Shown here: positions 1 through 64,000 of the stretch, piece by piece
Position numbering within the stretch: the first letter of the stretch is position 1
Layout of the letters: each line of letters begins with the position of its first letter
Assembly: GCA_973895155.1 (NCBI GenBank)
Contig: OZ316891.1
Coordinates: 16,457,651-16,521,650 of the forward strand
Source: Marsupella aquatica
Taxonomy: Eukaryota; Plantae; Marchantiophyta
Direction: 5' to 3'
DNA length: 64,000 nt
Notes under the pieces: model-generated
What the model saw: the letters and a program-made list of their open reading frames with translations, nothing else
What the model was told of the DNA's origin: nothing
Databases searched by the model: none
Position numbers and translations under genes: made by a program

Positions 1-356
1 CGTCGGTATCTACTCTCTCCCCGAGTGCTTGCCTAAGCAGCTGACAGTAGTTGGCCTCCCGTAGTCGTCTGCCTAGTTCGTGCTCGCAAATGAGCCACCA
101 TCTCTTGCAAGCGCTCCTTACCCCTCTCCTCTGCCGGTCCTTCTTCCCGTTGATCCTTCCTAGCCGCCGACGCTTAACGCGCCCTAACCCTAATCGGGTT
201 TTCACCCTTAGCCTTACCTCCGGCCTCGGCCCGGGTTCCATGGTTGCCCCTAATTGTTTATATTTTCCTTGTTTTGTCCCTATACTAAGGTGTTCCTAGG
301 GTGCCTTCCTGCTTTACCCACTTAACCGGCCGAGTGATTCCTGTCTAGGCATCACA
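1..356 (-). mobile_element. 5' end of giant LTR (family X), inserted into another family-X LTR; continues left of window
   Basis: Ends ...CTGTCTAGGCATCACA, the reverse complement of the TGTGATGCCTAG start of the other copies; near-identical to 31688-32043. The host copy resumes at 357 (CATTCCAACCAGGG, cf. 40637). Confidence 0.9.
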
Positions 357-3207
357 CATTCCAACCAGGGATGACACCTGGAAGGGCTGGGCGGCAACCC
401 TACTAGCGGAGGTGCAACTACATTTTGCACGGGAGGAGGATGCATGCTTTACGGCCATGCAGACCAAGAGGTACCAAGGCTTCATGGCCGGATCCGGCTT
501 AGAGGCCTTTGTAAGATTACCATGGCTGAAGCCAGAGGTACCGGATTCAGACCTATTAGAATTCGTGGGGTCATGGGAACCCGAGACCAATTGCACGAGG
601 ATATATGGGAAGGATTTCTATCTTACTCCCAAGGTGATTGCCGAAGTGTTTGGCTTGCCGATAGGCAATAAGACCAAAGTTGATACCAGGAAGACCTTGC
701 CTGACAAGGAGTTCCGGTCGTTCCCCGGGCCATCAACGAAGAATGGCTTCTTCCGGAACACCTGCACCAACCCGCACATAGGAGAGATGATCAACTTCTT
801 GCGGGTGACCATGCATTGTAACTTGCCGAGGGCAGAGATCGGCAAAGCACAGGTCTATCTGGCAGAGAGGCCAAACCCAAGCCGGGACTACAATGGGTAC
901 CTCCTCAACCAATTGAAGAAGATCTTAAAGGAGGAGCAGCAGATAATCGGCATGGGGAGCGTGTCGCGGCTTGGCTATCACATGCCGCTGTTGTGCCGGT
1001 ATGCCAGAGGTCAGACCTTTGCCCTAGTACTTCCCCTATAGGTAAGGGCACCCGAGGAAGCTCCAGCACCGAGGCCGGTAGTAGAGAAGCCTCAACCACC
1101 TGTTAGCCCTACGATTGAGCAGGTGTTTAGGCCAAGGAAGGAAGACTTGCCGATGCAGCAACCAAGCATACAGAATCTGCTGAAAATGCTGGAGAAGGAA
1201 AAGACGGCACCGGCTTCGGCAGCAGCACCAATACAGGACACTGCCCCAGAGATCAACCTAAGCAGAATCAGGCCAGAATCCAAGCCAGGTGTTCGAATGT
1301 ACGTGGGAGTCTCAAGCTCTGAATCTGAGGTAGAATTGCCTGAAGCTCCTACCGACGAAGAAGAGAGGGAGAAGCCGGAAGTCCAAGAAGTAGAGGAGGC
1401 AATGGAGGACTGCAGCCATGATAACTCCGGCTATGGGTCGGACCATCATGTTCCAGGAGTAAGGACCTGTGGCCGGTTTATCCCCACACTGCCAAGGGTA
1501 GTACGAGGGGACCCCAACCAGCAGAGTAGCCCTGAGTCTCCCCCACCAGATGTTGCTCCCCCGAGCTTTGACGACATAAAACAGATGGCGCAGGAATTTC
1601 AGGAGCAAATCAGGCAGGAAGAGAAGGCAGCCCTGGCTAGGGAAAAGGATTTTCCAGGAGGAGATTGGCCGGAGGACATCAGGCGGCTAGCCGAAAAAGG
1701 AAGCAAACCTCTAGCCACGATTGAAGAGATCCGCAAGACGGCTTGGGAGCAGAGGCCGCGATGGGCGATGCCGATCACTTCTACTTATTCCACCTACGCT
1801 AGAGCCATGGAGTATGGTGAGATGTGTGGGGAACTTGCGCTCGGCATCTTTGGGGAGGAGTTGGAGGTAGGACCCTTTTTCCATAGGGAGCAGTTGGAGA
1901 AGCACCAATTAGAAGAAGCGGTGGCTTTAGAGAGAAGCAAGAAGGACGAGGTCATCCGACGGCTTAGGAGGATGGAATCCGAGATTGAAGATCTAAGGGC
2001 GGCCAAGAAAGCCCAAGATGAACTGCGGATTAAGCGGCATGAGCTGAACATCATGCAGGGGCAGTTGGACACAACGCAGGCTGATAATTAGATTATCAAG
2101 GATAAACTGACTCAGACCCAGGGAGAATTGGCCGACGCAATCAAGGACAGGGAGAAATGGAAGAAGGAGTTGAGAAACGCAGAGGAGGCCCATATAGCAG
2201 TCAACAACCGGGTCACGGCGGAGACTCAAAGAAAGGAATGGGCGTTGAAGGGGGAGCTCGAGAAAATCCGCGGAGTCCTTGAGCAGAAGGAGGCCGAGTT
2301 AGGGAAATCCTATCAAGGGATTATTGCGCTACAGCAGGAACTTGCGTCCCTGACGGCCAGCTTCAAGGCCGACCTGCGGGAGAAGGATGCCCAGCTCGAC
2401 CAGACTTATGCCAAGATGAATAACATGGAGTCTGAGGTCGTAGCGGAGCTCGACAAGGAGCTAAGAGCAACCCAGGAGGAGAGGGCTACCACCAAGAAGG
2501 AATTGGAGGAAGCCCACAAGGAATTGGAGGAAGCCAAAAACGAGCTGGAGGAGGCACGTAAGGACCTGGATGAGACCCAGGAGGAGTTGGAGGAAATCAC
2601 GAGGAAGATGGAGAACCTACAGCGGCGGGCCGCCAACCAAACGGAGCGGCTGAAGAAACAAGCCGCAGTATTTAAATGCTTAGCTGCATCAGGTCCATCT
2701 CCTGTTGGGGCAAACTAGTTACCAGGGGTGGTAATTACCGAAGGACCAGCCGTGACACACGGCCCGGTGCCGGACGTTGATGGCAAAGGGAAGGAACAGG
2801 CCGTGGAAATAGTGAAGAAGAAGAAGCGGAAATCTTCGGGGTCCGGAGGTTATTCGACCCCTCAAGCCGTACTCAAACCGGCACCAACCTCTGGCATGAA
2901 CATGGCAATAGATTCCGCTATCACCAAAGGTGGGGATGGCGCGGCCCAAGCCGAACTACTCAGTAATGAGGCCGGTATCCCAGATCCACCTCTTGAGCAG
3001 GCCGGGGAGACAGTGGCTGAAGCCGAGGCTGAGGCCGTAGCCGAGAATGATTCCCGAGCCGATGCCGAAGCCGAGGGTGGGCCCAGTCAGGCCGATGAAA
3101 AGTTGACTCGGTCAGAGGCAGGTAATCTGTCAGAGGACGGACCAACTGCAGTGGTTGCGGAGGAAGCATTGGGGGCGTCCATTGAGGATCCACCACCGGT
3201 GTCGTGA
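357..3207 (+). pseudogene. LTR-encoded ORF (Transposase_32/PMD-like segment, coiled coil, acidic tail), broken by in-frame TAG stops
   Basis: ORFs 412-1041, 1123-2091, 2128-2718 and 2728-3207 share one frame, separated by single TAG codons; motif EFVGSW...IYGKDFYLTPKVIAEVFGLPIG; heptad repeats KELEEA. Confidence 0.8.
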
Positions 3208-4123
3208 CGGTGCAAGAGCGTCGTTCCTTTTAGGAAGGGCGGACGTGGAGGTAGGAGGCGTGAGTGGGCAGGGCGGGCGCTGATCTCCAAGTTTAGGATT
3301 AGGATCAGGACCAGGAGCGGCCCTGACACTTAGCTTAGTGGGATTGCGGTTCCACTGGTAGGAGCAACACTTGTGCTCCTGCCTTGCTGTACATAGGTAG
3401 TTTCGGGTAGGTAGGTTACTGTTAGGGAGATTAGGCTTACGCTGCAAAGAATTAGGCGGATCCACTACCAGGATAAGTACCTGGGCAGCGGGGAGCTCCG
3501 GGCCTCTTCTTTAGCAAGTTTTTAGTTTGCACCAGCCGGGCTGGGATCAAGTAGTAAGAGAAGCTCTCGGTTAGTCATACCGTGACCTTGTGTATATTCA
3601 TGTTTCCTCATGCCTAAGAGCTGAATAGAGTTGGCCTCACGGCTTAGTTCGCAGAGCTTGTGTATGAGATGTACTGTTTGTATGGCAAGTGCATGGTATG
3701 ACTCAGTCAGAAGGAGTCATTTTGCTATTTGTGTGTCGCATTAACTTGTGTGAAGAGTGCCCACATCAACCAGAAGGAAGGAAAGTAAACAAGGGAGTGA
3801 GAGTTGGATGTGTCGAGCTGAGAGAGGTCTTAGCGGCTTAACCAAGCCTATTGGGGATCATTCCGGCGGCGGAATCCAAACATACCTAACCAGAAGGAGA
3901 GGAAGACAAGGGAAGGCCTAGATTAGGCCGGCTACGTATCTCATGACCCGATGAAGGATCTGTCCAGTATATGTGTGTAAAAGGCTAATAGTAATAAGAG
4001 GAGGAGGTTAGCAGCGTCCCATGCCGCTAAGCCGCGGAAACGGCCTCGCCAAGCGCGAAACCTACGGGAATCGGCTTGAGCTGGGGGGTTTCTTGGGTTT
4101 AGGGAGCCATGGGACGCACCACA
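357..4123 (+). mobile_element. Giant LTR family X, 3' ~80% (5' part displaced by nested insertion)
   Basis: Colinear with 40637-44442; ends GGGAGCCATGGGACGCACCACA at 4123. Confidence 0.92.
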
Positions 4124-4442
4124 TTTTAGAAACCCACAAAGTATTCTTAAAGACTACCAAGGACAACCTTTGTAGTCCTTCCCAAAGACTCACCACCACA
4201 GCCCATAAAAGACTAAAAATGACTCGCCAAAGCAACCCATACAAAGACTACAATAGATTGGACATCCAGTCTATAGAAAGACTGATCATGCAGTTCTATA
4301 AAGGACTGAGTCAATCTTAGTAACAAAACATACGACTCATAGTCTTATAAAGGACTGTAGTCCCGCCTAGTCTTTTGCAAGTCCTAAACGGTCGTGGATA
4401 GTCGTTTAATAGGGTCTAAATAGGCCCCGGTTTCTACTAGTG
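4124..4442. mobile_element. Terminus of a CACTA (En/Spm) element
   Basis: Ends GCCCCGGTTTCTACTAGTG (reverse complement CACTAGTAGAAACCGGGGC), with GACT/AGTC-rich subterminal repeats; cuts the integrase frame right after MDFIMGLPESH. Confidence 0.7.
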
Positions 4443-5954
4443 GTGGGACTCAGGTAACCCCATAATGAAGTCCATGGAGATGGACTCCCATGGAGCTGCA
4501 ACTACTGGTAAGGGTTGCAGAAGTCTTCCTTTTGCTTGGTTCTTTTGGCACGAGTAACAACTTTGCACGTGGCAAAGAACCGATTGCTTCATGTCCGGCC
4601 AATACACATCTTGCAACATGCTGCAATACGTAGCAGCTTGTCCGCCATGCCCTCCCCAGGGCAACTTGTGGTACTTTTGCATAACCTCCAGTCTTAGAGA
4701 CTCTGGGATGTACACTTGTCTCTGCTTGTATCGCCATAACTGGACATTATGCGTAGCATCCAACCCCAATGAAACATGCCTTACCTTGCCTTGACTACCC
4801 CCATTGCTTTGCCATTCCTTGGCTAACTTGTCATCCTCATACGCCTTGGCCAGAACCTTTGGCCACCCGGATTCGAGCATCGTGATCCCATTGACACGAT
4901 GATGGTCCCTACGCAATATTGCGTCAGCTGCTATGTTTGTCTTCCAAGAAGAACGTGACGGACTTCAAAATCAAAATCCGCCAAGAACATTTGCCAGCTC
5001 ATTTCCTTGGGGTTCAGCCTCGACTTAGAATTGAAGTACCCGGCCGACAAGCTATCTATGTGTATTACCACCTTGGGACCGTTCTTAAGGTAAATTTCTC
5101 ACTTCTTCAATGCATAGATCACCACGTACATTTCCCTTTCCGGGGTGATCCAATGATTTTCCAACTTACATGACTCGAAGGCCACGGGACGTCCGTCTTG
5201 GTGTAGATAGGTGCCAATGGCGTAATCACTTGCGTCTGTCCAAATCTCAAATGGCTTCCCCATCTCAAGCAACTTTAGAACCGGTGGTGTTATCAATAGC
5301 CGCTTGAGTTCTAGTGCTAACTCGCAATCCTATATCCACACAAACACTTTGTTTTTCATTGTTAGCTCGTTTAGGGGCCTCGTGATCCTCGCATAGTCTT
5401 TCATGTATCTCCGATAGAACCCTGTAAATTCTAAGAAGGCTCTAACTTGCCTTACATTGGATGGGCGTTCCCATCCTTTGATCTCCTTAAGCTTGTCCTG
5501 ACTAGGCATAATCCCCTTCGGGGTAAAGGTGTGGCCGAGGAACTGAATCTTGTTCATCGCAAGTTTGCGCTTGCTAGGTTTAGCAAAGAGACAAGTCTTA
5601 CAAAGGCAAGAGAATACTTCCCTGAGCAACTGCTCATGTTCCTCCAACATTTTTGAGTAGATTAGGATGTTGTCAATAAAGCCTACCACTCCTTGGTCTA
5701 ACAAGTCATGAAAGATGGTATAATTCATTATCTTACCCTTGTGTGCAACCCAAACGGCATAACCAAAAATTCATAGGATCCAACCCTTGTGTGCATCATG
5801 GTCTTATACTCATCTCCCTTAGCCATGCGGGTCTGGTAATACCCAGACCGCAAGTCCACCTTTGAAAACTTCTTAGCCACGGAGAGGCAATCAAAGAGGT
5901 CATCCATATGAGGTAATGGGTACTTGTTCTTTACCATTTGCTTCTTGAGGGTGA
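4443..5954 (-). pseudogene. pol: Ty3/gypsy pol fragment: RT - RNase H - integrase N-terminus, degenerate
   Basis: KNKYPLP...[12 protein letters not shown]...[10 protein letters not shown] (RT), FIDNILIYS (degenerate YxDD), WTDASDYAIG (RNase H), HKLPWGGHGG...CYSCQ and WESISMDFIMGLP (integrase); order RT-RH-INT. Confidence 0.92.
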
Positions 5955-6015
5955 GGGGAGGTAATCCATCAGTTATCAGTCACTGATATCAGTGACCCCC
6001 CTTTTTTTTCTCTAA

Positions 6016-6650
6016 TCTGGGAGAGCTCTCCAAGATGGCGACAGTTTTTTTTGGCAATCTCAGAGAGCTCTCCGAGATCCCTACCGTTTTTTTGGCCGGA
6101 GAGCTCTCCAAGATGGCAACAATTGTTTTTGGCAATCTTGGAGAGGCTCTCTGAGATCCCTACCATTTTTATGGCAATCTTGGAGAGGCTCTCTGAGATC
6201 CCAACACACTTCTAGGAGTATGTTGGAGACATGGTAGTTTGTTTGCTCACCATGTGAGAGAGCCTCTCCGATGTACCAAGTCACTCCGTTGCCATCTCGG
6301 AGAGTCTCTCCGAGATACCAAGTCTTTTTGTTGACCATCTTGGAGAGCCTCTCCGAGATACCAAGTCTTCTCGTTGACCATCTCGGAGAGCCTCTCCGAG
6401 ATACCAAGTCTTTTTGTTGACCATCTCGGAGAGCCTCTCCGAGATACCAAGTCTTTTTGTTGACCATCTCGGAGAGCCTCTCCGAGATACCAAGTCTTTT
6501 TGTTGACCATCTCAAAGAGCCTCTCTGAGATACCAAGTCTTTTTGTTGACCATCTCGGAGAGCCTCTCCGAGATACCAAGTCACTTTGCAAACCATCTTC
6601 GACTTTCCCATTCCATTTCTAAGACCATCTCAAAGAGCCTCTCCGAGATA
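6016..6650. repeat. Palindrome array 1 (left subterminal), 43-bp unit
   Basis: ATCTCGGAGAGCCTCTCCGAGAT + ACCAAGTCTTTTTGTTGACC repeated at 43-bp spacing (6296, 6339, ...); more diverged copies at 6016-6200. Confidence 0.95.
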
Positions 6651-6772
6651 CAAATACAAAAAACTTGCAAGTGATACACATCACATTCACTTTTCATATA
6701 TATGGTAATGTGTACACAGGAACACTTCATCATTGCTACCTTCTCTAAAGCTAAACCCTATTGGCCACTACT

Positions 6773-7887
6773 TTATTCTGTTATCTGATATGTGCACAGG
6801 TCATAAATAATCTTCTTTTGCAAGTTTCCTACCTGGCTGCCATCAAAATCCATAGGAGCATCTCGACTTATGCGCTCTACATAGTTAAGGATAAATACCC
6901 CACAATTTACACTATCTTCTTGTGATGGAAGGCCTGACACTAAAGTTCTAGGCCAGTTGTATGCATCTGGTGAGGGCATGCCACTTTGACTTGCTTCATC
7001 CTCGATATACCTTGTTAGAGTATACATGAGATACTCATTTCGAGCCTCCCAAAAGTTTCCTGATTTCTCCCAAAGCGAATCTAGGAACAACACCTCTTTT
7101 CCAGTTAAATCAATCACTGCCAACACCCAATGCTCCCTATTTGCCTGGTGGATAGGGACCAATATCCTGTCATAATCAAATATGTTTTCTGTTTTGGTCC
7201 ATCGAGCAACATTGGCAAAACAGTATACGGGCGTTGAGAGCAACGTGTAGAATGCTGTGATGAAAAATGCACACTTTGGATAGCCTCTTGATCTCCCCCT
7301 AGACTGCAACAAGGCCAAGTATGCATCGATGATATCTGAATGTAGCCATTGAGCTGCTATTCTTCCTTCAGACAAGCATCTCATTGACGCCCTAGTCAAC
7401 TTGTAATCTACAAAGTTGAATAGTACTTCCTCGTCTGGGAGCTCTATGGATAGACATGTGGATACTATGTCGGAAAAGTCTTGAGAGCAGACTACTTCAG
7501 CAAATAACCGAGGTATCCGAGTATTCCCACCACGTGCTACATAGGATTGAACAACATGGCATTAGGCATCATCTTCATCTAAGCTATAGGTCACAAAAGA
7601 AGGGTGAGCTATCTTGTCACTATCACTGCTGACACTCTCACTTTCATTGTAGTCTACCTCTACTGCTCTATCATCTACAAATCTAGATTTTTGCCTCTTT
7701 GTGTACTTCTCAGCTACACCCTTGAGCCGTTTGAAGGGGCGTGAATCAACAATCCCTTCTGCGTAAGTTGGAAGGCAAAATCTTTCTGGAGAGAAAGTTT
7801 TCAATGCTTCCTCCCATGCTTCACGGACTTTGTCCTTGTCTGATGTGTGCCATTGTTCGGACTCGATGTTCCTGTAGTGAACTGCCT
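6773..7887 (-). pseudogene. Ulp1/SENP-family SUMO protease (peptidase C48) exon
   Basis: WLHSDIIDAY, RILVPIHQANREHWVLAVID...FLDSL, SQEDSVNCGVF (His-Asp-Gln-Cys residues present); in frame with ORF 7562-7804 across one TAA. Confidence 0.9.
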
Positions 7888-8404
7888 ATTGGTTAAGTAG
7901 ACAGTTTAAGGTAATACCATAATAATGTGGAACTTCACATTTTTATTGATCCTCACCATGGCACAATGTAAATTGCAAACTACCTACAACAAATGGGTTC
8001 TTGGATTCAACGTTTACTCACAATCCTGAGCATTCCCACCCTTGCCTTTTGCGGCATCCTCCTCTGATACAGACTCAAGGACCAGCTTCTTCCGCCCTTT
8101 AGGCTTCTTAGTCTCCTTGGCCTCCTCCTTCTTACTCTCCTCGCCCTCCGCCTTGGTCTGATTGCCTTGCTGCATTGAAAGGAGTTTTGACACCACTAAA
8201 GCTGCTGACTCACCAAAGTAGTCATGCGCTTCCATCCCAAATACTAGTCGCCCACAATTATTGGCAGCTTTGTAGATAGCACCAAAGTGGACATTCCAAG
8301 AAAATATGATATCGCCGAGACTGGTGATGTGCTCTATGATGCATTGCAAGGTTGCAAGCGATAAGGTTCCGGCCAATTCGTCTCTCACTGCATCATCTTC
8401 CTTT

Positions 8405-9113
8405 CCTGGGAAAATAGTTTTTATAATAAAAAGGTGAGACCGCAAAAACCCCACGGCCGGGGGGAAGCAAACAGCCCCTTAGATATATCAGCACAACTCC
8501 CACAGGGAGGCCAGCAGGCATAAGCAAAGGCCAGAATCACAATAAACATAAAAAAGGGGAGACTGAAGCTATAGGCCCAAAACGTGAGTGACCCACACAT
8601 CATGTCAACTTGTAGAGCCCTAGAGCCGATAAGCAAGGTAACCCATTCACCCTTTTCCAATAGCTATCACTCCTAGACCAGCAACGCAGCCACTGAGGTG
8701 ACTCTGCCAGTACTCCTAGCAAACCAGTGTCGTTGTTTTAAAGCGATGAGATCCCTAGCCTTAGCCAGTCTGATGCGCCGCCCACCAATGGGGAGGCACC
8801 AGCCCGCAGCTCGCAAGTGCGTCTCAGTTTCCGAGAGGACCAGCCCAAAATCAAATACTCTGATCTGCTTTTTCTCAAAAATCTGCTCATTTCGTCCCAT
8901 CCATAGAGCCCACAGTATTTGATACTGCAGGAAAAAGCAGGTAGATTGAGTGTGTGTTCTGGAGTCTGTAGCAACAAGGAGTTCCAGGCTACCCCAACCC
9001 CTGCCAAACAGTTGTCTCAAGGAGCTGGACTCTCCAATTCCCCAACAGCGCATGGCGTGGGCACAGCCAAAGAAGAGGTGGGGGATGCTTTCAATTCTCC
9101 CAGGGCAAACATG
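8405..9113 (-). mobile_element. 5'-truncated L1 LINE with 15-bp TSD
   Basis: TSD GCATCATCTTCCTTT at 8390-8404 and 9114-9128; encodes HLFFGCAHAMRCW...QILWALWMGRNEQIF (end of ORF2, zf-RVT region), resembling 51338-51802. Confidence 0.9.
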
Positions 9114-9329
9114 GCATCATCTTCCTTTGTAAAATTGGATAGAGCATTGCTCTTTGCTGGGCACAAGTCACCAGTAATTGGCTTCATATGTACCTTTGGG
9201 AGGGTCACCTCTGTACCCTTTATGGTGAATATATCTAAATGCAGATATTGAGCCTGTCACATCATGCAAAATAGATTTGCACTTGTTAGCAACACTAATT
9301 GCTAAACTTATCCGACATCGGTCCTACCT

Positions 9330-9810
9330 ATCTCAGAGAGGCTCTCCGAGATCCATGCTACCTATCTCAAAGAGGCTCTCCGAGATGGATCCTACCTATC
9401 TCAAAGAGGCTCTCCGAGATCCATGCTACCTATCTCAGAGAGGCTCTCCGAGATGGATCCTACCTATCTCAGAGAGGCTCTCCGAGATGGATCCTACCTA
9501 TCTCAAAGAGGCTCTCCGAGATCCATGCTACCTATCTCAGAGAGGCTCTCCAAGATGGATCCTACCTATCTCAAAGAGGCTCTCCAAGATGGATCCTACC
9601 TATCTCAGAGAGGCTCTCCGAGATCCATGCTACCTATCTTAGAGAGGCTCTCCGAGATTGATCCTACCTATCTTGGAGAGCCTCTCCGAGATTGATCCTA
9701 CCTATCTCGGAGAGCCTCTCCAAGATCAATGTTACCGATATGGGAGAGGGTGTCCGAGATTGTAATTGCGGACACATTTTTCAACTATCTCGGAGAGCCT
9801 CTCCGAGATG
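9330..9810. repeat. Palindrome array 2 (intronic), 34-bp unit
   Basis: Palindrome plus an 11-bp spacer alternating CCATGCTACCT / GGATCCTACCT; about 12 units inside intron ~9254-9846. Confidence 0.95.
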
Positions 9811-12227
9811 ACTTCTATTGAAATGCCAAAATTGAAGTGAACTTACAGCTTTTTTGCTTGATGCCATGTAGCAAGGTGTGTCATTCCAAATGGTGAATGA
9901 GTCAATGTGATCCAACTTCTCAGCCCGGTCAATGTGAAGGTACTCAAAGATTGAGCTTGTGTGGGCAAATGAACCACTATGCACGATGCACAGGAAACCG
10001 TCATTTGTGAGTAGAGAGTCTGCCACTGTCGTCGCCACTTCTAGGTCACTGAGCCAAAATCTATTCCACACTGGAACATTATTTTCAGCTTGCGCTATGC
10101 GATAATCTGTCCCTAACTGAACAAAGATCATATCACAACCATGGCCCTTAGGTACACCATCAACTATCCAGCCTTGTTTTCGCAAGCCAGCCAACTTCAA
10201 TTTCTTACACCAATCCCGGAATTCCCTCATGAATGGAGGGAGAGACAACTTTCCCGTGGTTGGCTGGTATTTGTCCTTCAGTCAAGAAGAACACTCTAGT
10301 AAGGTCATATGCTCTTTTGCATGGCAAAATTGCAGGGCAGATGTAATAGCATGAGAGGGCCGAGGTACTCCAAGAATTTTGCAAAGATCATCCTCCGGAA
10401 TTTCTGGGGCTTCTGTTGAAACTGGCTTCTTTGTGGGTTTGTCTATCCTCTTCTCGGCTTTCTTCTTTGGCCGACTGGTTGGCTTACCAGAGATTTGTGG
10501 TTTGCTTGGGGTCCCAATCGGGGTCCCGCTTGGGGTTGAAAGGTCAGGCTCCTCCTCCTCCTCATGGCCCTCTGCATTGTCCCCGGTGGCCATCTCATCC
10601 TCCTCTCCATTGGCCCCACTTGCCGCTTTCTCATCCTCCTCTCAATTGTCCCCACTCACCGCTTTCTCATCCTCCTCTCCATTGTCCCCGGTCTTTCTTG
10701 GCTCCATCTTCTCATCCATCGAACGACGTTTGCTTGAGGTAGACCCTGGGGTTCCAAACTTTTCTTTACTTTTTTCTGCAGAACAAAGTAAGGAGTTTAG
10801 TATACATTTTACAATGATACTATCTCGGAGAGGCTCTCAAACATAGGTCAGATGTACAATGCAAGCTAGGGTGTAAACCTTACCAGGAGTGCCTTGTTCT
10901 GAGGTGGTGTCTTCTGATTCCTTTTCTTTCTTCCCCCGAACCTTCTTCCCATCATACTCTGGCTCTCCAAGAGGCAAAATGGCCTCCAAGTCCAATGCAG
11001 CCTTTGTCGACTGCTCAAGATCTGCCAACTTTGAAGGCGCAAAAAGGTTGTCTGGTAGTTTCCCCTCCTTTAGGAGGTTGGTAGCTTCCTTCTCTTTGGC
11101 CGTAATGAACTCATTCCAATCATTGAACTCCATGAACCATGGACAATTTTGTCTCTCCCAGTCTGAAAAGACTCTTGCTGCTAGCTTCAGCCCGTCTGTT
11201 GGATACATTGATAGCGGGCCTTTCTCCGTCATCCATGCAGTCAAAGCACTTGGTAACTCTTTGAAAGTAGAGGCTCCAATGCTCTCCTAATGAAGTAAAT
11301 ATCTGACCACACACCTCTTTGCACGCTTCCTCCACACATCTTTGCTTTGCTTTGCTGGATTCCACATCTTCTTGCCCTCCTCATAGGACCGAGTCTGTAC
11401 AAATTGCTTGTACATCTTGTTGTGAAACTCAACAAACTTGTCTTTGCTTCCATTGAAGTTCTGCCACTCACCAGAATCATATGCACTCTTGGCAAACTCT
11501 GACATGATCAAACTGCCAACATGGGCAATGTAACACCACATTGCACACTAGCAATCAAGCTCTCACTGCTGAATCACCATATACATCTGGATGGTGGTGT
11601 TGCTTCTTCTCCTCCGCGGTTGAGAAATGAACACGGAGTAACTTATTTCGACACTCAGTAGGCATCACCGCACTTGCAAACAATTTAACTCAATCCAACC
11701 CCACTTGCACTTGTGGCCAATCTTTCTGTTTACTCTGCAACTGGTGCAGCTCCTCGGCAATCTCCAAAAATTCCTCTCCATTTGCTGGATTGACAATCTG
11801 AGCAAACTTCTGCATTTTTCCCTCCCAAGACCTACAGGCTTCACTCGTCATGAGTGCGGTTTCCTTTTGGAACTTATCCAAACTCCAGGCATGGCCAATT
11901 GCAGCATCGACTGCCATCTCCTTCGCAAGACGAATCCTCCCGTCTTCAATATTATTCCACGACATGATGTACACAACAGCATCCTTTGTCATGCACTTGC
12001 TATACCATGTCTTTCCATGCCCATGGCTTCTTGCTGCTAAGAATCTACCATTACCATCCGGATGAAGCAATGTCTGATACTCCTACAAAGGTGTCATCAA
12101 CAACTTCTTCACCCTGTCTGCATCGGTCAACCAAGATGTCTGCACAACGTTTGCGCTTATCCTGCGTAAAAGAAGCAACAAATGTTGGCGTCAAAGGCTA
12201 TGTACAAGCAAATTAGATCTCTGTCAG

Positions 12228-12500
12228 ATGCTCTCCGAGAAGGCATGGATATCTCGGAGAGGCTCTCCGAGAAGGCATGGATATCTCAGAGAGGCTCTCC
12301 GAGAAGGCATCGCTCTTCAAGAAGGCATGGATATCTCGGAGAGGCTCTCTGAGAAGGCATGGATATCTTGGAGAGGCTCTCCGAGAAGGCATCGCTCTTC
12401 AAGAAGGCATGGATATCTCGGAGAGCCTCTCTAAGATAGCATTTTGAGAGCCAAACATTGTATGTGTGTATGTATCTATCTCAAAGAGCCTCTCCAAGAT
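12228..12500. repeat. Palindrome array 3 (intronic), 32-bp unit
   Basis: ATCTCGGAGAGGCTCTCCGAGAAGGCATGGAT repeats (12251, 12283, ...) inside intron ~12162-12572. Confidence 0.93.
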
Positions 12501-13269
12501 AGGATTGCCTATGTGGGTGCAAAGGAACAACAAATGCAAGAACAACCAAAAACCAAGGGGGCGATCACTTACGCATTGAGGCCATGCATTGCCTGCTCAA
12601 TCTTCCTGAATCCTTGTTTTCCAGTTTGTAGAAGAGAGAATCTCACGCAAGGGTGGTAATTCTGCTCGTTAGGATACTCTTCAGCCACTTGTCTCCATGC
12701 ATTCAGGCGATGATTTCCATCAAACACCCAAAACATCTTACCCTTCAAAATGTGAAACTCCTCGTACTCATCACACTCCATCTCAAATTTTGCGTTAGCT
12801 TGTTCCCATAGAGGGTCCCAATCTGCGGAAAATTCAGACATAGAGTGGGTGGCGTTATGCGCATTGGTCTCTGATACGTGGAATTCCAAAAACTTGTCCA
12901 CATACCCATTCTTCACAAAGTCCTTCTTCATCTTGAGAATGGAACTCTGTTGGAGAGTCCGAACTGCCTCCATTGTCATCAAACGACATAGTGGAATCCG
13001 AGGTGGCTCTCTGGGCTTCCCGCTTGGTTAGCTCCAAATGAAACCAAGTACTCCCCAACAATCCCTTCGAATGCACCTTTGTTCAAACGTTCAGCAGACA
13101 CATTTTCAAAGTTCAGAACCTTTGGCTCCAGCTTCATTGTGTGAGTTTCCCGACCACTGGCGGTGCTCTCTGCTGTCTTTGATCTGATCTGCTGACCAGA
13201 CAATGAAGGAGAGGGAGTGGGTTGCTTCCTCTTCCCTATCATTTTCAAACCTCACCAACTACTGAATTG

Positions 13270-13740
13270 CATGAGCACAACTTGCACAACACTTGCACCG
13301 CCCACAGCTCAGTTGCAGCAAGCTCAATCACTGGCAATGCATGGCACAACACACAACACATTCGCACCGCTTGCACAACACTCGCACTCGCACCGCCATA
13401 GGTCACCGCACTCAATCGCACCGCTTCCAGCACTCGCACTCACAATCGCACCGCTTCCAGCACTCGTACCACCACAACTCAGTCGCAACAAGCTCAATCA
13501 CTAGCAGTGGCACAACACACAACACAATCGCACCACTTTCACAGCACTCGCACTCGCACCGCCACAGGTCACCGCACTCAATCGCACCGCTTCCACCACT
13601 CGCACTCACAATCACACCGCTTCCAGCACTCGCACCACCACAACTTAGTCGCAGCAAGCTCAATCACTGGCAGTGGCACAACACACAACACAATTGCACC
13701 GCTTCCAGCACTCGCACCACCACAACTCAGTCGCAGCAAA
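13270..13740. repeat. AC-rich compound tandem repeat (~170-bp higher-order unit) upstream of the ParB-like gene
   Basis: Recurrent CACTCGCAC, AATCGCACCGCTTCCAG and AAGCTCAATCACTGGCA blocks, about 2.5 copies. Confidence 0.85.
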
Positions 13741-13832
13741 CTCCCTATCCCATAGGGTTTTGTGGGTTTTACTGGAAAATAAAAATAAAAATAAAAATAT
13801 TGAGCCTAATCCTTGCTAAACACCTGAAGATG

Positions 13833-14600
13833 GCATCTCGGAGAGCCTCTCCAACATCCCTAAACCCTTCATACCTACGCAAGATGGTATCTTGGAGAGC
13901 CTCTCCAACATGGGTCAAGGCTACATACCTCCGCAAGATGGCATCTTGGAGAGCCTCTCCAAGATGAAACTTGGTGAGATCCGGTGCAAGATCCCGTGCA
14001 AGATCTAATCTCAGAGAGGCTCTCCAAGATGGGTCGAGGCTATATACCTCCGCAAGATGGCATCTTGGAGAGCCTCTCCAAGATGAAACTTGGTGATATC
14101 CGGTGCAAGATCTAATCTCAGAGAGCCTCTCCAAGATGGGCCGAGGCTACATACCTCCGCAAGATGGCATCTCAGAGAGCCTCTCCAAGATGAAACTTGG
14201 TGAGATCCGGTGCAAGATCTAATCTCGGAGAGCCTCTCTAACATGGGTCAAGGGTACATACCTGCGCAAGATGGCATGTCGGAGAGCCTCTCCAAGATGA
14301 AACTTGGTGAGATCCGGTGCAAGATCTAATCTTGGAGAGCCTCTCCAAGATGGGTCGAGGCTACATACCTCCGCAAGATGGCATCTCGGAGAGCCTCTCC
14401 AAGATGAAACTTGGTGAGATCCGGTGCAAGATCTAATCTCGGAGAGCCTCTCTAACATGGGTCGAGGGTTCATACCTTCGCAAGATGGCATGTCGGAGAG
14501 CCTCTCCAAGATGAAACTTGGTGAGATCCGGTGCAAGATCAATCTCAGAGAGCCTCACTAACATGGGTTGAGGCTTCCAGATGGCATCTGAGAGAGCCTA
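13833..14600. repeat. Palindrome array 4 (intergenic), 107-bp dimer unit
   Basis: Palindrome alternating with spacers GGGTCGAGGCTACATACCTCCGCAAGATGGC and GAAACTTGGTGAGATCCGGTGCAAGATCTA; period 107 (14222, 14329). Confidence 0.95.
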
Positions 14601-14659
14601 ATGGACACCCTAAACTTGCTGTCAAAGGTTCTTGGATGTTCAACGAGGGAAGAATATTT

Positions 14660-15120
14660 GTAACAATTTTTACGCTTGGTCTGGGCGATAAGGTACTCTG
14701 ACAAAACAATCTTGACATATTCAACAAAGAAAGAAGCGAGTCTAACAATTTTTACACTCTGTCTAGGCGGTAAGGTACTCTGACAAAACAATCTTGACAT
14801 TCAACAAAGAAAGAAGCGAGTGTAACAGTTTTTACGCTCGGTCTGGGCAATAAGGTACTTTGACAAAACAATCTTGACATATTCAACAAAGAAAGAAGCG
14901 AGTGTAACAGTTTTTACGCTCGGTCTGGGCGATAAGGTACTCTGACAAAACAATCTTGACATATTCAACAAAGAAAGAAGTGAGTGTAATAGTTTTTACG
15001 CTCTATCTGGGCGGTAAGGTACTCTGACAAAACAATCGTCACATATTCAGAAAGAAAGAAGCGACTCTAATAGTTTTTACGCTTTGTCTGGGCGATAAGG
15101 TACTCTGAGAAAACAAAGTC
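14660..15120. repeat. ~82-bp tandem repeat, about 6 copies, between the divergent MULE genes
   Basis: TTTTTACGCTCGGTCTGGGCGATAAGGTACTCTGACAAAACAATCTTGACATATTCAACAAAGAAAGAAGCGAG repeated. Confidence 0.92.
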
Positions 15121-15234
15121 ATAAGAATGAATAGCAGTTTTCACATACTGTTTGCTGATTAAGTTACGCTCTTGAGAAACAAAGAGGAATTGAGCAAGCC
15201 GGAAAGGCAATAACATCCCTTACATGAACGAGGT

Positions 15235-18200
15235 TGTGATGCCTAGCCAGGAATCATTGGGCTAGTTTAAGTGGAAAAGAGAAGTGTACCCTAGAAACAC
15301 CTTAGTATAGTTACAAAAATAAGGAAAATATAAACAATTAAGGGTGACTCTGGAACCCGAGCTGAGGCCGGAAGTAAGGACGCCAGGGGAGAGAACACGA
15401 TTAGGGTTAGGGCACGCTAAGTGCCGGCGGCTAGGGGTAACCAACGGGAGGGAGAACCAGAGGAGGAGAGGGGTAAGGACCGCTCGCGAGGAATAGTGGC
15501 TCATTTGCAAGCACGAACTGGGCAGGCGACTACGGGCGGCCAACTACTGTCAACTGCTTAGGCAAGCGCTTAGGGTGGGAACAGATACCGACTATCAACT
15601 CGAGAAGGGTATGAGCAACATCAATCAAGCGGCACATTTTTGGGGATGCCTGTTCGAACGGGCAACTGAGTACATTGGGACTTATGAGGACGAAGAATCG
15701 AAGAGAGCAGCTCAAGAACGACAGGAGCTCGCCCGATTGTGGGAGCTACAGAAAGCTGCCTTCTTAGGAGGAGAACTCATCAAGGCTGAATTCCTGTGGA
15801 CACCTACTGGCAACGAGCTAGACGACCTGCTATTTTGCGAAGATAGAGTCGTCGGCATCCGAGAAGCCATCAAACGCTGCAACGACATACACTGGGAGTT
15901 GAAGGGTAGCACGGAGGGGTGGACAAAGGCAACCGTGCTAGGAGAGACATCCACGGGAGCCGAGATGAAGAGGAAGGGGAACAACAATGAAGAGGCCACC
16001 CCAGCAAAAAGAACGAGGTCGACGGCACCAAAGAAGCCAGCAGAACAGCAGAGCAGGAGGCAGAGAGAAGCCGAGGAGGAGGAGGTCAACCCCATCAATG
16101 CCATTCCAACAAACGATGACACCTGGAAAGGCTGGGCGGCGACCCTACCAGAGGAAGTGCAATTACACTTTGCACGGGAGGAGGATGCATGCTTTACAGC
16201 TATGCAGACCAAGAAATACCAAGGCTTCATGGCCGGATCCGGCTTGGAAGCCTTCGTAAGATTACCACGGCTGAAGCCGGAGGTGCCGGACTCAGACTTG
16301 TTAAAATCCGTGGGATCATGGGAGTCCAAGACCAATTCCACAAGGGTGTATGGGAAGGATTTCTATCTCACTCCCCGGGTGATTGCTGAAGTGTTTGGCT
16401 TGCCGATGGGTAATAAGACCAAGGTTGATACCAGGAAGACCTTACCTGACAAGGAGTTTCGGTCGTTCCTAGGACCATCAACAAAGAATGGCTTCTTCCG
16501 GAACACCTGCACCAACCCGCACATTGGAGAGATGATCGATTTCTTGCGGGTAACCATGCACTGTAACTTGCCGAGGGCAGAGATCGGCAAGGCTCAGGTC
16601 TACCTGGAAAAAAGGCCAGACCGGGCCCAAGCCGGGATTACAACGGGTACCTCCTCAACCAACTGAAGAAGATCTTGAAGGAGGAACAGCAGGTGATCGG
16701 CGTGGGAAGCGTGTCCCGGCTTGGCTATCACATGCCGCTGTTGTGCCGGTATGCCAGAAGTCAAATCTTTGCCCCAGTACTTCCCCTATCGGCAAGAGCA
16801 CCGGAGGAGGTCCCGGAGCAGAGGCCGGCAACGGAGAAACCCAACCCGCCCGACAGTCCTACAATCGAGCAAGTGTTTAGGCCAAGGACGGAGGACTTGC
16901 CGATGCAGCAACCAGGCATGCAGAATCTGCTGAAATTGCTGGAGAAGGAAAAGAGAACGGCAACGGCAACGGCAACGGCACCAATGCAGGACACTGCTCC
17001 AGAGGTGGGCCTAAGCCGGCTTACAAGGGAAAACCCCTTTACTGGGGTCAAGGAGAGAAGGAGGCCGGAACACGAGCCGGGAGTCCGGATGTATGTCGGA
17101 GCCTCAAGTCCCGAAGCCGAGGAGAAGCAGGCCGTAGCTCCCGGCCACGACAAGGAGAACAAGAGATCAACATGGAAGCCGAAGGAGGAACCAAGACCGG
17201 TGAGAGGTGAAGTCGTGTTCACGACAAAACCAGGAGAACAGTGGGAGAAGCCGGTAGTCCAAGCCGAGGAGGAGGCGGTAGAGGACTACAGCAATGATGA
17301 CTCCGGCTACGGGTCGGATCATCATGTTCCAGGAGTAAGGACCTGTGGCCGGTTCATCCCCACGCTCCCAAGAGTAGTTCGAGGAGACCCGAGCCAGCAG
17401 AGCAGCCCCGAGTCTCCCCCACCAGATGTCGCTCCCCCGAGCTTTGACGGCATAAAACAAACGGCGCAGGAATTTCAGGAGCGAATCAGGGAGGAAGAGG
17501 AGGCAGCCCTGGCTAGGGAAAAGGATTTACCAGGAGGAGAATGGCCAGAGGACATCAGGCGGCTTGCAGAAAAACGAAGCATCCCTCCAGCCACAATAGA
17601 AAAGATCCGCAAGGCGGCTTGGGAGCACAGGCCGCGGTGGATGATGCCGATGACTTCTACTTCCTCCACCTATGCTAAAAATAGAGCCATGGAGTACGGG
17701 GAAATGTGTGGAGAGCAAGCGCTCAGCATCTTTGGGGAAGAGTTGGAGCAAGGACCCTTTTTTCAGAGGGAGATGTTGGAGAAGTGCCAATTAGAAGAAG
17801 CGGTGGCTTTGGAAAGAAGCAAGAAGGACGAGGTCATCCGTCGGCTCAGGGCAAGGGAAGCCGAAATCAAAGACCTGAGGGCGGCCAAGAAAGCCCAAGA
17901 TGAGCTACGGATTAAGCGGCATGAGCTAAATATCATGCAGGGCCAATTGGATACCGCATAGTCTGATAATCGGATTATCGAGAATAAATTGACTCGAACC
18001 CAAGAAGAGTTGGCCGATGCGATCAAGGAGCGAGAGAAGTGGAAGCGAGAGCTGAGGGATGCAAAGGAGGCCCACATAACAGCCAACAACCGGGCCAGGG
18101 CGGAGACCCAAAGAAGGGAAAGGGCATTGAAGGGGGAGCTCGAGGTTATCCGCGGAGCCCTTGAGAAGAAGGAGGCCGAGTTAGGGAAATCCTATCAAGG

Positions 18201-19978
18201 GATTATTGCGCTGCAGCAAGAGCTTGCATCCCTGACGGCCAGCTTCAAGGCCGACCTGCGTGAGAAGGACAATATGCTCGATCAGACTTATGCCAAGATG
18301 AACCAGATGGAGTCTGTCATCATTGCAGAGCTTGACAAGGAGTTAAGAGCAACCCGGGAGGAGAGAGCTACGTTTAAACAGGAATTGGAGGAAGCCCAAA
18401 AGGAGCTGGAGGAGGCGCGCAAGGACCTGGACGAAGTGCAGGAAGAGTTGGAGGAAAGCACGCGGAAGCTAGAGAACTTACAACGACGAGCCGACAACCA
18501 AACGGAGCGGCTGAAGAAACAAGCCGCAGTATTTAAGTGCTTGGCTTCATCAGGGCCAACTCAAATTGAGGCCACTAAGTTACCAGGAGTGGTACTGGCC
18601 GAAGGACAAGCCGCGCCATTTGCACTAGTGCCGGAAGTAAGTGGGAAGAGGAAGGGGCCAGCTGCCGAACCAGAAAAGAAGAAGAAGTGGAAACCTTCAG
18701 GGTCAGGGAGTAATACGGCTCCACAGGCCATGGTGACCAAGGAGGTAAACCCAGCACCGACCTCGGGCAGGGTTACGGCAGAGGATCCAACTACCCTAGA
18801 AGAAGGGGATGACAAAGCCGAGGCCAGGATACTCGGTAATGAAGCCGAGGTACCCAATCCGCCATTTGAGTGTGCAGGGGAGGCCGTAGCCGTGGCTGAG
18901 GCCGTAGCCAAGGCTGATGTTGAAGCCGATGCCGTTGCCGGGGGCGGACCCAATCAGGCCGATGGAGAGTTGACTCAGTCAAGGGCAGGTAATCTGTCAG
19001 AGAACAAACCTACGGCAATGGCTGAGGTGGAAGCGTTGGGGGCGTCCACTGAGGAACAGACACCGCTGCCATGACGATGGTGGAGGGCTGCTCCTTTCAA
19101 GGAGGGTGGACGTGGAGGGAGGAGGCGTGAGTGGGCAGGGCGGGCTCAAATCTCTAAGTTTAGGATTAGGATCAGGACCAGGAGGCAGCCCTGACACTTA
19201 GCTTAGTAGGATTGCGGTTCCACTGGTAAGAGCAACACTTGTACTCCTGCCTTGCTGTACATAGGTAGATTCAGTTAGGTAGATTAGGCTTACGCTGCAA
19301 GGAATTAGGCGGATCCACTACCAGGATAAGTACCTGGGCAGCGGGGAGCTCAGGGCCTCTTCTTTAGCAAGTTTTTAGTTGCACCAGCCGGGCTGGGATC
19401 AAGTAGTAAGAGAAGCTCTCGGTTAGTCATACAGTGACCCTTGTGTATATTCATGTTTCCTCATGCCTAAGAGCTAAATAGAGTTGGCCTCACGGCTTAG
19501 TTCGCAGAGCTTGTGTATGAGATGTACTGTTTGTATGGCAAGTGCATGGTATGACTCAGTCAGAAGGAGTCATTTTGCTATTTGTGTGTCGCATTAACTT
19601 GTGTGAAGAGTGCCCACATCAACTAATAGAGGAAGGAAAGTAAGCAAGGGAGTGAGAGTTGGATGTGTCGAGCTGAGAGAGGTCTTAGCGGCTTAACCAA
19701 GCCTATTGGGGATCATTCCGGCGGCGGAATCCAAATATACCTAACAAGATGGAGGGGAAGACAAGGGAAGGCCTAGATTAGGCTGGCTACGTATCTCATG
19801 ATCCAATGAAGGATCTGTCCAATATATGCGTGTAAAATGTTAATAGTAGTAGTAGAAGGAGGTTAGTAGCGTCCCATGGCACTAAGCCGCGGAAACGGCC
19901 TCGCCAAGCACGAAACCCGCGGGAATCGGCTTGTGAAGGGGGGTTTCTGGGGTTTAGGGAGCCATGGGACGCACCACA
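15235..19978 (+). mobile_element. Giant LTR family X, full length (~4.74 kb)
   Basis: TGTGATGCCTAG...GGACGCACCACA; ORF pieces 15575-16666, 16675-17961, 17989-19074. Confidence 0.93.
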
Positions 19979-22350
19979 GCTTGGGAACAAAGGCTGCGGT
20001 GGATGATGCCGATGACTTCTACTTCCTCCACCTATGCTAAAAATAGAGCCATGGAGTACGGGGAGATGTGTGGAGAGCAAGCGCTCAGCATCTTTGGGGA
20101 GGAGTTGGAGCAAGGACCCTTTTTTCATAGGGAGATGTTGGAGAAGCGCCAATTAGAAGAAGCGGTGGCTTTGGAAAGAAGCAAGAAGGACGAGGTCATC
20201 CGTCGGCTTAGGGCAAGGGAAGCCAAAATCAAAGACCTGAGGGCGGCCAAGAAAGCCCAAGATGAGCTACGGATTAAGCGGCATGAGCTAAATATCATGC
20301 AGGGCCAATTGGATACCGCATAGTCTGATAATCGGATTATCGAGAATAAACTGACTCGAACCCAAGGAGAGTTGGCCGATGCAATCAAGGAGCAGGAGAA
20401 GTGGAAGCGAGAGCTGAGGGATGCAGAGGAGGCCCACATAACAGCCAACAACCGGGCCATGGCGGAGACCCAGAGAAGGGAAAGGGCGTTGAAGGGGGAG
20501 CTCGAGGATATCCGCGGAGCCCTTGAGCAGAAGGAGGCTGAGTTAGGGAAATCCTATCAAGGGATTATTGCGCTGCAGCAGGAGCTTGCGTCCCTGAAGG
20601 CCAGCTTCAAGGCCGACCTACAAGAGAAGGATGACCAGCTTGACTAGACTTATGCCAAGATGAATAAAATGGAGTCTGAGGTCGTAACGGAGCTCGACAA
20701 AGAGCTAAGAGCAACCCAGGAGGAGAGGGCTACCTTCAAGAAGGAATTGGAGGAAGCCCACAGGGAGCTGGAGGAAGCCCAGAAGGAGCTGGAGGAGGCG
20801 TGCAAGGACCTGGACGAAGTGCAGGAAGAGTTGGAGGAAAGCACGCAGAAGCTGGAAAACTTACAATGGCGAGCCGACAACCAAACGGAGCGACTGAAGA
20901 AACAAGTCGCAGTATTTAAGTGCTTGGCTTCTTCCAGCCCAACTCCAATTGGGGCAACCAAGTTACCAGGAGTGGTACTGGCCGAAGGACAAGCCGCGCC
21001 ACTTGCACCAGTGCCGGAGGTAAGTGGGAAGGGGAAGGGGCCAGCTGCCGAACCAGAAAAGAAGAAGAAGCGAAAACCTTTTGGGTCAAGGAGTAATACG
21101 GCTCCACAGGCCATGGTGACCAAGGAGGTAAACCCAGCACCGACCTCAGGCAGGGTCACAGTAGAGGATCCAACTACCCTAGAAGGAGGGGAGGGCAAAC
21201 CCGAGGCCGGGATACTCGGTAATGAAGCCGAGGTACCGAAACCACCACTTGAGTGTGCAGGGGAGGCCGTAGCCGAGGCTGATGCCAAAGCCGATGCCGA
21301 TGCCGAAGCCGAGGGTGGACCCAGTCAGGCCGATGGAGAGTTGACTCAGTCTAGGGCAGGTAATCTGTCAGAGAACGAACCTACGGCAGTGGCTGAGGAG
21401 GAAGCGTTGGGGGCGTCCATTGAGGAACAGACACCGCTGCCATGATGGTGGTGGAGGGCCGCTCCTTTCAAGGAGGGCGGACGTGGAGGGAGGAGGCGTG
21501 AGTGGGCAGGGCAGGCTCAAATCTCTAAGTTTAGGATTAGGATCAGGACTAGGAGGCGGCCCTGACACTTAGCTTAGTGGGATTGTGGTTCTACTGGTAA
21601 GAACAACACTTGTACTTCTGCCTCGCTGTACATAGGTAGATTCAGTTAGGTAGATTAGGCTTACGCTGCAAGGAATTAGGTGGATCCACTACCAGGATAA
21701 GTACCTGGGCAGCGGGGAGCTCAGGGCCTCTTCTTTAGCAAGTTTTTAGTTGCACCAGCCGGGCTGGGATCAAGTAGTAAGAGAAGCTCTCGGTTAGTCA
21801 TACAGTGACCCTTGTGTATATTCATGTTTCCTCATGCCTAAGAGCTGAATAGAGTTGGCCTCACGGCTTAGTTCGCAGAGCTTGTGTATGAGATATACTG
21901 TTTGTATGGCAAGTGCATGGTATGACTCAGTCAGAAGGAGTCATTTTGCTATTTGTGTGTCGCATTAACTTGTGTGAAGAGTGCCCACATCAACTAATAG
22001 ATGAAGGAAAGTAAGCAAGGGAGTGAGAGTTGGATGTGTCGAGCTGAGAGAGGTCTTAGCGGCTTAACCAAGCCTGTTGGGGATCATTCCGGCGGCGGAA
22101 TCCAAACATACCTAACCAGAAGGAGGGGAAGACAAGGGAAGGCCTAGATTAGGCCGGCTACGTATCTCATGACCCGATGAAGGATCTGTCTAGTATATGT
22201 GTGTAAAATGTTAATAGTAGTAGTAGAAAGAAGTTAGCAGCGTCCCATGCCGCTAAGCCGCGAAAACGGCCTCGCCAAGCGCGAAACCTGCGGGAATCGG
22301 CTTGTGCAGGGGGGGTTTCTTGGGTTTAGGGAGCCATGGGACGCACCACA
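19979..22350 (+). mobile_element. 3' half of another family-X LTR, in tandem with the previous copy
   Basis: Begins mid-ORF (GCTTGGGAACAAAGG, cf. 17617) and ends GCACCACA; the composite 15235-22350 is flanked by GAGGT/GAGGC. Confidence 0.92.
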
Positions 22351-22421
22351 GAGGCATCTCTCGGTAGATGCCACTTGAACTCTCTTGGTGCTCATTTTTA
22401 GTCTTTCTTCAAGTGGTTATC

Positions 22422-25400
22422 ATGGCTGGCCGTGTGAGGATCACGTTTCCAGACAATGGAGACGTTGTTGTGCTAGTGACTGATGGTGTTGTTCGACATA
22501 CACCAGACAACAAATTAGCTCGTCGGTTTGATGTTGAGATTGGGGAGTGGGCACTCTTTGAGGCCGGCGATGTCTTACCATTGATTGAGGCAGACTCAGA
22601 GGAGAGTGGAGAGGAAAGGATATGGCATCTGAAAAGTGAAGTTTCGTACCTCCTTCAGCAGAGGGTGTACTCTGTTCCTCTTACTGAAGTTGGTTTGCAA
22701 TCTCAAACTGGAGAGAAGATTTCAGAGTGGCCGGTAGAGGTAGAGCAAGCCAAATTTCTTGAAAGTGTTGTTGTTGCAATGCTGAAAGGGAAAGGCACTT
22801 CGCGATGTGTAAAGGCTGCCCATTCCATTCTCAGAGTGCATTATCCACAACGAGTCATGACTCTGCCATAATGGTCTGATGGGGATTGCATTTTTGAGCT
22901 CCCCCCATTCACAGGTATCCACACAAAGGGTGCCTTCTTCTTGGGTATGGAGCGGAGAAATGACTGCTACTTGTGGAGCAAGCTCATCGAGACAGGGGCC
23001 CAAATTGGACCCAACCTAAACAAGGGAGGCTTCAAGTATAAGATTGGGAATGTGAGATGTCTGGGCTCTTTGCAATGTCCACATTCAGATTCTCCGGCTT
23101 TTACAAGTAAGAATGAGCGCAATTGCACAGAATGGCAGCGAGATAGGGGTGGGAGAAATGAGTTTCCATTTCTTGTTGGGCAACTAGTTCCAGCAGAGAG
23201 TGTGATTTGCGCCTTTTGTGATCGGCCTCCTAAGTGTATAGCCAAGTGTCCAACCAAAATGTTCTACATCACTCCAACCTCTCATGACCATTACATTTAC
23301 AAGCACATGACACATGTTGCTATGCATGTTGGGAGTCACTCACATCCGGCCAAATTTGTTCTCAAGAAAGATCGAAAAGCGTTCTTACATAAGTTGATGG
23401 AAGAGAAATTGAAGAAGAATCCTCATGCAATGCCGTCTGTGATCAAGAGTGACACAATTAAAGCTCTAAGGGATATTTTTGATGACAAGGTTGCTGGGAT
23501 TGTCACATTTGAGGAAGCACGGGATCTGAATGAAACATTGGCGATCCTATCAAATTGATCAGTTGTAAGATCTATGATACAGAGCATACGCAAGTATACC
23601 CATGCCTCATCCGACCTCCAAGTCATCCTTGATCTTAAAAAAAAACAGTGTTTTCATTTGTCCAGAGCACTCTATTTCCAAACCAGAAGCTAGATACAGA
23701 TGAGCGCCCACACATTTTCAAGATGACTGTAAAGAGTCTAGGGTCTGGAATCGATCTCATTCAAAGGATGTAGCCTGGTAGAGATCTACAAGACTCATGG
23801 ATGATGTTTGATGTCATGCATTGGATGACTGAGAAGCAATGGTGCACAATGTCAGCTCATGTATACGACCACCTATACAAAGGTCTTTGCACAATTTTTG
23901 TATGCGAGCTAGTTTCGGAAGATACTGCTGCACTACAAACTGCATGGAAGGCCATGAAGCAAGTGTCTAAGGCAAATGGGCTTGACAATGTTACGTTTTA
24001 TGGGTTCATTGCCGATAATGCTACAGCTAGGTGGAATGCAGTTTGAAACACATTCTGGGATGGAAGAGTTAATTCTCAAAAGGAGCGATCTGATGCATTT
24101 CACTGGGCGCAATCAGTGGAGAAGATGACAAAGAAATGCATTCTTCCTGGCAAAGCAGTTGAGCATAAGGAGCTTCTGGATTCATTGAGGGACGCTGCCA
24201 ATGTGGTTCTTGCATTTCGGACTTTTGAGAAGATGAAGGATTGGTGGAAAAATGGGAATGCAATCAAAGGAAAAACCAAGTCAATGGAGACATGGCTTTT
24301 GTGGTGGATTGTGTGGTTCTCCTAGTGGGGAAACTTTATTTGCTGGTAAGTCTATGAATTCTTAGTAATATTCCATCTTGGAGAGGCTCTCCAAGATGAT
24401 TAATCTTGGACATGTCAGAGAGCTTATTTGAGAACAACAAATTGGTCTTCTCGGAGAGCCTCTCCGAGATGGAACATATGGGTAATCTTCGAGATGGAAG
24501 ACGGGTCATCTCAGAGATCCTCTCCGAGATGGAAGAGGTGGGTCATCTTGGAGAGTCTCTCCAAGATGGAAGAGGTGGGTCATCTCGGAGAGGCTCTTCA
24601 AGATGAAAGAGGTGGGTCATCTCGGAGAGCCTCTCCAAGATGGAAGAGGTGGGTCATCTTGGAGAGCCTCTCCGAGAGGAACATATGGGTAATCTTGGAG
24701 AGCCTCTCCGAGATGAAAGAGGTGGGTCATCTCGGAGAGCCTCTCCAAGATGGAAGAGGTGGGTCATCTTGGAGAGCCTCTCCCAGATGAAACAAATGGG
24801 CGACTAGGAAGACATGTTAGAGAGCAAACTTTTGTTTTGTAAATATATGGTTCATCTTAGAGAGGCTCTCCGAGATGGAACACTGGTCATCTTGGAGAGC
24901 CTCTCTAGGATGGACCCCGTTGGACATGTTGCAGATGTACAAGATGACTCATGTACATTTTTTGGTAATACTCTTTTCTTTGATTTTTGTGTAGGACATG
25001 GACAGAACTAAGTCTGCATTGATGCTGAACCATAGCGGGGCAGAATCCATGCATGCCGCGATGCGCGGATGGTCTTCCACAACAAAGATTGGGATAGTGC
25101 AATCTTGTATAACAGATGCAACCCGTGCATCAAATCAAATTGGTGCCCTTGTGAACTACACGACCCACAAGAGGAAGGGCCGTGGCCCAAGCCTCTTTGA
25201 ACTTCGTCTCTGAGATGCCAGGATGGTTGGGAATGTTAAGAGTTTCTTCCCAAAGTTAAATACGACAATGACTCAACCGGAGATGGTTGAATATGCTTTG
25301 GGGGACCCAATTCTTGGTGACTATGAAACTCAACGAATGTCGGCGCGAGGCAAGGTTCCAGCTAATGCTATTGCAGTAGAAGACTCCCACCGCAATGATG

Positions 25401-26639
25401 TCATTCTAGTAACGCAACCTAAGAAGCGAAAGTTCAAGGGGATTTTAAGCCAAGATGCAAACTTGAAAAGTACCATTCCTGACGTGGTCGACTTGTCAAC
25501 CTCGTTAGACTCTTCTCCAGGCTCTGGTGGATCAGATGTGGTGATTTTGGAGAGCCCAGTACAGCGTGAGACAAGGTCGGCACGTGTCCCTCCACCATCA
25601 ACCCCAAGGAGGTCAACTCGAGTGCCTCCTCCGCCCCCAACAAGGGCAACACGTGTTCCACCTCCTCCAACCCCAACAAGGTCAATACCAAGGTCACCTC
25701 GTGTTTGTCCACCAAGGCGGTTTGCTGAACCTTTGCATAATGCTGGCAAATAGAGACAAGTTCAAGAGAGCAATGTGATGCCAGGAATGTTGTTTTTGTC
25801 TTGCATCAGTCGCCATGGAAGTGGGCCCGCTTGTAGAGGTGCCTTCAAAGGCACAGAACGTCCAACATGCTGTCTATACATCAAGGAGGTGGGGTTTTGT
25901 CATGCAATGTTGGGTGTGGTAGGATTGTGCTTATTGGCTGGGAGCAGTTACAAGGATCCAAACATTGCACAAAAGTTTTGGTTTTGCCCAAACAATGAGT
26001 GTTGCCAGAAATCCTCCATGGCATATGTTACTGGGCGGCTGCCCCCACTACCGGAGAAGGTCCCAGTTGCTCGATGAACCTATCTAACACAAGAGGAAGT
26101 TGATTTTCTCCATGTCAATGGATTGAATGTGGTACAGACCATCATTCCTGGTGATTCAATGGTGAGTCCTGGCAATGTAATTGTGGACTTGAATAGTTAC
26201 CCTAAGCAGATGGATCCATTGAAGCCTGATGTCAGGCTGAGCCGGCGCAATGGCCGCTTACGGCGAAGGAGATCCGTTGTGACGGCAGATGCAAAGAAAC
26301 GTATTGAGAGTGCCAAATACGTATTGAGAGTTGATGAGGTTCACTTCCATGACTCGAATTGAAAAAGAGAATGCAACTGGCTTACGAGTGGTATTTTTCA
26401 ACACTCATCGTGACCGCAATTCAGCCCATTGTCTACAGATATGTGTGTTCCCAACTTGCTCTTGTCAAGATTTCATCATGAGAGATACTGGAAGATACTT
26501 CTTTCCTTGCAAACACTTGTATTGGTGCTATAAAAACATTTGTGGACAAGATCTAGAGAGCAACCAAGAGATCCACCAACCAATCTTGACACTTAGCGAG
26601 GTTCGTAAATTGGTGTCAAATGTAGCAGGCTCAGGGTGA
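22422..26639 (+). pseudogene. MULE-type DDE transposase with N-terminal GCM-like Zn domain and C-terminal SWIM finger
   Basis: RCLGSLQC...CAFC...C...HVGSHSHP (GCM-like); MMFDVMH...FYGFIADNATARWNAV...DAFHWAQSV (MULE DDE core); PTCSCQDF...PCKHLYW (SWIM). Intron ~24346-24994; several stops and frameshifts. Confidence 0.82.
24374..24910. repeat. Palindrome array 5 (transposase intron), 37-bp unit
   Basis: Palindrome + GGAAGAGGTGGGTC (24545, 24582, ...), between GTAAGT donor ~24346 and TGTAG acceptor ~24994. Confidence 0.95.
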
Positions 26640-26737
26640 ATGCATGTCAAAGATGTTTCAGGTTTAGTGGGTATAACGATCTACTTTTGTATCCTTTCAT
26701 AATAATAAATGTTCAAGATTTCAAATGATGTTGATCC

Positions 26738-26858
26738 CATCTCGAAGACGCTCTCCGAGATTCCAACCTAGTGTGGATCCCATCTTGGAGAGGCTCTCCG
26801 CGATTCCAAGTGATGTTGATCCCATCTCGGAGGCTCTCTGAGATTCCAAGTGATGTTG
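26738..26858. repeat. Palindrome array 6 (right subterminal, truncated)
   Basis: Three diverged palindromes with spacer TCCAAGTGATGTTGATCCC. Confidence 0.85.
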
Positions 26859-27408
26859 TGTGACGCCGCCGGTATGGCGGGTAATGAGTAATTTTGTCTA
26901 ACCGTGCTTAGCACGCGCGTTAGGGGTATCTTAGGCTATTATTATTAGTATAACGATAGTATTTAGGTAGTCATTATGAGTAGGAAATCATTAGTCAATA
27001 AGGGGAATTCATGTTCAGGCTGGCGGCGTGTCGCCATTCGCACGCCCGGGTTGCAAGCGTGTAATGGGCCCTTTTTCCCCCCTCCCTTGGGTCCATATAA
27101 CGAACTCCGGGAGGCGGCCCCTGACACGAGCTGACCTGGACTGGCGAAAGGGCTGGTACACTGCGAGCGTGAAAGGCTCGACCTATAAGCGACGAGGAGG
27201 CGTCGGGCGATCGACGAGCTCTCAGGTATAAAAGGGGGGTCGACCCTTCCTGACTCGGTTTTGGATTCTTCCTGTACATGTCATCTATTCTTGCTTTTTG
27301 AGGGTCAGGCCGTCGTGCTCTTCCGGCTTCTAGTAGGGCCTCAATTTGCTCTGCCCTTGAGATCGGCTTGTAAGACGATCCCCTTGTATTTAATTTGTTG
27401 TCGGGGAT

Positions 27409-30400
27409 TGTGGTGCGTCCCATGGCTCCCTAAACCCAAGAAACCCCCCAGCTCAAGCCGATTCCCGCAGGTTTCGTGCTTGGCGAGGCCGTTTCCGCGG
27501 CTTAGCGGCATGGGACGCTGCTAACCTTCTACTACTACTATTAACATTTTACACACATATACTGGACAGATCCTTCATCGGGTCATGAGATACGTAGCCG
27601 GCCTAATATAGGTCTTCCCCTGTCTTCCCCTGTCTTCCCCTCCGTCTTGTTAGGTATGTTTGGATTCCGCCGCCGGAATGATCCCCAATAGGCTTGGTTA
27701 AGCCGCTAAGACCTCTCTCAGCTCGACACATCCAACTCTCACTCCCCTGCTTACTTTCCTTCCTTCTGTTGATGTGGGCACTCTTCACACAAGTTAATGC
27801 GACACACAAATAGCAAAATGACTCATTCTGACTGAGTCATACCATGCACTTGCCATACAAACAGTACATCTCATACACAAGTTCTGCGAACTAAGCCGTG
27901 AGGCCAACTCTATTCAGCTCTTAGGCATGAGGAAACATGAATATACACAAGGGTCACTGTATGACTAACCGAGAGCTTCTCGTACTACTTGATCCCAGCC
28001 CGGCTGGTGCAAACTAAAAACTTGCTAAAGAAGAGGCCCTGAGCTCCCCGCTGCCCAGGTACTTATCCTGGTAGTGGATCCGCCATTCTTTGCATCGTAA
28101 GCCTAATCTACTTAACAGTAATCTACTTGCCCGAATCTACCTATGTACAGCAAGGCAGGAGCACAAGTGTTGCTCCTACCAGTGGGACCGCAATCCCACT
28201 AAGCTAAGTGTCAGGGCCGCTCCTGGTTCTGATCCTAATCCTAAACGTGGAGATCCGCGCCCGCCCTGCCCACTCACGCCTCCTCCCTCCACGTCTGCCC
28301 TCCCTAAAAGGAACGGCGCCCTTGCACCGTCACGACACCGGTGGTGGATCCTTAATGGACGCCCCCAACGCTTCCTCCTCAGCCACTGCCGTAGGTTCAT
28401 TCTCTGACAGATTACCTACCCTTGACTGAGTCAACTCTCCATCGGCCTGACTGGGTCCACCTTCGGCTTCAGCCTCGACACCGGCCTCGGCAATACCCAC
28501 GGCTTCGGCCTCAGCCACTCCCTCGGCTTCGGCCTCCCCTTCCCCTAGGGTAGTTGGATCCCTAGCCGTGACCCTGTCTGGGGTCGGTGCTGGGTCTACC
28601 TCCTTGATCACCACGGCCTGTGAAGTTGTATTACTCCTTGACCCTGAAGGTTTCCGCTTCTTCTTCGTTGGTGGCTCGGCAGCTGGTCCCTTCCCCTTCC
28701 CACTTACTTCCGGCATGGTGCAGGTGGCGCGGCTTGTCCTTCGGCAATTACCACCCCTGGTAACTGGTTTGTCCCAACGGGAGATGGACCTGCTGCAGCT
28801 AAGCATTTAAATACTGCGGCTTGTTTCTTCAGCCGCTCTGTTTGGTTGTCGGCCCGCCGCTGTAGGTTCTCCATCTTCCTCGTGATTTCCTCCAACTCCT
28901 CTTGGGTTTCATCCAGGTCCTTACGTGCCCCCTCCAGCTCGTTTTTGGCCTCCTCCTGCTCCCTGTGGGCTTCCTCCAATTCCTTCTTCAAGGTAGCCCT
29001 CTCCTCCTGGGTTGCTCTTAGCTCCTTGTCGAGCTCTGCAATGATGACAGACTCCATCTGGTTCATCTTGGCGTAAGTCTGTTCGAGCATCTCGTCCTTC
29101 TCCCTTAGGTCGGCCTTGAAGCTGGCCGTCAGGGACGCAAGCTCCTGCTGCAGCGCCATAATCCCTTGATAGGATTTCCCTAACTCGACCTCCTTCTGCT
29201 CAAGGGCTCCGCGGATTTTCTCGAGCTCCCCTTTCAACGCCCATTCCTTTCTTTGGGTCTCCGCCATGGCCCGGCTGTTGGCTGTTATGTGGGCCTCCTC
29301 TGTATTCTTCAGCTCTTGCTTCCACTTCTCCCTCTCTTTGATCGTGTCGGCCAACTCTTCCTGCGTCTGAGTCAGTTTATCCTTGATATTCTGATTATCA
29401 GCCTGCGCGGTGTCCAACTGCCCCTGCATGATGTTCAGCTCATGTCGTTTAATCCGCAGTTCATCTTGGGCTTTCTTGGCCGCCCTTAGATCTTCAATCT
29501 CGGCTTCCATCCTCCTAAGCCACCGAATGACCTCGTCCTTCTTGCTTCTCTCTAAAGCCACCGCTTCTTCTAATTGGTGCTTCTCCAACTGCTCCCTATG
29601 GAAAAAGGGTCCTACCTCCAACTCCTCTCCAAAGATGCCGAGCGCAAGTTCCCCACACATCTCACCATACTCCATGGCTCTATTCTTAGCGTAGGTGGAG
29701 TAAGTAGAAGTGATCGGCATCGCCCATCGTGGCCTCTGCTCCCAAGCCGTCCTGCGGATCTCTTCAATCGTGGCTAGAGGTTTGCTTCCTTTTTCGGCTA
29801 GCCGCCTGATGTCCTCCGGCCAATCTCCTCCTGGTAAATCCTTTTCCTTAGCCAGGGCGGCCTCCTCCTCCTGCTTGATTCGCTCCTGAAATTCCTGCAC
29901 CGTCTGTTTTATGCCGTCAAAGCTCGGGGGAGCAACATCTGGTGGGGGAGACTCAGGGCTACTCTGCTGGTTGGGGTCCCCTCGCACTACCCTTGGAAGT
30001 GTGGGGACAAACCGGCCACAGGTCCTTACTCCTGGAACGTGATGGTCCGACCCATAGCCGGAATTATCATGGCTGCAGTCCTCCACTGCCTCCTCTACCT
30101 CTTGGACGTCCGGCTTCTCCCTCTCCTCTTCGTCGGTAGGAGCTTCAGGCAATTCTGCCTCAGATTCGGAGCTTGAGGTTCCCACGTACATTCGAACACC
30201 TGGCTTGGATTCCGGCCTGATTCTCTCCTTGTCTCCAGCAAAGGGGTTTTCTCTTGTGAGCCGGTGTAGGCCTACCTCTGTAGTAGTGTCCTGCATTGTT
30301 GCCGTTGCCGTTGTTGTTGCCGATGCCGATTTCTTTTCTTTCTCCAGTAGTTTCAGCAGACTCTGCATGCCTGGTTGCTGCATCGGCAAGTCTTCCTTCC

Positions 30401-32043
30401 TGGGCCTAAACACCTGCTCGATCGTAGGACTAACAGGTGGTTGAGGCTTCTCAGCCAACGGCCTCGGCGTTGGAGCTTCCTCGGGTGCCCTTACCTGCAG
30501 GGGAAGTACCGGGGCAAAAGTCTGACCTCTGGCATACCGGCACAATAGCGGCATGTGATAGCCAAGCCGCGACACGCTCCCCATGCCGATTACCTGCTGC
30601 TCCTCCTTTAAGATCTTCTTCAATTGGTTGAGGAGGTACCCGTTGTAGTCCCGGCTTGGGTCTGGCCTTTCTGCCAGATAGACCTGTGCCTTGCCGATCT
30701 CTGCCCTCGGCAAGTTACAATGCATGGTCACCCGCAAGAAGTCGATCATCTCTCCTATGTGCGGGTTGGTGCAGGTGTTCCGGAAGAAGCCATTCTTCGT
30801 TGATGGCCCGGGGAACGACCGGAACTCCTTGTCAGGCAAGGTCTTCTTGGTATCAACTTTGGTCTTATTGCCTATCGGCAAGCCAAACACTTCGGCAATT
30901 ACCTTGGGAGTAAGATAGAAATCCTTCCCATATATCCTCGTGCAATTGGTCTCGGGTTCCCATGACCCCACGAATTCTAATAGGTCTGACTCCGGTACCT
31001 CTGGCTTCAGCCATGGTAATCTTACAAAGGCCTCCAAGCCGGATCCGGCCATGAAGCCTTGGTACTTCTTGGTCTACATGGCCGTAAAGCATGCATCCTC
31101 CTCCCGTGCAAAATGTAGTTGCACCTCCACCGGTAGGGTTGCCGCCCAGCCCTTCCAGGTGTCATCCCTGGTTGGAATGGCCTTGATGGGATCGACCTCC
31201 TCCTCTTCGGCTTCTCCCTGCCTCCTGCTCTGCTGCTCGGCTGGCCTCTTTGGTGCCGCCAACCTCGTTCTTTTTGCCGGGGTGGCTTCATCGTTGACGG
31301 CCCCCTTCCTCTTCATCTCTGCTGCCGTGGAGGTTTCTCCTAGCACCGTTGCCTGGGTCCACCTTTCCGTGCTACCCTTTAATTCCGAGTGTATGTCGTT
31401 GCAGTTCTTGATGGCCTCTCGGATGCCGACGACGCTGTCTTTGCAAAACAGAAGATCGTCGAGTTGATTGGAAGTAGGCGTCCACAGGAACTCGTCCTTG
31501 ATGAGTTCGCCTCCTAAGAAAGCCGTCTTCTGCAGCTCCCACAATCGAGCGAGCTCCTACCATTCTCGAGCTGCCCTTTCTGACTCCTCATCCTCGTAAG
31601 TCTTGATGTACTCAGTTGCCCGTTCGAACAGGCATCCCCAGAAATGTGCCGCTTGATTGACGTTGCTCATACCCTCCTTAGGTCGATCGTCGGTATCTAC
31701 TCTCTCCCCGAGTGCTTGCCTAAGCAGCTGACAGTAGTTGGCCTCCCGTAGTCGTCTGCCTAGTTCGTGCTCGCAAATGAGCCACCATCTCCTGCAAGCG
31801 CTCCTTACCCCTCTCCTCTGCCGGTCCTTCTTCCCGTTGATCCTTCCTAGCCGCCGACACTTAACGCGCCCTAACCCTAATCGGGTTTTCACCCTCAGCC
31901 TTACCTCCGGCCTCTGCCCGGGTTCCATGGTTGCCCCTAATTGTTTATATTTTCCTTGTTTTGTCCCTATACTAAGGTGTTCCTAGGGTGCCTTCCTGCT
32001 TTACCCACTTAACCGGCCGAGTGATTCCTGTCTAGGCATCACA
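27409..32043 (-). mobile_element. Giant solo LTR family X (4635 bp) with 5-bp TSD GGGAT
   Basis: GGGAT at 27404-27408 and 32044-32048; TG...CA termini. Confidence 0.95.
28330..31928 (-). pseudogene. LTR-encoded ~1200-codon ORF (best-preserved copy; 782 aa uninterrupted)
   Basis: ATG at 31928 (MEPGQRPEV), 115 bp inside the LTR; TAG stops at 31557 and 31074, frameshift at ~28710. Confidence 0.85.
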
Positions 32044-32082
32044 GGGATAGACGGCGTTGTGGATCCTGTCGGCTCTGCCACA

Positions 32083-35060
32083 ACGCCTGAGGAAAATCCA
32101 CGGTCCCTGCTGTAGCTCCCCACTTAATTGTTTCACCCAACTGGTCCACCTTTGGTGCTTCCTCCAGAATTGAAGCTAAAAAGGTGGATTCTATGGTAAA
32201 GCAGTCCTCGACCTTTTCTTCACCTTCCTCCAAGTCACCTTCCATAGGTTCTTGCCATAATCCACTGGGGGGTACCTCTGGTCCAAAGACACTTTCTTCG
32301 GTTAGGTCAGTGAGGCATTCTAGCCAACGTACCTCATCGGCGGATTCCAGTCCACTGTCGTACCCATCTATCTCCCTGATGCTTTTCCTGCGGTCATCCT
32401 TGGTGTCCCAGGATACCGTGATAGATGGGGCCCCAAAGGTGAACTCCTTCTTACCCCAATCCTCTATTACTTTGGCTAGGTACAGCCATGGCCTGCCAAT
32501 TAAAAGCCGGAATGACGTAGGGTTTACCGGCTTCATTACTACATAGTTAATGCTAAAGAAGATACCTCCTATCTCTGTTTTGATGCCGGTTAACACTCCC
32601 GTGGGAATGACTTGATACCCATTGGCCATGTTTAACACTCTTCCAGTCATCTCTGGCATTAGACCCCATCCTTTTGCTGTTGAATCAATCATAATACATA
32701 CCCCTGATCCTCCATCAATGGGTACTCGCAATAATTTTTCTCCTTGAATCATTAATGGTAATGCTGGGGCTCCTTGATCTTCTTCTATCATCAGCACATC
32801 GGATTTGGTTGCTACCTTGGGTAATCTCGGCTTGCCAAGAATCGCCTTCCTTAACTGCTTTTGGAAGTACGGGATATTTTTCAATAGTTGACCTACGGTT
32901 GCCGAGACTCTAGATTCTAGCACATCTTTAGCCAGGTCATAGGGAACTATCGGCTTCTCTTCTGGCGGTGTCTTCATCTTGGCTTTGGCCTGTTTTTCCA
33001 CGCTGGGTTCCACAACAATTGGATCCTCCAAAGCAAAGAACGCTTTTGCTCGTTTCACATCCTTGGCTATGGCTTCGATATTCTCCAGGGTTTCTAATTC
33101 TCGCAATTGTTCCTTAACACTAGCTATAATAGAGGGGTAGAACAACTTAGGGTGATCTCGATTGAAGTCGCTGTCCTGTGAAGGATTTGGCTCACTGGTG
33201 GGCTCATGGCTTACCTGTGTTTCCGGTGCCTTTCCTTCCCCTTCTGTTGATGTTGACAAAGAGTCGATTCTTTCTTCCTTATCCTTCCCTTTATTTTTGG
33301 CTAGCCCATCCCACCTTTCCTTCCTTCTGGTAGATCGAGTAGAGACCCGGTAGCAATCATGATCCAAATCCTCCTCTGAGAAGGTTGATAGGGCCTCGGC
33401 CTCATCATCAGATGGTCCGAACTCTGCCTCGGCATCCGTTTGCCATCCGAGTTTGATGTGGTTGATTTGAACTCCTCCGGGGGTAGTACCTGGTGGCAAG
33501 ACCTTGACTGGCAAGAGCTTGTGGTTTGCGGCCATGCCTGCCAACCACGTAGGACATTGTCCTAGCAGGTGGCCCTCCTGTCGGCATCCCATACATAGCT
33601 AAGCTGGTTGTCCATCACCTTGTTTGCGTGCATTCGGGCATTCTCTAGCAAAATGACCAGGTTGACCACAATTATAGCATGCCACAAATCTTTGCACATT
33701 CGGCCTAAGAGGTATTGACGGATTTTGAATAATCCGAGGATACATTTCTCCCGGATTGTTCCTTAATCCTGACCAGAGAGATGCAGGTCTGTTGGATAGG
33801 TCTCGTGCTCCAGTCTCACTGATGCCGACAACACTATCAGCAGCATCCCCTAAAAAGTACTCTACTTCTCCCTGACATGGTCTGACCTTAGCCACATGGT
33901 GAACATGACTAGTATTAAGTTTAGGACACGCATCTTTATGGTGTCCAGTTTTATAACATAAGGCACACCATACAGAGCTATCCTCATGTACTACCTTCTT
34001 CTTTGGTTTTACCTCTGCTATTATAGCCTTAAGCTGCTTGGTAAGGGCTACGATGTTATCTGGTGTTTTAGCCTCTAGCTTGACTTTCATCTTTCCCTTC
34101 CTTCTGCCCTTCCTTTTCCTAGTTTTTTCTTCTTCAGAACTAGAAGATGACTCACTCTTGCTACCTCCACTATCCGAGCTTGAGTTATCACTTCTTGACT
34201 TCTTAGAATGTTTCTTTTTCTTATCGTTTTTCTTATGGGTTGATCCTTCCTCCGATGAGGAACTCTCATACTTAAGTTGTTTCTTCCGGCTTGTGATATC
34301 TGCATTAATGTATAATTGAATATCTCTAATTGCCTCGGCTAAAGTCTCTGGATTCTCCTTCCTAATTGCAAAACTCATCTTCTGTGGCAAAGCATTCACT
34401 AACCATTGAAGTTGCATCCCTTCAGATGCATTGGTCTTTGTACGTCTTACCAGCTTTTGGAAGCGTTGCAGGAACTTCATGAAAGATTTGTTCTCTTTGA
34501 ATCGAATTAAGTCGTCCCAACTTCAGCACTGCTAACTCTGAAGTTCCAATGGGTCAAAACTCCTTGACAAATAGTGATCTGAAAGTATTCCAGATGGCTT
34601 GATCTTCCACGTCCAATGCTCTGTACCAAGGCCTAGCCTCACCCTTGAACAGGCCGGGAAGAATTTGCATCTTGATGGCCGATTCTCCATTTGCTGCAGT
34701 GGTTCCTTCGAAGTCATCCAACCATTCGTCCGGATCCTCATCTCCTCTTCCATGAAAGGCCTTGTAATGAATACGCGACCGTTGGCTCAGTCTGGTCCCT
34801 GGCCTCTCGTCTGGCCGTGCCTCTGGTTCCCCCATGTCGGTTGGAGACTCACTTCTCCTTACCGACCCTTCTTCTAGTATGTCTTCTTTGATGCCACTTT
34901 CAGTTATGTAGCTACTAGCTCTTTCTGCCCCTCTCAGTCGCTGTGTATCATGCCACCCGGCGAGCTGCTGTAGACGAGCTCTCTCCCATTGAATTGCTCT
35001 TTCCTCTCTCGGCGTAGGTTCAGTCATTACCCACGCTTTCTTCCTAACTTCATATCTCAC
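32083..35060 (-). pseudogene. gag: Family X gag-protease (Tat/Athila-type Ty3/gypsy), truncated before RT
   Basis: FHGRGDEDPDEWLDDF...LFKGEARPWY (Gag capsid); three CCHC knuckles (CALCYKTGHHKDAC, CYNCGQPGHFAREC, CMGCRQEGHLLGQC); protease IDGGSG...LLIGRPWL. Confidence 0.9.
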
Positions 35061-35072
35061 GGCTTAAAAAAT

Positions 35073-35092
35073 GCCCCCTCCATCTAGCGCCA
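35073..35092 (-). promoter_or_regulatory. Primer-binding site of family X (TGGCGCTAGATGGAGGGGGC)
   Basis: TGG-initiated tract 4 nt after the LTR's CA end and just upstream of gag; the cognate primer RNA was not identified. Confidence 0.75.
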
Positions 35093-35096
35093 AAAA

Positions 35097-36739
35097 TGTG
35101 GTGCGTCCGATGGCTCCACAAACCCAAGAAAACCCCCTTGCTCAAGCCGATTCCCGCAGGTTTTGTCCTTGGCGAGGCCGTTTCCGCGGCTTAGCGGCAT
35201 GGGACGCTGCTAACTCTCCTTCAACTACTATTAACATTTTACACACATATACTGGACAGATCCTTCATCGGGTCATGAGATACTTAGCCGGCCTATTCTA
35301 GTCTTTCCCTTGTATTCCTCTCCTGGTCTTCCATTAGGTATGTTTGGATTCCGCCGCCGGAATGATCCCCAATTGTCTTGGTTAAGCCGCTAAGACCTCT
35401 CTCAGCTCAACACATCCAACTCTCACTCCCTTGCTACTTCCCTTCATTGATGTGGGCTCTCTTCACACAAGTTAATGCGACACACAAATAGAAAAATGAC
35501 TCCTTCTGACTGAGTTATACCATGCACTTGCCATACAAACAGTACATCTCATACACAAGCTCTGCGAACTAAGCCGTGAGGCCAACTCTATTCAGTTCTT
35601 AGGCATGAGGAAACATGAATATACACAAGGGTCACTGTATAACTAACCGAGAGCTTCTCTTACTACTTGATCCCAGCCCTGCTGGTGCAACTAAAAACTT
35701 GTTAAAGAAGAGGCCCTGGACTCCCCACTGCCCAGGTATTTATACTGGCAGCGGATCTGTCCAGAACTTCGCTGCGTAAGCTTAATCTATCCTACCTATA
35801 ATCTACCTAATTGTACAGCGAGGCAGGAGCACAAGTGTTGCTCCTACCAGTGGATCCGCCATCCCACTAATCTAAGTGTCAGGGCCATCTCCTGGTCTTG
35901 ATCCTAATCCTAAACTTGGAGATCTGAGCCCGCCCTGCCCACTCACGCCTCCTACCTCCACGTCCACCCTTCCTTAAAGGAATGGTGCCCTTGCACCGTC
36001 ACGACACCAGTGGCGGATCCTCAATGGACACCCCCAACGCTTCCCCCGCAGCCACAGCCGTTGGTCCGTCCTCTGACAGATTACCTGCCCCGGACCGAGT
36101 CAACTCTTCATCGGCTTGACTGGGTCCACCCTCGGCTTCGGCCCCAGCATCGGTCACGGCCCTCGATACGGCTTCGGCCTCCCCGACATGTTCTAGTGGA
36201 GGATCCGGTACCTCGGCTTCATCAATAGCTGTCTTGGCCTTGCCATCCCCACCTTCTTCAACAGGTGGATCTACTGCCGCAATCATGCCGGAGGTTGGTG
36301 CCGGGTTGACCTCCTAGGTCACAACGGCTTGGTAAGCCGTATAACTCCCAGACCCAGAAGGTTTCCGCTTCTTCTTCTTCCCTACTTTGGTAGCTGGTCC
36401 CTTCCCCTTGCTACCTACCTCCGGCACCTAGGCGTGTGTCTCGGCTTGTCTTTCGGCCAGTACCCCTCTTGGCACCATTCCTCGCCAGCGGTCCTTACCC
36501 CTCTTCTCCTCTGGTCTTTCCTCCCATTGGTTACCCCTAGCCGCCGATGCTTAGCGCACCCTAACCCTAATCGTGTTCTCTCCCCCGACGTCCTTACCTC
36601 CGGCCTCGGCCCGGGTTCCATAGTCACCCTTAATTGTTTATATTTTCCTTGTTTTTTTGTTACTATACTAATGTGTTTATAGGGTACACCTCCGTTTTCC
36701 CCACTTAACTGGCCTAGTGATTCCTGGCTAGGCATCACA
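35097..36739 (-). mobile_element. 5' LTR of family X, internally deleted form (1643 bp)
   Basis: Same termini as the 4.7-kb copies; keeps only the ORF start (MEPGPRPEV) and tail (EDPPLVS), junction at ~36470. Confidence 0.9.
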
Positions 36740-38900
36740 CATTGTGCTTCTTGAGATAACCTACTGACAAAATGAAGTCTACGGCTAGCCCTTCTAGAAA
36801 AAAAAACATCTCCTGACTAACAAAACTTTGTTGTTTGCCTATGATCTCTACTCAAAGTCTATGTACCACTCTCGACACTATCCCTTTTGTGTCATTGGCA
36901 CACTTGCACACTAACGGTTGTAGCAACTCTTGCACGTCCACCCCAAGACATGGCGCACCTGCCCACTTATGAAGCAGGCGGTCGGGCCTGTATTCACCAA
37001 AGCAACACCCCTGAGATTACCATTAGAAGTGATATTCACAAAAATCAGCTTGTCAGGATCCATTGTCTTAACCTTAGGTACTTTCTCTCGCAACAACACC
37101 TTCTCTCCGATAGAAATATCCCCTATAGGGACCTCGTCAACTACTAAGGGTTTGGTTAGAGCGATACTTACCTTAACGCCCTTCTGCCCCCATCTCCGCT
37201 CAGCTTGCCACCTTTCGTGGGACAACCCTTACTTTGATGGCCCATGGTGCCACATGTGTAGCACAAACCTTCAGCCCGCCTTTGCTTCACGAGCGTCTGT
37301 TTCTCTGCTTTTTGCGCTGATGAGGTTCCTTTCTTAAAGTTGTTGGCCTTCCGGTTGTGCTTTGCTTCTCTGTTCTGGGGCTGAGGATCTGAACCACCGG
37401 CCTCCGCCCCCTCAGGTTGCTTGCGCTTATCCCCAAGAATTTTTGCTTTCCCAACTTCCCCTTTGGATCCCTTGCCACCCACCTTCACCAAGTCCGGCCG
37501 GTTATTCACCAGCGTAGTGGCCTTGTCGAAGGCATCAGAAAGCATTTTAAACTCATGACGCTTTTCCTATAACTTTTCCCTGAGCAACGGCGGGAGTTTT
37601 ACTATAAAGTGGTGAAGCTGTGTATGTAGGGTCCCTTGCCCCACCGGAATACACAACAACTGGTTCTGGTAGTAAGTGATGAACTTTAGGATATCACCTC
37701 TGAAGCTCATTTTGTTACACATTTTTGCTCGTGCCGCTCTGGGTACTTAGTGGTGACATGAGCACGGAGACCCTCAACCAGGTTTTCCCAAGTTAACGGC
37801 AAGGAGGAGTCCTCTTGCAACTTCTTCCAAGACTTGTACCAAGTCAAGGCATAGTCCTTCAGGTAAGGAGTGGCCGCGGAGACTTGTACCAAGTCAAGGC
37901 ATAGTCCTTCAGGTAAGGAGTGGCCGCGGTAGCCCAAGTGGACCGCTCAATGCACGCCTGGAGATAATCTTCATTGTGGAGAGCCAACTTAGGAACTTCT
38001 GTCCATTTTGCTCGTAGACCCCGTCGTAAGTTGGAGGAGTCGATAGCTGGTTCACTTGGAACATACTCCATCCAACTACCATTCCCCCCTTGGGATGCGT
38101 TGCACTTTGACTACCCAGACTAAGTAAGTACTACTTAATATGGGTCCCCTTGTTGTGTTCCAACTGCTCATAAATGAGTCGTTGGTCTTGAGTCAATGGA
38201 CCCAAACCGTCGTCAGTAGCTGGGCCTTGTGGGTTGTATGAGGACGGTCCTCCAACCGCCTTTCCTTTGCGGGCCGCATGTCCTTAGGTTCTCTAGTGGA
38301 TTTTGGTGACACTCCCCGCGACTTACAAGCACCATGACCTCTCGGGGCTGTGGCATCACCCACATTGTCTTGTATCTGCTTGGTCAAATTATCCACGATG
38401 ACGTCCGGCTTGACATCATCTTCTAGTTCCGCATCCAACCCTCTTAAGGCTCGGATCATTCCCTCCTCTGTGTCCTGACCTCTTCCTTTGATTCAGTCTT
38501 TGAACCATTGTTGCTTTCATCTGAGTCAGAGGTATCATCACTTGACTTGTCCTTTGGAGGATCTGTCACCTCCTTCCCTTTAAGTGGATGGTGCTCCGCA
38601 CTTGAAGTGTTTGCTATGGCAGTCAATGGTTTGGCCACCATGTCTTTGTCATCTTTCTTGTAGCGTTTGTCTAGGGAAGTTGACCCGTCTTCCCTCTGTT
38701 CTTCTTGAACCTGTGCTCTCCCCTTGGTGGGAAGAGCCTTCTTGCCACTCTTTGATTGAGTGTTCTTCATCATGTCTCCAGTGACCAAATCTGCCTGCAG
38801 TCGACCCGCCAAGCACGTTGAAGCACTAAGTCCCCGCAAAATTCTTTTAAGATTTTTGGATTCCAACCTAGCACAACTCCTGCCCAATGTCTATGCCGGC
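36740..38900 (-). pseudogene. gag: Second Ty3/gypsy gag-protease, degenerate (tRNA-iMet primed)
   Basis: YLKDYALTWY...LTWENL (Gag), CYTCGTMGHQSKGC, ALVNTGPTACFIS and DFILSVGYLKKHN (protease); 50-bp tandem duplication at 37830-37929. Confidence 0.85.
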
Positions 38901-38904
38901 AATT

Positions 38905-38916
38905 GCTCTGATACCA
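38905..38916 (-). promoter_or_regulatory. PBS complementary to tRNA-iMet (TGGTATCAGAGC)
   Basis: GCTCTGATACCA on the + strand, upstream of gag. Confidence 0.92.
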
Positions 38917-38920
38917 CAAG

Positions 38921-39769
38921 TGGTGGACCTTGCCACCCAACACCCTCACCAATCCCAACACCCACGCCTAAGTGCCTTTGGTGCCCGAACGCCTCCACGG
39001 AATACCTCAAGCAAACAACTTGATGCTTCTTGCACCACCTGCGGCCCCTCCCATACGAAGTCGCACTTGCTCTCTAACATGACCGCTACTCAATGGTCTT
39101 CACTGTCTGCATAAGCAACCAAGCGTCTTGGTAAATAACCCTTGAGGATCTAGATATCCCAATTTTAGCATCCTAACTCAAGCTCAACAGACATTGGTAA
39201 GTAGGTCAATAATAGGTCCTTTCGATGACATAAGTTGGAACCAGACCCCATACCCATTGTTTGTCAAGAACAACTACTTCCTTGGGTGCAGCCCGGGTTC
39301 CCCCTCGTACCTATCCATCACCAATTGACTGCCCTGCCCCTAGGACATGCTCATGGCCCAAATAAAGTAGCTTGTCCTAGAGCTTGTCCCAAGCTTGTCT
39401 CGACAGGTCGGGACCAGAATGGCCCCGACTCTAGCAACCAACTCCCGGTTCTTGCCCAACTGACAATCTAGGGGCCAAGTTCCCTTGGAACTCAACCTCC
39501 ACGCCTACTTGGCCTTTCCTCCCCAATGCAAGCTCCCTTGGGAGATTGAACGCGGCTTGGTTGTTATTTTGGCAGGATTTGGCAAGCAAGCAAGATAGCC
39601 CCCGCAAACCCCGAGAACCTATGGCACCCCAGACCCAGTTGAGCTCAAGAGGACATAGCCTCCTCAAGAGCTTTCCAATGCACCCAAGTTCCCCAATGGA
39701 CTTCCCGTTGGAAAGTTATCACCATTTCCGTTTGGCGTTTTCCCTTAGTGTCGCGACCGCCGCGGCTCA
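38921..39769 (-). mobile_element. Probable 5' LTR of the iMet-primed gypsy element (continues past 44447; far end not resolved)
   Basis: Non-coding DNA directly 5' of the PBS, with a CA end at 38921 on the minus strand. Confidence 0.55.
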
Positions 39770-42700
39770 TGTGATGCCTAGCCAGGAATCACTCGGGCAG
39801 TGAAGTGGGTAAAGCAGGAATGCACCCTAGAAACACCTTAGTATAGGGACAAAACAAGGAAAATATAAACAATTAGGGGCGATTATGGAACCCGGGCCGA
39901 GGCCGGAGGTAAGGACGCTGGGGGTGAAAACTCGATTAGGGTTAGGGCGCGCTAAGCGTCGGCGGCTAGGAAGGATCAACGGGAGGAAGGACCGGAAGAG
40001 GAGAGGGGTAAGGAGCGCTTGCAGGAGATGGTGGCTCATTTGCGAGCACGAACTAGGCAGATGACTACGGGAGGCCAACTACTGTCAGCTGCTTAGGCAA
40101 GCACTTGGGGAGAGAATAGATACTGACGATCGACCTAAGGAGGGTATGAGCAACGTCAATCAAGCGGCACATTTCTGGGGATGCCTGTTCGAACGGGCAA
40201 CTGAGTACATCAAGACTTACGAGGACGAGGAATCAGAAAGGGCAGCTCGAGAACGGCAGGAGCTCGCTCGATTGTGGGAGCTGCAGAAGACGGCTTTCTT
40301 AGGAGGCGAACTCATCAAGGACGAGTTCTTGTGGACCCCTACTTCCAATCAGCTCAACGATCTTCTGTTTTGCAAAGACAGCGTCGTCGGCATCCGAGAG
40401 GCCATCAAGAACTGCAACAACATACACTGGGAATTGAAGGGTAGCACGGAAAGGTGGACCCAGGCAACGGTGCTAGGAGAAACCTCCACGGCAGCAGAGA
40501 TGAAGAGGAAGGGAGCCGTCAACGATGAAGCCACCCCAGCAAAAAGAACGAGGTCGGCGGCACCAAAGAAGCCAGCCGAGCAGCAGAGCAGGAGGCAGGG
40601 AGAAGCCGAAGAGGAGGAGGTTGATCCCATCAAGGCCATTCCAACCAGGGATGACACTTGGAAGGGCTGGGCGGCAACCCTACCGGTGGAGGTGCAACTA
40701 CATTTTGCACGGGAGGAGGATGCATGCTTTACGGCCATGCAGACCAAGAAGTACCAAGGCTTCATGGCCGGATCCGGCTTAGAGGCCTTTGTAAGATTAC
40801 CATGGCTGAAGCCGGAAGTACCGGATTCAGACCTATTAGAATTCGTGGGGTCATGGGAACCCGAGACCAATTGCACGAGGATATATGGGAAGGATTTCTA
40901 TCTTACTCCCAAAGTGATTGCCGAAGTGTTTGGATTGCCGATAGGCAATAAGACCAAAGTTGATACCAGGAAGACCTTGCCTGACAAGGAGTTCCGGTCG
41001 TTCCCCGGGCCATCAATGAAGAATGGCTTCTTCCGGAACACCTGCACCAACCCGCACATAGGAGAGATGATCGACTTCTTGAGGGTGACCATGCATTGTA
41101 ACTTGCTGAGGGCAGAGATCGGCAAGGCACAGGTCTATCTGGCAGAGAGGCCAGACCCAAGCCGGGACTACAACGGGTACCTCCTCAACCAATTGAAGAA
41201 GATCTTAAAGGAGGAGCAATAGGTAATCGGCATGGGGAGCATGTCGCGGCTTGGCTATCACATGCCGCTGTTGTGCCGGTATGCCAGAGGTCAGAATTTT
41301 GCCCCAGTACTTCCCCTGTAGGTAAGGGCACCCGAGGAAGCTCCAGCACCGAGGCCGGTAGCAGAGAAGCCTCAACCACCTGTTAGCCCTACGATCGAGC
41401 AGGTGTTTAGACCAAGGAAGGAGGACTTGCCGATGCAGCAACCAGGCATGCAGAGTCTGCTGAAACTACTGGAGAAAGAGAAGAGATCGGCATCGGCAAC
41501 GGCAACGGCAACGACAACAATGCAAGACACTACTCCAGAGGTAGGCTTACACCGGCTTACAAAAGAAAACCCCTTTGCTGGAGACAAGGAGAGAATCAGG
41601 TCGGAATCCAAGCCAGGTGTTCGAATGTATGTGGGAGTCTCAAGCTCTGAATCTGAGGCAGAATTGCCTGAAGCTCCTACCAACAAAGAGGAGAGGGAGA
41701 AGCCGGACGTCCAAGAAGTAGAGGAGGCAGTGGAGGACTGCAGCCATGATAACTCCGGCTATGGGTCGGACCATCACGTTCCAGGAGTAAGGACCTGTGG
41801 CCGGTTTGTCCCCACACTTCCGAGGGTAGTACGAGGGGACCCCAACCAGCAGAGTAGCCCTGAGTCTCCCCCACCAGATGTTGCTCCCCCGAGCTTTGAC
41901 GGCATAAAACAGACGGTGCAGGAATTTCAGGAGCGAACCAGGCAGGAAGAGGAGGCAGCCCTGGCTAGAGAAAAGGATTTGCCAGGAGGAGATTGGCTGG
42001 AGGACATCAGGCGGCTAGCCGAAAAAGGAAGCAAACCTCTAGCCACGATTGAAGAGATCCGCAAGACGGCTTGGGAGCAGAGGCCGCGATGGGCGATGCC
42101 GATCACTTCTACTTACTCCACCTACGCTAAGAATAGAGCCATGGAGTATGGTGAGATGTGTGGGGAACTTGCGCTCGGCATCTTTGGAGAGGAGTTGGAG
42201 GTAGGACCCTTTTTCCATAGGGAGCAGTTGGAGAAGCACCAATTAGAAGAAGCGGTGGCTTTAGAGAGAAGCAAGAAGGACGAGGTCATTCGGCGGCTTA
42301 GGAGGATGGAAGCCGAGATTGAAGATCTAAGGGCGGCCAAGAAAGCCCAAGATGAACTGCGGATTAAACGGCATGAGCTAAACATCATGCAGGGGCAGCT
42401 GGACACCGCACAGGCTGATAATCAAAATATCAAGGATAAACTGACTGAAACGCAGGGAGAGTTGGCCGATACGATCAAAGAGAGGGAGAAGTGGAAGCGA
42501 GAGCTGAGGAATGTAGAGGAGGCCCACATAACCGCCAACAACCGGGCCATGGCGGAAACCCAAAGAAAGGAATGGGCGTTGAAGGGGGAGCTCAAGAAAA
42601 TCCGCGGAGCCCTTGAGCAGAAGGAGGCCGAGTTAGGAAAATCCTATCAAGGGATTATGGCGCTGCAGCAGGAGCTTGCGTCCCTGACGGCCAGCTTCAA

Positions 42701-44442
42701 GGCCGACCTAAGGGAGAAGGACGAGATGCTCGATCAGACTTACGCCAAGATGAATCAGATGGAGTCTGTCATCATTGCAGAGCTCGACAAGGAGCTAAGA
42801 GCAACCCGGGAGGAGAGGGCTACCTTGAGAAAGAACGGGAGGAAGCCCAGAAGGAACTAGAGGAGGCGTGCAAGGACCTGGATGAGACCCAAGAGGAGTT
42901 GGAGGAGATCACGAGGAAGATGGAGAACCTCCAACGGCGGGCCGACAACCAAACAGAGCGGCTGAAGAAACAAGCCGCAGTATTTAAGTGCTTGTCTTCA
43001 TCAGGCCCAACTCCAATTGGGGCAACCAAGTTACCAGGAGTGGTACTGGCCAAAGAAAAAGCCGCGCCACCTGCACCAGTGCCGGAAGTAAGTGGGAAGG
43101 GGAAGGGACCAGCTGCCGAACCAGAAAAGAAGAAGAAGCGGAAACCTTCAGGGTCAAGGAGTAATACGACTCCACTAGCCGTGGTGACCAAGGAGGTAGA
43201 CCCAGCACCAACCTCCGGCAGGAACACGGCAATAGATCCCACTATCACCAAGGGTGGGGAGGGTGCGGCCCAAGCTGAACTACTCAATCATGAGGCCGGT
43301 ATCCCAGATCCGCCTCTTGAGCAGGCCGGGGAGACCGTAGCCGAGGCTGAGGCTGTAGCCGATAATGATTCCCGAGCCGATGCCGACGCCGATGGTGGAC
43401 CCAGTCAGGCCGATGGAGAGTTGACTCAGTCAAGGGTAGGTAATCTGTCAGAAAACGAACCTACGGCAATGGCTGAGGAGGAAGCGTTGGGGGCGTCCAT
43501 TGAGGATCCACCACCGGTGTCGTGACGGTGCAAGGGCGCCGTTCCTTTTAGGAAGGGCGGACGTGGAGGGAGGAGGCGTGAGTGGGCAGGGCGGGCGCTG
43601 ATCTCCAAGTTTAGGATTAGGATCAGGACCAGGAGCGGCCCTGACACTTAGCTTAGTGGGATTGCGGTTCCACTGGTAGGAGCAACACTTGTGCTCTTGC
43701 CTTGCTGTACATAGGTAGATCCGGGCAAGTAGATTACTGTTAGGTAGATTAGGCTTACGCTGCAAGGAATTAGGCGGATCCACTACCAGGATAAGTACCT
43801 GGGCAACGGGGAGCTCAGGGCCTCTTCTTTAGCAAGTTTTTAGTTTGCACCAGCCGGGCTGGGATCAAATAGTAAGGGAAGCTCTTGGTTAGTCATACAG
43901 TGACCCTTGTGTATATTCATGTTTCCTCATGCCTAAGAGCTTAATAGAGTTGGCCTCACGGCTTAGTTCGCAGAGCTTGTGTATGAGATGTACTGTTTGT
44001 ATGACAAGTGCATGGTATGACTCGGTCAGAAGGAGTCATTTTGCTATTTGTGTGTCGCATTAACTTGTGTGAAGAGTGCCCACATCAACTAACAGTAGGA
44101 AGGAAAGTAAGCAGGGGAGTGAGAGTTGGATGTGTCGAGTTGAGAGAGGTCTTAGCGGCTTAACCAAGCCTATTGGGGATCATTCCGGCGGCGGAATCCA
44201 AACATACCTAACAAGACAGAGGGGAAGACAAGGGAAGGCCTAGATTAGGCCGGCTACGTATCTCATGACCCAATGAAGGATCTGTCCAGTATATGTGTGT
44301 AAAATGTTAATAGTAGTAGTAGAAGGTTAGCAGCGTCCCATGCCGCTAAGCCGCGGAAACGGCCTCGCCAAGCGCGAAACCTGCGGGAATCGGCTTGAGT
44401 TGGGGGGTTTCTTGGGTTTAGGGAGCCATGGGACGGACCACA
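39770..44442 (+). mobile_element. Giant solo LTR family X (4673 bp) with 5-bp TSD GCTCA
   Basis: GCTCA at 39765-39769 and 44443-44447; ORF pieces 40146-41222, 41403-42860, 42899-43525. Confidence 0.96.
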
Positions 44443-46561
44443 GCTCACAACTTTGGCTCGTCCTTAGCCCCTGTGGTAAGTGTAATAATACAAATGTATA
44501 TACTTTTATCCTTAAATACCAAGATTCGGTCCCGTAAAGAATAAACAGAGCGATTTACCAAGGTTTTGTGATGTTCGAAATCTTCAAGTGATTTCTTTGC
44601 TATTTTCCTTATATAATCCTGAAACGATTAGTATGTCACAAATGCTGAAATGAAATTCCTTAGGTTCGGCTTCTTCTCAATAGATTGAAAGGTTTTCTCT
44701 TCCCTCTAACTTCCTTATACACTTATTAGTGATCGGTTTTACGTTAGGAAGGTTGGTACAATTCCCATTTCAACTAGATTTCAAAGGCACACCTTAGTTA
44801 TCCATTCAGATCTATTTCCTACAACTAATTCAAACATCAAAACTTGAATACTTAAGTTTGATTCATGAAATGTTTGAAATTCAATTGATGTGAGTGGTAC
44901 AAGTCTTCTCCATTAAATTCTTTCTCCTAAGCCCAATTTGGCATGAGAAAAAGACCCACACTTGGTCAAAAATCAATGTTGAAGAAAAGACAATGAATCA
45001 TGATCTTGGGAGTCCACTTGTAAGGCTCCCTCAAAAGGTTTAAGATGCCAAAAGGTTTAGAAGCCTAAAAACCTTTTCTCATCTAAACTAAAGGTCCTAA
45101 AAGGTAAACTAAGACTAAGACTCTCTATATCTAATTCCTAAAGGTACACTAAAGTATGTCCCTCTATATCCTACTCTATCTAACTCATTGGAAAGCTCAA
45201 GAGGTGAGAAAAGAGATAGAAAACGATTTAAGTAACATATGCCGAAAAACCTTGGAGAATCTGTTTGGGTTATTCTGAAGTTGGTCTTTTGGGACCAAAC
45301 TGAAATTCTCCTTATAGCCCTTGGAAAGAGCTTTCCAACGCACCAAATATCTCCTCAAACCGACATCGGACCGATCCACAATCGTCCGTCAAAGTTGCTG
45401 CTGAAAGTCTAAACCGATTTTCCAACTTCCAAAGCGATTCTTCAGCTTCGGTTCTGAGCGATTTCTTTCGGATTTCTTTGAAAGCGATTGTTTGTCCGAA
45501 GCGATTCTTCCTTCCAAACTCAAACTTCTTAGGTTTCTTCCATAACATTCCTTTGAGGCTTAAAATGGATTAAGGGGTGATGGATAAACATAAATAAGCT
45601 TCAAGTAAGGTTTAAATGTTTTTAAATGGGGAGGACTGAGGAGGACTGAGGAGCCCAGCGGACTTGAGAAGGGTGGATGTTCTTGGTTGGGTCATCACTT
45701 TGGATCACTGTTTGACTTGGTAATCTGGTAGGAGATGACGGTCGTGATTCCCTACTGTTTGCGATTAGCATTATTGGATTTGGATGAGGAAATGTTGAGC
45801 GCATGACAATGGTAGGATTAGGGCTATCGGGAGTAAGGGTCAGGATGGCAAAACCGTTGTCTTCTTAAAAGGTGAGCAGCTTATCCTCAAACGGGGACGG
45901 GGAGGCAAGTAAGAAAGGTTTGGATGTAGGGATCGATTGCGAAAACCTATGGGCAAGCAGGAGCACGGGCGGAAGTGGTGAAAGTGGAGACTCGGCCAAA
46001 CAAGAAGTCAACAAAGTAACTAGAGAAGGGTTTGCAACGGAGCAAGGTGGAAGATCTGTGGGGAGATACAGGCATTCGAGATTACTTCAAGTGGGAGGTG
46101 AGAAGGGACATCTCCCTGTTTTACTTTCTGATCTAACTGTCTGACATAGCCAAGTAATGTCGATCATTGGAACCGAGGCGGAGTTAGGGAAGAACAGGAC
46201 AGAACAACTGCGTGGACACACGGACTTGGCTCCCCTGGGGAACAAGGAAGGAATTAGTGCACATGCTAGGGAGGCAAACGAACGATTTAGCAAACAGGAT
46301 TCTCGGAGTACAGCTCCCCCTAATGGTAGAGGCTTGCTAGGTTCCTCTTTCAGATGCCCGCAGTATAAGGCGCAGGAGCCCTATGATCTATTTGACAATT
46401 CTGATTAAGGACGTAAAGGAAAAGACACAGAGCTGTCATCATCAACATGGGAGACCCGCAATTCCACGAGGATCCACTCTCGGGTAACAGCTGACCGCGG
46501 CGCGAAAGGAATTGAATCTGGTCCCCATCAAGGGCGTAGTGCTGAGCCGGGGATCAAGGAG

Positions 46562-48181
46562 GTGGATGTGGGCAAACACTCTGAGGGAGAGGAGGGGACG
46601 GAGGTATCTGAGGAATGTATTACGATTCTAAAAGAAATCGCAGCAAACTCAAAGGGAGACTGGAGCACTAAGTTGTTTACGTCTGTAGACTGGAATCTTG
46701 AGGAAGCGGTGTGCAATGTCAGGCAATTATACAACTGCGGCATGCTATGTTACTTTACGGATTGGACTCCTATGTTACCTGGGTTTCGAGCATGGATTGA
46801 AGAATGGATGGTTGAGGGGAGAAATTGGCCGGTGCTGCAAATCAAATTTGTCGGAAAAAGCTTCTACTTGGTGGTTTTTGAAAATGCGGATCACAGAGAC
46901 CTTGCCTTGTCGTCTGCACCATGGTTCCTTGAGCGCAAGCTGGTATACACATTCCCTTGGGACCCCTCATTTGACATTCGGGCTGAAAAGTTTACTAAGC
47001 TCCCTGTATGGATTGAGCTCCCTTTTCGAGCTCTGGTGCTGGAAGGGTGCCGTATCAAGATTGCGGAGTCTTTGGGCAAGCTGCTACATTACATTCAGGG
47101 TGCTGAATACAGCTCTTATCCCCACGATAGAGCCTGTATTCTCTGGGATACTGAACGAGAATTGCCAAAGAGTGCTCGAGTAAGGATCAGGAATGACATT
47201 GTCATCTGGCAGCCGATAATATTCAAGAACATACCTTACCACTGCTTCAAGTCCAACAAGCGGGGCCATTTGGCTCGGGAGTGCAAAGAAGGGAGGAATG
47301 TAGTAGCGGAAGCAGACCAGGAAAACAATGGGGAGGACATCGATGACACCCTTGAAGAATTGGATGCGACAGCCGAAGGAGACCCAGAAGAGGTACTGAG
47401 GACGCAACTAGCTATGAACTTAAGAGTAAGGACGGGAGCGGGCCCAATTGTCCCTAGAGAGGAAGGCACGGTGATAACAGATATACAAGCAGTTGAAGCT
47501 CTTATGCGAGTGGAAGCTGAACCCCCACTGGCCGAACCTGCTCAGGAGGGAAGGATAAATTCTAGTAGTGAGGAGGATGGGAACAAAGGAAGTCAGAGGC
47601 TGCGGATTGCGCCGGGCCGGGTAGAGATTCCTAATGTATTGACCACAGATACCTTGCCAATAATTCCATTGGATGCGGGGGCTGCAAGTTTTACACCTGT
47701 TGAAGTGGGGGTGGCCGCGGCTGAGATAGTAGCATCGATGGACTCACACAGCGAAAGTGCTGAGCCGAACGGATCTTCATATCATGGGGACACTGACGTA
47801 GATATGTCTGAATATGAAGCATATGTTTCAAGTAAAGGGAAAGATAGAGCGAGGAAGCTTGACAAAAGGACACCTCCAGCAGCTAAGAAGGATAGAGTTT
47901 CCCAAGAACCTAAAAAGCAACGATCTCTGAAATTCTCACACTCTTCTATCCTTGCTGTAGAAATTGAGAGGCCTGCTTCTGTGGACGGGAATGAGGGACT
48001 GACAATTGATATCGCTAACACACCAGGATCGGAGGATTGGACTGGGAAGAGGAACCTTGTGGAGCTAAAGGAGGATTATCAAATGGAGGAGACTAGCGTA
48101 ATTGCAATGGCCACACCGACTCACCGTAGGCGGGGGAGTGCGGGCTCTGGTACTTCTTCTGGTGGACGTGTTCATATCTAA
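46562..48181 (+). CDS. L1 ORF1 (DUF4283/RRM-like + zinc knuckle), degenerate
   Basis: FYLVVFENADHRDLALSSAPWF...PVWIELP; CFKSNKRGHLAREC; an upstream in-frame part is broken by stops. Confidence 0.85.
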   Translation: MDVGKHSEGEEGTEVSEECITILKEIAANSKGDWSTKLFTSVDWNLEEAVCNVRQLYNCGMLCYFTDWTPMLPGFRAWIEEWMVEGRNWPVLQIKFVGKSFYLVVFENADHRDLALSSAPWFLERKLVYTFPWDPSFDIRAEKFTKLPVWIELPFRALVLEGCRIKIAESLGKLLHYIQGAEYSSYPHDRACILWDTERELPKSARVRIRNDIVIWQPIIFKNIPYHCFKSNKRGHLARECKEGRNVVAEADQENNGEDIDDTLEELDATAEGDPEEVLRTQLAMNLRVRTGAGPIVPREEGTVITDIQAVEALMRVEAEPPLAEPAQEGRINSSSEEDGNKGSQRLRIAPGRVEIPNVLTTDTLPIIPLDAGAASFTPVEVGVAAAEIVASMDSHSESAEPNGSSYHGDTDVDMSEYEAYVSSKGKDRARKLDKRTPPAAKKDRVSQEPKKQRSLKFSHSSILAVEIERPASVDGNEGLTIDIANTPGSEDWTGKRNLVELKEDYQMEETSVIAMATPTHRRRGSAGSGTSSGGRVHI

Positions 48182-51100
48182 AGTGGGCGCTAGTAGTATA
48201 TGAAGGATGTAACTTTGGAATAATCAGCATCTATGCGCCCAATTCGCCCAGGAGGAGGGCAATCCTCTGGAATGAACTCAAACTTGGACTCCCCCCGGCT
48301 TCATGGATTGCATGCGGGGACTTCAATATGACGGAGATGCGGGAGGACTCCACAGGAGACTCACCCTTGATAAAAGGATGTGAGGCTGAATTTTGGAGAT
48401 TTCTGAAGGTGCGATTCAATCTGGTGGATGCTATACAATTCAAAGGAATTGACAAGGGGTCTAGATTCACATGGCGCAGGAGCAGGAACGGGATACTGAC
48501 ACAGTCCCGGCTGGACAGATTTTACTTTAGCAACAATGGGGAATGGATCAAACTGATTGGGGAACTCAAGCATGACGGGGGCTCGGCCCTCTCGGACCAC
48601 GATCCGGTGGTATTGAGCTTGCAACTCACGAGCGGTGTACAGGCTGAGGGTGGTAGGGTGCGAATGACACTGTTCAAAGCGAACCCGGCTCTGGTGAAAA
48701 TTGAAGGCACAGTGGAAGCACTCCAGCGGGCATGGATGGAAGGAAAAGGGGGGTGTACTGAACCAATAAGGGCTTTTGACAAGGCGAGTCGCAATATGAG
48801 GAAAATGTATATTGAGAAGCAAGGGTCACCTAAGCGAAGAGAAGAAGAACTGCTGTTGCTGTGGGATAAATTAAGGTTGCTGAAGACGACAATAATGGAG
48901 GAATACTCTGAAATTGAACTCAAAGAGTACGTTGACACAGAGGACTTACTACATGCTGCGGAGCTGGAGGAGGCTCATAGAGGAAGAAGATTGGCGCGAA
49001 TTAAATGGTTGGGGGAGGGAGACGAACCATCACATTTCTATTTTGCAACTGTTAAGGCTAAGAGAGAACGAGAAGCGATGAAGAGTTTGTTGTTGGAAGG
49101 GGGGGCGGTGATTACAGACACATAATGAAGGAGGTGGAACAAACTTGTCTGGCATTGTTTGCTCCTGGGGCCCCAACGCAGGGGGAGAGGCTGATCTCAC
49201 TAAATGAACGAAGCAGGCTGCTGAAGCATACCAGGGCGGCACTGACCATAGCAGAGACAACCATGCTAGAGAAGCTGCCCACAAACACGGAAATAAAAGA
49301 GGTACTTTGGATGCTCCCAAAGGACAAGGCACCGGGACCGGATGGGCTGTCTGCAAAGGTGTATCAGGCATGCTGGGAATTCTTGCAAGAGGATCTGGTT
49401 GCCATGATACAGGAATTTTGGTTGACAGGGAAGCTGGCTAGTGGGGTCAAGGAGGGGATCATCAAATTCATCCCTAAGAAGGCGGATAAACGGATGCTAA
49501 AGGACTGGCGGCCATTAACCATGCTGAATACAGTGTACAAGCTGATTGCTAAAATTCTGACTCGTAGGCTGATATGCATCCTACCCCGGCTGATCAGCCC
49601 TCAACAGACAGGGTTCATCCCTGGCCGAAACATACTGGAGAACATATCACTGGCATGGTTGACTTTCGATTGGCTGAAGAATAGAAAGTATGAGGCACTT
49701 TTTCTTAAACTAGACTTTGAGAAGGCATTTGACCGAGTAGACCAGGGATACATTTGGGAAACTATGCACTTGCTCGGTATCAGTAGCAACTTTATCAAAT
49801 TGGTGCAGGCACTGATGCAGCACGCTACATCCAGGATACACCTGAATGGTATGCTTTCAACTGACATTGGGCTCCAACGGGGGGTCAGACAAGGATGCCC
49901 CTTGTCTCCTCTCCTTTTTGTGATCTCAACACAACCATTGATGGATTTTATGGATGCTGAACTAGCTGCGGGCAGGCTGGAAGGAATACAAGTTTCAGAG
50001 ATACTAACCATTTGCTACCGGCTGTTCGCGGATGACTTGGGGATGTTCATCCCGGCAAAGGAGAGAAACTTTCAACAGGTAACAGAGGTGGTGAAATGCT
50101 ATGAATTGGCAACAGGGGCTCGCCTTAACTTACGGAAATCCACTGTGATACCACTAGTAACAACAACGCCACGGTGGCTCAGGGATACTGGCTGTGTGAT
50201 CAGTGGTAGGGGGGAACTCCAGAAATACCTCGGAGCTCCACTGGGGGTGGACCTGAAAACGGAGCAGCTGCACAGCTATGTATTGGATAAGATTGGACAA
50301 AGGCTCTCATCCTGGGCCAACAAGATGTTGACATTCACAGGCAGAACTCTGCTTATTAGGCACATTTTACAGGCAATACCAGTATATCACTCGATGTTCC
50401 TAAAGGCTTCTAATGCGCTTGCAAGAAAAATGACTGCACTTTGTCGAGACTTTCTGTGGGGGTATAACAAGGAGGGAGGTAGGCGGGTACCACTGGTATC
50501 CTGGGCTTGCATCTCTCGCCCTAAGTCGGAGGGGGGACTTGGAATCAAGGATTTCAGAAGCCATTCGGATGCATTACTCGCCAAATGGTTTACTGGGGCA
50601 CTGGATTCCCCCAGATCGGAATGGGCCTACTTGTTTGCTGCGAATTTGAAACTGATTGGATGGGCCAACTATAAGGTAGTAAGGAGAAACAACTACACAT
50701 TTAGGGACAAGATGCTACTCTGCTACCCGTGTGCACTTCATGGTCTAGCATATACAGGTGGGCTTTGGAAGGCATGGGAACTGCTACGGGTGAATCTGAT
50801 ATTCTGCTCCACGGATCGAGTACCAGGAAGATGGGCAGTAGGGGACACAATCAGGTGCTTGAAAGGCTTTCAGGCATGGAGCAATGAGGACATGGCTGCT
50901 GTCACGAGGCTCTGTGGGCGACTGGGCATTCGGTGTATACAGGATCTGTGGGCGGAGGAGAGACAGGGTTGGAGAATGGTGAATGAGAGACGGGAGAACC
51001 TGAGGGGATTTTCACTAGAACACCGTAATCTGGGAAGGAAATTCATAGAGGCACTTGTGAGCATCAGACAGTGTGTTTGGGGTTACGAGCCTGGTCCTCG

Positions 51101-51802
51101 ATGCTGGTGCTGGGCAGACAGTCCGGATCCACTGAAGAGCTTTGGAATCCAGAATAGGAGAGCTTATAGGATTATCAGGACTGAGTGCAGCGACACCCCC
51201 AGTCTGAACAAAACTTGGGGGATCTCCAAGACAGCGGGAGAGTGGAATGTAGGATGGACTGGTATATGGAGATCTGGGTTGACTATGAGGGCTAAGACTT
51301 TCTATGGAGGATAATTGCATCTGGTCTGTATACTGGAGTGAGGGCGATAAAGATAGGTAAAGGAACTGGTGAGTGCAAGCTGTGTCCTGGGATTCTAGAA
51401 ACCATTCCCCACCTCTTCATTGACTGTGCACATGCACAGAAATGCTGGGCTTTATGTGCGGGTTGTTTTGATGGTGCATTTGCGGATCGCTTTGGAGGCC
51501 TGATTGGGATGCTTGACTCTGCTATCGGAAGGAACCCATGTAAAGTAGCAAAATTGTTTATGCTATACCAGATCCTCTGGACACTGTGGAATGGCAGGAA
51601 CAAGCACATGTTCAAGACAGAGGGAACCAGAAAGCTGGACCTGCGCTTTATGCTCTCTGAAGTGGCGGACCATGTCTCTGCTGTGATACTCACCTTACCG
51701 GCTTGTAATAGGAGAACGAGGCTACTTAGGGCCAAGGAGATGGTAAATAGGGAAAGGGTGCTATGGATTAACCGGAGGGATATCTGGATCACTTCAGGCT
51801 AG
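48181..51802 (+). pseudogene. L1 ORF2: AP endonuclease (N-terminus missing), reverse transcriptase, zf-RVT
   Basis: SIYAPN, GDFNM, SRLDRF, SDHDPV (EN); KAPGPDG, LDFEKAFDRV, GVRQGCPLSP, LFADD, KYLG (RT); CKLC...ETIPHLFIDC; frameshifts at ~49125 and ~51310. Confidence 0.93.
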
Positions 51803-52762
51803 AAGTAGAGCTTGTTTGAGGTGGATGTTTTGTAGATGATGAGGGCTCTGTCTATCAAGGGTAATAGGATAGGTTGTTGGGCTGCCCCTGGATGCACTCT
51901 GGGACTTGAGACACTTGCACTGCTGGCTGCTTGGAATATTGGTGTCCCCTTTGCTGATGCTTCTTATTTCTGATTGTTCCCCTTGCTGCGGGGCTTCTGT
52001 GGCTCAAAATTTATAAAATTAAAATGGATTTAAGGAAAATGTTTTTAAATGGATCACTTTCACTCCGTAGCTCCTTTTTACCTTTCCACAGCCCCAGGGA
52101 GATATGACTCCCCTCATATATGCTTCTAGAGACCTGCCACCCCCGGACCAACTTTGGTCCCCAAATTTTGGCCCCCCACCTGGACCCCAACTCGCATGTC
52201 TGGGCGCGCCACCAACTGGCAATGCCCATAACTTTCTAGTCAGGCGTCCGCAAGCGGAGTGTCTTAGCCCATTGTGATCGGGCCGACCCAATGCTCATGC
52301 CTAGGCCCTCAGATCTCATTGCCGCTCGGGGCCCCCGATCGGCCAAAACCGGATCGGGCCATAACTCACGCCCCAAGCGTCCGTTGCCCAGGAGTTGGCC
52401 ATGGGCCCAAGAGGAGCTCTCACTCAAGCCCTCAAAACTCAAAGTCCATCTGGGGGTCTGGACGCTCGACCTTGAGCCCGGCCCCTTTCCCCTTGACCCA
52501 ACCAGCCCACAGCTAGTCTAAGTCCTTAGTGTGTGTCACTTGCTTAGCGCCTTGCCTTTGCCAGTGCCACGCCCCATTGCCCACAAGTCTCCCCATGCTA
52601 AGTCCTCCCCGGATGGCCTATCCAGGCCTGGATCATAAGGGACCTCGGCGTTGGAGTCAGCGACGCCGGAGCTGAGTGTCAAGGTAGTTGAGTTTTGCGA
52701 CTGTATTCAATCAAAGGGTTAGCAAATGTTGCATACCCCACAACCAGAGTCAAGGGGGAGTT

Positions 52763-53128
52763 TGTTAGGGTTAACTCTAGTCTTGGGTCCGGTCTTGGGT
52801 TAATTGATACTTAGGCTAAACCGCCATTAGAGTCACTGTTCATGGCGATTAGCCACAACTCTCTAGCATATAGAGGGGCTAGGGAGAGATGCTCTTGCAC
52901 TCATGCTCATTGTTGAGGGAGCTAGCTAGGTGCTAGGAGGAGAGCTTGTGCAAGGAGACTTTGTGTGGCCATGGTGGCCAAAGTTTAGTAAAGATCTTGT
53001 GTGTTCCCGTGAGAGTAGCCTTGACAAAGGGGAACCACATGTCTCTTGGTGTCAATGTGTGCACACTTGGTGTTTGTTCTTGTGGTTGTTTTGTCACAGT
53101 TTTTTCCAACATGAGGATATACCCAACA
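52763..53128 (+). mobile_element. Possible Ty1/copia 3' LTR preceded by a PPT
   Basis: CAAGGGGGAG polypurine tract (52751-52760), then TGTTAGGG...CCCAACA inverted termini and a TATA-like CATATAGAG. Confidence 0.5.
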
Positions 53129-54216
53129 ACAAGAAGTGGATTTATTGTAACTCTCCACACCAAAAGCAATTTCTCACAAAAAAATTGATTGTCACAAAGT
53201 CAGCATAATAGAGCCTTCATAATAGGCCACACAAGAATCTAATATCAAATTACTCAAGAATCCATCAAGAATAAGTTCAAGTTGAGACTCTAGATGGATT
53301 CAGAAGTGCATAAAACCCTTAGATCATTTCCTAGTCATCAAATATGGAAAGAAATGCATGTGGGGGAAAGAATAGCAATGGGATGGGCGACGTCTCACTT
53401 GAAGTTATGCACCAAATTTGGTGCTCCAAATCTTGCTAGTTTCCATATACTCACATAGTTTTGGCCATCATCATTCATAGTAGTGGGGTTCAGCGGAGAA
53501 GAGCCTTGATAAATCTGGCGCTCCACATCTTGCTATTTTCCGAATAAATCTATCAATGTTGCTGGCCAAAATCGCACCATCCCAAAGACAACGTCAACTC
53601 CAAAACTGCACCATTGCGGAGGCAACCTCAACTCCATTGATGACCAAGAAGACCTCTTCTCCTCACATAAATATCCCAATCAAAAATCCCTACCCAAAGT
53701 GTCAATAATTGTTTGCTCTAGACAATCTTGAGGTATAATGGTGATCCTCAATAAGCAAGGGATCTTGAGGTAAAATGGTGATACTCAATAATCAAGGAAC
53801 TCACTATAAAGATTCTCAACTATCATTAGACCCTCACACAAATGTAAAAAAAGTTGTTAGCTATAGTTGATCTTGAGGGAAAATTGAGTCTCTTAATTGC
53901 CTAAAAAATTCGTCATAGCAATTCCTCACCATCAAGAGACCCCAATCAAAAGTTTACACTATTGTTGGCTCTAGATGATCTTGATGTAATATAGCCTCTT
54001 AATTGCCACGAAAACTAAGAAAGCTTCACTATCAAGAAAGCCTCATCCAAAGCTTAACAAAATTGTTGTCTCTAGGTGATCTTGAGGTAAAATGGTGGCG
54101 TCTAAACTTCCAAGGATGTGGTCAATCTCTCCCAATTCTCACGCCCATCATTCTAATACCCATAAGTTGTCAATTTAGTAAATTGTAAGCTGGGCTTTTT
54201 ATAGCCATACACTTTT

Positions 54217-54463
54217 CATTTTCCATAGCATACGGAAGCATCCAGCCAAGCATGTCAAAGACTCTGACTTGAGCACATTGGGTAATGTTTCATTTTGCGC
54301 AAGGATGAGCAATGTGAAGGAAAGAATTAACGATTGAGCCCCCATTTTCCATAGGATACAAAAGCATCCAGCCAAGCATGTCAAAGATTCGGACTAGAGC
54401 ACATCCGGTAATGTTTCATTTTGCAAGGATGAGCAATGTGAAGGAAAGAATTAAAGATTGAGC
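54217..54463. repeat. Two-copy ~125-bp direct tandem duplication
   Basis: CATTTTCCATAG...GCATCCAGCCAAGCATGTCAAAGA...GGAAAGAATTAA..GATTGAGC present twice. Confidence 0.85.
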
Positions 54464-55400
54464 AGGGTATAATGACCGTGCCAGCAATCAACAAAATGTT
54501 TTGCTGTTAAGAGGAGAAATGTTGTTCATACAAGCAAAAATCGTCTCATAACAATAATTGGTTTACTCATAACAACAACGAATTTTCTCATGGCCAGAAC
54601 TATAGACTTGTAGTTCCCAACAGTCAAATCGGATGTGAAATCATTCTCGATATCTGGGAGCTACCGCCATTTGCTAATCATTCATGCAGCCCCAGAGTGT
54701 GCAACACCTTCAACTGGGGAAGCTATTTTCTTCCAAGCTCTTGTAGATAGATATCGTTAGTAAGTACCTTACGACTGTCATAATAAACGAGTACTATGCA
54801 GCGCCTGTAGATGTTTTTTATAAATACTTTACAGTTGTGTCAGATAGATTTGAAGAGTGGGGAAAAAAATTCAAAATTAGAATTTTAATTTGTACACCAT
54901 CCTCTGGGTACACGGGTTTCCAGCTCCCTCACACACCAACCCGTGTCTTGACCATTAAGAGAAAATCCTCATATTGAACTGACAGATCATCATCCATACT
55001 GAAAGGAGACCATCTCTATGAACGATGGATCTCACTACTCACGACGCCCTCTTGAATCGATCGGACAAAACTAACTACAGCTGCCTCATTATTATGAGCA
55101 ATATGGGTTCTGGCGTCTCCTTCTCAGACTTAGGATACGTTCTTTTGCTTGGCCAAGGCTTCATTCACGATTCAAAGGGTAGTATCCATCTGAAAGTAAA
55201 CTGCAACTTCAAGATACCTGGAAACTCCAATTGCAGCATCGAAAAGACTTGGCCCTGTAAATCTGAGGAACTTAGGCGTTATCCACAGAATAGTCCCTCA
55301 GGTGTAACTCTGGTCCATGACGATCAATGTGCCCCCATATCGGAGACGAAGTTTAGGGTTAGCAAAATGAATAATTTGACCTGTTTGGAACAATCAATAT

Positions 55401-58400
55401 TTACAGCTCCAGGGGACTGATAAGAGCATTCATATTCAGAGCAGCTGAGTTTCGTTGCTCTCTTTGAAATTCAGAGGATTGGAGTTTTTCTGAACCTAGC
55501 AAATTCGTAAGGAGCTTTCTCTTGACTTTTACAGGCAATTTTTCTGGCGTGACCGAGGACCCAACAGTAGCAACTTCTTTACCCGACGCTAATGAAGATG
55601 ACAGACTTATCCTTGGATCAGGCTCAGCATTAGCGTATGATACATCACTGATCTGTGGCCGGTCCTTCAGTATTTGGCCAGATTTACCTTTTCTCCAGGA
55701 ACAACAATTGTTGCCCTTCAGAAAGCACCCTTTATGATAAGGTGAATGACATGACTGGCATCTGGTTATGCCCTTTTCCTGGAAAGCAGAGGACAATACT
55801 TAGTTAGATGACCATAGATACACTGTATGCTCAGAAATGCCCATCCTTTGATTTATGCACCATCCCCGTCCTTCCATTTCAAAACGAGGCACTGTAGTTA
55901 CAGTGGTTAGCCAACAAACCTGATAAGGGTATATTACATCAAATGGATCACAACAAAGCTCCCCAGCCCAACAAGCCTCTCCGAGTTCTCGACAGGCAGA
56001 GCACTCTCTTGTGATGTGAACGGACAACTTGAGCAGAAGCGCTTGCATATATCCTGGTAAAACTGTTACACCCACAGCAACATTGGAAGGTATCAAGGTG
56101 AGCTTGGCAGACTTCACTACAATAGCTTAACCACCACGGTCCCCAAAGCAAAACCTGGTGGATCCAGCTTACCAAAATTAGGCATTAATGTTCTTAAGAA
56201 AGTAAACAAGTGCACTACTTTGTCCTCCCCTAACCTGGTGGACAGTGGAGGGCCACAGCAACTCAGTATCAACAGCGACTACAGATGTGCTTACTGCTAC
56301 CCAATCCATTCCAAAGAAAATAGTCATCTGCACTCCATCCAGCCCTGAGATCCAGAGGAAAAATCCTTACCTATCAGTCTACACCTGACCAAGACAGTAG
56401 TATAACTAGACCATGTGTAATATTATTGGGTATGCAGCTGCAATCTCTGGTTATTGATCGTGCTTCAATGCCGTGTGAACATCGACACATGAGTTCGTTC
56501 CGAGTCTCGATAACGTCCTTCGACTAGTTCTATGGATTAGACAGCAAGATTAAAAGTACTGCAGTCTTTGAAGGAGACATGCAAGGTACACTACTAGATT
56601 GACCCAAGAACTCTTACCGGCAAAGGCTCCTTTTGATAGGTCTGCCAAGTCACGAAGCGCAAAAAAGTCATTGCTCTCGAGAAGGTAACGCCGTGATCCC
56701 ATCATTGCCTGAATTCTTGCACGGGCTGGGCAGCGAATGCAAACTAACATTTTACTCAGGCTTCTTCTTATATCTGTAAGGAGGGCCAGCACTGGTACCC
56801 TCGCATAAAGGTAAGGATTCACAGCACTTACACACAACATAGGCTGCACAAAACCACAGGATCATATTAACAACCGCCCCACAAAAAACTTCCTTGATGG
56901 TACCATCCAAAAGACAGCATGGATCAAACAGACATGATCTAGGGCGGCAAGTGGCACCCAAAAACAAAACAAAAACGAGTATTAGTCAGATTGCGCAGAA
57001 ATGGAAAAGAAATATCTGGTGTAGGGACCCACTTTGTCATATATTGAGTCCAAATATGCCTTAGCCAATTGGGATACATGGCGTGGTGTGAAGTCCCACC
57101 GTTGTAGCACCCAAGCAGGTATGACTGCACTTTCATTTAGGTGACACGTAGAACAGAAGATTTGACCACTATATTCACAAAACCTTGGTCCAGTCCAGCC
57201 CCAATTCTGTACAAGTTCTGGTAAAAGACCGAGCGCTAATTCCAAATGCTTATAACAGCCAGCACAAGTAGAATGTTGAGCTTGAAGCTGTTGCTTCAGT
57301 GATTTCTTCTTCTGAATCTGTACAATCAATCGAATAGTTTTGCCAAATACCGAAGCATGACCTCCATCATCTGAACTATGACCATCCTCTTTACAGGTCA
57401 AGGGGTCCGATAAGGATGCACCATGCTGAGAGGCGGCGAAGTCATCTACCAGCACATGCAATCCTAACTGACCGTCTCTGCTACTAGTTCCAGAAACCTG
57501 CTGCGACGTCTCAATCACCCTATCAGGAAACAAGAACCTTAAAAGCGGAGTGGCCGTACTCAGAGGTGGTCCAGCTTGAAGGAGCGACTGCAAGCAGACC
57601 TGTATGAGAGCACTCCGTACTTCAACAACACCTGGAGAAGTGTTTCCAAAAATCTTGCGAGACTCAGCGTTCACCTTTCCCCATGGGGTTGGAAGATGAA
57701 TAGCGCCCTTGTGGGTAAACAACTGTAGAAGCTGGTTATGCAACGCAACAAAATCACGGTATCTCCTATGGCTTTCCCAATCATAGCCTCCCCCATAAAC
57801 TTTGATCCGATAGATTGTATGTTCCTTCACGCCTACAACTCGGTCTCCGAAGGAAGCCCCTCCCCGCCGTTGCAATGCACCAACAACTTCAGCCCAGTCC
57901 ACTTCATTTAGATTGGTTGGTGATTTTCCTAGCTGTCTCGAGATTGATGCAGGCTCACTAGAAGTAGAAGCATTGACAGTGCCATCTCTAGCAGGACGAT
58001 CCCCTCCTGGTGACACAGTTTTCCCACCTTGTAATATTCGGGCTCCAGCTCCCTCTTCTGCGTCAAAGAGTATGTCCTCCATATCTAATACCGTATCTAT
58101 GTACGTCTCCTTCACTTCCAACGCCTCCACATACCTCGATAGCTGAAGAAACATCGAGTGAACATTCTCTCAGATACATCTGCTTCAATCATACAAAATA
58201 TTCTACTCGTGCGTATGACCACATCGGCAAACCCAACGACTCATACAGACGCTCATAAAGAGGCGTGGATGCTTCCACGATACTTGGCCTGAACTTGTAA
58301 TGAGCTAACATGACGAGGGAGGGCAGTACTATCTCCTCCTGACCTAGTTCAGTAACATGTTATGATTCCCACTACCTCTGGAAGAAACAATCCAGGGAAA

Positions 58401-60674
58401 ATATACAGTAACACAGTTGAAAGCTTTGAGAGCTCTGGCAGCTAATCAAATTCCCTGTAAGAATTCAACCATTCAAGTGTGAATGGATACGTCAGATCAC
58501 ACATCTGATCAATCGGGAATGAGCAATAAAAATTTGCTTCAAGACCTACACAGAATGTGACCGAATAAATCAATAAACCATAAGTCATTTTTATGACTCT
58601 CGCATGCCCAGGAGAGTTTACTTGCAACATCTCTTCCAGCATTCCCAAACAATGCGAGAATAAATATTTGAACGTTAATCACATTAATATTAGCATTTAC
58701 TGGACACAGAATGGAACGTACGAGGACCACTTTCCAGTTCTACAAAAGTCAATTGGAGCCTGTCGGATATATGCATGCATACTGGCACAATTGACACGAT
58801 TACTTATTTCAGATTCATACCTCATCAGGACCCAAATCCTCTGCAGCCCAGTCCACACCAGCTCTTTTATAAATAGGTACTGGTGACCGTTTTGAAGATG
58901 GTTCTAGACGAGTGTACACTGCCTTCCCTATTTTTGCAACATCCATTTGTAGCAGCTCCTCTGCTTCTTTCGAGCCGAGACGGACAATGACGCCTTTTTT
59001 CCTCGAGCTATCTCTGGCAATCTCGGACAAAATTTCCACTTGGTCACGATCTTCGTCTGGCACGTCATGGGATAGCATGTGCTGCATTTTATGAATACTC
59101 GGCTCCAGGTTCTTCTGCGGTATCAAGTTTTGTACGTTCCCTACTCCTACACCTGTATCTTTGCTCCCGTCTGAAGCTTGTAACTTCATATCCGAACTTG
59201 ACTCAGTTTTAAACATTTCTGGTAGCTGGACAAATTGAATTCGAGTACTGGAAGTACCATGCAGAAATCCTGATTCATCGGAAATTCTCCCATCTTGTTG
59301 TAAATCTGTCTCCGGGGTAACCTTAGCATCTACATGCCAAGACAGTCTTTCATTGACAGCAGATCGGAGGTTACCCTGGTCGCGCTCATCAATCTGCTCA
59401 TATACTTCAAACTTGTCATCTGACTGTTCTCTCGGCGACATACCTCGTATCCCAGATCCAACCCCGCAAGTACCCTTTAAATCGTTATCTTGAGTAAACC
59501 TGCCATCTAAGAACATATCATCCTCTTCCAAGTCAGGTCTAGTGCGTCCACGTACTCCGCAACCATCTAGAAACGTAGTTGTGGCTGACTGAGCATTGAG
59601 CCCCTGTTCGCCTGTCCCAAAGTCATACTCGGCGTCATCAAGATCTGGTCTTCCTGTGCCCCTCACTTGCATAGTGTTCCTTGGTAAACAGTCCAATTTC
59701 GGCCGATCGCTCAGATCAGCGTATTCAACACCATTATCTTCATCTGTGGCCGTTGGGGTATCCACTTGAATGCCATCGGCATCATGCTTTTTCACGTCGA
59801 CCCAAAGACCTGCAGAGCAATCTATTTCAACTTCATGCTCGCGCAAAAACTCCCTCAAGTCGTCGCCCCCAAAGAGTGCTGCATGTTCAGGATTTGACGA
59901 GAGCCAGTCTTGATTGTCACGGTCTTTGGTAACCTCTTGACAAAAAATTGATTGAGTCGTCTCGTGACAATAACTACCATCAATTTCTGATTCACTCCCA
60001 TCTAGTGACCTGTAATCGGATTTCTCATTCGTATCATTTGATCCGTTCTCAAAGAAAACATTTCTTTTGTAGGTTTCCTTCATTCTTTGCGACTTAAACT
60101 TGCTGCGATCTTCGATTGACAGCAGCGGGTAACTTTCCTCGATAAAAAAAGAGAGGGATTCATCCTTATATTTGTTTCTATCGTTCCAAAGTTTCGTACT
60201 TTCAAAGTCAACGGTATTTTGCTTCCGTTCCACTCGAACAGATGAGCTGGGGCTTACATTCCTCAATGTAAAACTGCTGCTTTTGACAGAATTTCCACCT
60301 TTTTCAACTACTGACCCGACAGATGTGACTGCGGTCTTATGATTACCTCCTGCATCATTATTGGCCACTCTAAACCCATCATCGTTCGCAAATTCGCTTC
60401 CCCTAAGTTCGTTCTCGAGAACAGTAGTGATATTGTGTCCATGCACAGCGTCACTCGTGCTGTTGGGATCATTAACACCTGATGCACTTCTTTCAGAACT
60501 TTCAGATGGTAGGCTCATCGGCATTAAACCACTTGGGTTTCTTGATTCTGCTTCCTCAAGCTGCTTGGTCCTTCCTTCACTCACAGATGACGTTCCACTG
60601 TTCTCTGAGAAGAAGCCCTCCTGAGATAAACAGCACCAACCTAAACTAGGCTCTGAAGTCTGCTGCTTTAGCAT
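55401..60674 (-). CDS. Host gene: PX (Phox) domain + Rubicon-homology Zn domain protein (PLEKHM/DEF8-like plant family), about 5 exons
   Basis: Exons ~60674-58821, 58142-57032, 56842-56618, 56117-55921, 55778-55401 with GT-AG ends; PX: HTIYRIKV...WESHRRYRDFVALH; RH: QHSTCAGC...PRFCEYSGQIFCSTCH...IPAWVLQRWDF...CSACRELG...RCQSCHSPYHKGC. Start codon uncertain. Confidence 0.88.
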
Positions 60675-62434
60675 GCTCACTCCTCAGCAGAAGCCTCTTT
60701 CTGCTGGTGCCAATCACGTGTTTACAAAATCAAAATCTTCTCCAAATTGACAAGCGGACTAAAGCAAGTGATAATTCATTGAGTTGATCCAAAACTCGTC
60801 AGTATTCCCGTTTTAATCACCTCCTCAGTCTTCGTAGGGCCCTCAGAACGAAACAAGATCTGATCGACAGCCCTGGCCACAGCTAGTACCCAGACCTAAT
60901 CAAAATTTGCGTTGATCAAGCTGGCCAGACAGAAGGGCTCCGTTGTCGTGATGAAGACCGAAAGAGCGCCGTTCCAATTGCCTAAAACATATGGAAAATT
61001 TTACCGGTAGTCCAAAAAAACCAGCCGTTTAGGCGTCCATCCTCCCTTCCGACTCCATGGGGATGCTTCTACCATAAACTCAGAATAGTCGTAATCCAGT
61101 AGCCACAAGCTTCCCTCCTCCATCAAAAGCTATTTCACCACCTTTTCTGGAAGACTTCTTAGGGAATTCCTCAACTTTTACTTTCGCACACGCCCTTCGG
61201 GTTAACGGTTACGGGATGTGTTAGATGGGACCAGCACCGCTGAAACAGCCATTTCGTCCCAACCTTGAGTCCCAAGGCGGAATACGGCCAGAGTAACAGG
61301 TCATGTACAAAAGTAGTGAATTAAATACCTTGCTTCGGATCCGACAAGCAGAGAAGAGTTGGACTAGACTTATCCGCAGTACATCATCATGATTCTAGAG
61401 TGAAGACGATGATACCGCTCTCTCTCATTCTCCTAAACGCCCTTCAGACCTAAACTCCTGTCTAAGCCTCACCTTTGCAACTCTGTTTAGGTTGACTAGA
61501 CATGAAATCTAACAGCTACTTTCCATCCCCGGCGTGATACGGTAGCGGCCGTTGTCACGCCATTCCCAAAGCTGCTCAGAATTTGGATCCCACGGCTCGG
61601 CCTCAGCTGAACCCTACAGAATCACGAATTCGCAGGCGAAAGAGATACCGTAGTAGACCGTCTGTCAACTTCTATCAAGTTATTTCCTTTAGAGCCGACA
61701 CTAGAACCAGCCCAGACGGCAGACTTGCGCAGTCTCTCTCCTGGTTACTCTGCCTTGTGATTCGGTCCTCCAGTGATCGTCAATGACAACTTTGACTGAA
61801 TTGTCTTACAGATCGCTGGAGCCTTAATCTACAGAGAAAATAAATCTTTCTCCCCTCAAGAGATTGATGGGTAAAATTTTAATAGGGCTCAGCATCCTTC
61901 TACCCTGCAAATCAGTCCCCGAGCATAATATGAATCATTCAACTCTGCGGCTCCACATAGGTTCCGAGAAAATCAAAACCGAGGCTACTTTTGGCTGAAA
62001 TATGTTTTTGGCTTTGCGATGGGGGCCCAAAAAAGGCCTCCCAAATACTTTGTCAAAAATAATACTAATACTAGAACTGCTATACTGGATTACAATACAA
62101 GACTTTACATTCCCACTGGTCCGCTATATTGAGAGGTCCGGCAGCATTTGGCCGGGATGCCACCGATATACTCCCCCACTGGCACCCGTAGCCCTAATCC
62201 TATCGGCCCGGTCCCGCCTTTTTCACCTCTTGCCACAGCACTGCGACAGTGCAGAAGCTCCAAAGTTGCACAACATCCAGTTGCAATGGCCCAGATTACC
62301 TAGTCCTGCCTCCATCCAACGGTTTCAGTCATTGCTGTTCCCACCATGGTCCGGCGTTGCAAGGACCTCGTGACTCCAATCCTGCAATAGAGTTTCCCTT
62401 GCTTCTGCACTGTCGCATCGCACGAGCTTCTGCA

Positions 62435-63788
62435 TGTTGTCGAGCTCGAGCGGTCCTTGGCAAAGATGGCAACAAATAGTGCTCGTGGGCAAAAAAAATT
62501 GTCTGCAGAGTTGAAACAATTGTCTATGTCGTGAGTGAACATAGGACAGGATCCTATTGTGGGTGCAGGGCAAAAAAATCAAGCTTTTGGGGATCGTGTC
62601 GCTGGAAACTACAATCAACACAGGCCGAGAGCTACCCAAGAGAGAGGCTCAAGATCATTGGAGAGCAAATGGGGAGATTTGAAGCATGACAGTGCAAAGT
62701 TTTCGGGTTCGTATGCCAATGTAGAAGATCTTAGGATTTCTGGTTCCAATCAGGAAGATACTTTGCAGAAGGCAAAAGAGCATTATCAGGCACAACATCC
62801 GAAGCTCGGGGGGTTGACTATCAAAAATCTTAGGAATCACGTGCGATCCAAAATATGTATTTTTCATAGAAATTAGCTAAATTTTTAAAAAGCGTAGGAA
62901 GCAAAAGAAGGTATTATAGACCAATATTTATAGAATATTCTCTAATATATACCTTTTATAAAGTAAAATAGGTCATTAATATTGAAAATAGAGAATGTTT
63001 TTGGCATATTCCCATTATAAAATAGGTGTGTTTATATTAGGCTAGGATCGCACATGGTACCCCAAAATATACACTAAGTTAACCCCCCGAGATTCGAAGG
63101 GGAAGGATTTTGCTTTCATGGATTGCTGGTACTAGTTGAAAGATTGCCCACGTTTCTCCCATTCTATAGAAGACATGGAAGATAAATGAAAGGGCAAGAA
63201 GGCAAAAGGAAAGGGCTCCGATCCGCAGCAGATAAGGGGAAGGCATCGCCTACGGACAAGGAGAATGTACCCCCACCCCCTATTCGCCTACACAAATCAT
63301 AAACCCAAACTATTGTGATAATAGTGCTGCTGGGGAATTTAGCAGCGATGGACAACCCATGGGCAACAAGGCTGCCCAAAAGCTGAAGAGTGAGGAGTCT
63401 GCTTTTCAGATTGCAGCTTACACCCAAAGGGATATGGCAATGACCAATTCAAAATGTTTTCAGAACCTACTCCAGGATCATAGCATTCACAATTTGTTCT
63501 CCATGAGGGCAGCAGAAGTGGATGATGATTGCAAAGATTCTTTCAAGCAATGGAGAGCTTGGGAGCTTCAGAAATTTGATCAAGGTTGCATATGAAAAGG
63601 AGTCGGCAGATATTCAGGGCGCCACACATACTCCAGCCAGAGCTTCTCAAAGTGTACCAGTGCCTGTGGAGGTGCCAATTCCAGATGAGGTCCCCGGCCA
63701 AGAGCCAATTGGACCAGTGCATACACCTCCTGCAATGATTCCAGAAGACCTACATTTTGTGGGTGTTGATACAAGTTTTACTCTTTGA
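62435..63788 (+). pseudogene. PIF/Harbinger Myb/SANT-like (NAM-associated) ORF remnant
   Basis: NIGQDPIVGAGQKNQAF...RSLESKWGDLKHDSAKFSG...QHPK|GKDFAFMDCWY*LKDCPRF after removing the MITE; several stops. Confidence 0.75.
62805..63091. mobile_element. 287-bp MITE, 15-bp TIR, 8-bp TSD
   Basis: CTCGGGGGGTTGACT ... AGTTAACCCCCCGAG; flanks ATCCGAAG / ATTCGAAG; AT-rich interior; removal restores the reading frame. Confidence 0.88.
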
Positions 63789-64000
63789 TCCCAATAGACC
63801 ACATGTGTACGAAGACCTGGCGTAGTATGAATTGGGTTTTGCAATAGTGCAATTCGGGTTTTGCAATAGTGCTACTCTTTTGGAGTTTGTAAAAGAAAAT
63901 TTGTTTTCTTTTCGAGGCAGAGTTTCATCTTTTACTCCTACCGGAGATGTTTTGTACAGAGGATTCCTCTGGTATGTATTAATGAGAAGCATGTGTGTTC

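Follow-up and report, generated by a model that had tools for sequence, protein, structure and literature searches.

The window, that is, the whole 64,000-nucleotide stretch of Marsupella aquatica DNA analysed here, holds the decayed remains of a Mutator-like plant transposon that exists in high copy number. The ParB-fold protein of this element probably binds as a dimer to the palindromes that occur throughout its non-coding DNA, in introns, in spacers and at the ends. The element and the insertions within it are as follows.

5953..26858, no strand: Mutator-like DNA transposon copy, ~13 kb of its own sequence, sitting within a Gypsy-type reverse transcriptase (RT) gene
15235..22350, plus strand: nested LTR-type insertion, foreign to the element; TG...CA, internal 2.4-kb duplication, empty site in run X2
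8390..9113, minus strand: LINE-like insertion in exon 4 of the ParB gene; 724 bp, 15-bp target duplication

The left boundary lies at about 5953, where the interrupted RT frame stops at 5952, and the right boundary is truncated by another LTR beginning at 26859; mixed flanks were found in four of four runs. Within the window, neither a right end or terminal repeat, nor a match to the left end in inverted or direct orientation, nor the remainder of the interrupted RT gene was found. The Mutator/MULE hallmark is a target duplication of 8-11 bp, terminal inverted repeats being optional. The nested LTR-type insertion (7.1 kb) has a 5-bp target duplication, GAGGT/GAGGC, and is absent between the ParB gene and the transposase in other copies. 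The LINE-like piece gave a weak zf-RVT match (E 0.05), and its 724 bases are skipped at the joint in run X2. The single element outlined in a preliminary description of this DNA was confirmed, except that 15235-22350 (LTR) and 8390-9113 (LINE-like) proved foreign to it. Both element genes are dead in the window copy, the transposase carrying 8-9 stops.

22422..24345, plus strand: transposase exon 1; Cys/His-rich N-terminal part and D, D, D-x-x-H of a MULE-like DDE core; broken
24995..26642, plus strand: transposase exon 2; candidate catalytic Glu, Pro-rich linker and SWIM finger; broken

The D, D, D-x-x-H and the later E were picked out by eye, their spacing being judged against that usual in MULEs. 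No Pfam MULE domain matched in the window or in intact relatives, and the transposase core was left unnamed by Pfam and PDB sequence searches. The closest Atlas clusters were MULE at 0.87, which is a lead only, and fold prediction from three sequences gave a pLDDT of 33.6. The SWIM finger (PF04434; E 8.6e-4, its 19.2 bits falling just short of the curated 19.6 threshold) was also found in the related locus L058; such C-terminal fingers are common in MULEs (PMC6446971).

Divergent from the transposase lies one gene of about 1,500 codons, which in the predicted model comprises five exons encoding a ParB-fold domain, a helical region, a degenerate N4/N6-methyltransferase fold and Ulp1. Seven internal stops and two frameshifts mark its decay in the window copy.

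12573..13242, minus strand: exon 1; ParB/sulfiredoxin-fold domain with DGNHR; one frameshift
10884..12161, minus strand: exon 2; conserved helical region with stops and one frameshift; tblastn with Riccia proteins E 1e-19 to 1e-22
9847..10775, minus strand: exon 3; acidic/low-complexity linker and first half of the methyltransferase fold, motif IV reading QLGT
8022..9253, minus strand: exon 4; second half of the methyltransferase fold (SAM-motif region, degenerate), with the LINE-like piece inside
6773..7881, minus strand: exon 5; linker and Ulp1/Peptidase_C48 domain; one internal stop

The Ulp1 domain matched Peptidase_C48 (PF02902) at E 2.4e-25 and retains the His, Asp, Gln and Cys motif residues. 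The domain had been recognised earlier as a separate SUMO-protease gene; the domain stands, but in the predicted model its exon joins the ParB/methyltransferase-like gene in frame via a GT-AG intron and reads as the last exon of that gene. No Ulp1 was detected among 80 related loci or the relatives' proteins in a weak search that used a single-sequence profile on many short loci.

A structure model of the ParB domain was built from the Riccia relative P0158. The best ten Foldseek matches all belonged to the ParB/Noc family, at E-values of only 0.11-0.63. The best VIA match was Caulobacter ParB 7bm8 (Z 8.7, rmsd 2.4, 100 aligned), and the best six matches in a wide structure search of 48,161 chains were ParB/Srx folds (Z 7.5, a range that the tool rates as common). 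With the DGNHR motif present in the window gene, the Foldseek and VIA matches agree with the ParB assignment made at the outset. Among relatives, [DE]GNHR is present in 98 of 152, and the ParB-motif residues R, D-G-N-H and terminal N are kept in at least 90% of 40 rows. Structural alignments reached the helical region (model residues 300-390) only at an rmsd of ~8, with no clean helix-turn-helix match, and a homodimer prediction for P0158 residues 10-480, whose own fold was uncertain, scored 0.00. The ParB exon was left unnamed by Pfam and PDB sequence searches, and word-based scans yielded no confirmed relatives among 79 candidates from viral contigs and 209 from prokaryote genomes, so that they offered no close relative for the independent prokaryotic origin proposed at the outset.

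The 23-bp palindrome ATCTCGGAGAG(C/G)CTCTCCGAGAT was counted 60 times at up to five mismatches (48 at up to two). All 60 copies lie within 6135-26782 and none elsewhere in the window, and five shuffled-base controls of the window contained none; two additional 22-bp variants occur at 6015 and 6057. Every copy is non-coding, with none in exons or in the nested LTR, in line with the earlier estimate by eye of roughly 60-70 non-coding copies confined to the element. By region, there are 11 at the left end, 14 in intron 3, one in intron 2, six in intron 1, 14 upstream of the ParB gene, 12 in the transposase intron and two at the right end, so that 35 of the 60 lie in ParB-gene introns or upstream of that gene. 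The element also holds non-palindromic arrays.

6015..6649, no strand: left-end palindrome arrays; 42/43-bp units, 11 copies and the two 22-bp variants
9330..9809, no strand: intron-3 palindrome array; 34-bp unit, 14 copies
10822..10844, no strand: single intron-2 palindrome, the intron being 108 bp
12251..12500, no strand: intron-1 palindromes; 6 copies
13835..14564, no strand: upstream palindrome array; 107-bp unit with two sites per unit, 14 copies
24375..24911, no strand: transposase-intron palindrome array; 37-bp unit, 12 copies
26716..26858, no strand: right-side palindrome array; 43-bp unit, truncated by the LTR

Deviations from the palindrome were C>T/G>A at CG or CCG in 83 of 112 cases, the pattern expected for formerly methylated sites.

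Named relatives come from Riccia and Adiantum. The linkage of the ParB gene to the transposase, which the preliminary description had proposed looking for in other copies, was observed in further copies and in other lineages. At corresponding places in relatives, both upstream of the ParB gene and within it, there are arrays of other motifs; in length-matched windows, arrays occurred in 12 of 27 near the gene and in none of 14 far from it (Fisher p 0.003). In an unbiased test, only 6 of the 22 clusters with a repeated motif, the window included, had a long palindrome, and 13 of 35 clusters had no motif at all. L017 has five dyads, and the motifs of L023 and L042 are plainly non-palindromic. 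In L001, one of the two closest loci, whose protein is 48% identical and falls in the same supported clade as that of the window, intron 1 carries ATCTCGG-N9-CCGAGAT twice, with half-sites and spacer as in the window; this motif was found at up to two mismatches in none of the 79 other loci. The palindrome CAACTTTTG...CAAAAGTTG occurs, as far as the tree's rows show, in a single supported clade, whereas two AT-rich motifs cross ParB clades. The envisaged co-variation of palindrome with protein clade was seen for L001 and the one-clade palindrome and not for the two AT-rich motifs. As judged from their sequences, the motif arrays in non-coding DNA are family-specific and partly track the protein tree.

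Neutral tandem-repeat growth, starting from a seed prone to form hairpins or from a very small non-autonomous insertion, could have made such arrays, and freely variable unit lengths (32-107 bp) together with the non-palindromic arrays would suit it. It is nevertheless highly improbable, as the 23-bp core is common to arrays with unrelated flanks and is missing from 43 kb of repeat-rich DNA flanking the element, and half-sites and spacer length are preserved in the locus with 48% protein identity.

Since the ParB gene and the transposase travel together, co-variation cannot tell which of the two proteins binds. The palindromes might instead be transposase binding sites, as sub-terminal and internal repeats, with the ParB gene a passenger or acting elsewhere; we consider this unlikely. 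The arrays at the two ends and within the transposase intron are consistent with it, as is the Cys/His-rich N-terminal part of the transposase. According to the accessible part of 10.64898/2026.08.24.746577, moreover, a Mutator transposase alone is able to activate its own copies, and that of AtMu1c needs no accessory gene to bind its own family and make it hypomethylated. However, the AtMu1c peaks in the same source lie at terminal repeats, whereas more than half of the sites here belong to ParB-gene introns or upstream DNA. The relatives' arrays are likewise placed around the ParB gene, and the inverted-repeat arrays of PAG3 accompany an unrelated transposase class in the available text of 10.1101/2025.02.11.637652. 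ParB-like genes have been published on Sola1, Plavaka and Zisupton elements (PMC12477816; 10.1101/2025.02.11.637652, both as far as accessible). Their occurrence on differing transposon classes, with arrays beside PAG3, suggests that the ParB gene, not the transposase class, is the shared factor.

A ParB protein bound to the palindromes could also serve transposition, by bridging or compacting a long element or by recruiting the transposase, rather than anti-silencing. The sites span the whole element, both ends included, and many spacings are close to whole helical turns (32, 42-43 and 53-54 bp); bacterial ParB condenses DNA around parS (PMC8299390, in its accessible part). On the other hand, the arrays with 34- and 37-bp spacing are off helical phase, and chromatin-type fusions (Ulp1 here; SET and 2OG oxygenase in the red-algal cassette, in the available text of 10.1101/2025.02.11.637652) point to chromatin, and we regard a role in transposition as very unlikely.

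The N4/N6-methyltransferase-like fold noticed at first sight was substantiated in intact relatives, in which PF01555 (N6_N4_Mtase) matched at E 9e-6 to 5e-5 and phage methyltransferase profiles at E down to 4e-9. The full-length relative P0156, collinear with the window exons, matched PF01555 at E 5e-5, just below the cut-off, and phage methyltransferases matched the family weakly (11 records, E 4e-3 to 6e-2). The exon with motif IV was found in 21 of 80 loci. Canonical motif IV of N4/N6 methyltransferases is (D/N/S)PP(Y/F/W), TSPPY being an example, and the SAM-binding motif I is F-x-G-x-G. Among 32 distinct rows, the canonical PP occurred in none and the aromatic residue in one, D or N being kept in 27. 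At the SAM motif, Riccia copies read DFAGGWG, near F-x-G-x-G; DWNASTG in L004 and DCHAMTG in L016 are not near it. The window copy reads QLGT at motif IV and SWNVHFG at the SAM motif. By these readings the catalytic motif is non-canonical in all 32 rows and lost in the window copy. We predict that the fold is catalytically dead and serves as a DNA or protein contact, and the degenerate motif argues that it would write no mark in land plants. The reading that ParB guides an active N4-C or N6-A methyltransferase to put a bacterial-type mark on its own element is accordingly given a low probability: the profile matches, the Riccia SAM motif and the retained D or N would favour it, 4mC is possible in plants (MpDN4MT1), and the same proposal appears in the available text of PMC12477816, but the missing PP and aromatic residue and the two window motifs oppose it. 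The same motif readings lend no support to the enzymatic marking suggested in the preliminary description.

If, as we favour, the ParB-fold protein binds the element's palindromes, its ParB domain would bind nucleotide, which is CTP in bacterial ParB, and the helical region of exon 2, a candidate DNA-recognition part, would read the half-site. The bound protein would let the family recognise its own copies and may, like VANC in VANDAL elements, prevent host methylation from shutting off their transcription, and in the window lineage the fused Ulp1 would bring de-SUMOylation to the bound element. A bolder version, which we put forward as doubtful, is a true CTP-gated ParB clamp in liverworts, ferns and probably mosses that loads at family-specific palindromes, slides through chromatin along the element with a catalytically dead methyltransferase and, in the window lineage, a SUMO protease attached, and strips silencing element-wide. 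That ParB-like accessory proteins bind and modify the transposons carrying them was proposed in two papers on algal genomes (PMC12477816; 10.1101/2025.02.11.637652, as far as accessible). The present lineage makes the self-binding idea testable through an apparently intact named liverwort protein, Riccia sorocarpa R1sor_027256, and the long, distinct palindromes of several families, with a natural series of protein-site pairs, suit swap experiments. If true, our explanation would give plants another way, unrelated to VANC, of achieving VANC-like self-recognition. It might also be the first case of a ParB-type, nucleotide-gated sliding clamp acting on eukaryotic chromatin, and would supply pairs of site and protein that can be programmed; the clamp version would place the bacterial parS/ParB mechanism in plant epigenetic self-defence, with protein and site co-evolving per family. 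A methyltransferase that writes no mark in land plants, as the motif argues, would alter the published algal hypothesis.

Bacterial ParB, Noc and KorB (7bm8, 7bnr, 6sdk, 8qa8) share with the window family the N-terminal fold, the G-x-x-R motif and nearby palindromic sites, whereas the family differs in its ~10% identity, insertions, lack of ParA and of a confident helix-turn-helix match, sites of 20-26 bp in dozens of copies, and eukaryotic introns. In the accessible parts of PMC5735166 and PMC13317346, VANDAL/VANC and the Ulp1 genes of KAONASHI likewise belong to Mutator-like elements, with an accessory gene and family-specific non-coding tandem arrays, and some VANC-type genes of Arabidopsis carry Ulp1. 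The same texts give VANC DUF1985/DUF287 domains, 8-9-base non-palindromic motifs and a demonstrated anti-silencing activity, which for the window element we only infer; neither DUF had a Pfam match in the window exons or full-length relatives. The Replitron paper contains nothing on ParB, and in the literature covered, with most subscription papers and Repbase outside it, none was found on this lineage in land plants. Closest are the algal systems, likened to the window gene by domains and layout, not by sequence comparison. In the available text of PMC12477816, the Ectocarpus giant DNA transposon Sola1-1_Ec32 has, on the strand opposite to its transposase, an accessory gene for one protein with ParB-like and N4/N6 methyltransferase domains, for which self-binding was proposed; it differs in its brown-algal host, Sola1 superfamily and length of 1,104 aa, and that text mentions no Ulp1 or motif arrays. 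In that of 10.1101/2025.02.11.637652, the red-algal Plavaka genes PAG2 and PAG3, with homologs in Chondrus Mutator elements, include a ParB-like gene (best match 7BNR, also a top match here), tandem inverted repeats adjoining it, a PF01555 methylase and a comparison with VANDAL. In those elements the methylase has a gene of its own, fused to SET, and the ParB part is joined to a 2OG oxygenase, whereas the window has ParB, methyltransferase fold and Ulp1 in one gene of a land-plant Mutator-like element. The initial claim of a new system does not hold, as ParB with methyltransferase is published in Sola1-1 and ParB with arrays in Plavaka (same sources, as far as accessible). The system is not a new kind, ParB-plus-methyltransferase accessory genes being already published for algal transposons; what it contributes is the occurrence in land plants, sites that differ between families and in part follow the protein tree, a non-canonical catalytic motif and the Ulp1 fusion.

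The preliminary description had put roughly 60-70 copies of one 23-bp palindrome in the non-coding parts of this element and nowhere else. When the whole window was scanned for ATCTCGGAGAG(C/G)CTCTCCGAGAT at up to five mismatches, 60 copies were found, all within 6135-26782 and none in an exon of the predicted gene model, as had been proposed; five base shuffles of the window gave no copies.

Copies of the 23-bp palindrome by region
Left end: 11
Three introns of the minus-strand gene: 21
Upstream of the minus-strand gene: 14
Transposase intron: 12
Right end: 2

The 23-bp core is common to arrays with differing flanks and units (32-107 bp), and its inner GAGAG and CTCT show almost no variation. 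C>T and G>A changes at CG or CCG account for 83 of the 112 departures from the consensus, a pattern that fits past methylation of the sites. Spacings of the sites at 6135-26782 lie near whole helical turns (32, 42-43, 53-54, 63-65 and 73-75 bp), and arrays with 34- and 37-bp spacing lie off them.

The element starts at about 5953, within a Gypsy-type reverse transcriptase gene, and is truncated on the right by another LTR at 26859. The minus-strand gene, predicted from sequence to have five exons, four GT-AG introns and 1,499 codons, is broken by seven internal stops and two frameshifts, and its exon 4 is split by a 724-bp LINE-like piece, of which sequence run X2 has the empty form. The methyltransferase-like and Ulp1 domains described earlier are both present, but in the predicted model Ulp1 is not a separate item: it lies in frame in the last exon of the ParB-like gene (PF02902, E 2.4e-25). 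The second gene is as follows.

22422-26642, plus strand: transposase, one intron, broken

The two genes are separated by an LTR-type insertion of 7.1 kb, which has a 5-bp duplication. In four X2 contigs the transposase side continues directly into the sequence left of this insertion; the two halves of the element are therefore contiguous in other copies, and the expected linkage of the two genes holds there. Many variants of the element appear in contigs from five runs (X1, X2, X3, X4 and X6, under three organism codes), and in X1 it is matched by 3,770 contigs, so this is an abundant family; other copies differ at two or more of the stops and at both frameshifts. The intergenic spacer also holds two non-palindromic tandem arrays without the 23-bp motif (14659-15116 and 13290-13717; units of 82 bp in one and 82/166 bp in the other), and the 82-bp array could be a second binding motif. 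Just inside the left end lies a perfect 18-bp palindrome, GTCACTGATATCAGTGAC (5979-5996), unrelated to the 23-bp motif and a possible transposase end site.

The window contains at least five copies of a very long (~4.7 kb) TG...CA LTR-like repeat, which encloses a long reading frame, open for up to 789 codons; this frame has coiled-coil-like repeats and matched nothing in Pfam. These and two other features are listed below.

Other features of the window
1-4123: LTR-like repeat
15235-22350: LTR-like repeat
27409-32043: LTR-like repeat
35097-36739: LTR-like repeat
39770-44442: LTR-like repeat
46409-51802: near-complete LINE, DUF4283 ORF1 and reverse transcriptase
56982-60683, minus strand: host gene exons with PX and Rubicon homology domains

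Searching 1.84 billion representatives with a profile of the first exon gave 393 clusters. Of 20 proteins of the family or the transposase that were checked, 11 had a species name (seven Riccia sorocarpa, four Adiantum); these names suggest that the host is a land plant, probably a seed-free one. The Riccia protein R1sor_027256 (P0156, 1,207 aa) aligns in the same order with four segments of the window and showed no Ulp1 in a Pfam domain search of its full length. [DE]GNHR is kept in 98 of 152 relatives. With the AlphaFold model of the relative P0158 (mean pLDDT 70; residues ~10-520 mostly above 80), the top ten Foldseek hits were all ParB, Noc and related chains, none reaching E 0.001, and the top six of 48,161 chains were ParB/Srx folds; KorB matched in the latter search at Z 7.5 (rmsd 2.7, 95 aligned), and VIA against Caulobacter ParB gave Z 8.7 (rmsd 2.4, 100 residues). 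These model-based matches point to the ParB/Srx fold that had been expected. The helical region gave no clear structural match in searches with this model. In the annotated Adiantum protein P0096 (GOP47_0020039), the product of the ParB-like gene is fused with a NIF/FCP1 phosphatase domain (E 2.4e-12), either as a further case of cargo or because two gene models were merged.

The anticipated N6_N4_Mtase match was found at the C-terminal end of R1sor_027256 (E 5e-5, just under the cut-off), which phage methyltransferase profiles also match (E 9e-7). Canonical methyltransferase motif IV has PP and an aromatic residue. Among 32 distinct rows, D or N is present in 27 and the aromatic residue in one; the window has QLGT here, and the glycine-rich SAM motif, kept in Riccia copies, is lost from it. 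We regard this part as an apparent pseudo-enzyme. Active 4mC/6mA marking by the protein is made less likely by motif IV, which lacks the canonical PP in all 32 rows. TSPPY is the sequence in MpDN4MT1, a plant enzyme that does make 4mC (10.1101/2021.02.12.428880).

For comparison, a metagenome scan confirmed 155 loci, of which the best 80 were kept; together with the window these form 49 clusters at 90% identity. Among these 80, introns lie at like positions, and the methyltransferase exon was seen in 21. Where at least 4.5 kb lay upstream (12 clusters), remains of the same transposase were on the opposite strand in five (one by SWIM only), on the same strand in one and not found in six. A motif in five or more copies occurred in 22 of the 35 clusters with a locus of at least 1.9 kb, window included, and in six of those 22 an unbiased test picked out a long palindrome; direct reading revealed TGAGGTGCC-N6-GGCACCTCA in 15 copies in locus L006 and a further palindrome in L030. 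In length-matched 2.5-kb windows, arrays were present in 12 of 27 near the ParB-like gene versus 0 of 14 far from it. The feature first described, palindrome arrays with a ParB-like gene in this element, is real and well supported.

Among the same 80 loci, array motifs are mostly private to their locus: the window motif is repeated in none, and those of L005, L006, L007 and L030 are each confined to their own. In a tree of 71 of the 81 rows (window plus loci), the palindrome CAACTTTTG...CAAAAGTTG marks one supported clade (100/97); it also occurs in three near-identical loci too short for the tree. L001, in the window's clade (100/96) at 48% identity, has in intron 1 two copies of ATCTCGG-N9-CCGAGAT, which matches the window palindrome in its half-sites and in the length of the spacer but not in the middle sequence. 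At up to two mismatches this occurs in no other of the 80 loci (540 kb), and shuffles matched at 0.0005 per trial; L002, the other close locus, has a single weak look-alike. The proposed co-variation of palindrome and protein clade gains from the clade-confined palindrome and the L001 half-sites, but its strict form is disfavoured because two AT-rich motifs cross ParB clades and the motifs of L023 and L042 are non-palindromic. A 25-bp AT-rich tandem repeat of up to 57 copies, which may be an independent nested repeat, lies beside ParB genes of different clades (L034:4700-6200, L041, L044 and L073).

Intact relatives of the transposase are 62-68% identical to it, and it carries a SWIM finger. 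Its nearest Atlas neighbours are MULE clusters at 0.87, a lead only; with the MULE features described in PMC6446971 in view, we call it Mutator-like, a putative rather than proven member. In P0187, an intact relative (68% identical), the last 20 residues read through an intron into GRGSPRL. Translating the window palindrome yields this peptide too, a hint that P0187 has the site as well. That the transposase itself binds the palindromes is the main rival explanation, since the AtMu1c transposase is reported to bind and activate its own family (10.64898/2026.08.24.746577). We incline, with modest conviction, to putative binding by the ParB-fold protein as recognition of its own element, because a dimer is well matched to a two-fold site, the sites are crowded in the introns and on the promoter side of the ParB-like gene itself, and site and protein change together. 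A dimer of this protein would bind the palindromes and, by analogy with VANC, might counter silencing of its own element. This function is proposed on the model of VANC, reported to remove methylation and to bind motifs, specific to each family, that lie in tandem arrays of non-coding DNA (PMC5735166), and of VANC-type genes bearing Ulp1 (PMC13317346).

The system had been put forward as new; a ParB gene with inverted repeats is, however, already described for Bostrychia elements in a preprint (10.1101/2025.02.11.637652). There, the red-algal Plavaka accessory gene PAG3 joins ParB to a 2OG oxygenase and is accompanied by tandem inverted repeats; PAG2 is PF01555 plus SET, and homologs occur in Chondrus Mutator elements. 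A single accessory protein with ParB-like and N4/N6 methyltransferase domains is also published for the Sola1-1_Ec32 transposon of the brown alga Ectocarpus (PMC12477816), where it is proposed to bind its own element. This kind of system is already described, as a proposal. Eukaryotic methyltransferases are also reported to derive from phage ParB-terminase loci (PMC4738411). A literature search, largely of papers outside subscription, turned up no description of the lineage from any land plant. The value of the present element lies in its land-plant range, family-specific sites, apparent pseudo-enzyme and testable liverwort copy. As the preprint describes them, the red-algal genes share with it a ParB-like gene, a PF01555 methylase and inverted-repeat arrays, but theirs are two genes (ParB with 2OG oxygenase; PF01555 with SET), whereas here ParB, the methyltransferase-like part and Ulp1 are predicted to form one.

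Follow-up and report, generated by a model that had tools for sequence, protein, structure and literature searches.

A decayed Mutator-like DNA transposon of Marsupella aquatica carries one 23-bp palindrome in seven tandem arrays and a few single sites, all in non-coding DNA. The part of the palindrome kept in distant relatives is a pair of 7-bp arms held 9 bp apart (7-9-7), a spacing that would suit a two-fold symmetric (dimeric) protein. There is a good chance that some protein encoded by the element binds the arrays. The favoured candidate, put forward tentatively and at a little less than an even chance, is the product of the element's accessory gene, with anti-silencing as its function. 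The array layout is known from the VANDAL elements and their VANC proteins; the new parts are the accessory protein and the 7-9-7 signal shared across families. All positions below are those of the window, the 64,000-nucleotide stretch of DNA that was analysed.

The element and its two genes

The element spans 5950..26857 and lacks its right end. On the left it interrupts a gypsy pol frame, which ends at 5949 and where contigs of run X4 run on into gypsy sequence; the partner of this left end was not found in the 64-kb window. On the right the element is cut within its last array, and the other sequence that begins at 26858 looks like an LTR. A DUF4283 LINE and gypsy elements make up the neighbourhood, as in a plant genome. 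Two later insertions lie within the element: a LINE 3' fragment (8405..9112, minus strand; zf-RVT, E 0.05) flanked by a target duplication of 15 bp, and a partly duplicated solo-LTR-like unit of 7.1 kb (15235..22350, plus strand), which shares 84-93% identity with further copies in the window and has a 5-bp target duplication with one mismatch. Neither carries the palindrome. The LINE piece is missing in other family copies, in which a joint between 8389 and 9114 skips 724 bp (runs X2 and X3). Contigs of four runs from two studies fill all 30 of 30 bins of 5800-15300 with many variants, their depth not being copy number; the element is therefore a multi-copy family.

Two genes lie head-to-head in the element. 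The transposase gene (22422..26630, plus strand) is broken; it encodes a putative zinc-binding N-terminal domain, a DDE-like core, and a C-terminal SWIM finger (PF04434, E 0.00086, 19.2 bits, just under the cut-off of 19.6). A protein search for longer relatives gave a single one, P0001, which is collinear with the window transposase at 58-69% identity (about 60%). Because the Pfam MULE model matched neither the window pieces nor P0001, the Mutator label rests on the SWIM finger together with acidic motifs and a D-x-x-H signature in the core, read by eye and presumably the family's own.

The accessory gene (13242..6773, minus strand) comprises five inferred exons and is broken by stops, two frameshifts, and the LINE piece. 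Family copies differ at both frameshifts and at the stop positions, which fits a single accessory reading frame in the family. Introns in both genes were placed by their GT-AG ends, by reading frame, and by comparison with homologs rather than by RNA evidence. The protein would contain, in order, a ParB/DGQHR-like domain, a helical region X, an acidic linker, a beta-class methyltransferase-like domain, and a Ulp1 protease. The last of these is the clearest (Peptidase_C48, 6773..7561, minus strand; PF02902, E 2.4e-25), and what we take to be its His, Asp, and Cys triad appears present. The relative P0017 holds a methyltransferase-like end and Ulp1 in one frame. A C48 domain thus sits in a non-transposase gene of a Mutator-like element.

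The methyltransferase-like domain (8146..10130, minus strand) is split by an intron and by the LINE piece, and its catalytic and SAM-binding motifs are degenerate. Library searches gave it 23 matches with E no higher than 0.001, among them a false one (P0020, a repeat protein). Profile A1, built from 20 rows that left out P0020, P0013, P0017, and P0018, matches CcrM (6PBD) at E 9.3e-5; all four of its matches are DNA amino-methyltransferases, the other three weak. P0024 matches PF01555 (E 5e-5), a match short of the curated threshold. The N and C parts of the domain sit in one protein in P0013, by pairwise comparison. For the structural model of P0013 (pLDDT 56, with the N-terminal half modelled poorly), the top ten Foldseek matches were all M1.HpyAVI or CcrM, none better than E 0.02 and covering some 58 columns; VIA placed M1.HpyAVI (Z 5.0, rmsd 2.8, 85 aligned) level with the tRNA methylase Trm11 (Z 5.3). 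A beta-class fold with its SAM-binding part at the C-terminus is thus supported by homology, if not strongly. CcrM, M1.HpyAVI, and Marchantia DN4MT1, as presented in the accessible parts of the reports (PMC7544214; bioRxiv 10.1101/2021.02.12.428880), and also the rotifer N4CMT, have the same fold and motif order as the C-terminal half of the accessory domain. They differ in that the window and its close relatives lack (D/N/S)PP(Y/F/W) and FxGxG, and in that the domain here is carried by a transposon. The catalytic motif was found neither in the window N part nor in P0013, and the SAM-binding GxG is missing in 18 of the 20 A1 rows, P0023 and P0024, both distant, being the two that retain it; the domain is therefore probably a pseudo-enzyme.

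The exon with a DGNHR motif (12573..13027, minus strand) is assigned as ParB/DGQHR-like through weak concordant matches, all under their cut-offs: TIGR03187 DGQHR (E 0.011), a ParB-like phrog_1033 (E 0.088), and DUF1015 (E 0.14). An Atlas cluster with 13% DndB was assigned at 0.91; the single-sequence fold (pLDDT 32) is uninformative. Region X had no match of note in the family libraries. A domain recognisable as one for sequence-specific DNA binding was not found in the accessory protein, whereas the transposase has a plausible one; nor did the accessory exons match a VANC/MAIN-like Pfam domain when scanned as separate fragments, a scan that could miss a very remote match. PDB sequence searches with single sequences gave nothing significant, phage tblastn gave no match, and protein searches returned no longer relatives for the ParB-like exon or for profile A1 (weak negatives).

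Palindrome copies and their arrays

The first-pass annotation had described one 23-bp palindrome in six arrays along most of the element, each with its own period and spacer. The palindrome itself is confirmed: 56 matches at up to three mismatches span 6135-26804 in the 64-kb window, where 100 shuffles gave none. At up to four mismatches there are 58 copies, all inside this one element and none in the rest of the window outside 5950 to beyond 26857. An equal frequency outside the element had been raised as a possible objection to the reading, and within these 64 kb it is not seen. The differing periods (42, 43, 34, 32, 53/54, 37, and 43) hold as well, and the count rises to seven because the left end holds two arrays.

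These two are array 1a (6014..6202; left subterminal, with a 42-bp period inside a 78-bp unit), whose copies at 6015 and 6057 are 22-bp variants with a gap of 8 bp instead of 9, and array 1b (6258..6649; period 43), downstream of the accessory gene stop. Within the accessory gene, array 2 (9311..9809; period 34) occupies the intron 9254-9846 and array 3 (12226..12500; period 32 within an 82-bp unit) the intron 12162-12572, and a single copy (10822..10844) lies in the 108-bp intron 10776-10883. Array 4 (13827..14575), between the head-to-head genes, has 53/54-bp units that form a 107-bp dimer; array 5 (24375..24911; period 37) lies in the transposase intron 24346-24994; and array 6 (26716..26857; period 43), downstream of the transposase, is truncated. 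The periods 32, 42, 43, 43, and 53/54 each come close to a multiple of 10.5, but 34 and 37 do not, and no helical phasing is claimed. Contig joints suggest that array length varies between family copies, with the caveat that joints in repeats are unreliable.

The palindrome is therefore found in both subterminal regions, in the intergenic region, and in four of the five inferred introns, the fifth (7886-8021) having none. The earlier picture of three long introns with arrays and a short one with a single copy matches the inferred gene structure, and so does coverage every 1-3 kb: with the two later insertions subtracted, neighbouring motif clusters are 1.0-2.7 kb apart. Most copies are internal, at distances from the left end that reach about 8 kb. 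None of the 58 is exonic, in an element with 8077 bp of inferred exon out of 13070 bp; random placement of the seven loci would give this with a chance of about 0.001. Such avoidance may come from protein constraint alone, so it is no proof that the motif has a function.

Spacers had been called unrelated between arrays, which stands for most of the 51 between-array pairs. One pair fell below p 0.01 (the array at 6294, 1b, against that at 26739, 6; p 0.006 uncorrected) and one gave p 0.011; neither survives correction, and power is low on spacers of 9-31 nt. The spacers of arrays 1b and 6 may have a common origin. In most arrays, by this comparison, flanking sequence was not copied along with the motif. 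Tandem repeats that lack the motif also occur within the element.

The constancy claimed for the motif did not hold. Both CGs are intact in only 9 of the 58 copies, and of 102 mismatches 79 are C>T or G>A at CG/CCG positions. Deamination of methylated cytosine leaves C>T and G>A changes at CG/CCG, so the palindrome CGs read as heavily deaminated, in the pattern that methylation would leave. The first-pass annotation had called the symmetric CCG/CGG a natural methylation-sensitive site; what the sequence shows is this deamination, and methylation-sensitive binding is a possibility beyond it. Folding predictions give each copy a hairpin of -8 to -14 kcal/mol, many copies have pair-breaking changes, and no Rfam family matched the palindrome.

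The spaced palindrome in distant relatives

A profile scan of metagenome contigs yielded two loci from 50 candidates, one real (L001) and one false. The false locus, L002, was rejected as a relative: its match lies on the strand opposite an FtsH gene. L001 is a relative at 54% amino-acid identity. One of its introns contains two exact pairs of the 7-bp arms, each with the 9-bp gap and with different cores, an arrangement found in 0 of 2000 resamples; these cores are not self-complementary. L001 keeps the position of the methyltransferase intron, with no motif there, and both sites lie in the next intron. The exon that follows this site-bearing intron is homologous to the exon encoding region X in the window (E 5e-8), which follows array 3. 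Exon X is thus placed differently in L001, and domain order differs between the families.

The second relative is P0001, which runs past the transposase splice donor into the same intron and there reads SGRGSPR, where the window motif reads SRRGSPR. Its motif is known from the translation alone, and a search of the remaining fetched proteins, 5819 residues in all, gave 0 occurrences of the pattern. In the window, an arm-only scan at up to two mismatches finds 50 sites with the 9-bp gap and four with any other gap of 5-13 bp, none outside the element; the 7-bp arm length was chosen after L001 had been seen. Because arms and gap are kept in L001 and the motif translation in P0001, the conserved signal is the 7-9-7 spaced palindrome, with one short contig and one protein cluster as the evidence from distant relatives. 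An exact double-motif scan of metagenome contigs gave 0 matches, as did viral contigs for two motif patterns. The lone match in prokaryotic genomes, L003, is isolated and was taken as chance.

These comparisons refine two claims made at the outset. The kept unit had been taken as the whole 23 bp; the two 7-bp arms bear this out, and the core, which differs in L001, does not. Separate amplification of each array around one motif, attributed to selection for site number, is supported as to the amplification, with no exonic copy among 58 and arms and gap persisting at 54% protein identity. The same facts argue for selection on the motif, and they stop short of selection for number: two copies in one intron are what is seen of L001, and copying within the element is possible.

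Candidate binders and known systems

The closest parallels are VANDAL21 with VANC21 and VANDAL6 with VANC6 of Arabidopsis (PMC5735166; Sasaki 2023, PMC10398659), drawn on here as far as the accessible parts of the cited papers describe them. They too pair a Mutator-like element with an accessory gene, and they too have one motif at high local density, multiplied as tandem repeats in introns, between genes, and in terminal non-coding DNA (Hosaka 2017, PMC5735166). The motifs themselves are unlike. That of VANC21 is a 9-bp word in same-orientation arrays, and VANC motifs are described as short and fast-changing between families, non-palindromic by their sequence (Hosaka 2017, PMC5735166); the site here is a 7-9-7 spaced palindrome with arms conserved across distant families. 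VANC proteins are described as dicot-specific and MAIN-like (PMC13547354), and no such domain was detected here. With the layout matching and no such domain detected, the array strategy looks convergent with that of VANDAL elements. The Ulp1 domain has its own precedents, in the non-TIR Kaonashi (KIU) MULEs and in some VANC genes, where it likewise ends a Mutator accessory gene (review PMC13317346); here, in contrast, its partners in the protein are a ParB/DGQHR-like domain and a beta-class methyltransferase-like one. Spm TnpA and the AtMu1 transposase also act, as element-encoded proteins, through dense cognate motifs, with binding and demethylation reported at the termini (Sasaki 2026, bioRxiv 10.64898/2026.08.24.746577), whereas most sites here are internal. 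In the mostly open-access literature that was searched, no paper was found on this domain combination in a transposon or on such arrays in non-flowering plants.

The accessory protein is favoured as the binder because the arrays are laid out as for VANC21, because the AtMu1 transposase and TnpA are reported to bind termini, because some VANC genes carry Ulp1, and because beta-class methyltransferases, in the accounts available, dimerise. On this hypothesis a site would arise in, or be copied into, an intron, promoter, or end, and would then be multiplied locally by slippage or unequal exchange, giving each array its own spacer. A homodimer of the accessory protein would bind both 7-bp arms, and the core would make the site specific to the family. 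Bound at intervals of 1-3 kb, and perhaps aided by spreading via its ParB-like domain and by SUMO removal by Ulp1, it could open the element and so let cognate copies stay active in the face of host methylation, the service that VANC performs for VANDAL; after a copy's death its methylated CGs would have decayed. Several points tell against the accessory protein. It has no recognisable domain for sequence-specific DNA binding, and its ParB assignment is weak. The arms are kept across distant families while VANC motifs change fast between families, which would fit a binder that evolves slowly, perhaps a host protein or the transposase; and in L001, with two sites in view, domain order differs.

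A bolder version, which must be called doubtful, is that a plant Mutator lineage took up a bacterial or phage module of ParB and methyltransferase, lost catalysis, and fused a SUMO protease. The result would be a loader of the parS type, a dimer that binds CG-containing 7-9-7 palindromes, spreads, and shields the element from host methylation. In bacterial ParB-parS, as perhaps here, a ParB-like domain occurs beside clustered palindromes. The differences are that the ParB assignment here is weak, that there is no ParA and no helix-turn-helix shown, and that the motif is not parS. Phage ParB-terminase loci have ParB and methyltransferase side by side (PMC4738411), as the accessory gene may, and ParB-linked methyltransferases are listed from phages, chlorophytes, and chytrids in the accessible portion of Iyer 2016.

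The other element-encoded candidate, and the main rival, is the transposase. Its binding sites would have been extended from the ends into internal non-coding DNA, to serve both end recognition and self-activation. Arrays on both sides of the element, and a motif kept in a transposase relative about 60% identical, are what this predicts, and the AtMu1 transposase alone is reported to bind motifs and activate cognate copies. The reported binding by transposase and TnpA is terminal, however, while copies here lie mostly inside the element, where many sites could be expected to compete with end recognition; this reading is rather unlikely. Two further readings need no protein of the element. The arrays may be neutral: one hairpin-prone palindrome that ectopic conversion or templated insertion carried to new places in the element, that was tolerated nowhere but in non-coding DNA, and that slippage then expanded. 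The same core in all the window arrays, the possible common ancestry of two spacers, the motif-free repeats, and the fact that purifying selection on proteins by itself yields exon avoidance are all in its favour. Neutral copying leaves little reason for arms with two mutable CGs and an exact 9-bp gap to survive in L001 while the core changed, for flanks to stay behind in most arrays, or for LINE and LTR insertions in the element to have no copy, and it is judged improbable.

Alternatively, and just as improbably, the palindromes serve as RNA hairpins (a source of small RNA, or a signal in splicing or in the transcript), or else a host factor binds them. Every copy folds, four introns contain the motif, tandem repeats can yield siRNA, and long conservation of the arms would suit a host protein. 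Against this, three arrays fall outside both predicted coding spans, and one is intergenic. Sequence and spacing rather than pairing are what is kept, which weakens the hairpin reading: no compensatory change is seen, the L001 cores cannot pair with themselves, and the pair-breaking changes and the absent Rfam match point the same way. As to host factors, the inverted repeat of auxin factors presumably differs from the palindrome in its core bases.

Whichever protein is the binder, the element offers a sharply defined test case: a single spaced palindrome of 14 bases, two proteins that might bind it, and naturally occurring variants whose cores differ. A binder that works might also serve as a tool for demethylating chosen targets. 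In flowering plants, the accessible literature documents accessory proteins of VANDAL and Spm elements that counter silencing in a sequence-specific way. If the same layout serves an unrelated accessory protein here, the strategy, together with the capture of Ulp1, would have evolved repeatedly; and if the parS-like loader were real, VANC-type anti-silencing would have been invented a second time, independently and from prokaryotic parts.

Left end of the element

Thirty base pairs inward from the left end of the transposon lies a perfect 18-bp palindrome (5979-5996), distinct from and unrelated to the array motif; it is a candidate end site for the transposase. At the far left of the element, two copies of the array motif with an 8-bp gap occupy 6015-6078. 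These two copies may be absent from other copies of the element, because contig joints of runs X1 and X4 jump across 5998-6097; joints in repeats are unreliable.

Repeats and neighbouring genes

Within the intergenic region, array 4 is bordered by tandem repeats that lack the array motif: 82-bp units at 14659-15116, and nested 30-, 82-, and 166-bp units at 13290-13743. An LTR-like unit of unusual length (about 4.7 kb) occurs six times in the window, complete or in part, at 357-4123, 15235-19978, 19979-22350, 27409-32043, 35097-36472, and 39770-44442. The copies are 82-93% identical, and each contains a long reading frame for a coiled-coil product that Pfam does not clearly assign to any family. 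Other neighbours are a LINE (46409-51314), which has frames for DUF4283, an endonuclease, and a reverse transcriptase, and a minus-strand host gene (55400-60700), which encodes PX and Rubicon-homology domains.

Relatives of the accessory gene

In metagenome contig L001 (59-1317), the methyltransferase-like exon precedes exon X; the window has the reverse order, exon X first. Either the accessory gene has been shuffled between families, or the L001 copy is rearranged. Two library proteins distantly related to the methyltransferase-like domain, P0023 and P0024, retain the GxG loop, and P0024 matches PF01555 with a score under the curated cut-off. These proteins may be intermediates that link the degenerate methyltransferase-like family to active enzymes.

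Follow-up and report, generated by a model that had tools for sequence, protein, structure and literature searches.

Does a liverwort transposon encode a DNA methyltransferase (MTase), or only the fold of one? The question is raised by a 64,000-nt stretch of Marsupella aquatica contig OZ316891.1 (the window, to which all coordinates refer), in which the original prediction placed a beta-class N4/N6 MTase fold with degenerate catalytic motifs. Both strings that it quoted are present on the minus strand, namely DMIFVQLGTD at 10134-10105 and IEHITSLGDIIFSWNVHFGAIYKAANNCGRLVFGME at ~8340-8230, the latter with the motif I position at 8310-8281 and VFGME at 8244-8230. We think it rather probable that they belong to an inactive pseudo-MTase in a transposon accessory gene with ParB-like and Ulp1 parts, whose product is predicted to bind palindromes and to act against silencing.

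The transposon and its accessory gene

The following features were assigned within the window:

5950..26858, unstranded: DNA transposon copy, ~13.1 kb minus two nested insertions, left end approximate
5979..5996, unstranded: perfect palindrome of 18 bp close to the left end, occurring once in the window
6135..6649, unstranded: palindrome array, 43-bp period, downstream of the accessory gene
6773..7881, minus: last exon, Ulp1/C48 protease domain (PF02902, E 2.4e-25)
8022..8389, minus: C-terminal half of the MTase fold, with motif X helix, degenerate motif I and retained motif II acid
8405..9113, minus: 5'-truncated LINE in the MTase exon (duplication 8390-8404/9114-9128; zf-RVT E 0.05)
9114..9253, minus: short exon encoding the final strand of the N-terminal half plus the target-recognition region (AG acceptor, in frame)
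9330..9809, unstranded: palindrome array, 34-bp period, in the intron splitting the MTase domain
9847..10775, minus: acidic/basic linker and N-terminal half of the MTase fold (27 homologs; AF2 pLDDT 89.6)
10884..12161, minus: middle exon, no known family (GT-AG junctions in frame)
12251..12500, unstranded: palindrome array, 32/50-bp period, in the intron that follows the ParB-like exon
12573..13027, minus: ParB/Srx-like domain, FDGNHRLNA (phrog_1033 ParB-like, E 0.088, weak)
13030..13242, minus: likely the 5' coding portion of the accessory gene (frameshifted in this copy at ~13029)
13835..14512, unstranded: palindrome array, 53/54-bp period, between the two divergent genes
15235..22351, plus: nested retroelement-type insertion parting the two genes (TG...CA ends, flanks GAGGT/GAGGC)
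22422..26620, plus: decayed transposase gene, likely Mutator-type (SWIM PF04434, E 5.9e-4)
24375..24911, unstranded: palindrome array, 37-bp period, in the transposase intron

A Ty3-type reverse transcriptase fragment stops at 5949 (a loose end in run X4), and another repeat starts at 26859; no terminal inverted repeat, target duplication or right end was found within the window. The transposase comprises an N-terminal Cys/His region, an acidic core, and a C-terminal SWIM finger (19.8 bits against a cut-off of 19.6), and we take it to carry a D..D..DxxH arrangement. No Pfam transposase or MULE domain matched its broken pieces; a Mutator-type assignment is likely. Scans for related loci, in metagenomes with a 7-row alignment and in viral contigs with the transposase, returned no plant locus.

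Divergent from the SWIM-bearing transposase gene lies a single spliceable gene of ~1,500 aa that joins the ParB-like, pseudo-MTase, and Ulp1 parts; the predicted location in a plant transposon is borne out. At 13029, the other copies have one extra base in all four runs. FDGNHRLNA in the ParB-like exon is presumably a GxxR-type motif. The exon has Atlas matches of 0.91-0.92, with DndB in 13% of the members of one cluster; Pfam ParB gave no match, and no ParB-like neighbours were found in phage MTase loci. The middle exon, which matches Calypogeia P0002 (E 2e-51) and two Riccia proteins (E 3e-6 and 1e-4), is disabled by three stops and a frameshift near 11543 and by one stop at ~11288. The last exon is joined in frame through a GT-AG junction (8022/7881) and has a stop at 7562-7564; its Ulp1 domain contains the His-Asp-Cys and Gln motifs (REHWVL, FLDSL, and QEDSVNCG). 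With seven stops, two frameshifts, and one LINE, this transposon copy is dead.

The minus-strand MTase-fold domain is a single one, interrupted by an intron and by a 709-bp LINE insertion. Between the two half-domain strings lie (i) a GT-AG intron (9846-9254) and (ii) a 46-codon exon (9253-9114), unnamed in the original prediction, which aligns with the E-Y-I-L-F-F-R-K strand of beta MTases; BLASTP of these 46 aa against the Riccia homolog P0005 gave no alignment. The LINE fragment is bordered by a 15-bp target duplication, GCATCATCTTCCTTT, at 8390 and 9114, and a LINE-free form exists, because contigs of two of the four DNA runs (X2 and X3) join 8389 to 9114. After splicing and LINE removal, 10281-8017 reads as 316 open aa with no stops, and the stop at 10282-10284 is specific to this copy, position 10282 differing in all four runs.

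The methyltransferase fold and its motifs

Over its full length the spliced domain can be aligned with beta-class N4/N6 DNA MTases, with a weak sequence signal. Against a profile built from 67 phage beta-class MTases it scored 9.0 bits (at most 6.7 in 1000 shuffles), and hhalign returned an alignment of 196 collinear columns with E 2.3e-4, a score of 34.2 (59 block shuffles reached 22.5 at most), and a probability of only 44.5%; the phage set was seeded from matches to the C-terminal half, which is therefore favoured in both scores. On the profile, the N-terminal half (from the Riccia homolog P0021) occupies positions 24-109 and the C-terminal half 151-216, so that motif IV precedes X-I-II, and the collinear hhalign places the target-recognition region between them. 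The beta-class order that had been proposed, catalytic region first and SAM-binding region last, is thus recovered in both analyses. The sole PADLOC match of the C-terminal half was a type II MTase (E 0.0094, profile positions 150-214 of 227). When the N-terminal half was searched as a profile by itself, beta-MTases took all top 10 places among 1464 phage ORFs (124 MTases) and 19 of the top 20 among 245 ORFs of at least 200 aa (110 MTases), ranks that are not independent because the rows are related. The Atlas leads for this half belong to the methyltransferase clan, all below 0.9.

The AF2 model of P0005 (pLDDT 76.5), which covers the N-terminal two thirds without the motif I/II strands, had eight BFVD matches at E<=0.001; the four named ones are all N4C/N6A MTases, and the best is a phage amino-methyltransferase (E 7.1e-5, prob 1.00). 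For the half-domain modelled from the window itself (pLDDT 89.6), the top BFVD match was an N4C MTase (E 0.046, prob 0.80). In VIA, the P0005 model aligned with M.PvuII (Z 5.5, rmsd 4.6, 121 aligned), M.BceJIV (Z 6.0, rmsd 4.3, 116 aligned), and M.MboIIA (Z 6.2, rmsd 4.3, 115 aligned), all three ranking among the four longest alignments in 50 rows and beginning at the N-termini of these enzymes. In complex prediction the two halves packed together at a score of 0.42, which is weak support, as against 0.03 for the best control; contacts agreed to at least 27%, and the partner pLDDT was at least 64. Of the solved pairs, 51 of 78 reached the mark applied there, as did 2 of 108 mismatched pairs; scores of at most 0.60 comprised only 5 of the 78 solved pairs and every one of the 4 passing mismatches, and two halves of one split domain can pass through likeness to solved folds.

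Neither half, searched separately, had a Pfam match at E<=1, PF01555 included, so that PF01555 itself, the check suggested beforehand, fails to detect the domain; it matched none of the 28 phmmer hits either. PDB Foldseek with the window half-domain returned nothing at E<=0.001, and profile searches of PDB sequences had no MTase among their matches, which (MAGE and a glyoxalase among them) we rejected as chance. Word-index protein searches gave no match with the N-terminal half or the ParB exon, nor with the family alignment in the 980-2795 aa range. We conclude that a domain of the beta-class DNA amino-methyltransferase fold is encoded here; the predicted bacterial-type fold holds as a remote relationship, by profile, hhalign, and the P0005 model.

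The motif IV position of this fold lies at 10134-10105, in exon 9847..10775. Its catalytic aromatic is absent in all 28 family rows, where the fourth position reads T (21), A (3), M (2), N (1), or C (1), and the first position takes nine residue types, with D or S in 9 of 28. The non-canonical motif recurs in 27 homologs (23-53% identity), one of the 28 phmmer hits (P0027) having been left out as a repeat protein; five Riccia proteins read DIPT. The close copies in the four runs retain Q-L-G-T, save for a synonymous change and one depth-4 contig. By pattern, (D/S)xP(Y/F/W) is found in 111 of 124 phage beta-MTase ORFs, and the best-scoring prokaryotic relatives carry DLPYG, not SPPY. At motif I, DPFMGSG aligns with SWNVHFG in this copy; since no homolog spanned this part, the evidence for FxGxG loss comes from a single decayed copy. 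The motif II acid is retained in VFGME. P70, W72/N73, and G95 are invariant in the family alignment, and the CcrM loops that match them are described as recognising DNA (PMC10406627). Since the aromatic is missing from all 28 rows and from the close copies, the domain is likely an inactive, family-wide pseudo-enzyme, as judged from sequence. Of the predicted motif degeneracy, the motif IV part therefore stands and extends to the family, whereas the FxGxG part stands for this copy only; the suggested search for intact DPPY or SPPY found neither in the 27 homologs nor in close copies from the four runs, in keeping with the predicted pseudo-enzyme, whose proposed reader role likewise derives from motifs.

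Could the domain still be an enzyme, either an atypical MTase or another base-flipping catalyst that marks the element's palindromes through the conserved LPT/LGT, PxWN, and HSG residues, as proposed for algal ParB-MTase accessory proteins? Conserved non-canonical polar residues (H101, W72, and N73), the D or S in nine rows, DIPT in the five Riccia proteins, the retained motif II Glu, and algal relatives described as predicted active would all suit such a catalyst. We nevertheless find it quite unlikely, given a motif IV that lacks its aromatic throughout and varies at its first position, NVHFG in place of FxGxG in this copy, and the prevalence of the canonical pattern among the phage ORFs. 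Descent by pseudogene drift from a once-active, DN4MT1-like 4mC writer is extremely unlikely and largely refuted: the heavy disablement of this copy and the description of DN4MT1 as a liverwort beta-class enzyme would fit it, but the same non-canonical motif is common to the 27 diverged homologs and the close copies, no TSPPY protein is among the 28 hits, and DLPYG marks the best prokaryotic matches. Because those relatives carry DLPYG, the suggested relevance of DN4MT1 and N4CMT found no support, and no specific link emerged. An origin outside the MTases altogether, in which a small alpha/beta fold of IF3-C/Alba/Smr type would bind nucleic acid and resemble the motifs by chance, agrees with the want of Pfam support and with the top VIA rows, which for both models are Smr, Alba, SirA/TusA, and SepF; such small folds reach Z 8.1, as against at most 6.2 for beta MTases. 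Their Smr/Alba-type matches span only 60-90 residues, however, and both halves independently indicate beta MTases in the correct order, which leaves this origin very unlikely.

Palindrome arrays and proposed function

A 23-bp palindrome has 56 matches at up to two mismatches, as against none in 100 shuffles. At up to four mismatches, all 58 palindromes lie inside the transposon span and in its non-coding DNA, and the five arrays each differ in period and spacers. The palindromes show 5mC-type decay, with CpG transitions at 70 of 232 positions versus 20 of 928 at other positions. Viral contigs contained no match, and matches in two metagenome contigs were dismissed as chance bacterial/archaeal coding sequence with no tblastn similarity.

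The accessory protein likely binds the element's own arrays, and we predict that it protects the element from host silencing rather than methylating DNA. In the proposed mechanism, (i) a protein dimer would load at ATCTCGGAGAG(C/G)CTCTCCGAGAT via the ParB part; (ii) the pseudo-MTase would retain DNA contact or dimerisation via the conserved post-motif-IV loop PxWN, without methyl transfer; and (iii) the tethered Ulp1 domain would strip SUMO from local chromatin or silencing proteins. A bolder version, possible but doubtful, has bryophyte transposons using a prokaryote-derived, ParB/parS-like self-recognition system that combines a CTP-dependent clamp, a dead-MTase 5mC base-flipping reader, and a SUMO protease. 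If true, the clamp would load on the element's palindromes, the reader would sense host 5mC in their CG sites, and the fused protease would remove silencing complexes, making an anti-silencing machine independent of VANC.

The pseudo-MTase assignment could also be right while the palindromes are transposase-binding or structural repeats, the protein aiding transposition or inheritance (e.g. by clamping or pairing copies) instead of opposing silencing. Arrays do lie near both element ends and in the transposase intron, and the AtMu1 transposase itself is reported to activate cognate copies (10.64898/2026.08.24.746577). The arrays are mostly internal and intronic, though, like the described VANC target motifs, and in red algae inverted-repeat arrays are reported alongside the ParB accessory genes of unrelated transposon superfamilies; we regard this alternative as unlikely and retain binding with anti-silencing as the preferred reading.

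Only a few transposons (VANDAL/VANC) are known to act on their own chromatin by binding and altering it, and the algal ParB-MTase accessory genes are predictions so far. The liverwort family would extend this accessory class to land plants, and it indicates that liverworts have, alongside DN4MT1, a second and mobile form of the bacterial amino-MTase fold; a methylase fold can evidently persist without its catalytic motif. As the 23-bp palindrome is a candidate target and the genera include a lab-grown liverwort, binding and anti-silencing are directly testable.

Comparison with known systems

The closer precedent is not DN4MT1 or N4CMT but the accessory genes with ParB and amino-MTase parts already reported from algal transposons (Ectocarpus Sola1 and red algal Plavaka; PMC12477816, 10.1101/2025.02.11.637652). 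Ectocarpus Sola1-1_Ec32, compared here by description only, likewise has its accessory gene and its transposase on opposite strands, and joins a ParB-like and an N4/N6 MTase part in a single protein, which is proposed to bind the element that carries it and to modify it; this system differs in its brown algal host, its Sola transposase, the length of the protein (1104 aa), and an MTase predicted active, with no Ulp1 mentioned in the description consulted (PMC12477816). The red algal Plavaka accessory genes PAG2 (PF01555 and SET) and PAG3 (ParB and 2OG oxygenase) similarly put a PF01555-type methylase and ParB on DNA transposons, Mutator and Zisupton included, with inverted-repeat tandem arrays adjoining the ParB gene (10.1101/2025.02.11.637652). 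As described, those are two genes with a Pfam-detectable MTase and SET/2OG effectors, whereas the liverwort family has one gene with a degenerate MTase and Ulp1. The liverwort element shares the algal layout of a DNA transposon with a gene beside the transposase and inverted-repeat arrays; none of the eight organism-named hits is algal.

VANDAL VANC/KIU of Arabidopsis non-TIR MULEs resembles the liverwort element, by description, in the Mutator type that is likely for the latter, in having an accessory gene with Ulp1 in KIU, and in a short motif amplified in tandem arrays in introns and intergenic DNA (PMC5735166, PMC13317346). The liverwort element has both features, non-coding motif arrays and an accessory-gene Ulp1 domain. 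The VANC motifs are 8-9-bp and non-palindromic, a ParB/MTase fold is not described in those accounts, and VANC anti-silencing is shown, whereas that of the liverwort element is only predicted (PMC5735166, PMC13317346).

With prokaryotic beta-class amino-MTases (M.MboIIA 1g60, M.PvuII 1boo, M.BceJIV 8urk, and phage DLPYG-type enzymes), the liverwort domain shares its fold and the order IV-VI-VIII-TRD-X-I-II, but at ~12-16% identity it lacks (D/S/N)PP(Y/F), FxGxG, and HPTQKP, and it has introns and is joined to ParB-like and Ulp1 parts. Marchantia MpDN4MT1a/b and bdelloid N4CMT are likewise eukaryotic proteins of the beta-class amino-MTase fold, DN4MT1 also being from a liverwort; they are described as active host genes with (T)SPPY, a motif that sets them apart from the liverwort family, and neither turned up among the hits. 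DIRS1 provides a further amino-MTase domain that is carried by a transposon and considered inactive in every copy, although its fold is group-2 and PCIF1-derived and it sits in a retroelement polyprotein (PMC4738411). Literature searches returned no description of a liverwort ParB/MTase/Ulp1 element, and as far as these searches reach, the land-plant family, its motif loss, and its Ulp1 fusion are new.

Position and probable fold of the methyltransferase-like stretch

The two strings quoted in the original prediction were both located on the minus strand within 8014..10248, separated by the following features:

9846-9254, minus strand: GT-AG intron
9253-9114, minus strand: 46-codon exon
Minus strand: LINE fragment of 709 bp, with a 15-bp target duplication

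Contigs from two of the four public sequencing runs join 8389 to 9114, which indicates that a LINE-free form exists; after splicing and LINE removal, 10281-8017 is open over 316 aa.

We analyzed the motif IV-bearing N-half (exon 9847..10775) and the C-half with motifs X, I, and II (8022..8389), both on the minus strand. A Pfam scan matched neither half. The C-half gave one PADLOC match (type II methyltransferase [MTase], E 0.0094, profile positions 150-214 of 227) and eight tblastn matches to phages (E 6-10), three of them annotated methylases; taken singly, the sequences would point weakly to a beta-class amino-MTase fold. The spliced protein scored 9.0 bits (at most 6.7 in 1000 shuffles) against a profile of 67 phage MTases, for which 85 viral loci had been gathered starting from two methylase-annotated phage genes. 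Because this set was seeded via the C-half, the N-half makes the better test. Searched with phmmer against 1.84 billion representatives, the N-half had 28 matches (27 once one repeat protein was removed), and a profile from these homologs placed beta-MTases, the best-ranked carrying a DLPYG motif, at all ten top ranks among 1464 phage ORFs (individual E at least 0.05; rows related). In a profile-profile alignment, 196 columns covering motifs IV, VI, and VIII, the next strand, and motifs X, I, and II were collinear; E was 2.3e-4 at a probability of 44.5%, and the score of 34.2 exceeded those of 59 block shuffles, which reached 22.5 at most. The N-half by itself gave E 0.0038 and a score of 23.7 versus 21.5.

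The window N-half model was a confident fold (pLDDT 89.6), and this half-domain gave weak matches, namely (i) an N4C MTase as the best BFVD match (E 0.046), (ii) no Foldseek match in the PDB, and (iii) Z values up to 5.0 in VIA, with M.MboIIA at 3.9. The model of the Riccia homolog P0005, which includes the next strand after the N-half (pLDDT 76.5), had eight BFVD matches at E<=0.001, all four named ones being N4C/N6A MTases. In VIA, its top Z values (up to 8.1) went to small IF3-C/Alba/Smr folds over 60-90 residues, and M.PvuII, M.BceJIV, and M.MboIIA made up three of its four longest alignments (Z 5.5-6.2). Complex prediction with three exon pieces scored the packing of the MTase halves at 0.42 versus 0.03 for the best control, lending weak support, as split-domain halves may also pass through resemblance to solved folds. 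The stretch very probably adopts a beta-class amino-MTase fold, as originally predicted.

Catalytic motifs

The motif IV aromatic of MTases stacks on the flipped base. It is absent in 28 of 28 rows, whose consensus is (D/H/N)-L-I-x-x-x-(L/I/M)-(P/G)-T-G; nine rows have D or S at the first position, and in five Riccia proteins the motif is DIPT, which a single change would turn into DIPY. Close copies in the four runs keep QLGT, the sole common change there being synonymous, and one depth-4 contig has an additional change at motif IV. Since motif IV is non-canonical in all 28 rows and in the close copies, its loss is old and shared and not a decay of the window copy, which bears out the predicted motif loss. 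For motif I, the one sequence covered is that of the window copy, SWNVHFG, where His replaces the first glycine. On the catalytic tests for active beta-class MTases, the window domain fell outside, and it is likely to be enzymatically inactive. The most conserved residues (P70, W72, N73, and G95) lie after motif IV; in CcrM, the region after motif IV recognizes DNA (PMC10406627).

The accessory gene, its transposon, and the palindrome arrays

In-frame canonical splice junctions unite a ParB-like exon (DGNHRL; phrog_1033 at E 0.088; a DndB lead from Atlas), a middle region common to Calypogeia and Riccia homologs, the MTase fold, and a Ulp1 protease domain (PF02902, E 2.4e-25) in one gene of ~1,495 codons. 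The window copy carries seven stops, two frameshifts, and the LINE; several of these lesions are missing from other copies in the runs, where the element is multi-copy. Eight of the 27 homologs are organism-named (seven Riccia sorocarpa, one Calypogeia fissa). A nested insertion lies between this gene and the transposase:

15235-22351: nested insertion between accessory gene and transposase

With the insertion taken out, the two genes are divergent and ~2 kb apart. The transposase is broken, contains a SWIM finger, had no Pfam transposase match, and is likely of Mutator type; a search for element ends within the window found none.

The palindrome ATCTCGGAGAG(C/G)CTCTCCGAGAT had 56 matches at up to two mismatches and none in 100 shuffles; at up to four mismatches, all 58 copies lie inside the element and none in exons. 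It forms five arrays, with unrelated spacers and periods of 43, 34, 32/50, 53/54, and 37 bp, which indicates several rounds of amplification of one core. Palindrome changes affect 70/232 CpG and 9/116 CHG versus 20/928 other positions, which is the pattern of host 5mC decay. In unspliced gene calls, the C-termini of the homologs P0001 and P0026 (53% and 23% identity) share the same exon end, followed by LGEALR, a translation of the palindrome; these protein calls hint at a common intronic palindrome. Two more tandem repeats, lacking the palindrome, lie between the divergent genes (13300-13720 and 14630-15116; GCACTC/CACAA-rich; 82-bp unit).

Several copies of an element, 82-99% identical (15235-22351, 27409-32043, 39770-44445, 1-4123, and 35097-36739), have TG...CA ends and a long coiled-coil ORF; no RT was apparent, and they are likely a non-autonomous LTR retroelement family. 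A near-complete LINE (46409-51802, plus strand; ORF1, endonuclease, and RT ORFs, few breaks) has a 3' ORF similar by eye to the LINE fragment at 8405-9113. On the minus strand, 4437-5979 and 36900-39400 hold Ty3/gypsy fragments (integrase zinc finger, RT, gag knuckle); the RT stops near 5949, at the start of the DNA transposon. Gag/protease-like ORFs mark another LTR retroelement at 32039-35063 (minus strand), and 55000-60683 (minus strand) holds what we take to be host gene exons resembling a PX-domain and Cys-rich (Rubicon/PLEKHM-type) protein.

Proposed function and known systems

We lean slightly toward a model in which the accessory protein would use the palindromes to recognize the element that encodes it. 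The ParB part would be the loader, the pseudo-MTase a module for DNA contact or dimerization, and Ulp1 an effector that would counter SUMO-dependent silencing. That the palindromes are instead transposase sites, and the accessory protein acts outside silencing, seems rather improbable. Slightly less credible is an atypical active enzyme; the DIPT proteins speak for it, and the lack of the motif IV aromatic in every row speaks against it. A non-MTase fold, suggested by the missing Pfam matches and the small-fold Z values, is very improbable beside the collinear motifs. Least credible is a decayed DN4MT1-like writer; the original prediction raised DN4MT1 and N4CMT as relevant, and nothing in our analysis ties the liverwort transposon family to either. 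Both are active and carry a (T)SPPY motif.

The class of ParB-MTase transposon accessory genes is already published. In algae, (i) Ectocarpus Sola1-1_Ec32 has a ParB and N4/N6 MTase gene on the strand opposite to its transposase, with similar proteins cited for green and red algae (PMC12477816; green-algal source, Iyer et al. 2011), and (ii) PAG2 (PF01555 and SET) and PAG3 (ParB and oxygenase) occur, together with inverted-repeat arrays, in Plavaka, Mutator, and Zisupton elements of red algae (10.1101/2025.02.11.637652). Our paper searches brought up no land-plant ParB/pseudo-MTase/Ulp1 element; the supplements of the Bostrychia preprint and Iyer 2016, Iyer 2011, and Repbase could list the family. 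Inactive transposon MTase domains are described for DIRS1 (PMC4738411), and VANC/KIU give a tested model for motif arrays plus a Ulp1 domain (PMC5735166, PMC13317346). The liverwort accessory gene would resemble the algal ParB-MTase genes and VANC/KIU in its working, but in its catalytic motifs it falls outside the active beta-class MTases.

Follow-up and report, generated by a model that had tools for sequence, protein, structure and literature searches.

ParB-type accessory genes on algal transposons were reported in 2025 (PMC12477816; 10.1101/2025.02.11.637652), and ParB-HTH methylase fusions had been noted earlier in chlorophytes and chytrids (Iyer 2016). One of the algal genes resides on Sola1-1_Ec32 of the brown alga Ectocarpus. 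As described, it lies on the strand opposite the transposase and encodes a fusion protein of about 1100-1200 aa that joins a ParB-like part to an N4/N6 methylase; binding to, and modification of, its own element were proposed for it (PMC12477816); the term 'palindrom' is absent from the main text on this element. The other, PAG3, occurs on Plavaka (EnSpm/CACTA) elements of red algae, has an N-terminal ParB-like domain and is flanked by tandem inverted-repeat arrays. Self-binding was proposed for PAG3, and the section on it mentions no pairing of each PAG3 family with its own motif (10.1101/2025.02.11.637652).

In Arabidopsis, VANC/KIU are anti-silencing accessory genes on Mutator-like VANDAL elements. 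Their family-specific target motifs are amplified in tandem repeats within introns, intergenic and terminal regions, and Ulp1 is found on some members (PMC5735166, PMC13317346). How one transposon protein lifts silencing over kilobases is described as still open (PMC5735166). The bacterial CTP-dependent clamps ParB, Noc, KorB and VirB combine an N-domain bearing a GxxR box and a distal Asn with a following helical domain and palindromic sites (PMC12704722, PMC10653881); VirB of Shigella employs loading and spreading against silencing (PMC10653881). In the literature examined, NTP-gated ParB clamps are demonstrated in prokaryotes only, and the identity of the nucleotide is predicted neither by sequence nor by AlphaFold3 (PMC12704722). 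Phages possess fusions of ParB_N to N6_N4_Mtase (PMC12704722). Fungal Starships carry DUF3723 proteins as cargo of unexplained function (10.1101/2021.12.13.472469, 10.1101/2025.02.28.640899), and neither of the main texts contains the term 'ParB'.

Here we analysed a stretch of 64,000 nucleotides from the liverwort Marsupella aquatica (the window), in which a first-pass annotation had proposed a ParB/Srx-like domain in an intron-containing gene of a transposable element. The gene resembles that of Sola1-1_Ec32 in domain fusion, size and orientation; compared by description, it differs in its non-Sola transposase and liverwort host, an eroded methylase motif and a probable Ulp1 part. With PAG3 it shares the predicted ParB-like N-terminal domain, the neighbouring arrays and the structural match 7BNR, which is the best one for PAG3 (10.1101/2025.02.11.637652) and a top one for our modelled Riccia homolog P0155, whereas by description PAG3 bears a 2OG-oxygenase and has its methylase on a separate gene. 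The marks of the algal accessory genes, namely a ParB-like N-terminus, divergence from the transposase and nearby inverted-repeat arrays, were all found. VANC/KIU share the motif layout, the occasional Ulp1 and, with the window element being a likely Mutator type, the transposon setting, but their motifs measure 8-9 bp and are described neither as palindromic nor as going with a ParB fold (PMC5735166, PMC13317346). Pfam scans of the middle region of our protein gave no significant family, and no sequence link to VANC was noticed. Unlike the bacterial clamps, the window family has an insertion of about 45 residues (W-W-F), DGNHR in place of GERR, introns and additional domains. In contrast to canonical ParABS, no ParA family match was found among the element ORFs scanned against Pfam, and instead of the 16-bp parS there are 21-23-bp palindromes unrelated in sequence to the parS consensus. 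The phage fusions have both domains in identical order but lack the long helical region and linker that separate them in the window family.

Results

Gene structure and state of the window copy

The peptides cited in the first-pass annotation (PPRIPLCRLMTMEAVR, KKDFVKNGY, FWVFDGNHRLNAW and AMHGLN) are all encoded by a minus-strand frame that runs from 13027 to 12572. The ATG at 13242 belongs to a different frame. As contigs from all four public runs have one additional base behind 13029 that joins both frames, the window copy has suffered a 1-bp deletion at this position. The minus-strand stretch 13242-12573 represents the first exon of a genuine gene, is frameshifted once in the window copy, and is closed by a GTAAGT donor at 12573. 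In the same contigs, the codon at 10282 is an intact Trp codon and two more bases are present at 11543; in the window, exon 2 is interrupted by stops and lacks 2 bp near 11543. In one public run, 1340 contigs match the gene at 80-100% identity. The window gene is a decayed member of a multi-copy gene, and this copy is dead.

All introns of the gene are GT-AG, with the final donor at 8021, and the Riccia protein P0153 aligns to exons 1-4 in sequence order (Table 1). Among 41 rows, of which 13 did not extend to the terminal Asn, 28 have a match that ends on the Asn codon, and 26 of these show the GT donor two bases further on. This conservation marks the family as eukaryotic with an old common intron and bears out the spliceosomal introns of the first-pass annotation. 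Bacterial contamination is ruled out by the GT-AG introns, Ulp1, retroelements and a PX/Rubicon-domain gene within the window.

Table 1 Coordinates of the ParB-like gene, the transposase and the palindrome arrays in the window.
Feature	Position	Strand	Remarks
Exon 1: ATG, disordered N-terminus and, at about 13003-12575, predicted ParB/Srx-fold domain that contains VR, GY, DGNHR and the terminal Asn	12573..13242	-	1-bp deletion near 13029
Intron 1: GT-AG, phase 2	12162..12572	-	position conserved in family; 7 palindrome sites
Exon 2: helical region, then helical bundle	10884..12161	-	counterpart of helical region in homolog model aligns to ParB/Noc central DNA-binding domain
Lone palindrome in intron 2	10823..10843		
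Exon 3: linker of low complexity, followed by the first half of a beta-class N6/N4 methyltransferase-like domain	9847..10775	-	motif IV position VQLG
Palindrome array in intron 3	9311..9808		14 sites; 34-bp unit
Exon 4, part one: methyltransferase-like domain continued	9114..9253	-	weak blastp to Riccia homologs, E 0.014
LINE-like fragment inserted into exon 4	8405..9113	-	15-bp target-site duplication at 9114-9128 / 8390-8404; zf-RVT E 0.05
Exon 4, part two: SAM-binding half of methyltransferase-like domain	8022..8389	-	motif I degenerate
Exon 5 (predicted): C-terminal tail common with Riccia homologs, then Ulp1/C48 protease	6770..7881	-	PF02902 E 2.4e-25
Left-end palindrome array	6014..6648		10 sites; 42-43-bp tandem units
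Upstream palindrome array between divergent genes	13827..14575		13 sites; 54/107-bp units
Nested retrotransposon-like insertion	15235..22350		TG...CA ends; 5-bp duplication (one mismatch); splits element; palindrome-free
Decayed transposase: zinc-finger-like N-terminus, DDE-like core, SWIM finger	22422..26639	+	one intron, 24347-24996
Transposase-intron palindrome array	24376..24905		12 sites; 37-bp unit
Right-end palindrome array	26716..26858		2 sites at <=4 mismatches; 43-bp unit; severed by other inserted DNA

Protein family and predicted fold

A phmmer search over 1.84 billion representatives yielded 211 homolog clusters at E<=0.001, 80 of them at E<=1e-10, which argues that the motifs of exon 1 are not due to chance. 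From the 150 clusters listed, 30 were looked up for their organism: seven belong to Riccia sorocarpa, nine to Adiantum, and 14 had no organism, so that all 16 named homologs are of liverwort or fern origin. A word-index protein search gave no match (one pass was restricted to 2086-5000 aa). Throughout the family IPLCR, VR, F-x-GY, W-x-W-x-F, DGNHR and the terminal Asn are conserved. In the family profile of 156-157 rows, the box residues are kept at 94% (G), 99% (N), 94% (H) and 85% (R), and the distal Asn in all 98 rows that extend that far, in line with the layout of DGxHR box and distal Asn that had been proposed. The GxxR of Box II is found in DGNHR; VR, F-x-GY and the terminal Asn stand, as judged by eye, at the places expected for Box I (C motif) and Box III. 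Matches to DGQHR domains at the DGNHR stretch were weak (E 0.001-0.011), and membership in DndB/DGQHR is ruled out by scores of 15-19 bits vs a cut-off of 58.85.

Single-sequence folding of the window domain gave a pLDDT of 32.5. The fold comparison was made with a model of the homolog P0155 (31% identity to the window protein over the domain), built with a 125-row alignment, in which pLDDT is mostly >90 over the domain and 80-97 across most of the next helical region. In a second look with VIA-align at 227 chains, the top nine rows were all ParB, Noc or KorB (Z 7.7-8.6), among them 7bm8 (rmsd 2.2, 97 aligned residues) at a Z of 8.6, close to the level this tool calls common, and 6sdk (Z 8.3). 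Over N-domain and DNA-binding domain together (model residues 25-392, rmsd 6.3-6.6), 193 of 194 residues of M. xanthus ParB and 199 of 199 of Noc were aligned. Sulfiredoxins scored 4.4-5.8 among the same chains; a sulfiredoxin is ruled out by the lower Z, the absence of a conserved Cys in the box and the long additional domains. When the search was widened to 48,161 chains, ParB was outranked by helical bundles, and among the 50 rows listed only KorB (Z 7.6) and PadC (Z 7.1) were confined to the N-domain. Foldseek found no match at E<=0.001 in PDB and BFVD; ParB, Noc and Srx rows recur without reaching that threshold.

Sequence comparison reached less far. Pfam ParBc (PF02195), the family to which the first-pass annotation had pointed, matches none of 109 family members at E<=0.1, and the ParB label therefore rests on fold and motif. 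No PDB sequence matched the family profile, and a PHROG ParB-like family matched at E 0.088. Neither the N-domain nor the central domain reached significance when profiles were compared by hhalign to those of 13 canonical ParBs, so that the match of the latter rests on the 6.5-Å alignment; below significance, hhalign pairs DGNHR with AGERR. As far as the homolog model goes, the N-domain almost certainly adopts the ParB/Srx fold that had been suggested from the single sequence, and a helix-turn-helix DNA-binding domain behind it is plausible.

An eroded methyltransferase-like domain and a probable Ulp1 tail

The fusion to an amino-methyltransferase-like domain, also part of the earlier reading, is supported by the homologs, which match PF01555 at E 9e-6 to 5e-5 (23.7-26.2 bits vs a cut-off of 26.7). 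Of 26 relatives, four have a precomputed PF01555 annotation; the window's own pieces give no match to this family. The methylase part of the homologs also matches phage methylase families. Sequence of at least 2.7 kb downstream was available for 20 locus groups, 11 of which have the first half of the domain there, and in the largest metagenome clade the domain was detected only with a better-seeded profile. The canonical beta-class motif IV reads (D/N/S)PP(Y/F/W). This PP-aromatic motif is absent in every member examined: relatives have DLPSG, DMPTG, DVPFG, DIPEN or DVPSN, that is D-x-P-x-[G/N], and the window subfamily has VQLG in nearly all contigs.

These sequences suggest that the domain is likely non-catalytic, most clearly so in the window subfamily. 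An active methyltransferase, guided by the ParB-like part and writing protective 4mC or 6mA on the element, would agree with the PF01555 matches and with the Riccia members, which retain D-x-P and the motif I GDIVIDFAGGWG; Marchantia has a 4mC writer, too. The same role has been proposed for the Ectocarpus protein (PMC12477816). Given the missing canonical motif in all members examined and VQLG in the window subfamily, we nevertheless accord this activity little credence.

Behind a single TAA at 7564-7562, an Ulp1 region follows in frame, which retains the His, Asp, Gln and Cys of the Ulp1/C48 type. The start of exon 5 is weakly similar to the tails of Riccia homologs (E 0.005-0.08), and the protease is probably fused to the ParB-like/methylase protein. 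Ulp1 was found in none of 40 related locus groups. One Adiantum member (P0075) has a C-terminal NIF/FCP1 phosphatase annotation after methylase motif I, which may be a real fusion or an artefact of the gene model.

The gene lies head-to-head with a transposase

When the nested insertion 15235-22350 is removed, the ParB-like gene stands head-to-head with a decayed transposase, whose SWIM finger scores E 0.00086 (19.2 bits vs a cut-off of 19.6). The transposase contains the pattern FD...ADN...FHW...ESMH, which agrees with MULE motifs; searches of Pfam, NCBIfam and PDB gave no MULE match. Judging by these motifs, the element is likely a Mutator-type DNA transposon. Hallmarks of MULEs are terminal inverted repeats and a 9-bp target-site duplication, neither of which was found at this element, with its right end severed by other inserted DNA. 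The arrangement recurs among relatives: 80 metagenome loci fell into 40 groups, and the same transposase is present upstream on the opposite strand in eight of the 13 groups with at least 8.7 kb of upstream sequence. The residence on a transposon that had been proposed is thereby borne out at this locus and at related ones; most of the loci examined are decayed.

Other repeats were seen within and at the border of the element. CA-rich tandem repeats of 82/166 bp lie immediately 5' of the ATG (13275-13743), possibly as leader or promoter, and an 82-bp tandem array of 5.6 copies without the palindrome described below is positioned at 14636-15116, with the upstream palindrome array on one side and the nested insertion on the other. 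A different perfect palindrome of 18 bp (5979-5996) is situated where the left end of the element meets a broken Ty3-like pol fragment.

Palindrome arrays are confined to the element

The arrays of the element have in common a 21-bp palindrome, TCTCGGAGAG[G/C]CTCTCCGAGA, with 56 sites at <=3 mismatches in the window compared to none in 100 shuffles. At <=4 mismatches 59 sites occur: the left end has 10, the introns of the ParB-like gene have 22, the region upstream of this gene has 13, the transposase intron 12 and the right end two. No site falls into the 7.9 kb of coding blocks or into the 50 kb outside the element. Since the tandem units differ in length and filler, the palindrome is what the arrays share. 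C>T or G>A changes within the CGG/CCG cores account for 79 of its 102 substitutions, a trace to be expected from host methylation, which is the inferred cause.

If the gene were a mere passenger and the palindromes neutral products of tandem duplication, a dead window copy and mostly decayed relatives would be expected companions. Yet catalytic-type residues, intron position and head-to-head layout are preserved across relatives of 30% identity, and a single motif recurs within unrelated tandem units, which makes this explanation hardly credible.

The distribution of the sites also fits a ParB-like protein that binds them for autoregulation in the manner of KorB, or to serve as a scaffold, compacting the element and bridging its ends for transposition, with no part in anti-silencing. 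Both ends of the element and the stretch that separates the divergent genes have arrays, KorB is among the top structural matches, and KorB is described to control plasmid genes at long range (PMC12704722). However, 34 of the 59 sites are intronic, the layout described for VANC targets (PMC5735166), and the methylase-like domain and Ulp1 suggest a function at chromatin, so that we regard this role as rather unlikely.

Several related elements have palindromes of their own. In an unbiased scan, in which many related contigs were short or decayed, another palindrome was found in at least four copies, above the shuffle maxima, in seven of the 40 groups, and in none of seven control stretches of the window. 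A targeted count of motifs taken from such scans against elements was nearly diagonal (L003, 7 sites; L004, 15; L008, 10; L016, L029 and L045, 5-6 each; L058, 6; L060, 5), with one AT-rich motif being unspecific and one consensus scoring 0. In L001, the nearest relative, intron 1 contains a 23-bp palindrome whose outer 7 bp are identical to those of the window palindrome. Sister proteins tend to have common motifs, as do the window protein and L001 or L016 and L029; as an exception, L069 and L080 share a motif though they are not sisters. No palindrome locus was found in viral contigs.

Because the transposase is co-inherited, this co-variation of sites and proteins does not tell which of the two is the binder. 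Palindromes that serve as transposase sites, leaving the ParB-like protein another, non-specific role, would agree with the zinc-finger-like N-terminus of the transposase and with sites at both ends, and transposases alone can activate cognate copies sequence-specifically (10.64898/2026.08.24.746577). Against this stand the perfect dyads of 20-23 bp, which suit a two-fold symmetric binder such as ParB, and the relatives L001, L008, L029 and L045, whose sites cluster around the ParB gene and inside its introns. The ParB-like PAG3 has inverted-repeat arrays as well, on an unrelated transposase family (10.1101/2025.02.11.637652). We thus consider binding by the transposase improbable, and that the ParB-like protein binds the palindromes of its element, by analogy to the bacterial proteins, appears probable.

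Two further arrays were seen at related loci. In L063 (686-1282), copies of the motif stand 42 bp apart and point in alternating directions, forming a longer inverted-repeat unit upstream of a ParB-like exon. In L021 (19002-20100), 16 imperfect 14-bp palindromes with about 72-bp spacing lie 8.6 kb downstream of the ParB-like exon and may belong to another element.

Discussion

Taken as a whole, our reading, to which we assign a probability of about 50%, is that the gene encodes an accessory transposon protein which would act as a ParB-like dimer on the palindromes of its own element, close as a nucleotide clamp, spread and counter silencing. The predicted dimer would recognise the 21-bp dyad and, by analogy to ParB, KorB and VirB, would then close on nucleotide and spread along the element; for such nucleotide gating, we see the odds as even. 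The methylase-like domain may serve as a non-catalytic binder of DNA or methyl-cytosine, and Ulp1 as a spliced-on deSUMOylase. The benefit to the element, in analogy to VANC/KIU, would lie in countering host silencing, which as the main role of the protein has slightly less than an even chance. A wider view is doubtful: a nuclear ParB/parS-type system in land-plant transposons, in which a nucleotide-gated sliding clamp would load at family-specific palindromes, spread across the entire element and bring along a dead methylase as reader and a deSUMOylase that strip silencing, with an orthogonal protein-palindrome pair in each family, as one branch of a pan-eukaryotic class together with PAG3 and Starship DUF3723.

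As to its origin, an old transfer from prokaryotes to eukaryotes had been suggested, for which we found no direct trace: the searches brought up no relative of the ParB part from prokaryotes or phages. Among prokaryote genomes, 17 pattern matches contained no relative; viral contigs gave no locus for the protein, and tblastn matches to phages were limited to methylase motif I at E 0.03 or worse. Prokaryotic ancestry is likely, and the immediate source may be another eukaryotic element, since the nearest language-model clusters are fungal DUF3723 and similar genes occur in algal transposons. For residues 20-395 of P0155, the nearest named ESM Atlas clusters are ascomycete DUF3723 at 0.95-0.97 (best 0.97, 194/256 features). 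PF12520 is present on 22-78% of the members of the nearest clusters, a likeness in language-model features that involves no alignment; Pfam PF12520 has no match in the window-gene family. This suggests, as a lead only, that DUF3723 proteins are ParB-like.

As ParB-type genes on algal transposons were reported in 2025, we regard the family as a land-plant variant rather than a new class. We found no description of this land-plant family in the literature, although homologs from land plants may already be among the taxa tabulated with the Bostrychia preprint. In a 2025 survey of ParB folds (PMC12704722), the terms 'plant' and 'transpos' do not occur in the accessible text, nor any of six plant names in six supplements. 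New are the element-specific pairing with palindromes, the eroded methylase and the probable Ulp1 tail. The element-specific arrays, the match through the ParB DNA-binding domain and the eroded methylase motif go beyond the first-pass annotation, which names palindrome DNA only in connection with an assay.

A sliding clamp that loads at palindromes would concretely explain de-silencing over kilobases. The algal class was proposed in a few sentences, and the family in the window adds land plants with workable genetics, liverwort and ferns, as well as several natural protein-palindrome pairs suited to swap experiments. It further offers a clue to what the DUF3723 proteins of Starships do and, if the proposed mechanism holds, would provide orthogonal, spreading DNA-targeting modules already suited to plant chromatin.

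Apart from the element, the window contains five related copies of a 4.6-kb repeat bounded by TG...CA (1-4123, 15235-22350, 27409-32043, 35097-36739 and 39770-44445), which has coiled-coil ORFs, gave no significant Pfam match in the three ORFs scanned and is perhaps non-autonomous. A host-like gene with PX and Rubicon-homology domains is located at 56985-60683 on the minus strand.

Follow-up and report, generated by a model that had tools for sequence, protein, structure and literature searches.

A 4,635-bp unit at positions 27409–32043 of the analysed stretch of DNA (64 kb of a Marsupella aquatica contig, further referred to as the window) has the properties of a solo LTR from a plant Ty3/gypsy retrotransposon, and the gene that takes up 72% of it evolved under purifying selection. 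On balance we favour an explanation in which an accessory gene moved into the U3 region of a 4.6-kb Ty3/gypsy LTR and is likely transcribed from the LTR's own 5' promoter. This is a variant of the layout of MMTV sag, which we have not found described for plants in the literature searched. The copies of the LTR and the adjoining element parts in the window are the following.

27409–32043, minus strand: copy F, a solo LTR of 4,635 bp with TG...CA termini, and an 8-bp imperfect terminal inverted repeat; the empty site is seen in runs X1 and X2
27404–27408, unstranded: left TSD GGGAT flanking copy F
32044–32048, unstranded: right TSD GGGAT flanking copy F
39770–44442, plus strand: copy D, a solo LTR with TSD GCTCA, 92.9% identical to F
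15235–22350, plus strand: copy B (15235–19978) and, directly after it, the 3' half of sister copy C (ending at 22350); the flanks are GAGGT/GAGGC
357–4123, plus strand: copy A3, unit nt 865–4635
1–356, minus strand: copy A5, the 5' end of a copy sharing 98.9% identity with F
35097–36739, minus strand: copy E, a 5' LTR with both termini, without unit nt 262–3283 and with the last 143 gene codons retained
35076–35092, minus strand: PBS-like motif starting with TGG, 4 nt past the exact 3' terminus of copy E
32100–35027, minus strand: truncated gag and protease of element E, with a zinc knuckle and a weak Retrotrans_gag match

Unit positions are counted along the minus strand of copy F from 32043 (nt 1) to 27409 (nt 4635); on that strand the termini read TGTGATGC at 32043 and GCACCACA at 27409. 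The TG...CA ends and the 5-bp TSDs reported in the first-pass annotation were both seen (GGGAT for F, GCTCA for D), the computed probability of a single 5-bp TSD arising by chance being about 0.001. Contigs from two of the four sequencing runs compared (X1 and X2) carry the empty site. There the joint connects 27400 to 32046 with 5 letters between, and the locus is shorter by 4,640 bp, which is exactly the unit plus one TSD. Self-comparison of the 4.6-kb unit revealed no internal LTR pair, PBS or PPT; hence neither the internal pair named earlier as the sign of a separate non-autonomous element nor the own terminal direct repeats enclosing a PBS and PPT that characterize TRIM/LARD-type elements were found in it. 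What was found is the set expected of a solo LTR, namely TG...CA ends with short inverted repeats, a TSD within the range of 4–6 bp and a sister repeat ahead of a PBS-like motif and gag. Since the unit is a discrete TSD-flanked insertion with an empty site and without an internal repeat pair, and since a sister copy precedes a PBS-like motif, gag and protease, it behaves as a Ty3/gypsy solo LTR, in line with the original assignment.

The adjacency of PBS and gag was thus described correctly, and the length of 4.6–4.7 kb given for the adjoining repeat was not: copy E is a 1.64-kb deletion derivative with 82% identity to F. Copy F was considered as the 3' LTR of element E and dropped, given its own TSD and empty site, the lack of a PPT and the 82% identity to E. 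Copies B and C resemble a pair of sister LTRs framed by a single near-TSD, which is suggestive only. None of the five unit starts in the window has a purine-rich flank (6–11 purines per 20), as fits solo or 5' LTRs; a 3' LTR was not seen. Neither the window nor searches of metagenome and viral contigs revealed a full element flanked by long LTRs on both sides. The LTR-start pattern had no matches among metagenome contigs, and a protein scan of these contigs gave 31 pattern matches and no relatives. One viral-contig candidate (L001, a phage-like helical protein) was dismissed as a chance match of a single 22-residue segment.

The primer matching the PBS-like motif of element E may be tRNA-Asn; the 64-kb window was searched for tRNA genes and contains none. 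Criteria given for Athila include a PBS for tRNA-Asp, -Asn or -Ala and a 5-bp TSD (PMC6317226). Such a TSD is present here, and an Asn PBS also occurs in TatII and Retand. Assignment to Athila (OTA) further depends on RT/RH/INT phylogeny and a lack of aRH. No RT or other pol part of this LTR family lies in the 64-kb window; an RT match at 4961–5716 was rejected as belonging to another, decayed element. A word-indexed protein search with gag of element E returned no matches.

The gene and its parts are located as follows.

28330–31670, minus strand: LTR-internal gene, ~1,113 codons in F, delimited by dN/dS and by a start matched by homologue P0006
31671–31928, minus strand: first 86 codons of the frame as originally annotated, without coding selection, probable 5' leader
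31371–31661, minus strand: conserved N-terminal domain, ~residues 4–100, matched by P0004, P0006 and P0008, dN/dS 0.14–0.18 (unit nt 374–850)
30528–31190, minus strand: conserved core domain, ~residues 161–381, 15 of 18 homologue matches, dN/dS 0.11–0.27
28797–29597, minus strand: two long predicted helices of 110 and 150 residues (AlphaFold2, single sequence, pLDDT ~80–90), dN/dS 0.17–0.24
28651–28665, minus strand: KKKRK in the weakly selected acidic tail, present in F, D and C (KKKKWK in B)

Judged by length, copies F, D and B of the gene comprise ~1,113, 1,126 and 1,154 codons, respectively. Across the N-terminal part, the core and the helices, dN/dS equals 0.11–0.27 with bootstrap intervals far below 1; selection is weaker in the tail (0.42–0.81) and in the middle linker (up to 0.49). 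Third codon positions account for 239 of the 412 differences between F and B (p 1e-25). Twelve indels in the gene are in frame and three shift the frame, each of the latter being private to a single copy. The low dN/dS in the conserved parts and the predominance of in-frame indels show that the gene is real. Changes shared between copies, which fall on internal branches, include 41 synonymous and 18 non-synonymous ones, the neutral synonymous share being ~0.3 (p 5e-10). This contradicts a dN/dS near 1 on internal branches, the second outcome that had been named as speaking against the annotation. A complete selected ORF thus lies between the LTR termini, as in a layout of the MMTV-sag type.

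None of the three full copies (F, D and B) is intact. The gene in F is broken by stop codons at 31557–31559 and 31074–31076 and by a frameshift near 28716. Therefore the description of ~77% of the unit as one ~1200-codon sense ORF holds for the long sense frame and fails for the single open ORF, the gene covering 72% of the LTR with ~1,110–1,155 codons. The remark that every solo LTR leaves a gene copy behind is accurate as to the presence of copies, all of which have decayed here.

The frame had been started 115 bp from the 5' end (31928) and credited with a basic N-terminus. The selected frame begins at 31670, with neutral codons upstream (Fisher p 6e-5), and homologue P0006 starts at a methionine matching this position. 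The first 86 codons of the longer frame show dN/dS of 0.50–1.12 in all ten pairs and contain stops in B and D, and the ATG at 31928 is CTG in B; hence the basic N-terminus probably does not form part of the protein.

At E up to 0.001, searches with the encoded protein yielded 18 homologues, and those with names come from a liverwort. In P0027, a Calypogeia fissa gene model, RT-RH-integrase and, in sense orientation, the C-terminal portion of homologue P0015 are joined, as expected for a 3' extra ORF; this is one predicted gene model, and its locus may be nested or deleted. Pfam profiles PF03078, PF20167 and PF10536 matched neither the protein nor any of the 18 homologues, so that the Transposase_32/PMD-like segment noted earlier has no Pfam counterpart; a general Pfam search of the protein gave only weak coiled-coil-type matches below the cut-off. 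The nearest Atlas clusters of the core belong to the Athila-ORF1/Transposase_32/PMD/DUF1985 group (0.88–0.90, 142–158 shared features), a kinship to be taken only as a lead. A PDB sequence search with the protein and a word-indexed protein search with a 782-aa piece gave no matches, and Foldseek with the core model (pLDDT 54) found nothing in PDB and BFVD at E up to 0.001. The predicted long helices agree with the long coiled coil proposed at first and likely form one; heptad periodicity across the whole helical span is not significant. The KKKRK motif, which we take to be NLS-like, and the acidic tail are both present as described. No transmembrane segment was found (over 984 residues of F the 19-residue hydropathy peaks at 0.82, and in the D tail at 0.65); thus the protein is not env-like.

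Two non-coding parts of the LTR flank the gene and its leader.

31938–31957, minus strand: invariant block of 20 nt that contains TATAAA, unit nt 87–106, candidate promoter P1 of the LTR gene
27409–28329, minus strand: non-coding 3' part of the LTR, unit nt 3715–4635, with telo-like and GC-box motifs and a T/GT-rich block

The TATA block is the longest invariant run of unit nt 1–261 and is identical in all five copies. The leader stretch behind it contains a telo-box (31869–31883) and two donor-like GTAAG sites (31900–31904 and 31804–31808) kept in five of five copies; an acceptor-like CTTAG ~50 nt ahead of the start codon is kept in three of three. In the 3' part of the LTR, F and B diverge by 6% versus a dS of ~0.43 in the gene. 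This part includes a highly conserved T/GT-rich block (27661–28060) and a weak TATA-like site near 28067, which reads TATAAATA in one of six copies only and is poor in the other five. We infer that the 3' part is likely the genomic promoter, R and U5, which would place the gene in U3. A run of purines at unit nt 3754 may be the remnant of a PPT.

In the scheme that we favour, an extra ORF kept between pol and the 3' LTR in related elements would have joined the repeat once plus-strand priming shifted upstream of it, since reverse transcription would then copy the ORF into both LTRs. From the TATA block, an mRNA confined to the LTR would be transcribed; its short leader would perhaps be spliced, and it would end at the T/GT-rich block close to the 3' end of the LTR. 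Genomic RNA would start downstream of the gene, near unit nt 4,000. LTR-contained transcripts are common and often spliced in maize (PMC13192763). The protein, with two folded domains, long helices, a basic motif and no membrane segment, may be a nuclear, oligomeric helper of the element. Its most likely target would be chromatin or silencing, an assignment that we offer with low confidence. Recombination between LTRs would produce solo LTRs, and the gene copies in these would decay afterwards, as seen in three of three. Tentatively, the LTR may be a self-contained transcription unit in which a TATA promoter of its own, a leader, the 3.3-kb gene and a poly(A) signal all lie between the att ends, in which case young solo LTRs would be free-standing genes able to supply a nuclear helper (e.g. 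an anti-silencing factor) in trans.

With considerably lower probability, there could be a single promoter, transcription starting just behind the TATA block. U3 would be ~125 nt long, and the gene would lie within an R/U5 of great length. The gene mRNA would result from polyadenylation in the 5' LTR and the genomic RNA from read-through, and gag would be expressed after splicing from the GTAAG donors. The strongest TATA of the whole LTR is the 5' one, with both donor-like sites behind it in five of five copies. The TATA-like site for a second promoter is poor in five of six copies, and Tekay and Ogre have sense extra ORFs upstream of gag (PMC6317226, PMC3485330). However, under the standard replication scheme this would require minus-strand strong-stop DNA of ~4.5 kb. 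Moreover, the 3' 920 nt resemble an ordinary LTR in its entirety, telo-like and GC-box motifs preceding the highly conserved T/GT-rich block, and the linkage in P0027 indicates a location behind pol.

It is less probable again that the gene lies in U3 without an LTR promoter and is expressed only from the 3' LTR, either through splicing to a subgenomic RNA or from an internal promoter located behind pol, like one route of MMTV sag, solo copies being silent from the start. MMTV and foamy viruses provide a precedent (PMC12789967), and both the acceptor-like CTTAG in three of three copies and the decay of solo copies agree with it, but it leaves unexplained why the first 260 nt contain an invariant TATA block, a telo-box and donors. 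We consider improbable a separate non-autonomous cassette borrowing integrase, with the PBS and gag beside copy E coincidental or chimeric. The unit lacks an internal LTR pair, PBS and PPT, the PBS-like motif is 4 nt from the 3' terminus of E, and B and C resemble sister LTRs sharing one near-TSD, whereas the cassette would account for the failure to see an intact two-LTR element, the three insertions within other elements and the rearranged state of E. That the frame is a passenger in decay, or an artefact arising from G+A-rich sequence, is suggested by the broken frames of all three full copies but refuted by dN/dS of ~0.2, the in-frame indels and the 18 homologues.

MMTV sag is about 320 codons long. 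The U3 of the MMTV 3' LTR contains the entire sag ORF, and U3 has three promoters (PMC12789967). Here, too, a whole accessory ORF lies in the terminal repeat, is duplicated with it and is left in solo LTRs, and the repeat has more than one candidate promoter. In contrast to sag, the present gene belongs to a plant Ty3/gypsy element, has ~1,110 codons, encodes no membrane segment and shows no sequence link. The comparison with sag made at the outset stands for a selected ORF between LTR termini; sequence motifs would place it in U3.

The extra ORF of Athila (PF03078/PF20167) is located between pol and the 3' LTR and has 487 aa in a sunflower example; an NLS-like motif and long helices have been reported for Athila extra proteins (PMC6317226, PMC11728184, PMC13547354). 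Our gene resembles it as a sense ORF of a Ty3/gypsy element with an NLS-like motif and long helices, and Athila provides the nearest Atlas clusters (0.89–0.90). Unlike our gene, the Athila ORF lies outside the LTR and is 2–3 times shorter; here there is no Pfam match and no RT of the family in the window. LTRs of the Ogre type reach ~5 kb (PMC6317226), and Retrosat2/Tekay has an LTR of >3.2 kb and an ORF0 ahead of gag (PMC3485330). These elements share 3–5 kb LTRs, a 5-bp TSD and an extra ORF with ours, but in their descriptions the LTRs lack coding sequence and the extra ORF is internal, whereas here the gene accounts for the LTR length. Retand carries antisense ORFs with Transposase_28, for which an own promoter (Grande gene23) and a nuclear protein are described (PMC11963269, PMC7264820). 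A conserved accessory gene with its own promoter and a nuclear protein (both proposed here), and SMC-like coiled regions in some Retand proteins, are points of likeness; the Retand ORFs differ in being antisense and internal, and Retand LTRs measure 315–1,194 bp. We found no account of a plant LTR-internal gene in the literature; Steinbauerova et al. 2011 (Genetica) or subscription papers might carry one.

Why some plant LTRs reach 3–5 kb has been called poorly understood (PMC3485330). Plant LTRs are usually taken as non-coding, and here a selected gene explains the LTR length. Annotation that seeks extra ORFs in the internal region only would overlook such a gene, dating by LTRs would blend selected and neutral sites, and formation of solo LTRs would multiply the gene, not strip coding capacity. 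If the LTR is self-contained, each new insertion would bring two gene copies, and young solo LTRs, usually viewed as dead ends, would keep supplying the helper to the family. The LTR offers a testable case of an accessory gene shifting from the internal region into the repeat, as in retroviruses (sag, nef). Its family is also a tractable one for studying the role of plant retrotransposon extra proteins.

Contig depth, which here is not a copy number, was greater on the LTR than on gag-protease. Six contigs of run X1 depart from copy E at the deletion edge (36473), and by eye their letters match the gene.

The unit lies on the minus strand, and its positions (unit nt) are counted below from its 5' end at 32043. 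The copies of its LTR family found in the window are as follows.

Copies of the LTR family in the window
27409–32043, minus strand: copy F (the unit), 4,635 bp, start TGTGATGC, end GCACCACA, GGGAT on either flank
39770–44442: copy D, 92.9% identical to F, TSD GCTCA
15235–19978: copy B, 85% identity to F
ending at 22350, directly behind B: copy C, 3' half only; flanks of B and C together GAGGT/GAGGC
357–4123: copy A3
1–356: copy A5, 5' end only, 98.9% identity to F
35097–36739: copy E

The unit is very probably an LTR, as the first-pass annotation proposed from its TG...CA-type ends, the 5-bp TSDs (GGGAT for F, GCTCA for D) and the PBS-gag neighbour of E. An internal LTR pair of its own was sought by self-comparison, and no internal direct repeat pair was found inside the unit. 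Of the 15 sequencing runs listed, six contain at least half of the unit's words; they carry four organism labels, come from four studies, and one of them may be the source of the window. Four runs were compared contig by contig, and all four cover 30 of 30 bins. Contigs joining 27400 to 32046 were seen in two of the four (X1 and X2), with five letters between in X2. This joint is the site without the unit, one TSD copy being kept; therefore F was inserted as a discrete unit into another repeat. The recipient sequence (26859–27403 and 32049–32082) is itself repeated and LTR-like, measures about 0.6 kb and has a TATA-like motif.

In copy E both unit termini and the final 143 codons of the gene are kept, and unit nt 262–3283 are missing. 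Behind it come 4 nt, a PBS-like motif starting with TGG, gag (zf-CCHC, E 1.6e-9; Retrotrans_gag below the Pfam cut-off) and a weakly matching protease. Six X1 contigs depart from E at the deletion edge, and their further letters match the gene on inspection by eye; the deletion is therefore not shared by the whole subfamily of E. No 3' LTR with a PPT was seen in the window; the 20 nt ahead of all five unit starts contain 6–11 purines, as expected of solo and 5' LTRs. F was also considered as the 3' LTR of element E and rejected. The gag-protease of E stops at the 0.6-kb repeat that hosts F.

Several copies are nested or adjoining. A different Ty3-like element (36740–39769, minus strand) was struck twice by the family: D was inserted 2 nt inward from the 5' end of that element, and E in the region of its protease. 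A5 stands head to head with A3 at unit nt 865 of the latter, either by insertion of the family into its own member or by inversion. C abuts B exactly at the CA end of B (15235–22350). The two may be the LTRs of one collapsed element, and a tandem duplication fits equally; they have 21–22 diagnostic sites per 200 nt in common at unit nt 2300–2700 and none at 2900–3100, which marks a recombinant patch within.

The presence of a real gene in the LTR, the core of the first-pass annotation, held; its start, length and intactness need correction. The start had been placed at ATG 31928, which is CTG in B, and in both B and D a stop interrupts the next 86 codons. Differences in these codons show no third-position excess (16/21/12 by codon position), and their dN/dS of 0.50–1.12 in 10 pairs differs from that of the remaining gene (p 6e-5). 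Constraint starts at about ATG 31670 (unit nt 374), which is ATG in the three copies covering the site, is the first ATG past position 5 in B, and matches the initial Met of a distant homologue (P0006). From this start the gene spans 3,341–3,464 nt, so that it still fills most of the LTR (72%).

Pairwise dN/dS, computed by codon comparison of copies with breaks omitted, was 0.14–0.18 at unit nt 374–850 (3 pairs), 0.11–0.27 in the core (6), 0.21–0.49 in the linker (6), 0.17–0.24 in the helical part (10) and 0.42–0.81 in the tail (15). F and B differ at 98/75/239 sites by codon position (p 1e-25). Single-base changes common to two of five copies comprise 41 synonymous vs 18 non-synonymous ones, the neutral synonymous share being 0.23–0.32. 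Twelve of 15 distinct indels keep the frame, and each of the three frame-shifting ones is private to one copy. The low dN/dS, third-position excess, shared synonymous changes and in-frame indels show that selection acted on the gene during the activity of the family and that the gene decayed after insertion. The continuous ORF claimed for each unit is absent, none of the three full copies in the window being open: in the selected frame, F and D each have two stops and a frameshift, and B has a single stop besides its frameshift.

An intact 358-aa piece of D was used for an unfiltered search of 1.84 billion representatives, which yielded 18 matches (best E 4e-37, 39%); three lie in the N-terminal domain and the other 15 in the core. 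A species name is known for two of the ten matches looked up, Calypogeia fissa (a liverwort), and a profile search added two more homologues from it; these are the only named ones (25–30% identity). One of them, the gene model P0027, encodes RT, RNase H and a portion of integrase, and continues in sense into a segment with 90% identity to the C-terminal part of homologue P0015, a hint that relatives keep the gene behind pol. Two unrelated sub-threshold rows aside, Pfam has no match in the core or in any of the 18 homologues. Among the nearest ESM Atlas entries are ATHILA ORF-1 (0.90, 158 features), Transposase_32 (0.89), DUF1985 (0.89) and PMD (0.88), scores under the level showing membership. 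The Transposase_32/PMD-like segment of the first-pass annotation has no Pfam match, and membership of the PF20167/PF10536 families, like that of the Athila lineage, is not established. A structure search of PDB and BFVD (E up to 0.001) gave no fold match for the core, whose model is poor (pLDDT 54). The C-terminal half is predicted to form two helices, one of 110 and one of 150 residues (pLDDT 80–90), that may pair into a coiled coil; a heptad test over the whole helical span was not significant. The protein has no membrane segment. By analogy, one might guess that the protein is an accessory factor of the nucleus that affects chromatin or silencing.

The 373 nt ahead of the gene carry a 20-nt TATAAA block, invariant in five of five copies and longer than any other invariant run in the 5' part, along with a telo-box and two GTAAG sites; they would represent a promoter and leader. 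The last 920 nt are non-coding and far better conserved than the synonymous sites of the gene (F–B divergence 6% vs dS of about 0.43). Their telo-like repeat, GC box, weak TATA-like site and T/GT-rich block make them look like a complete ordinary LTR. The best conserved non-coding block is 27661–28060 (5–12% variable columns in six copies; 17–29% in most other non-coding bins). The simplest reading, to which we give slightly better than even chances, divides the LTR into three parts: a promoter with its leader, the gene, and a last part that holds the usual promoter end with R and U5. The gene would have come into the repeat through a shift of the active PPT to a point upstream of a 3' extra ORF, and its transcription from the 5' TATA would yield an LTR-contained mRNA. 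The main rival, that transcription starts solely behind the 5' TATA and the gene lies in R/U5, arises because the second TATA is good in just one of six copies; we consider it rather unlikely.

In reviews, the extra ORFs of plant elements are assigned to the internal region, for the most part to the stretch from pol to the 3' LTR (PMC7264820, PMC11963269). PMC6317226 sorts them by their position 5' or 3' of the polyprotein; their typical domains there are PMD, Transposase_28 and Athila ORF-1, LTRs reach about 5 kb, and the passages covered have no LTR-internal class. PMC3485330 describes LTRs as not coding for replication enzymes and the origin of large LTRs as poorly understood, PMC11728184 an Athila 3' ORF of 487 aa with Transposase_32 and an NLS, PMC13547354 an Athila domain predicted as coiled-coil pentamers, and PMC13192763 (preprint) LTR-contained maize transcripts that are non-coding and often spliced. 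The accessible parts of PMC3601003, PMC12885004 and PMC11656987 contain nothing further on coding LTRs. No plant LTR-internal gene was described in the literature searched, which included few subscription papers. MMTV sag lies entirely in U3, which has several promoters (PMC12789967). The likeness is a gene wholly inside the LTR; the unit works like a solo LTR with a sag-type internal gene.

The LINE with DUF4283 and the telo-boxes in the window mark the host as a plant. The window also contains the following features.

Other features of the window
6773–7384 and 22350–26800: Ulp1 protease ORF (PF02902) and DNA-transposon-like pieces; related 32–43-nt tandem arrays at 6250, 9250, 12200 and 24450
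46742–51314: plant LINE (DUF4283, RVT_1)
56982–60674: host gene with PX and Rubicon-homology domains
4400–5950: decayed RT-RH-integrase of another Ty3 element, which we take from its motifs to be chromovirus-like
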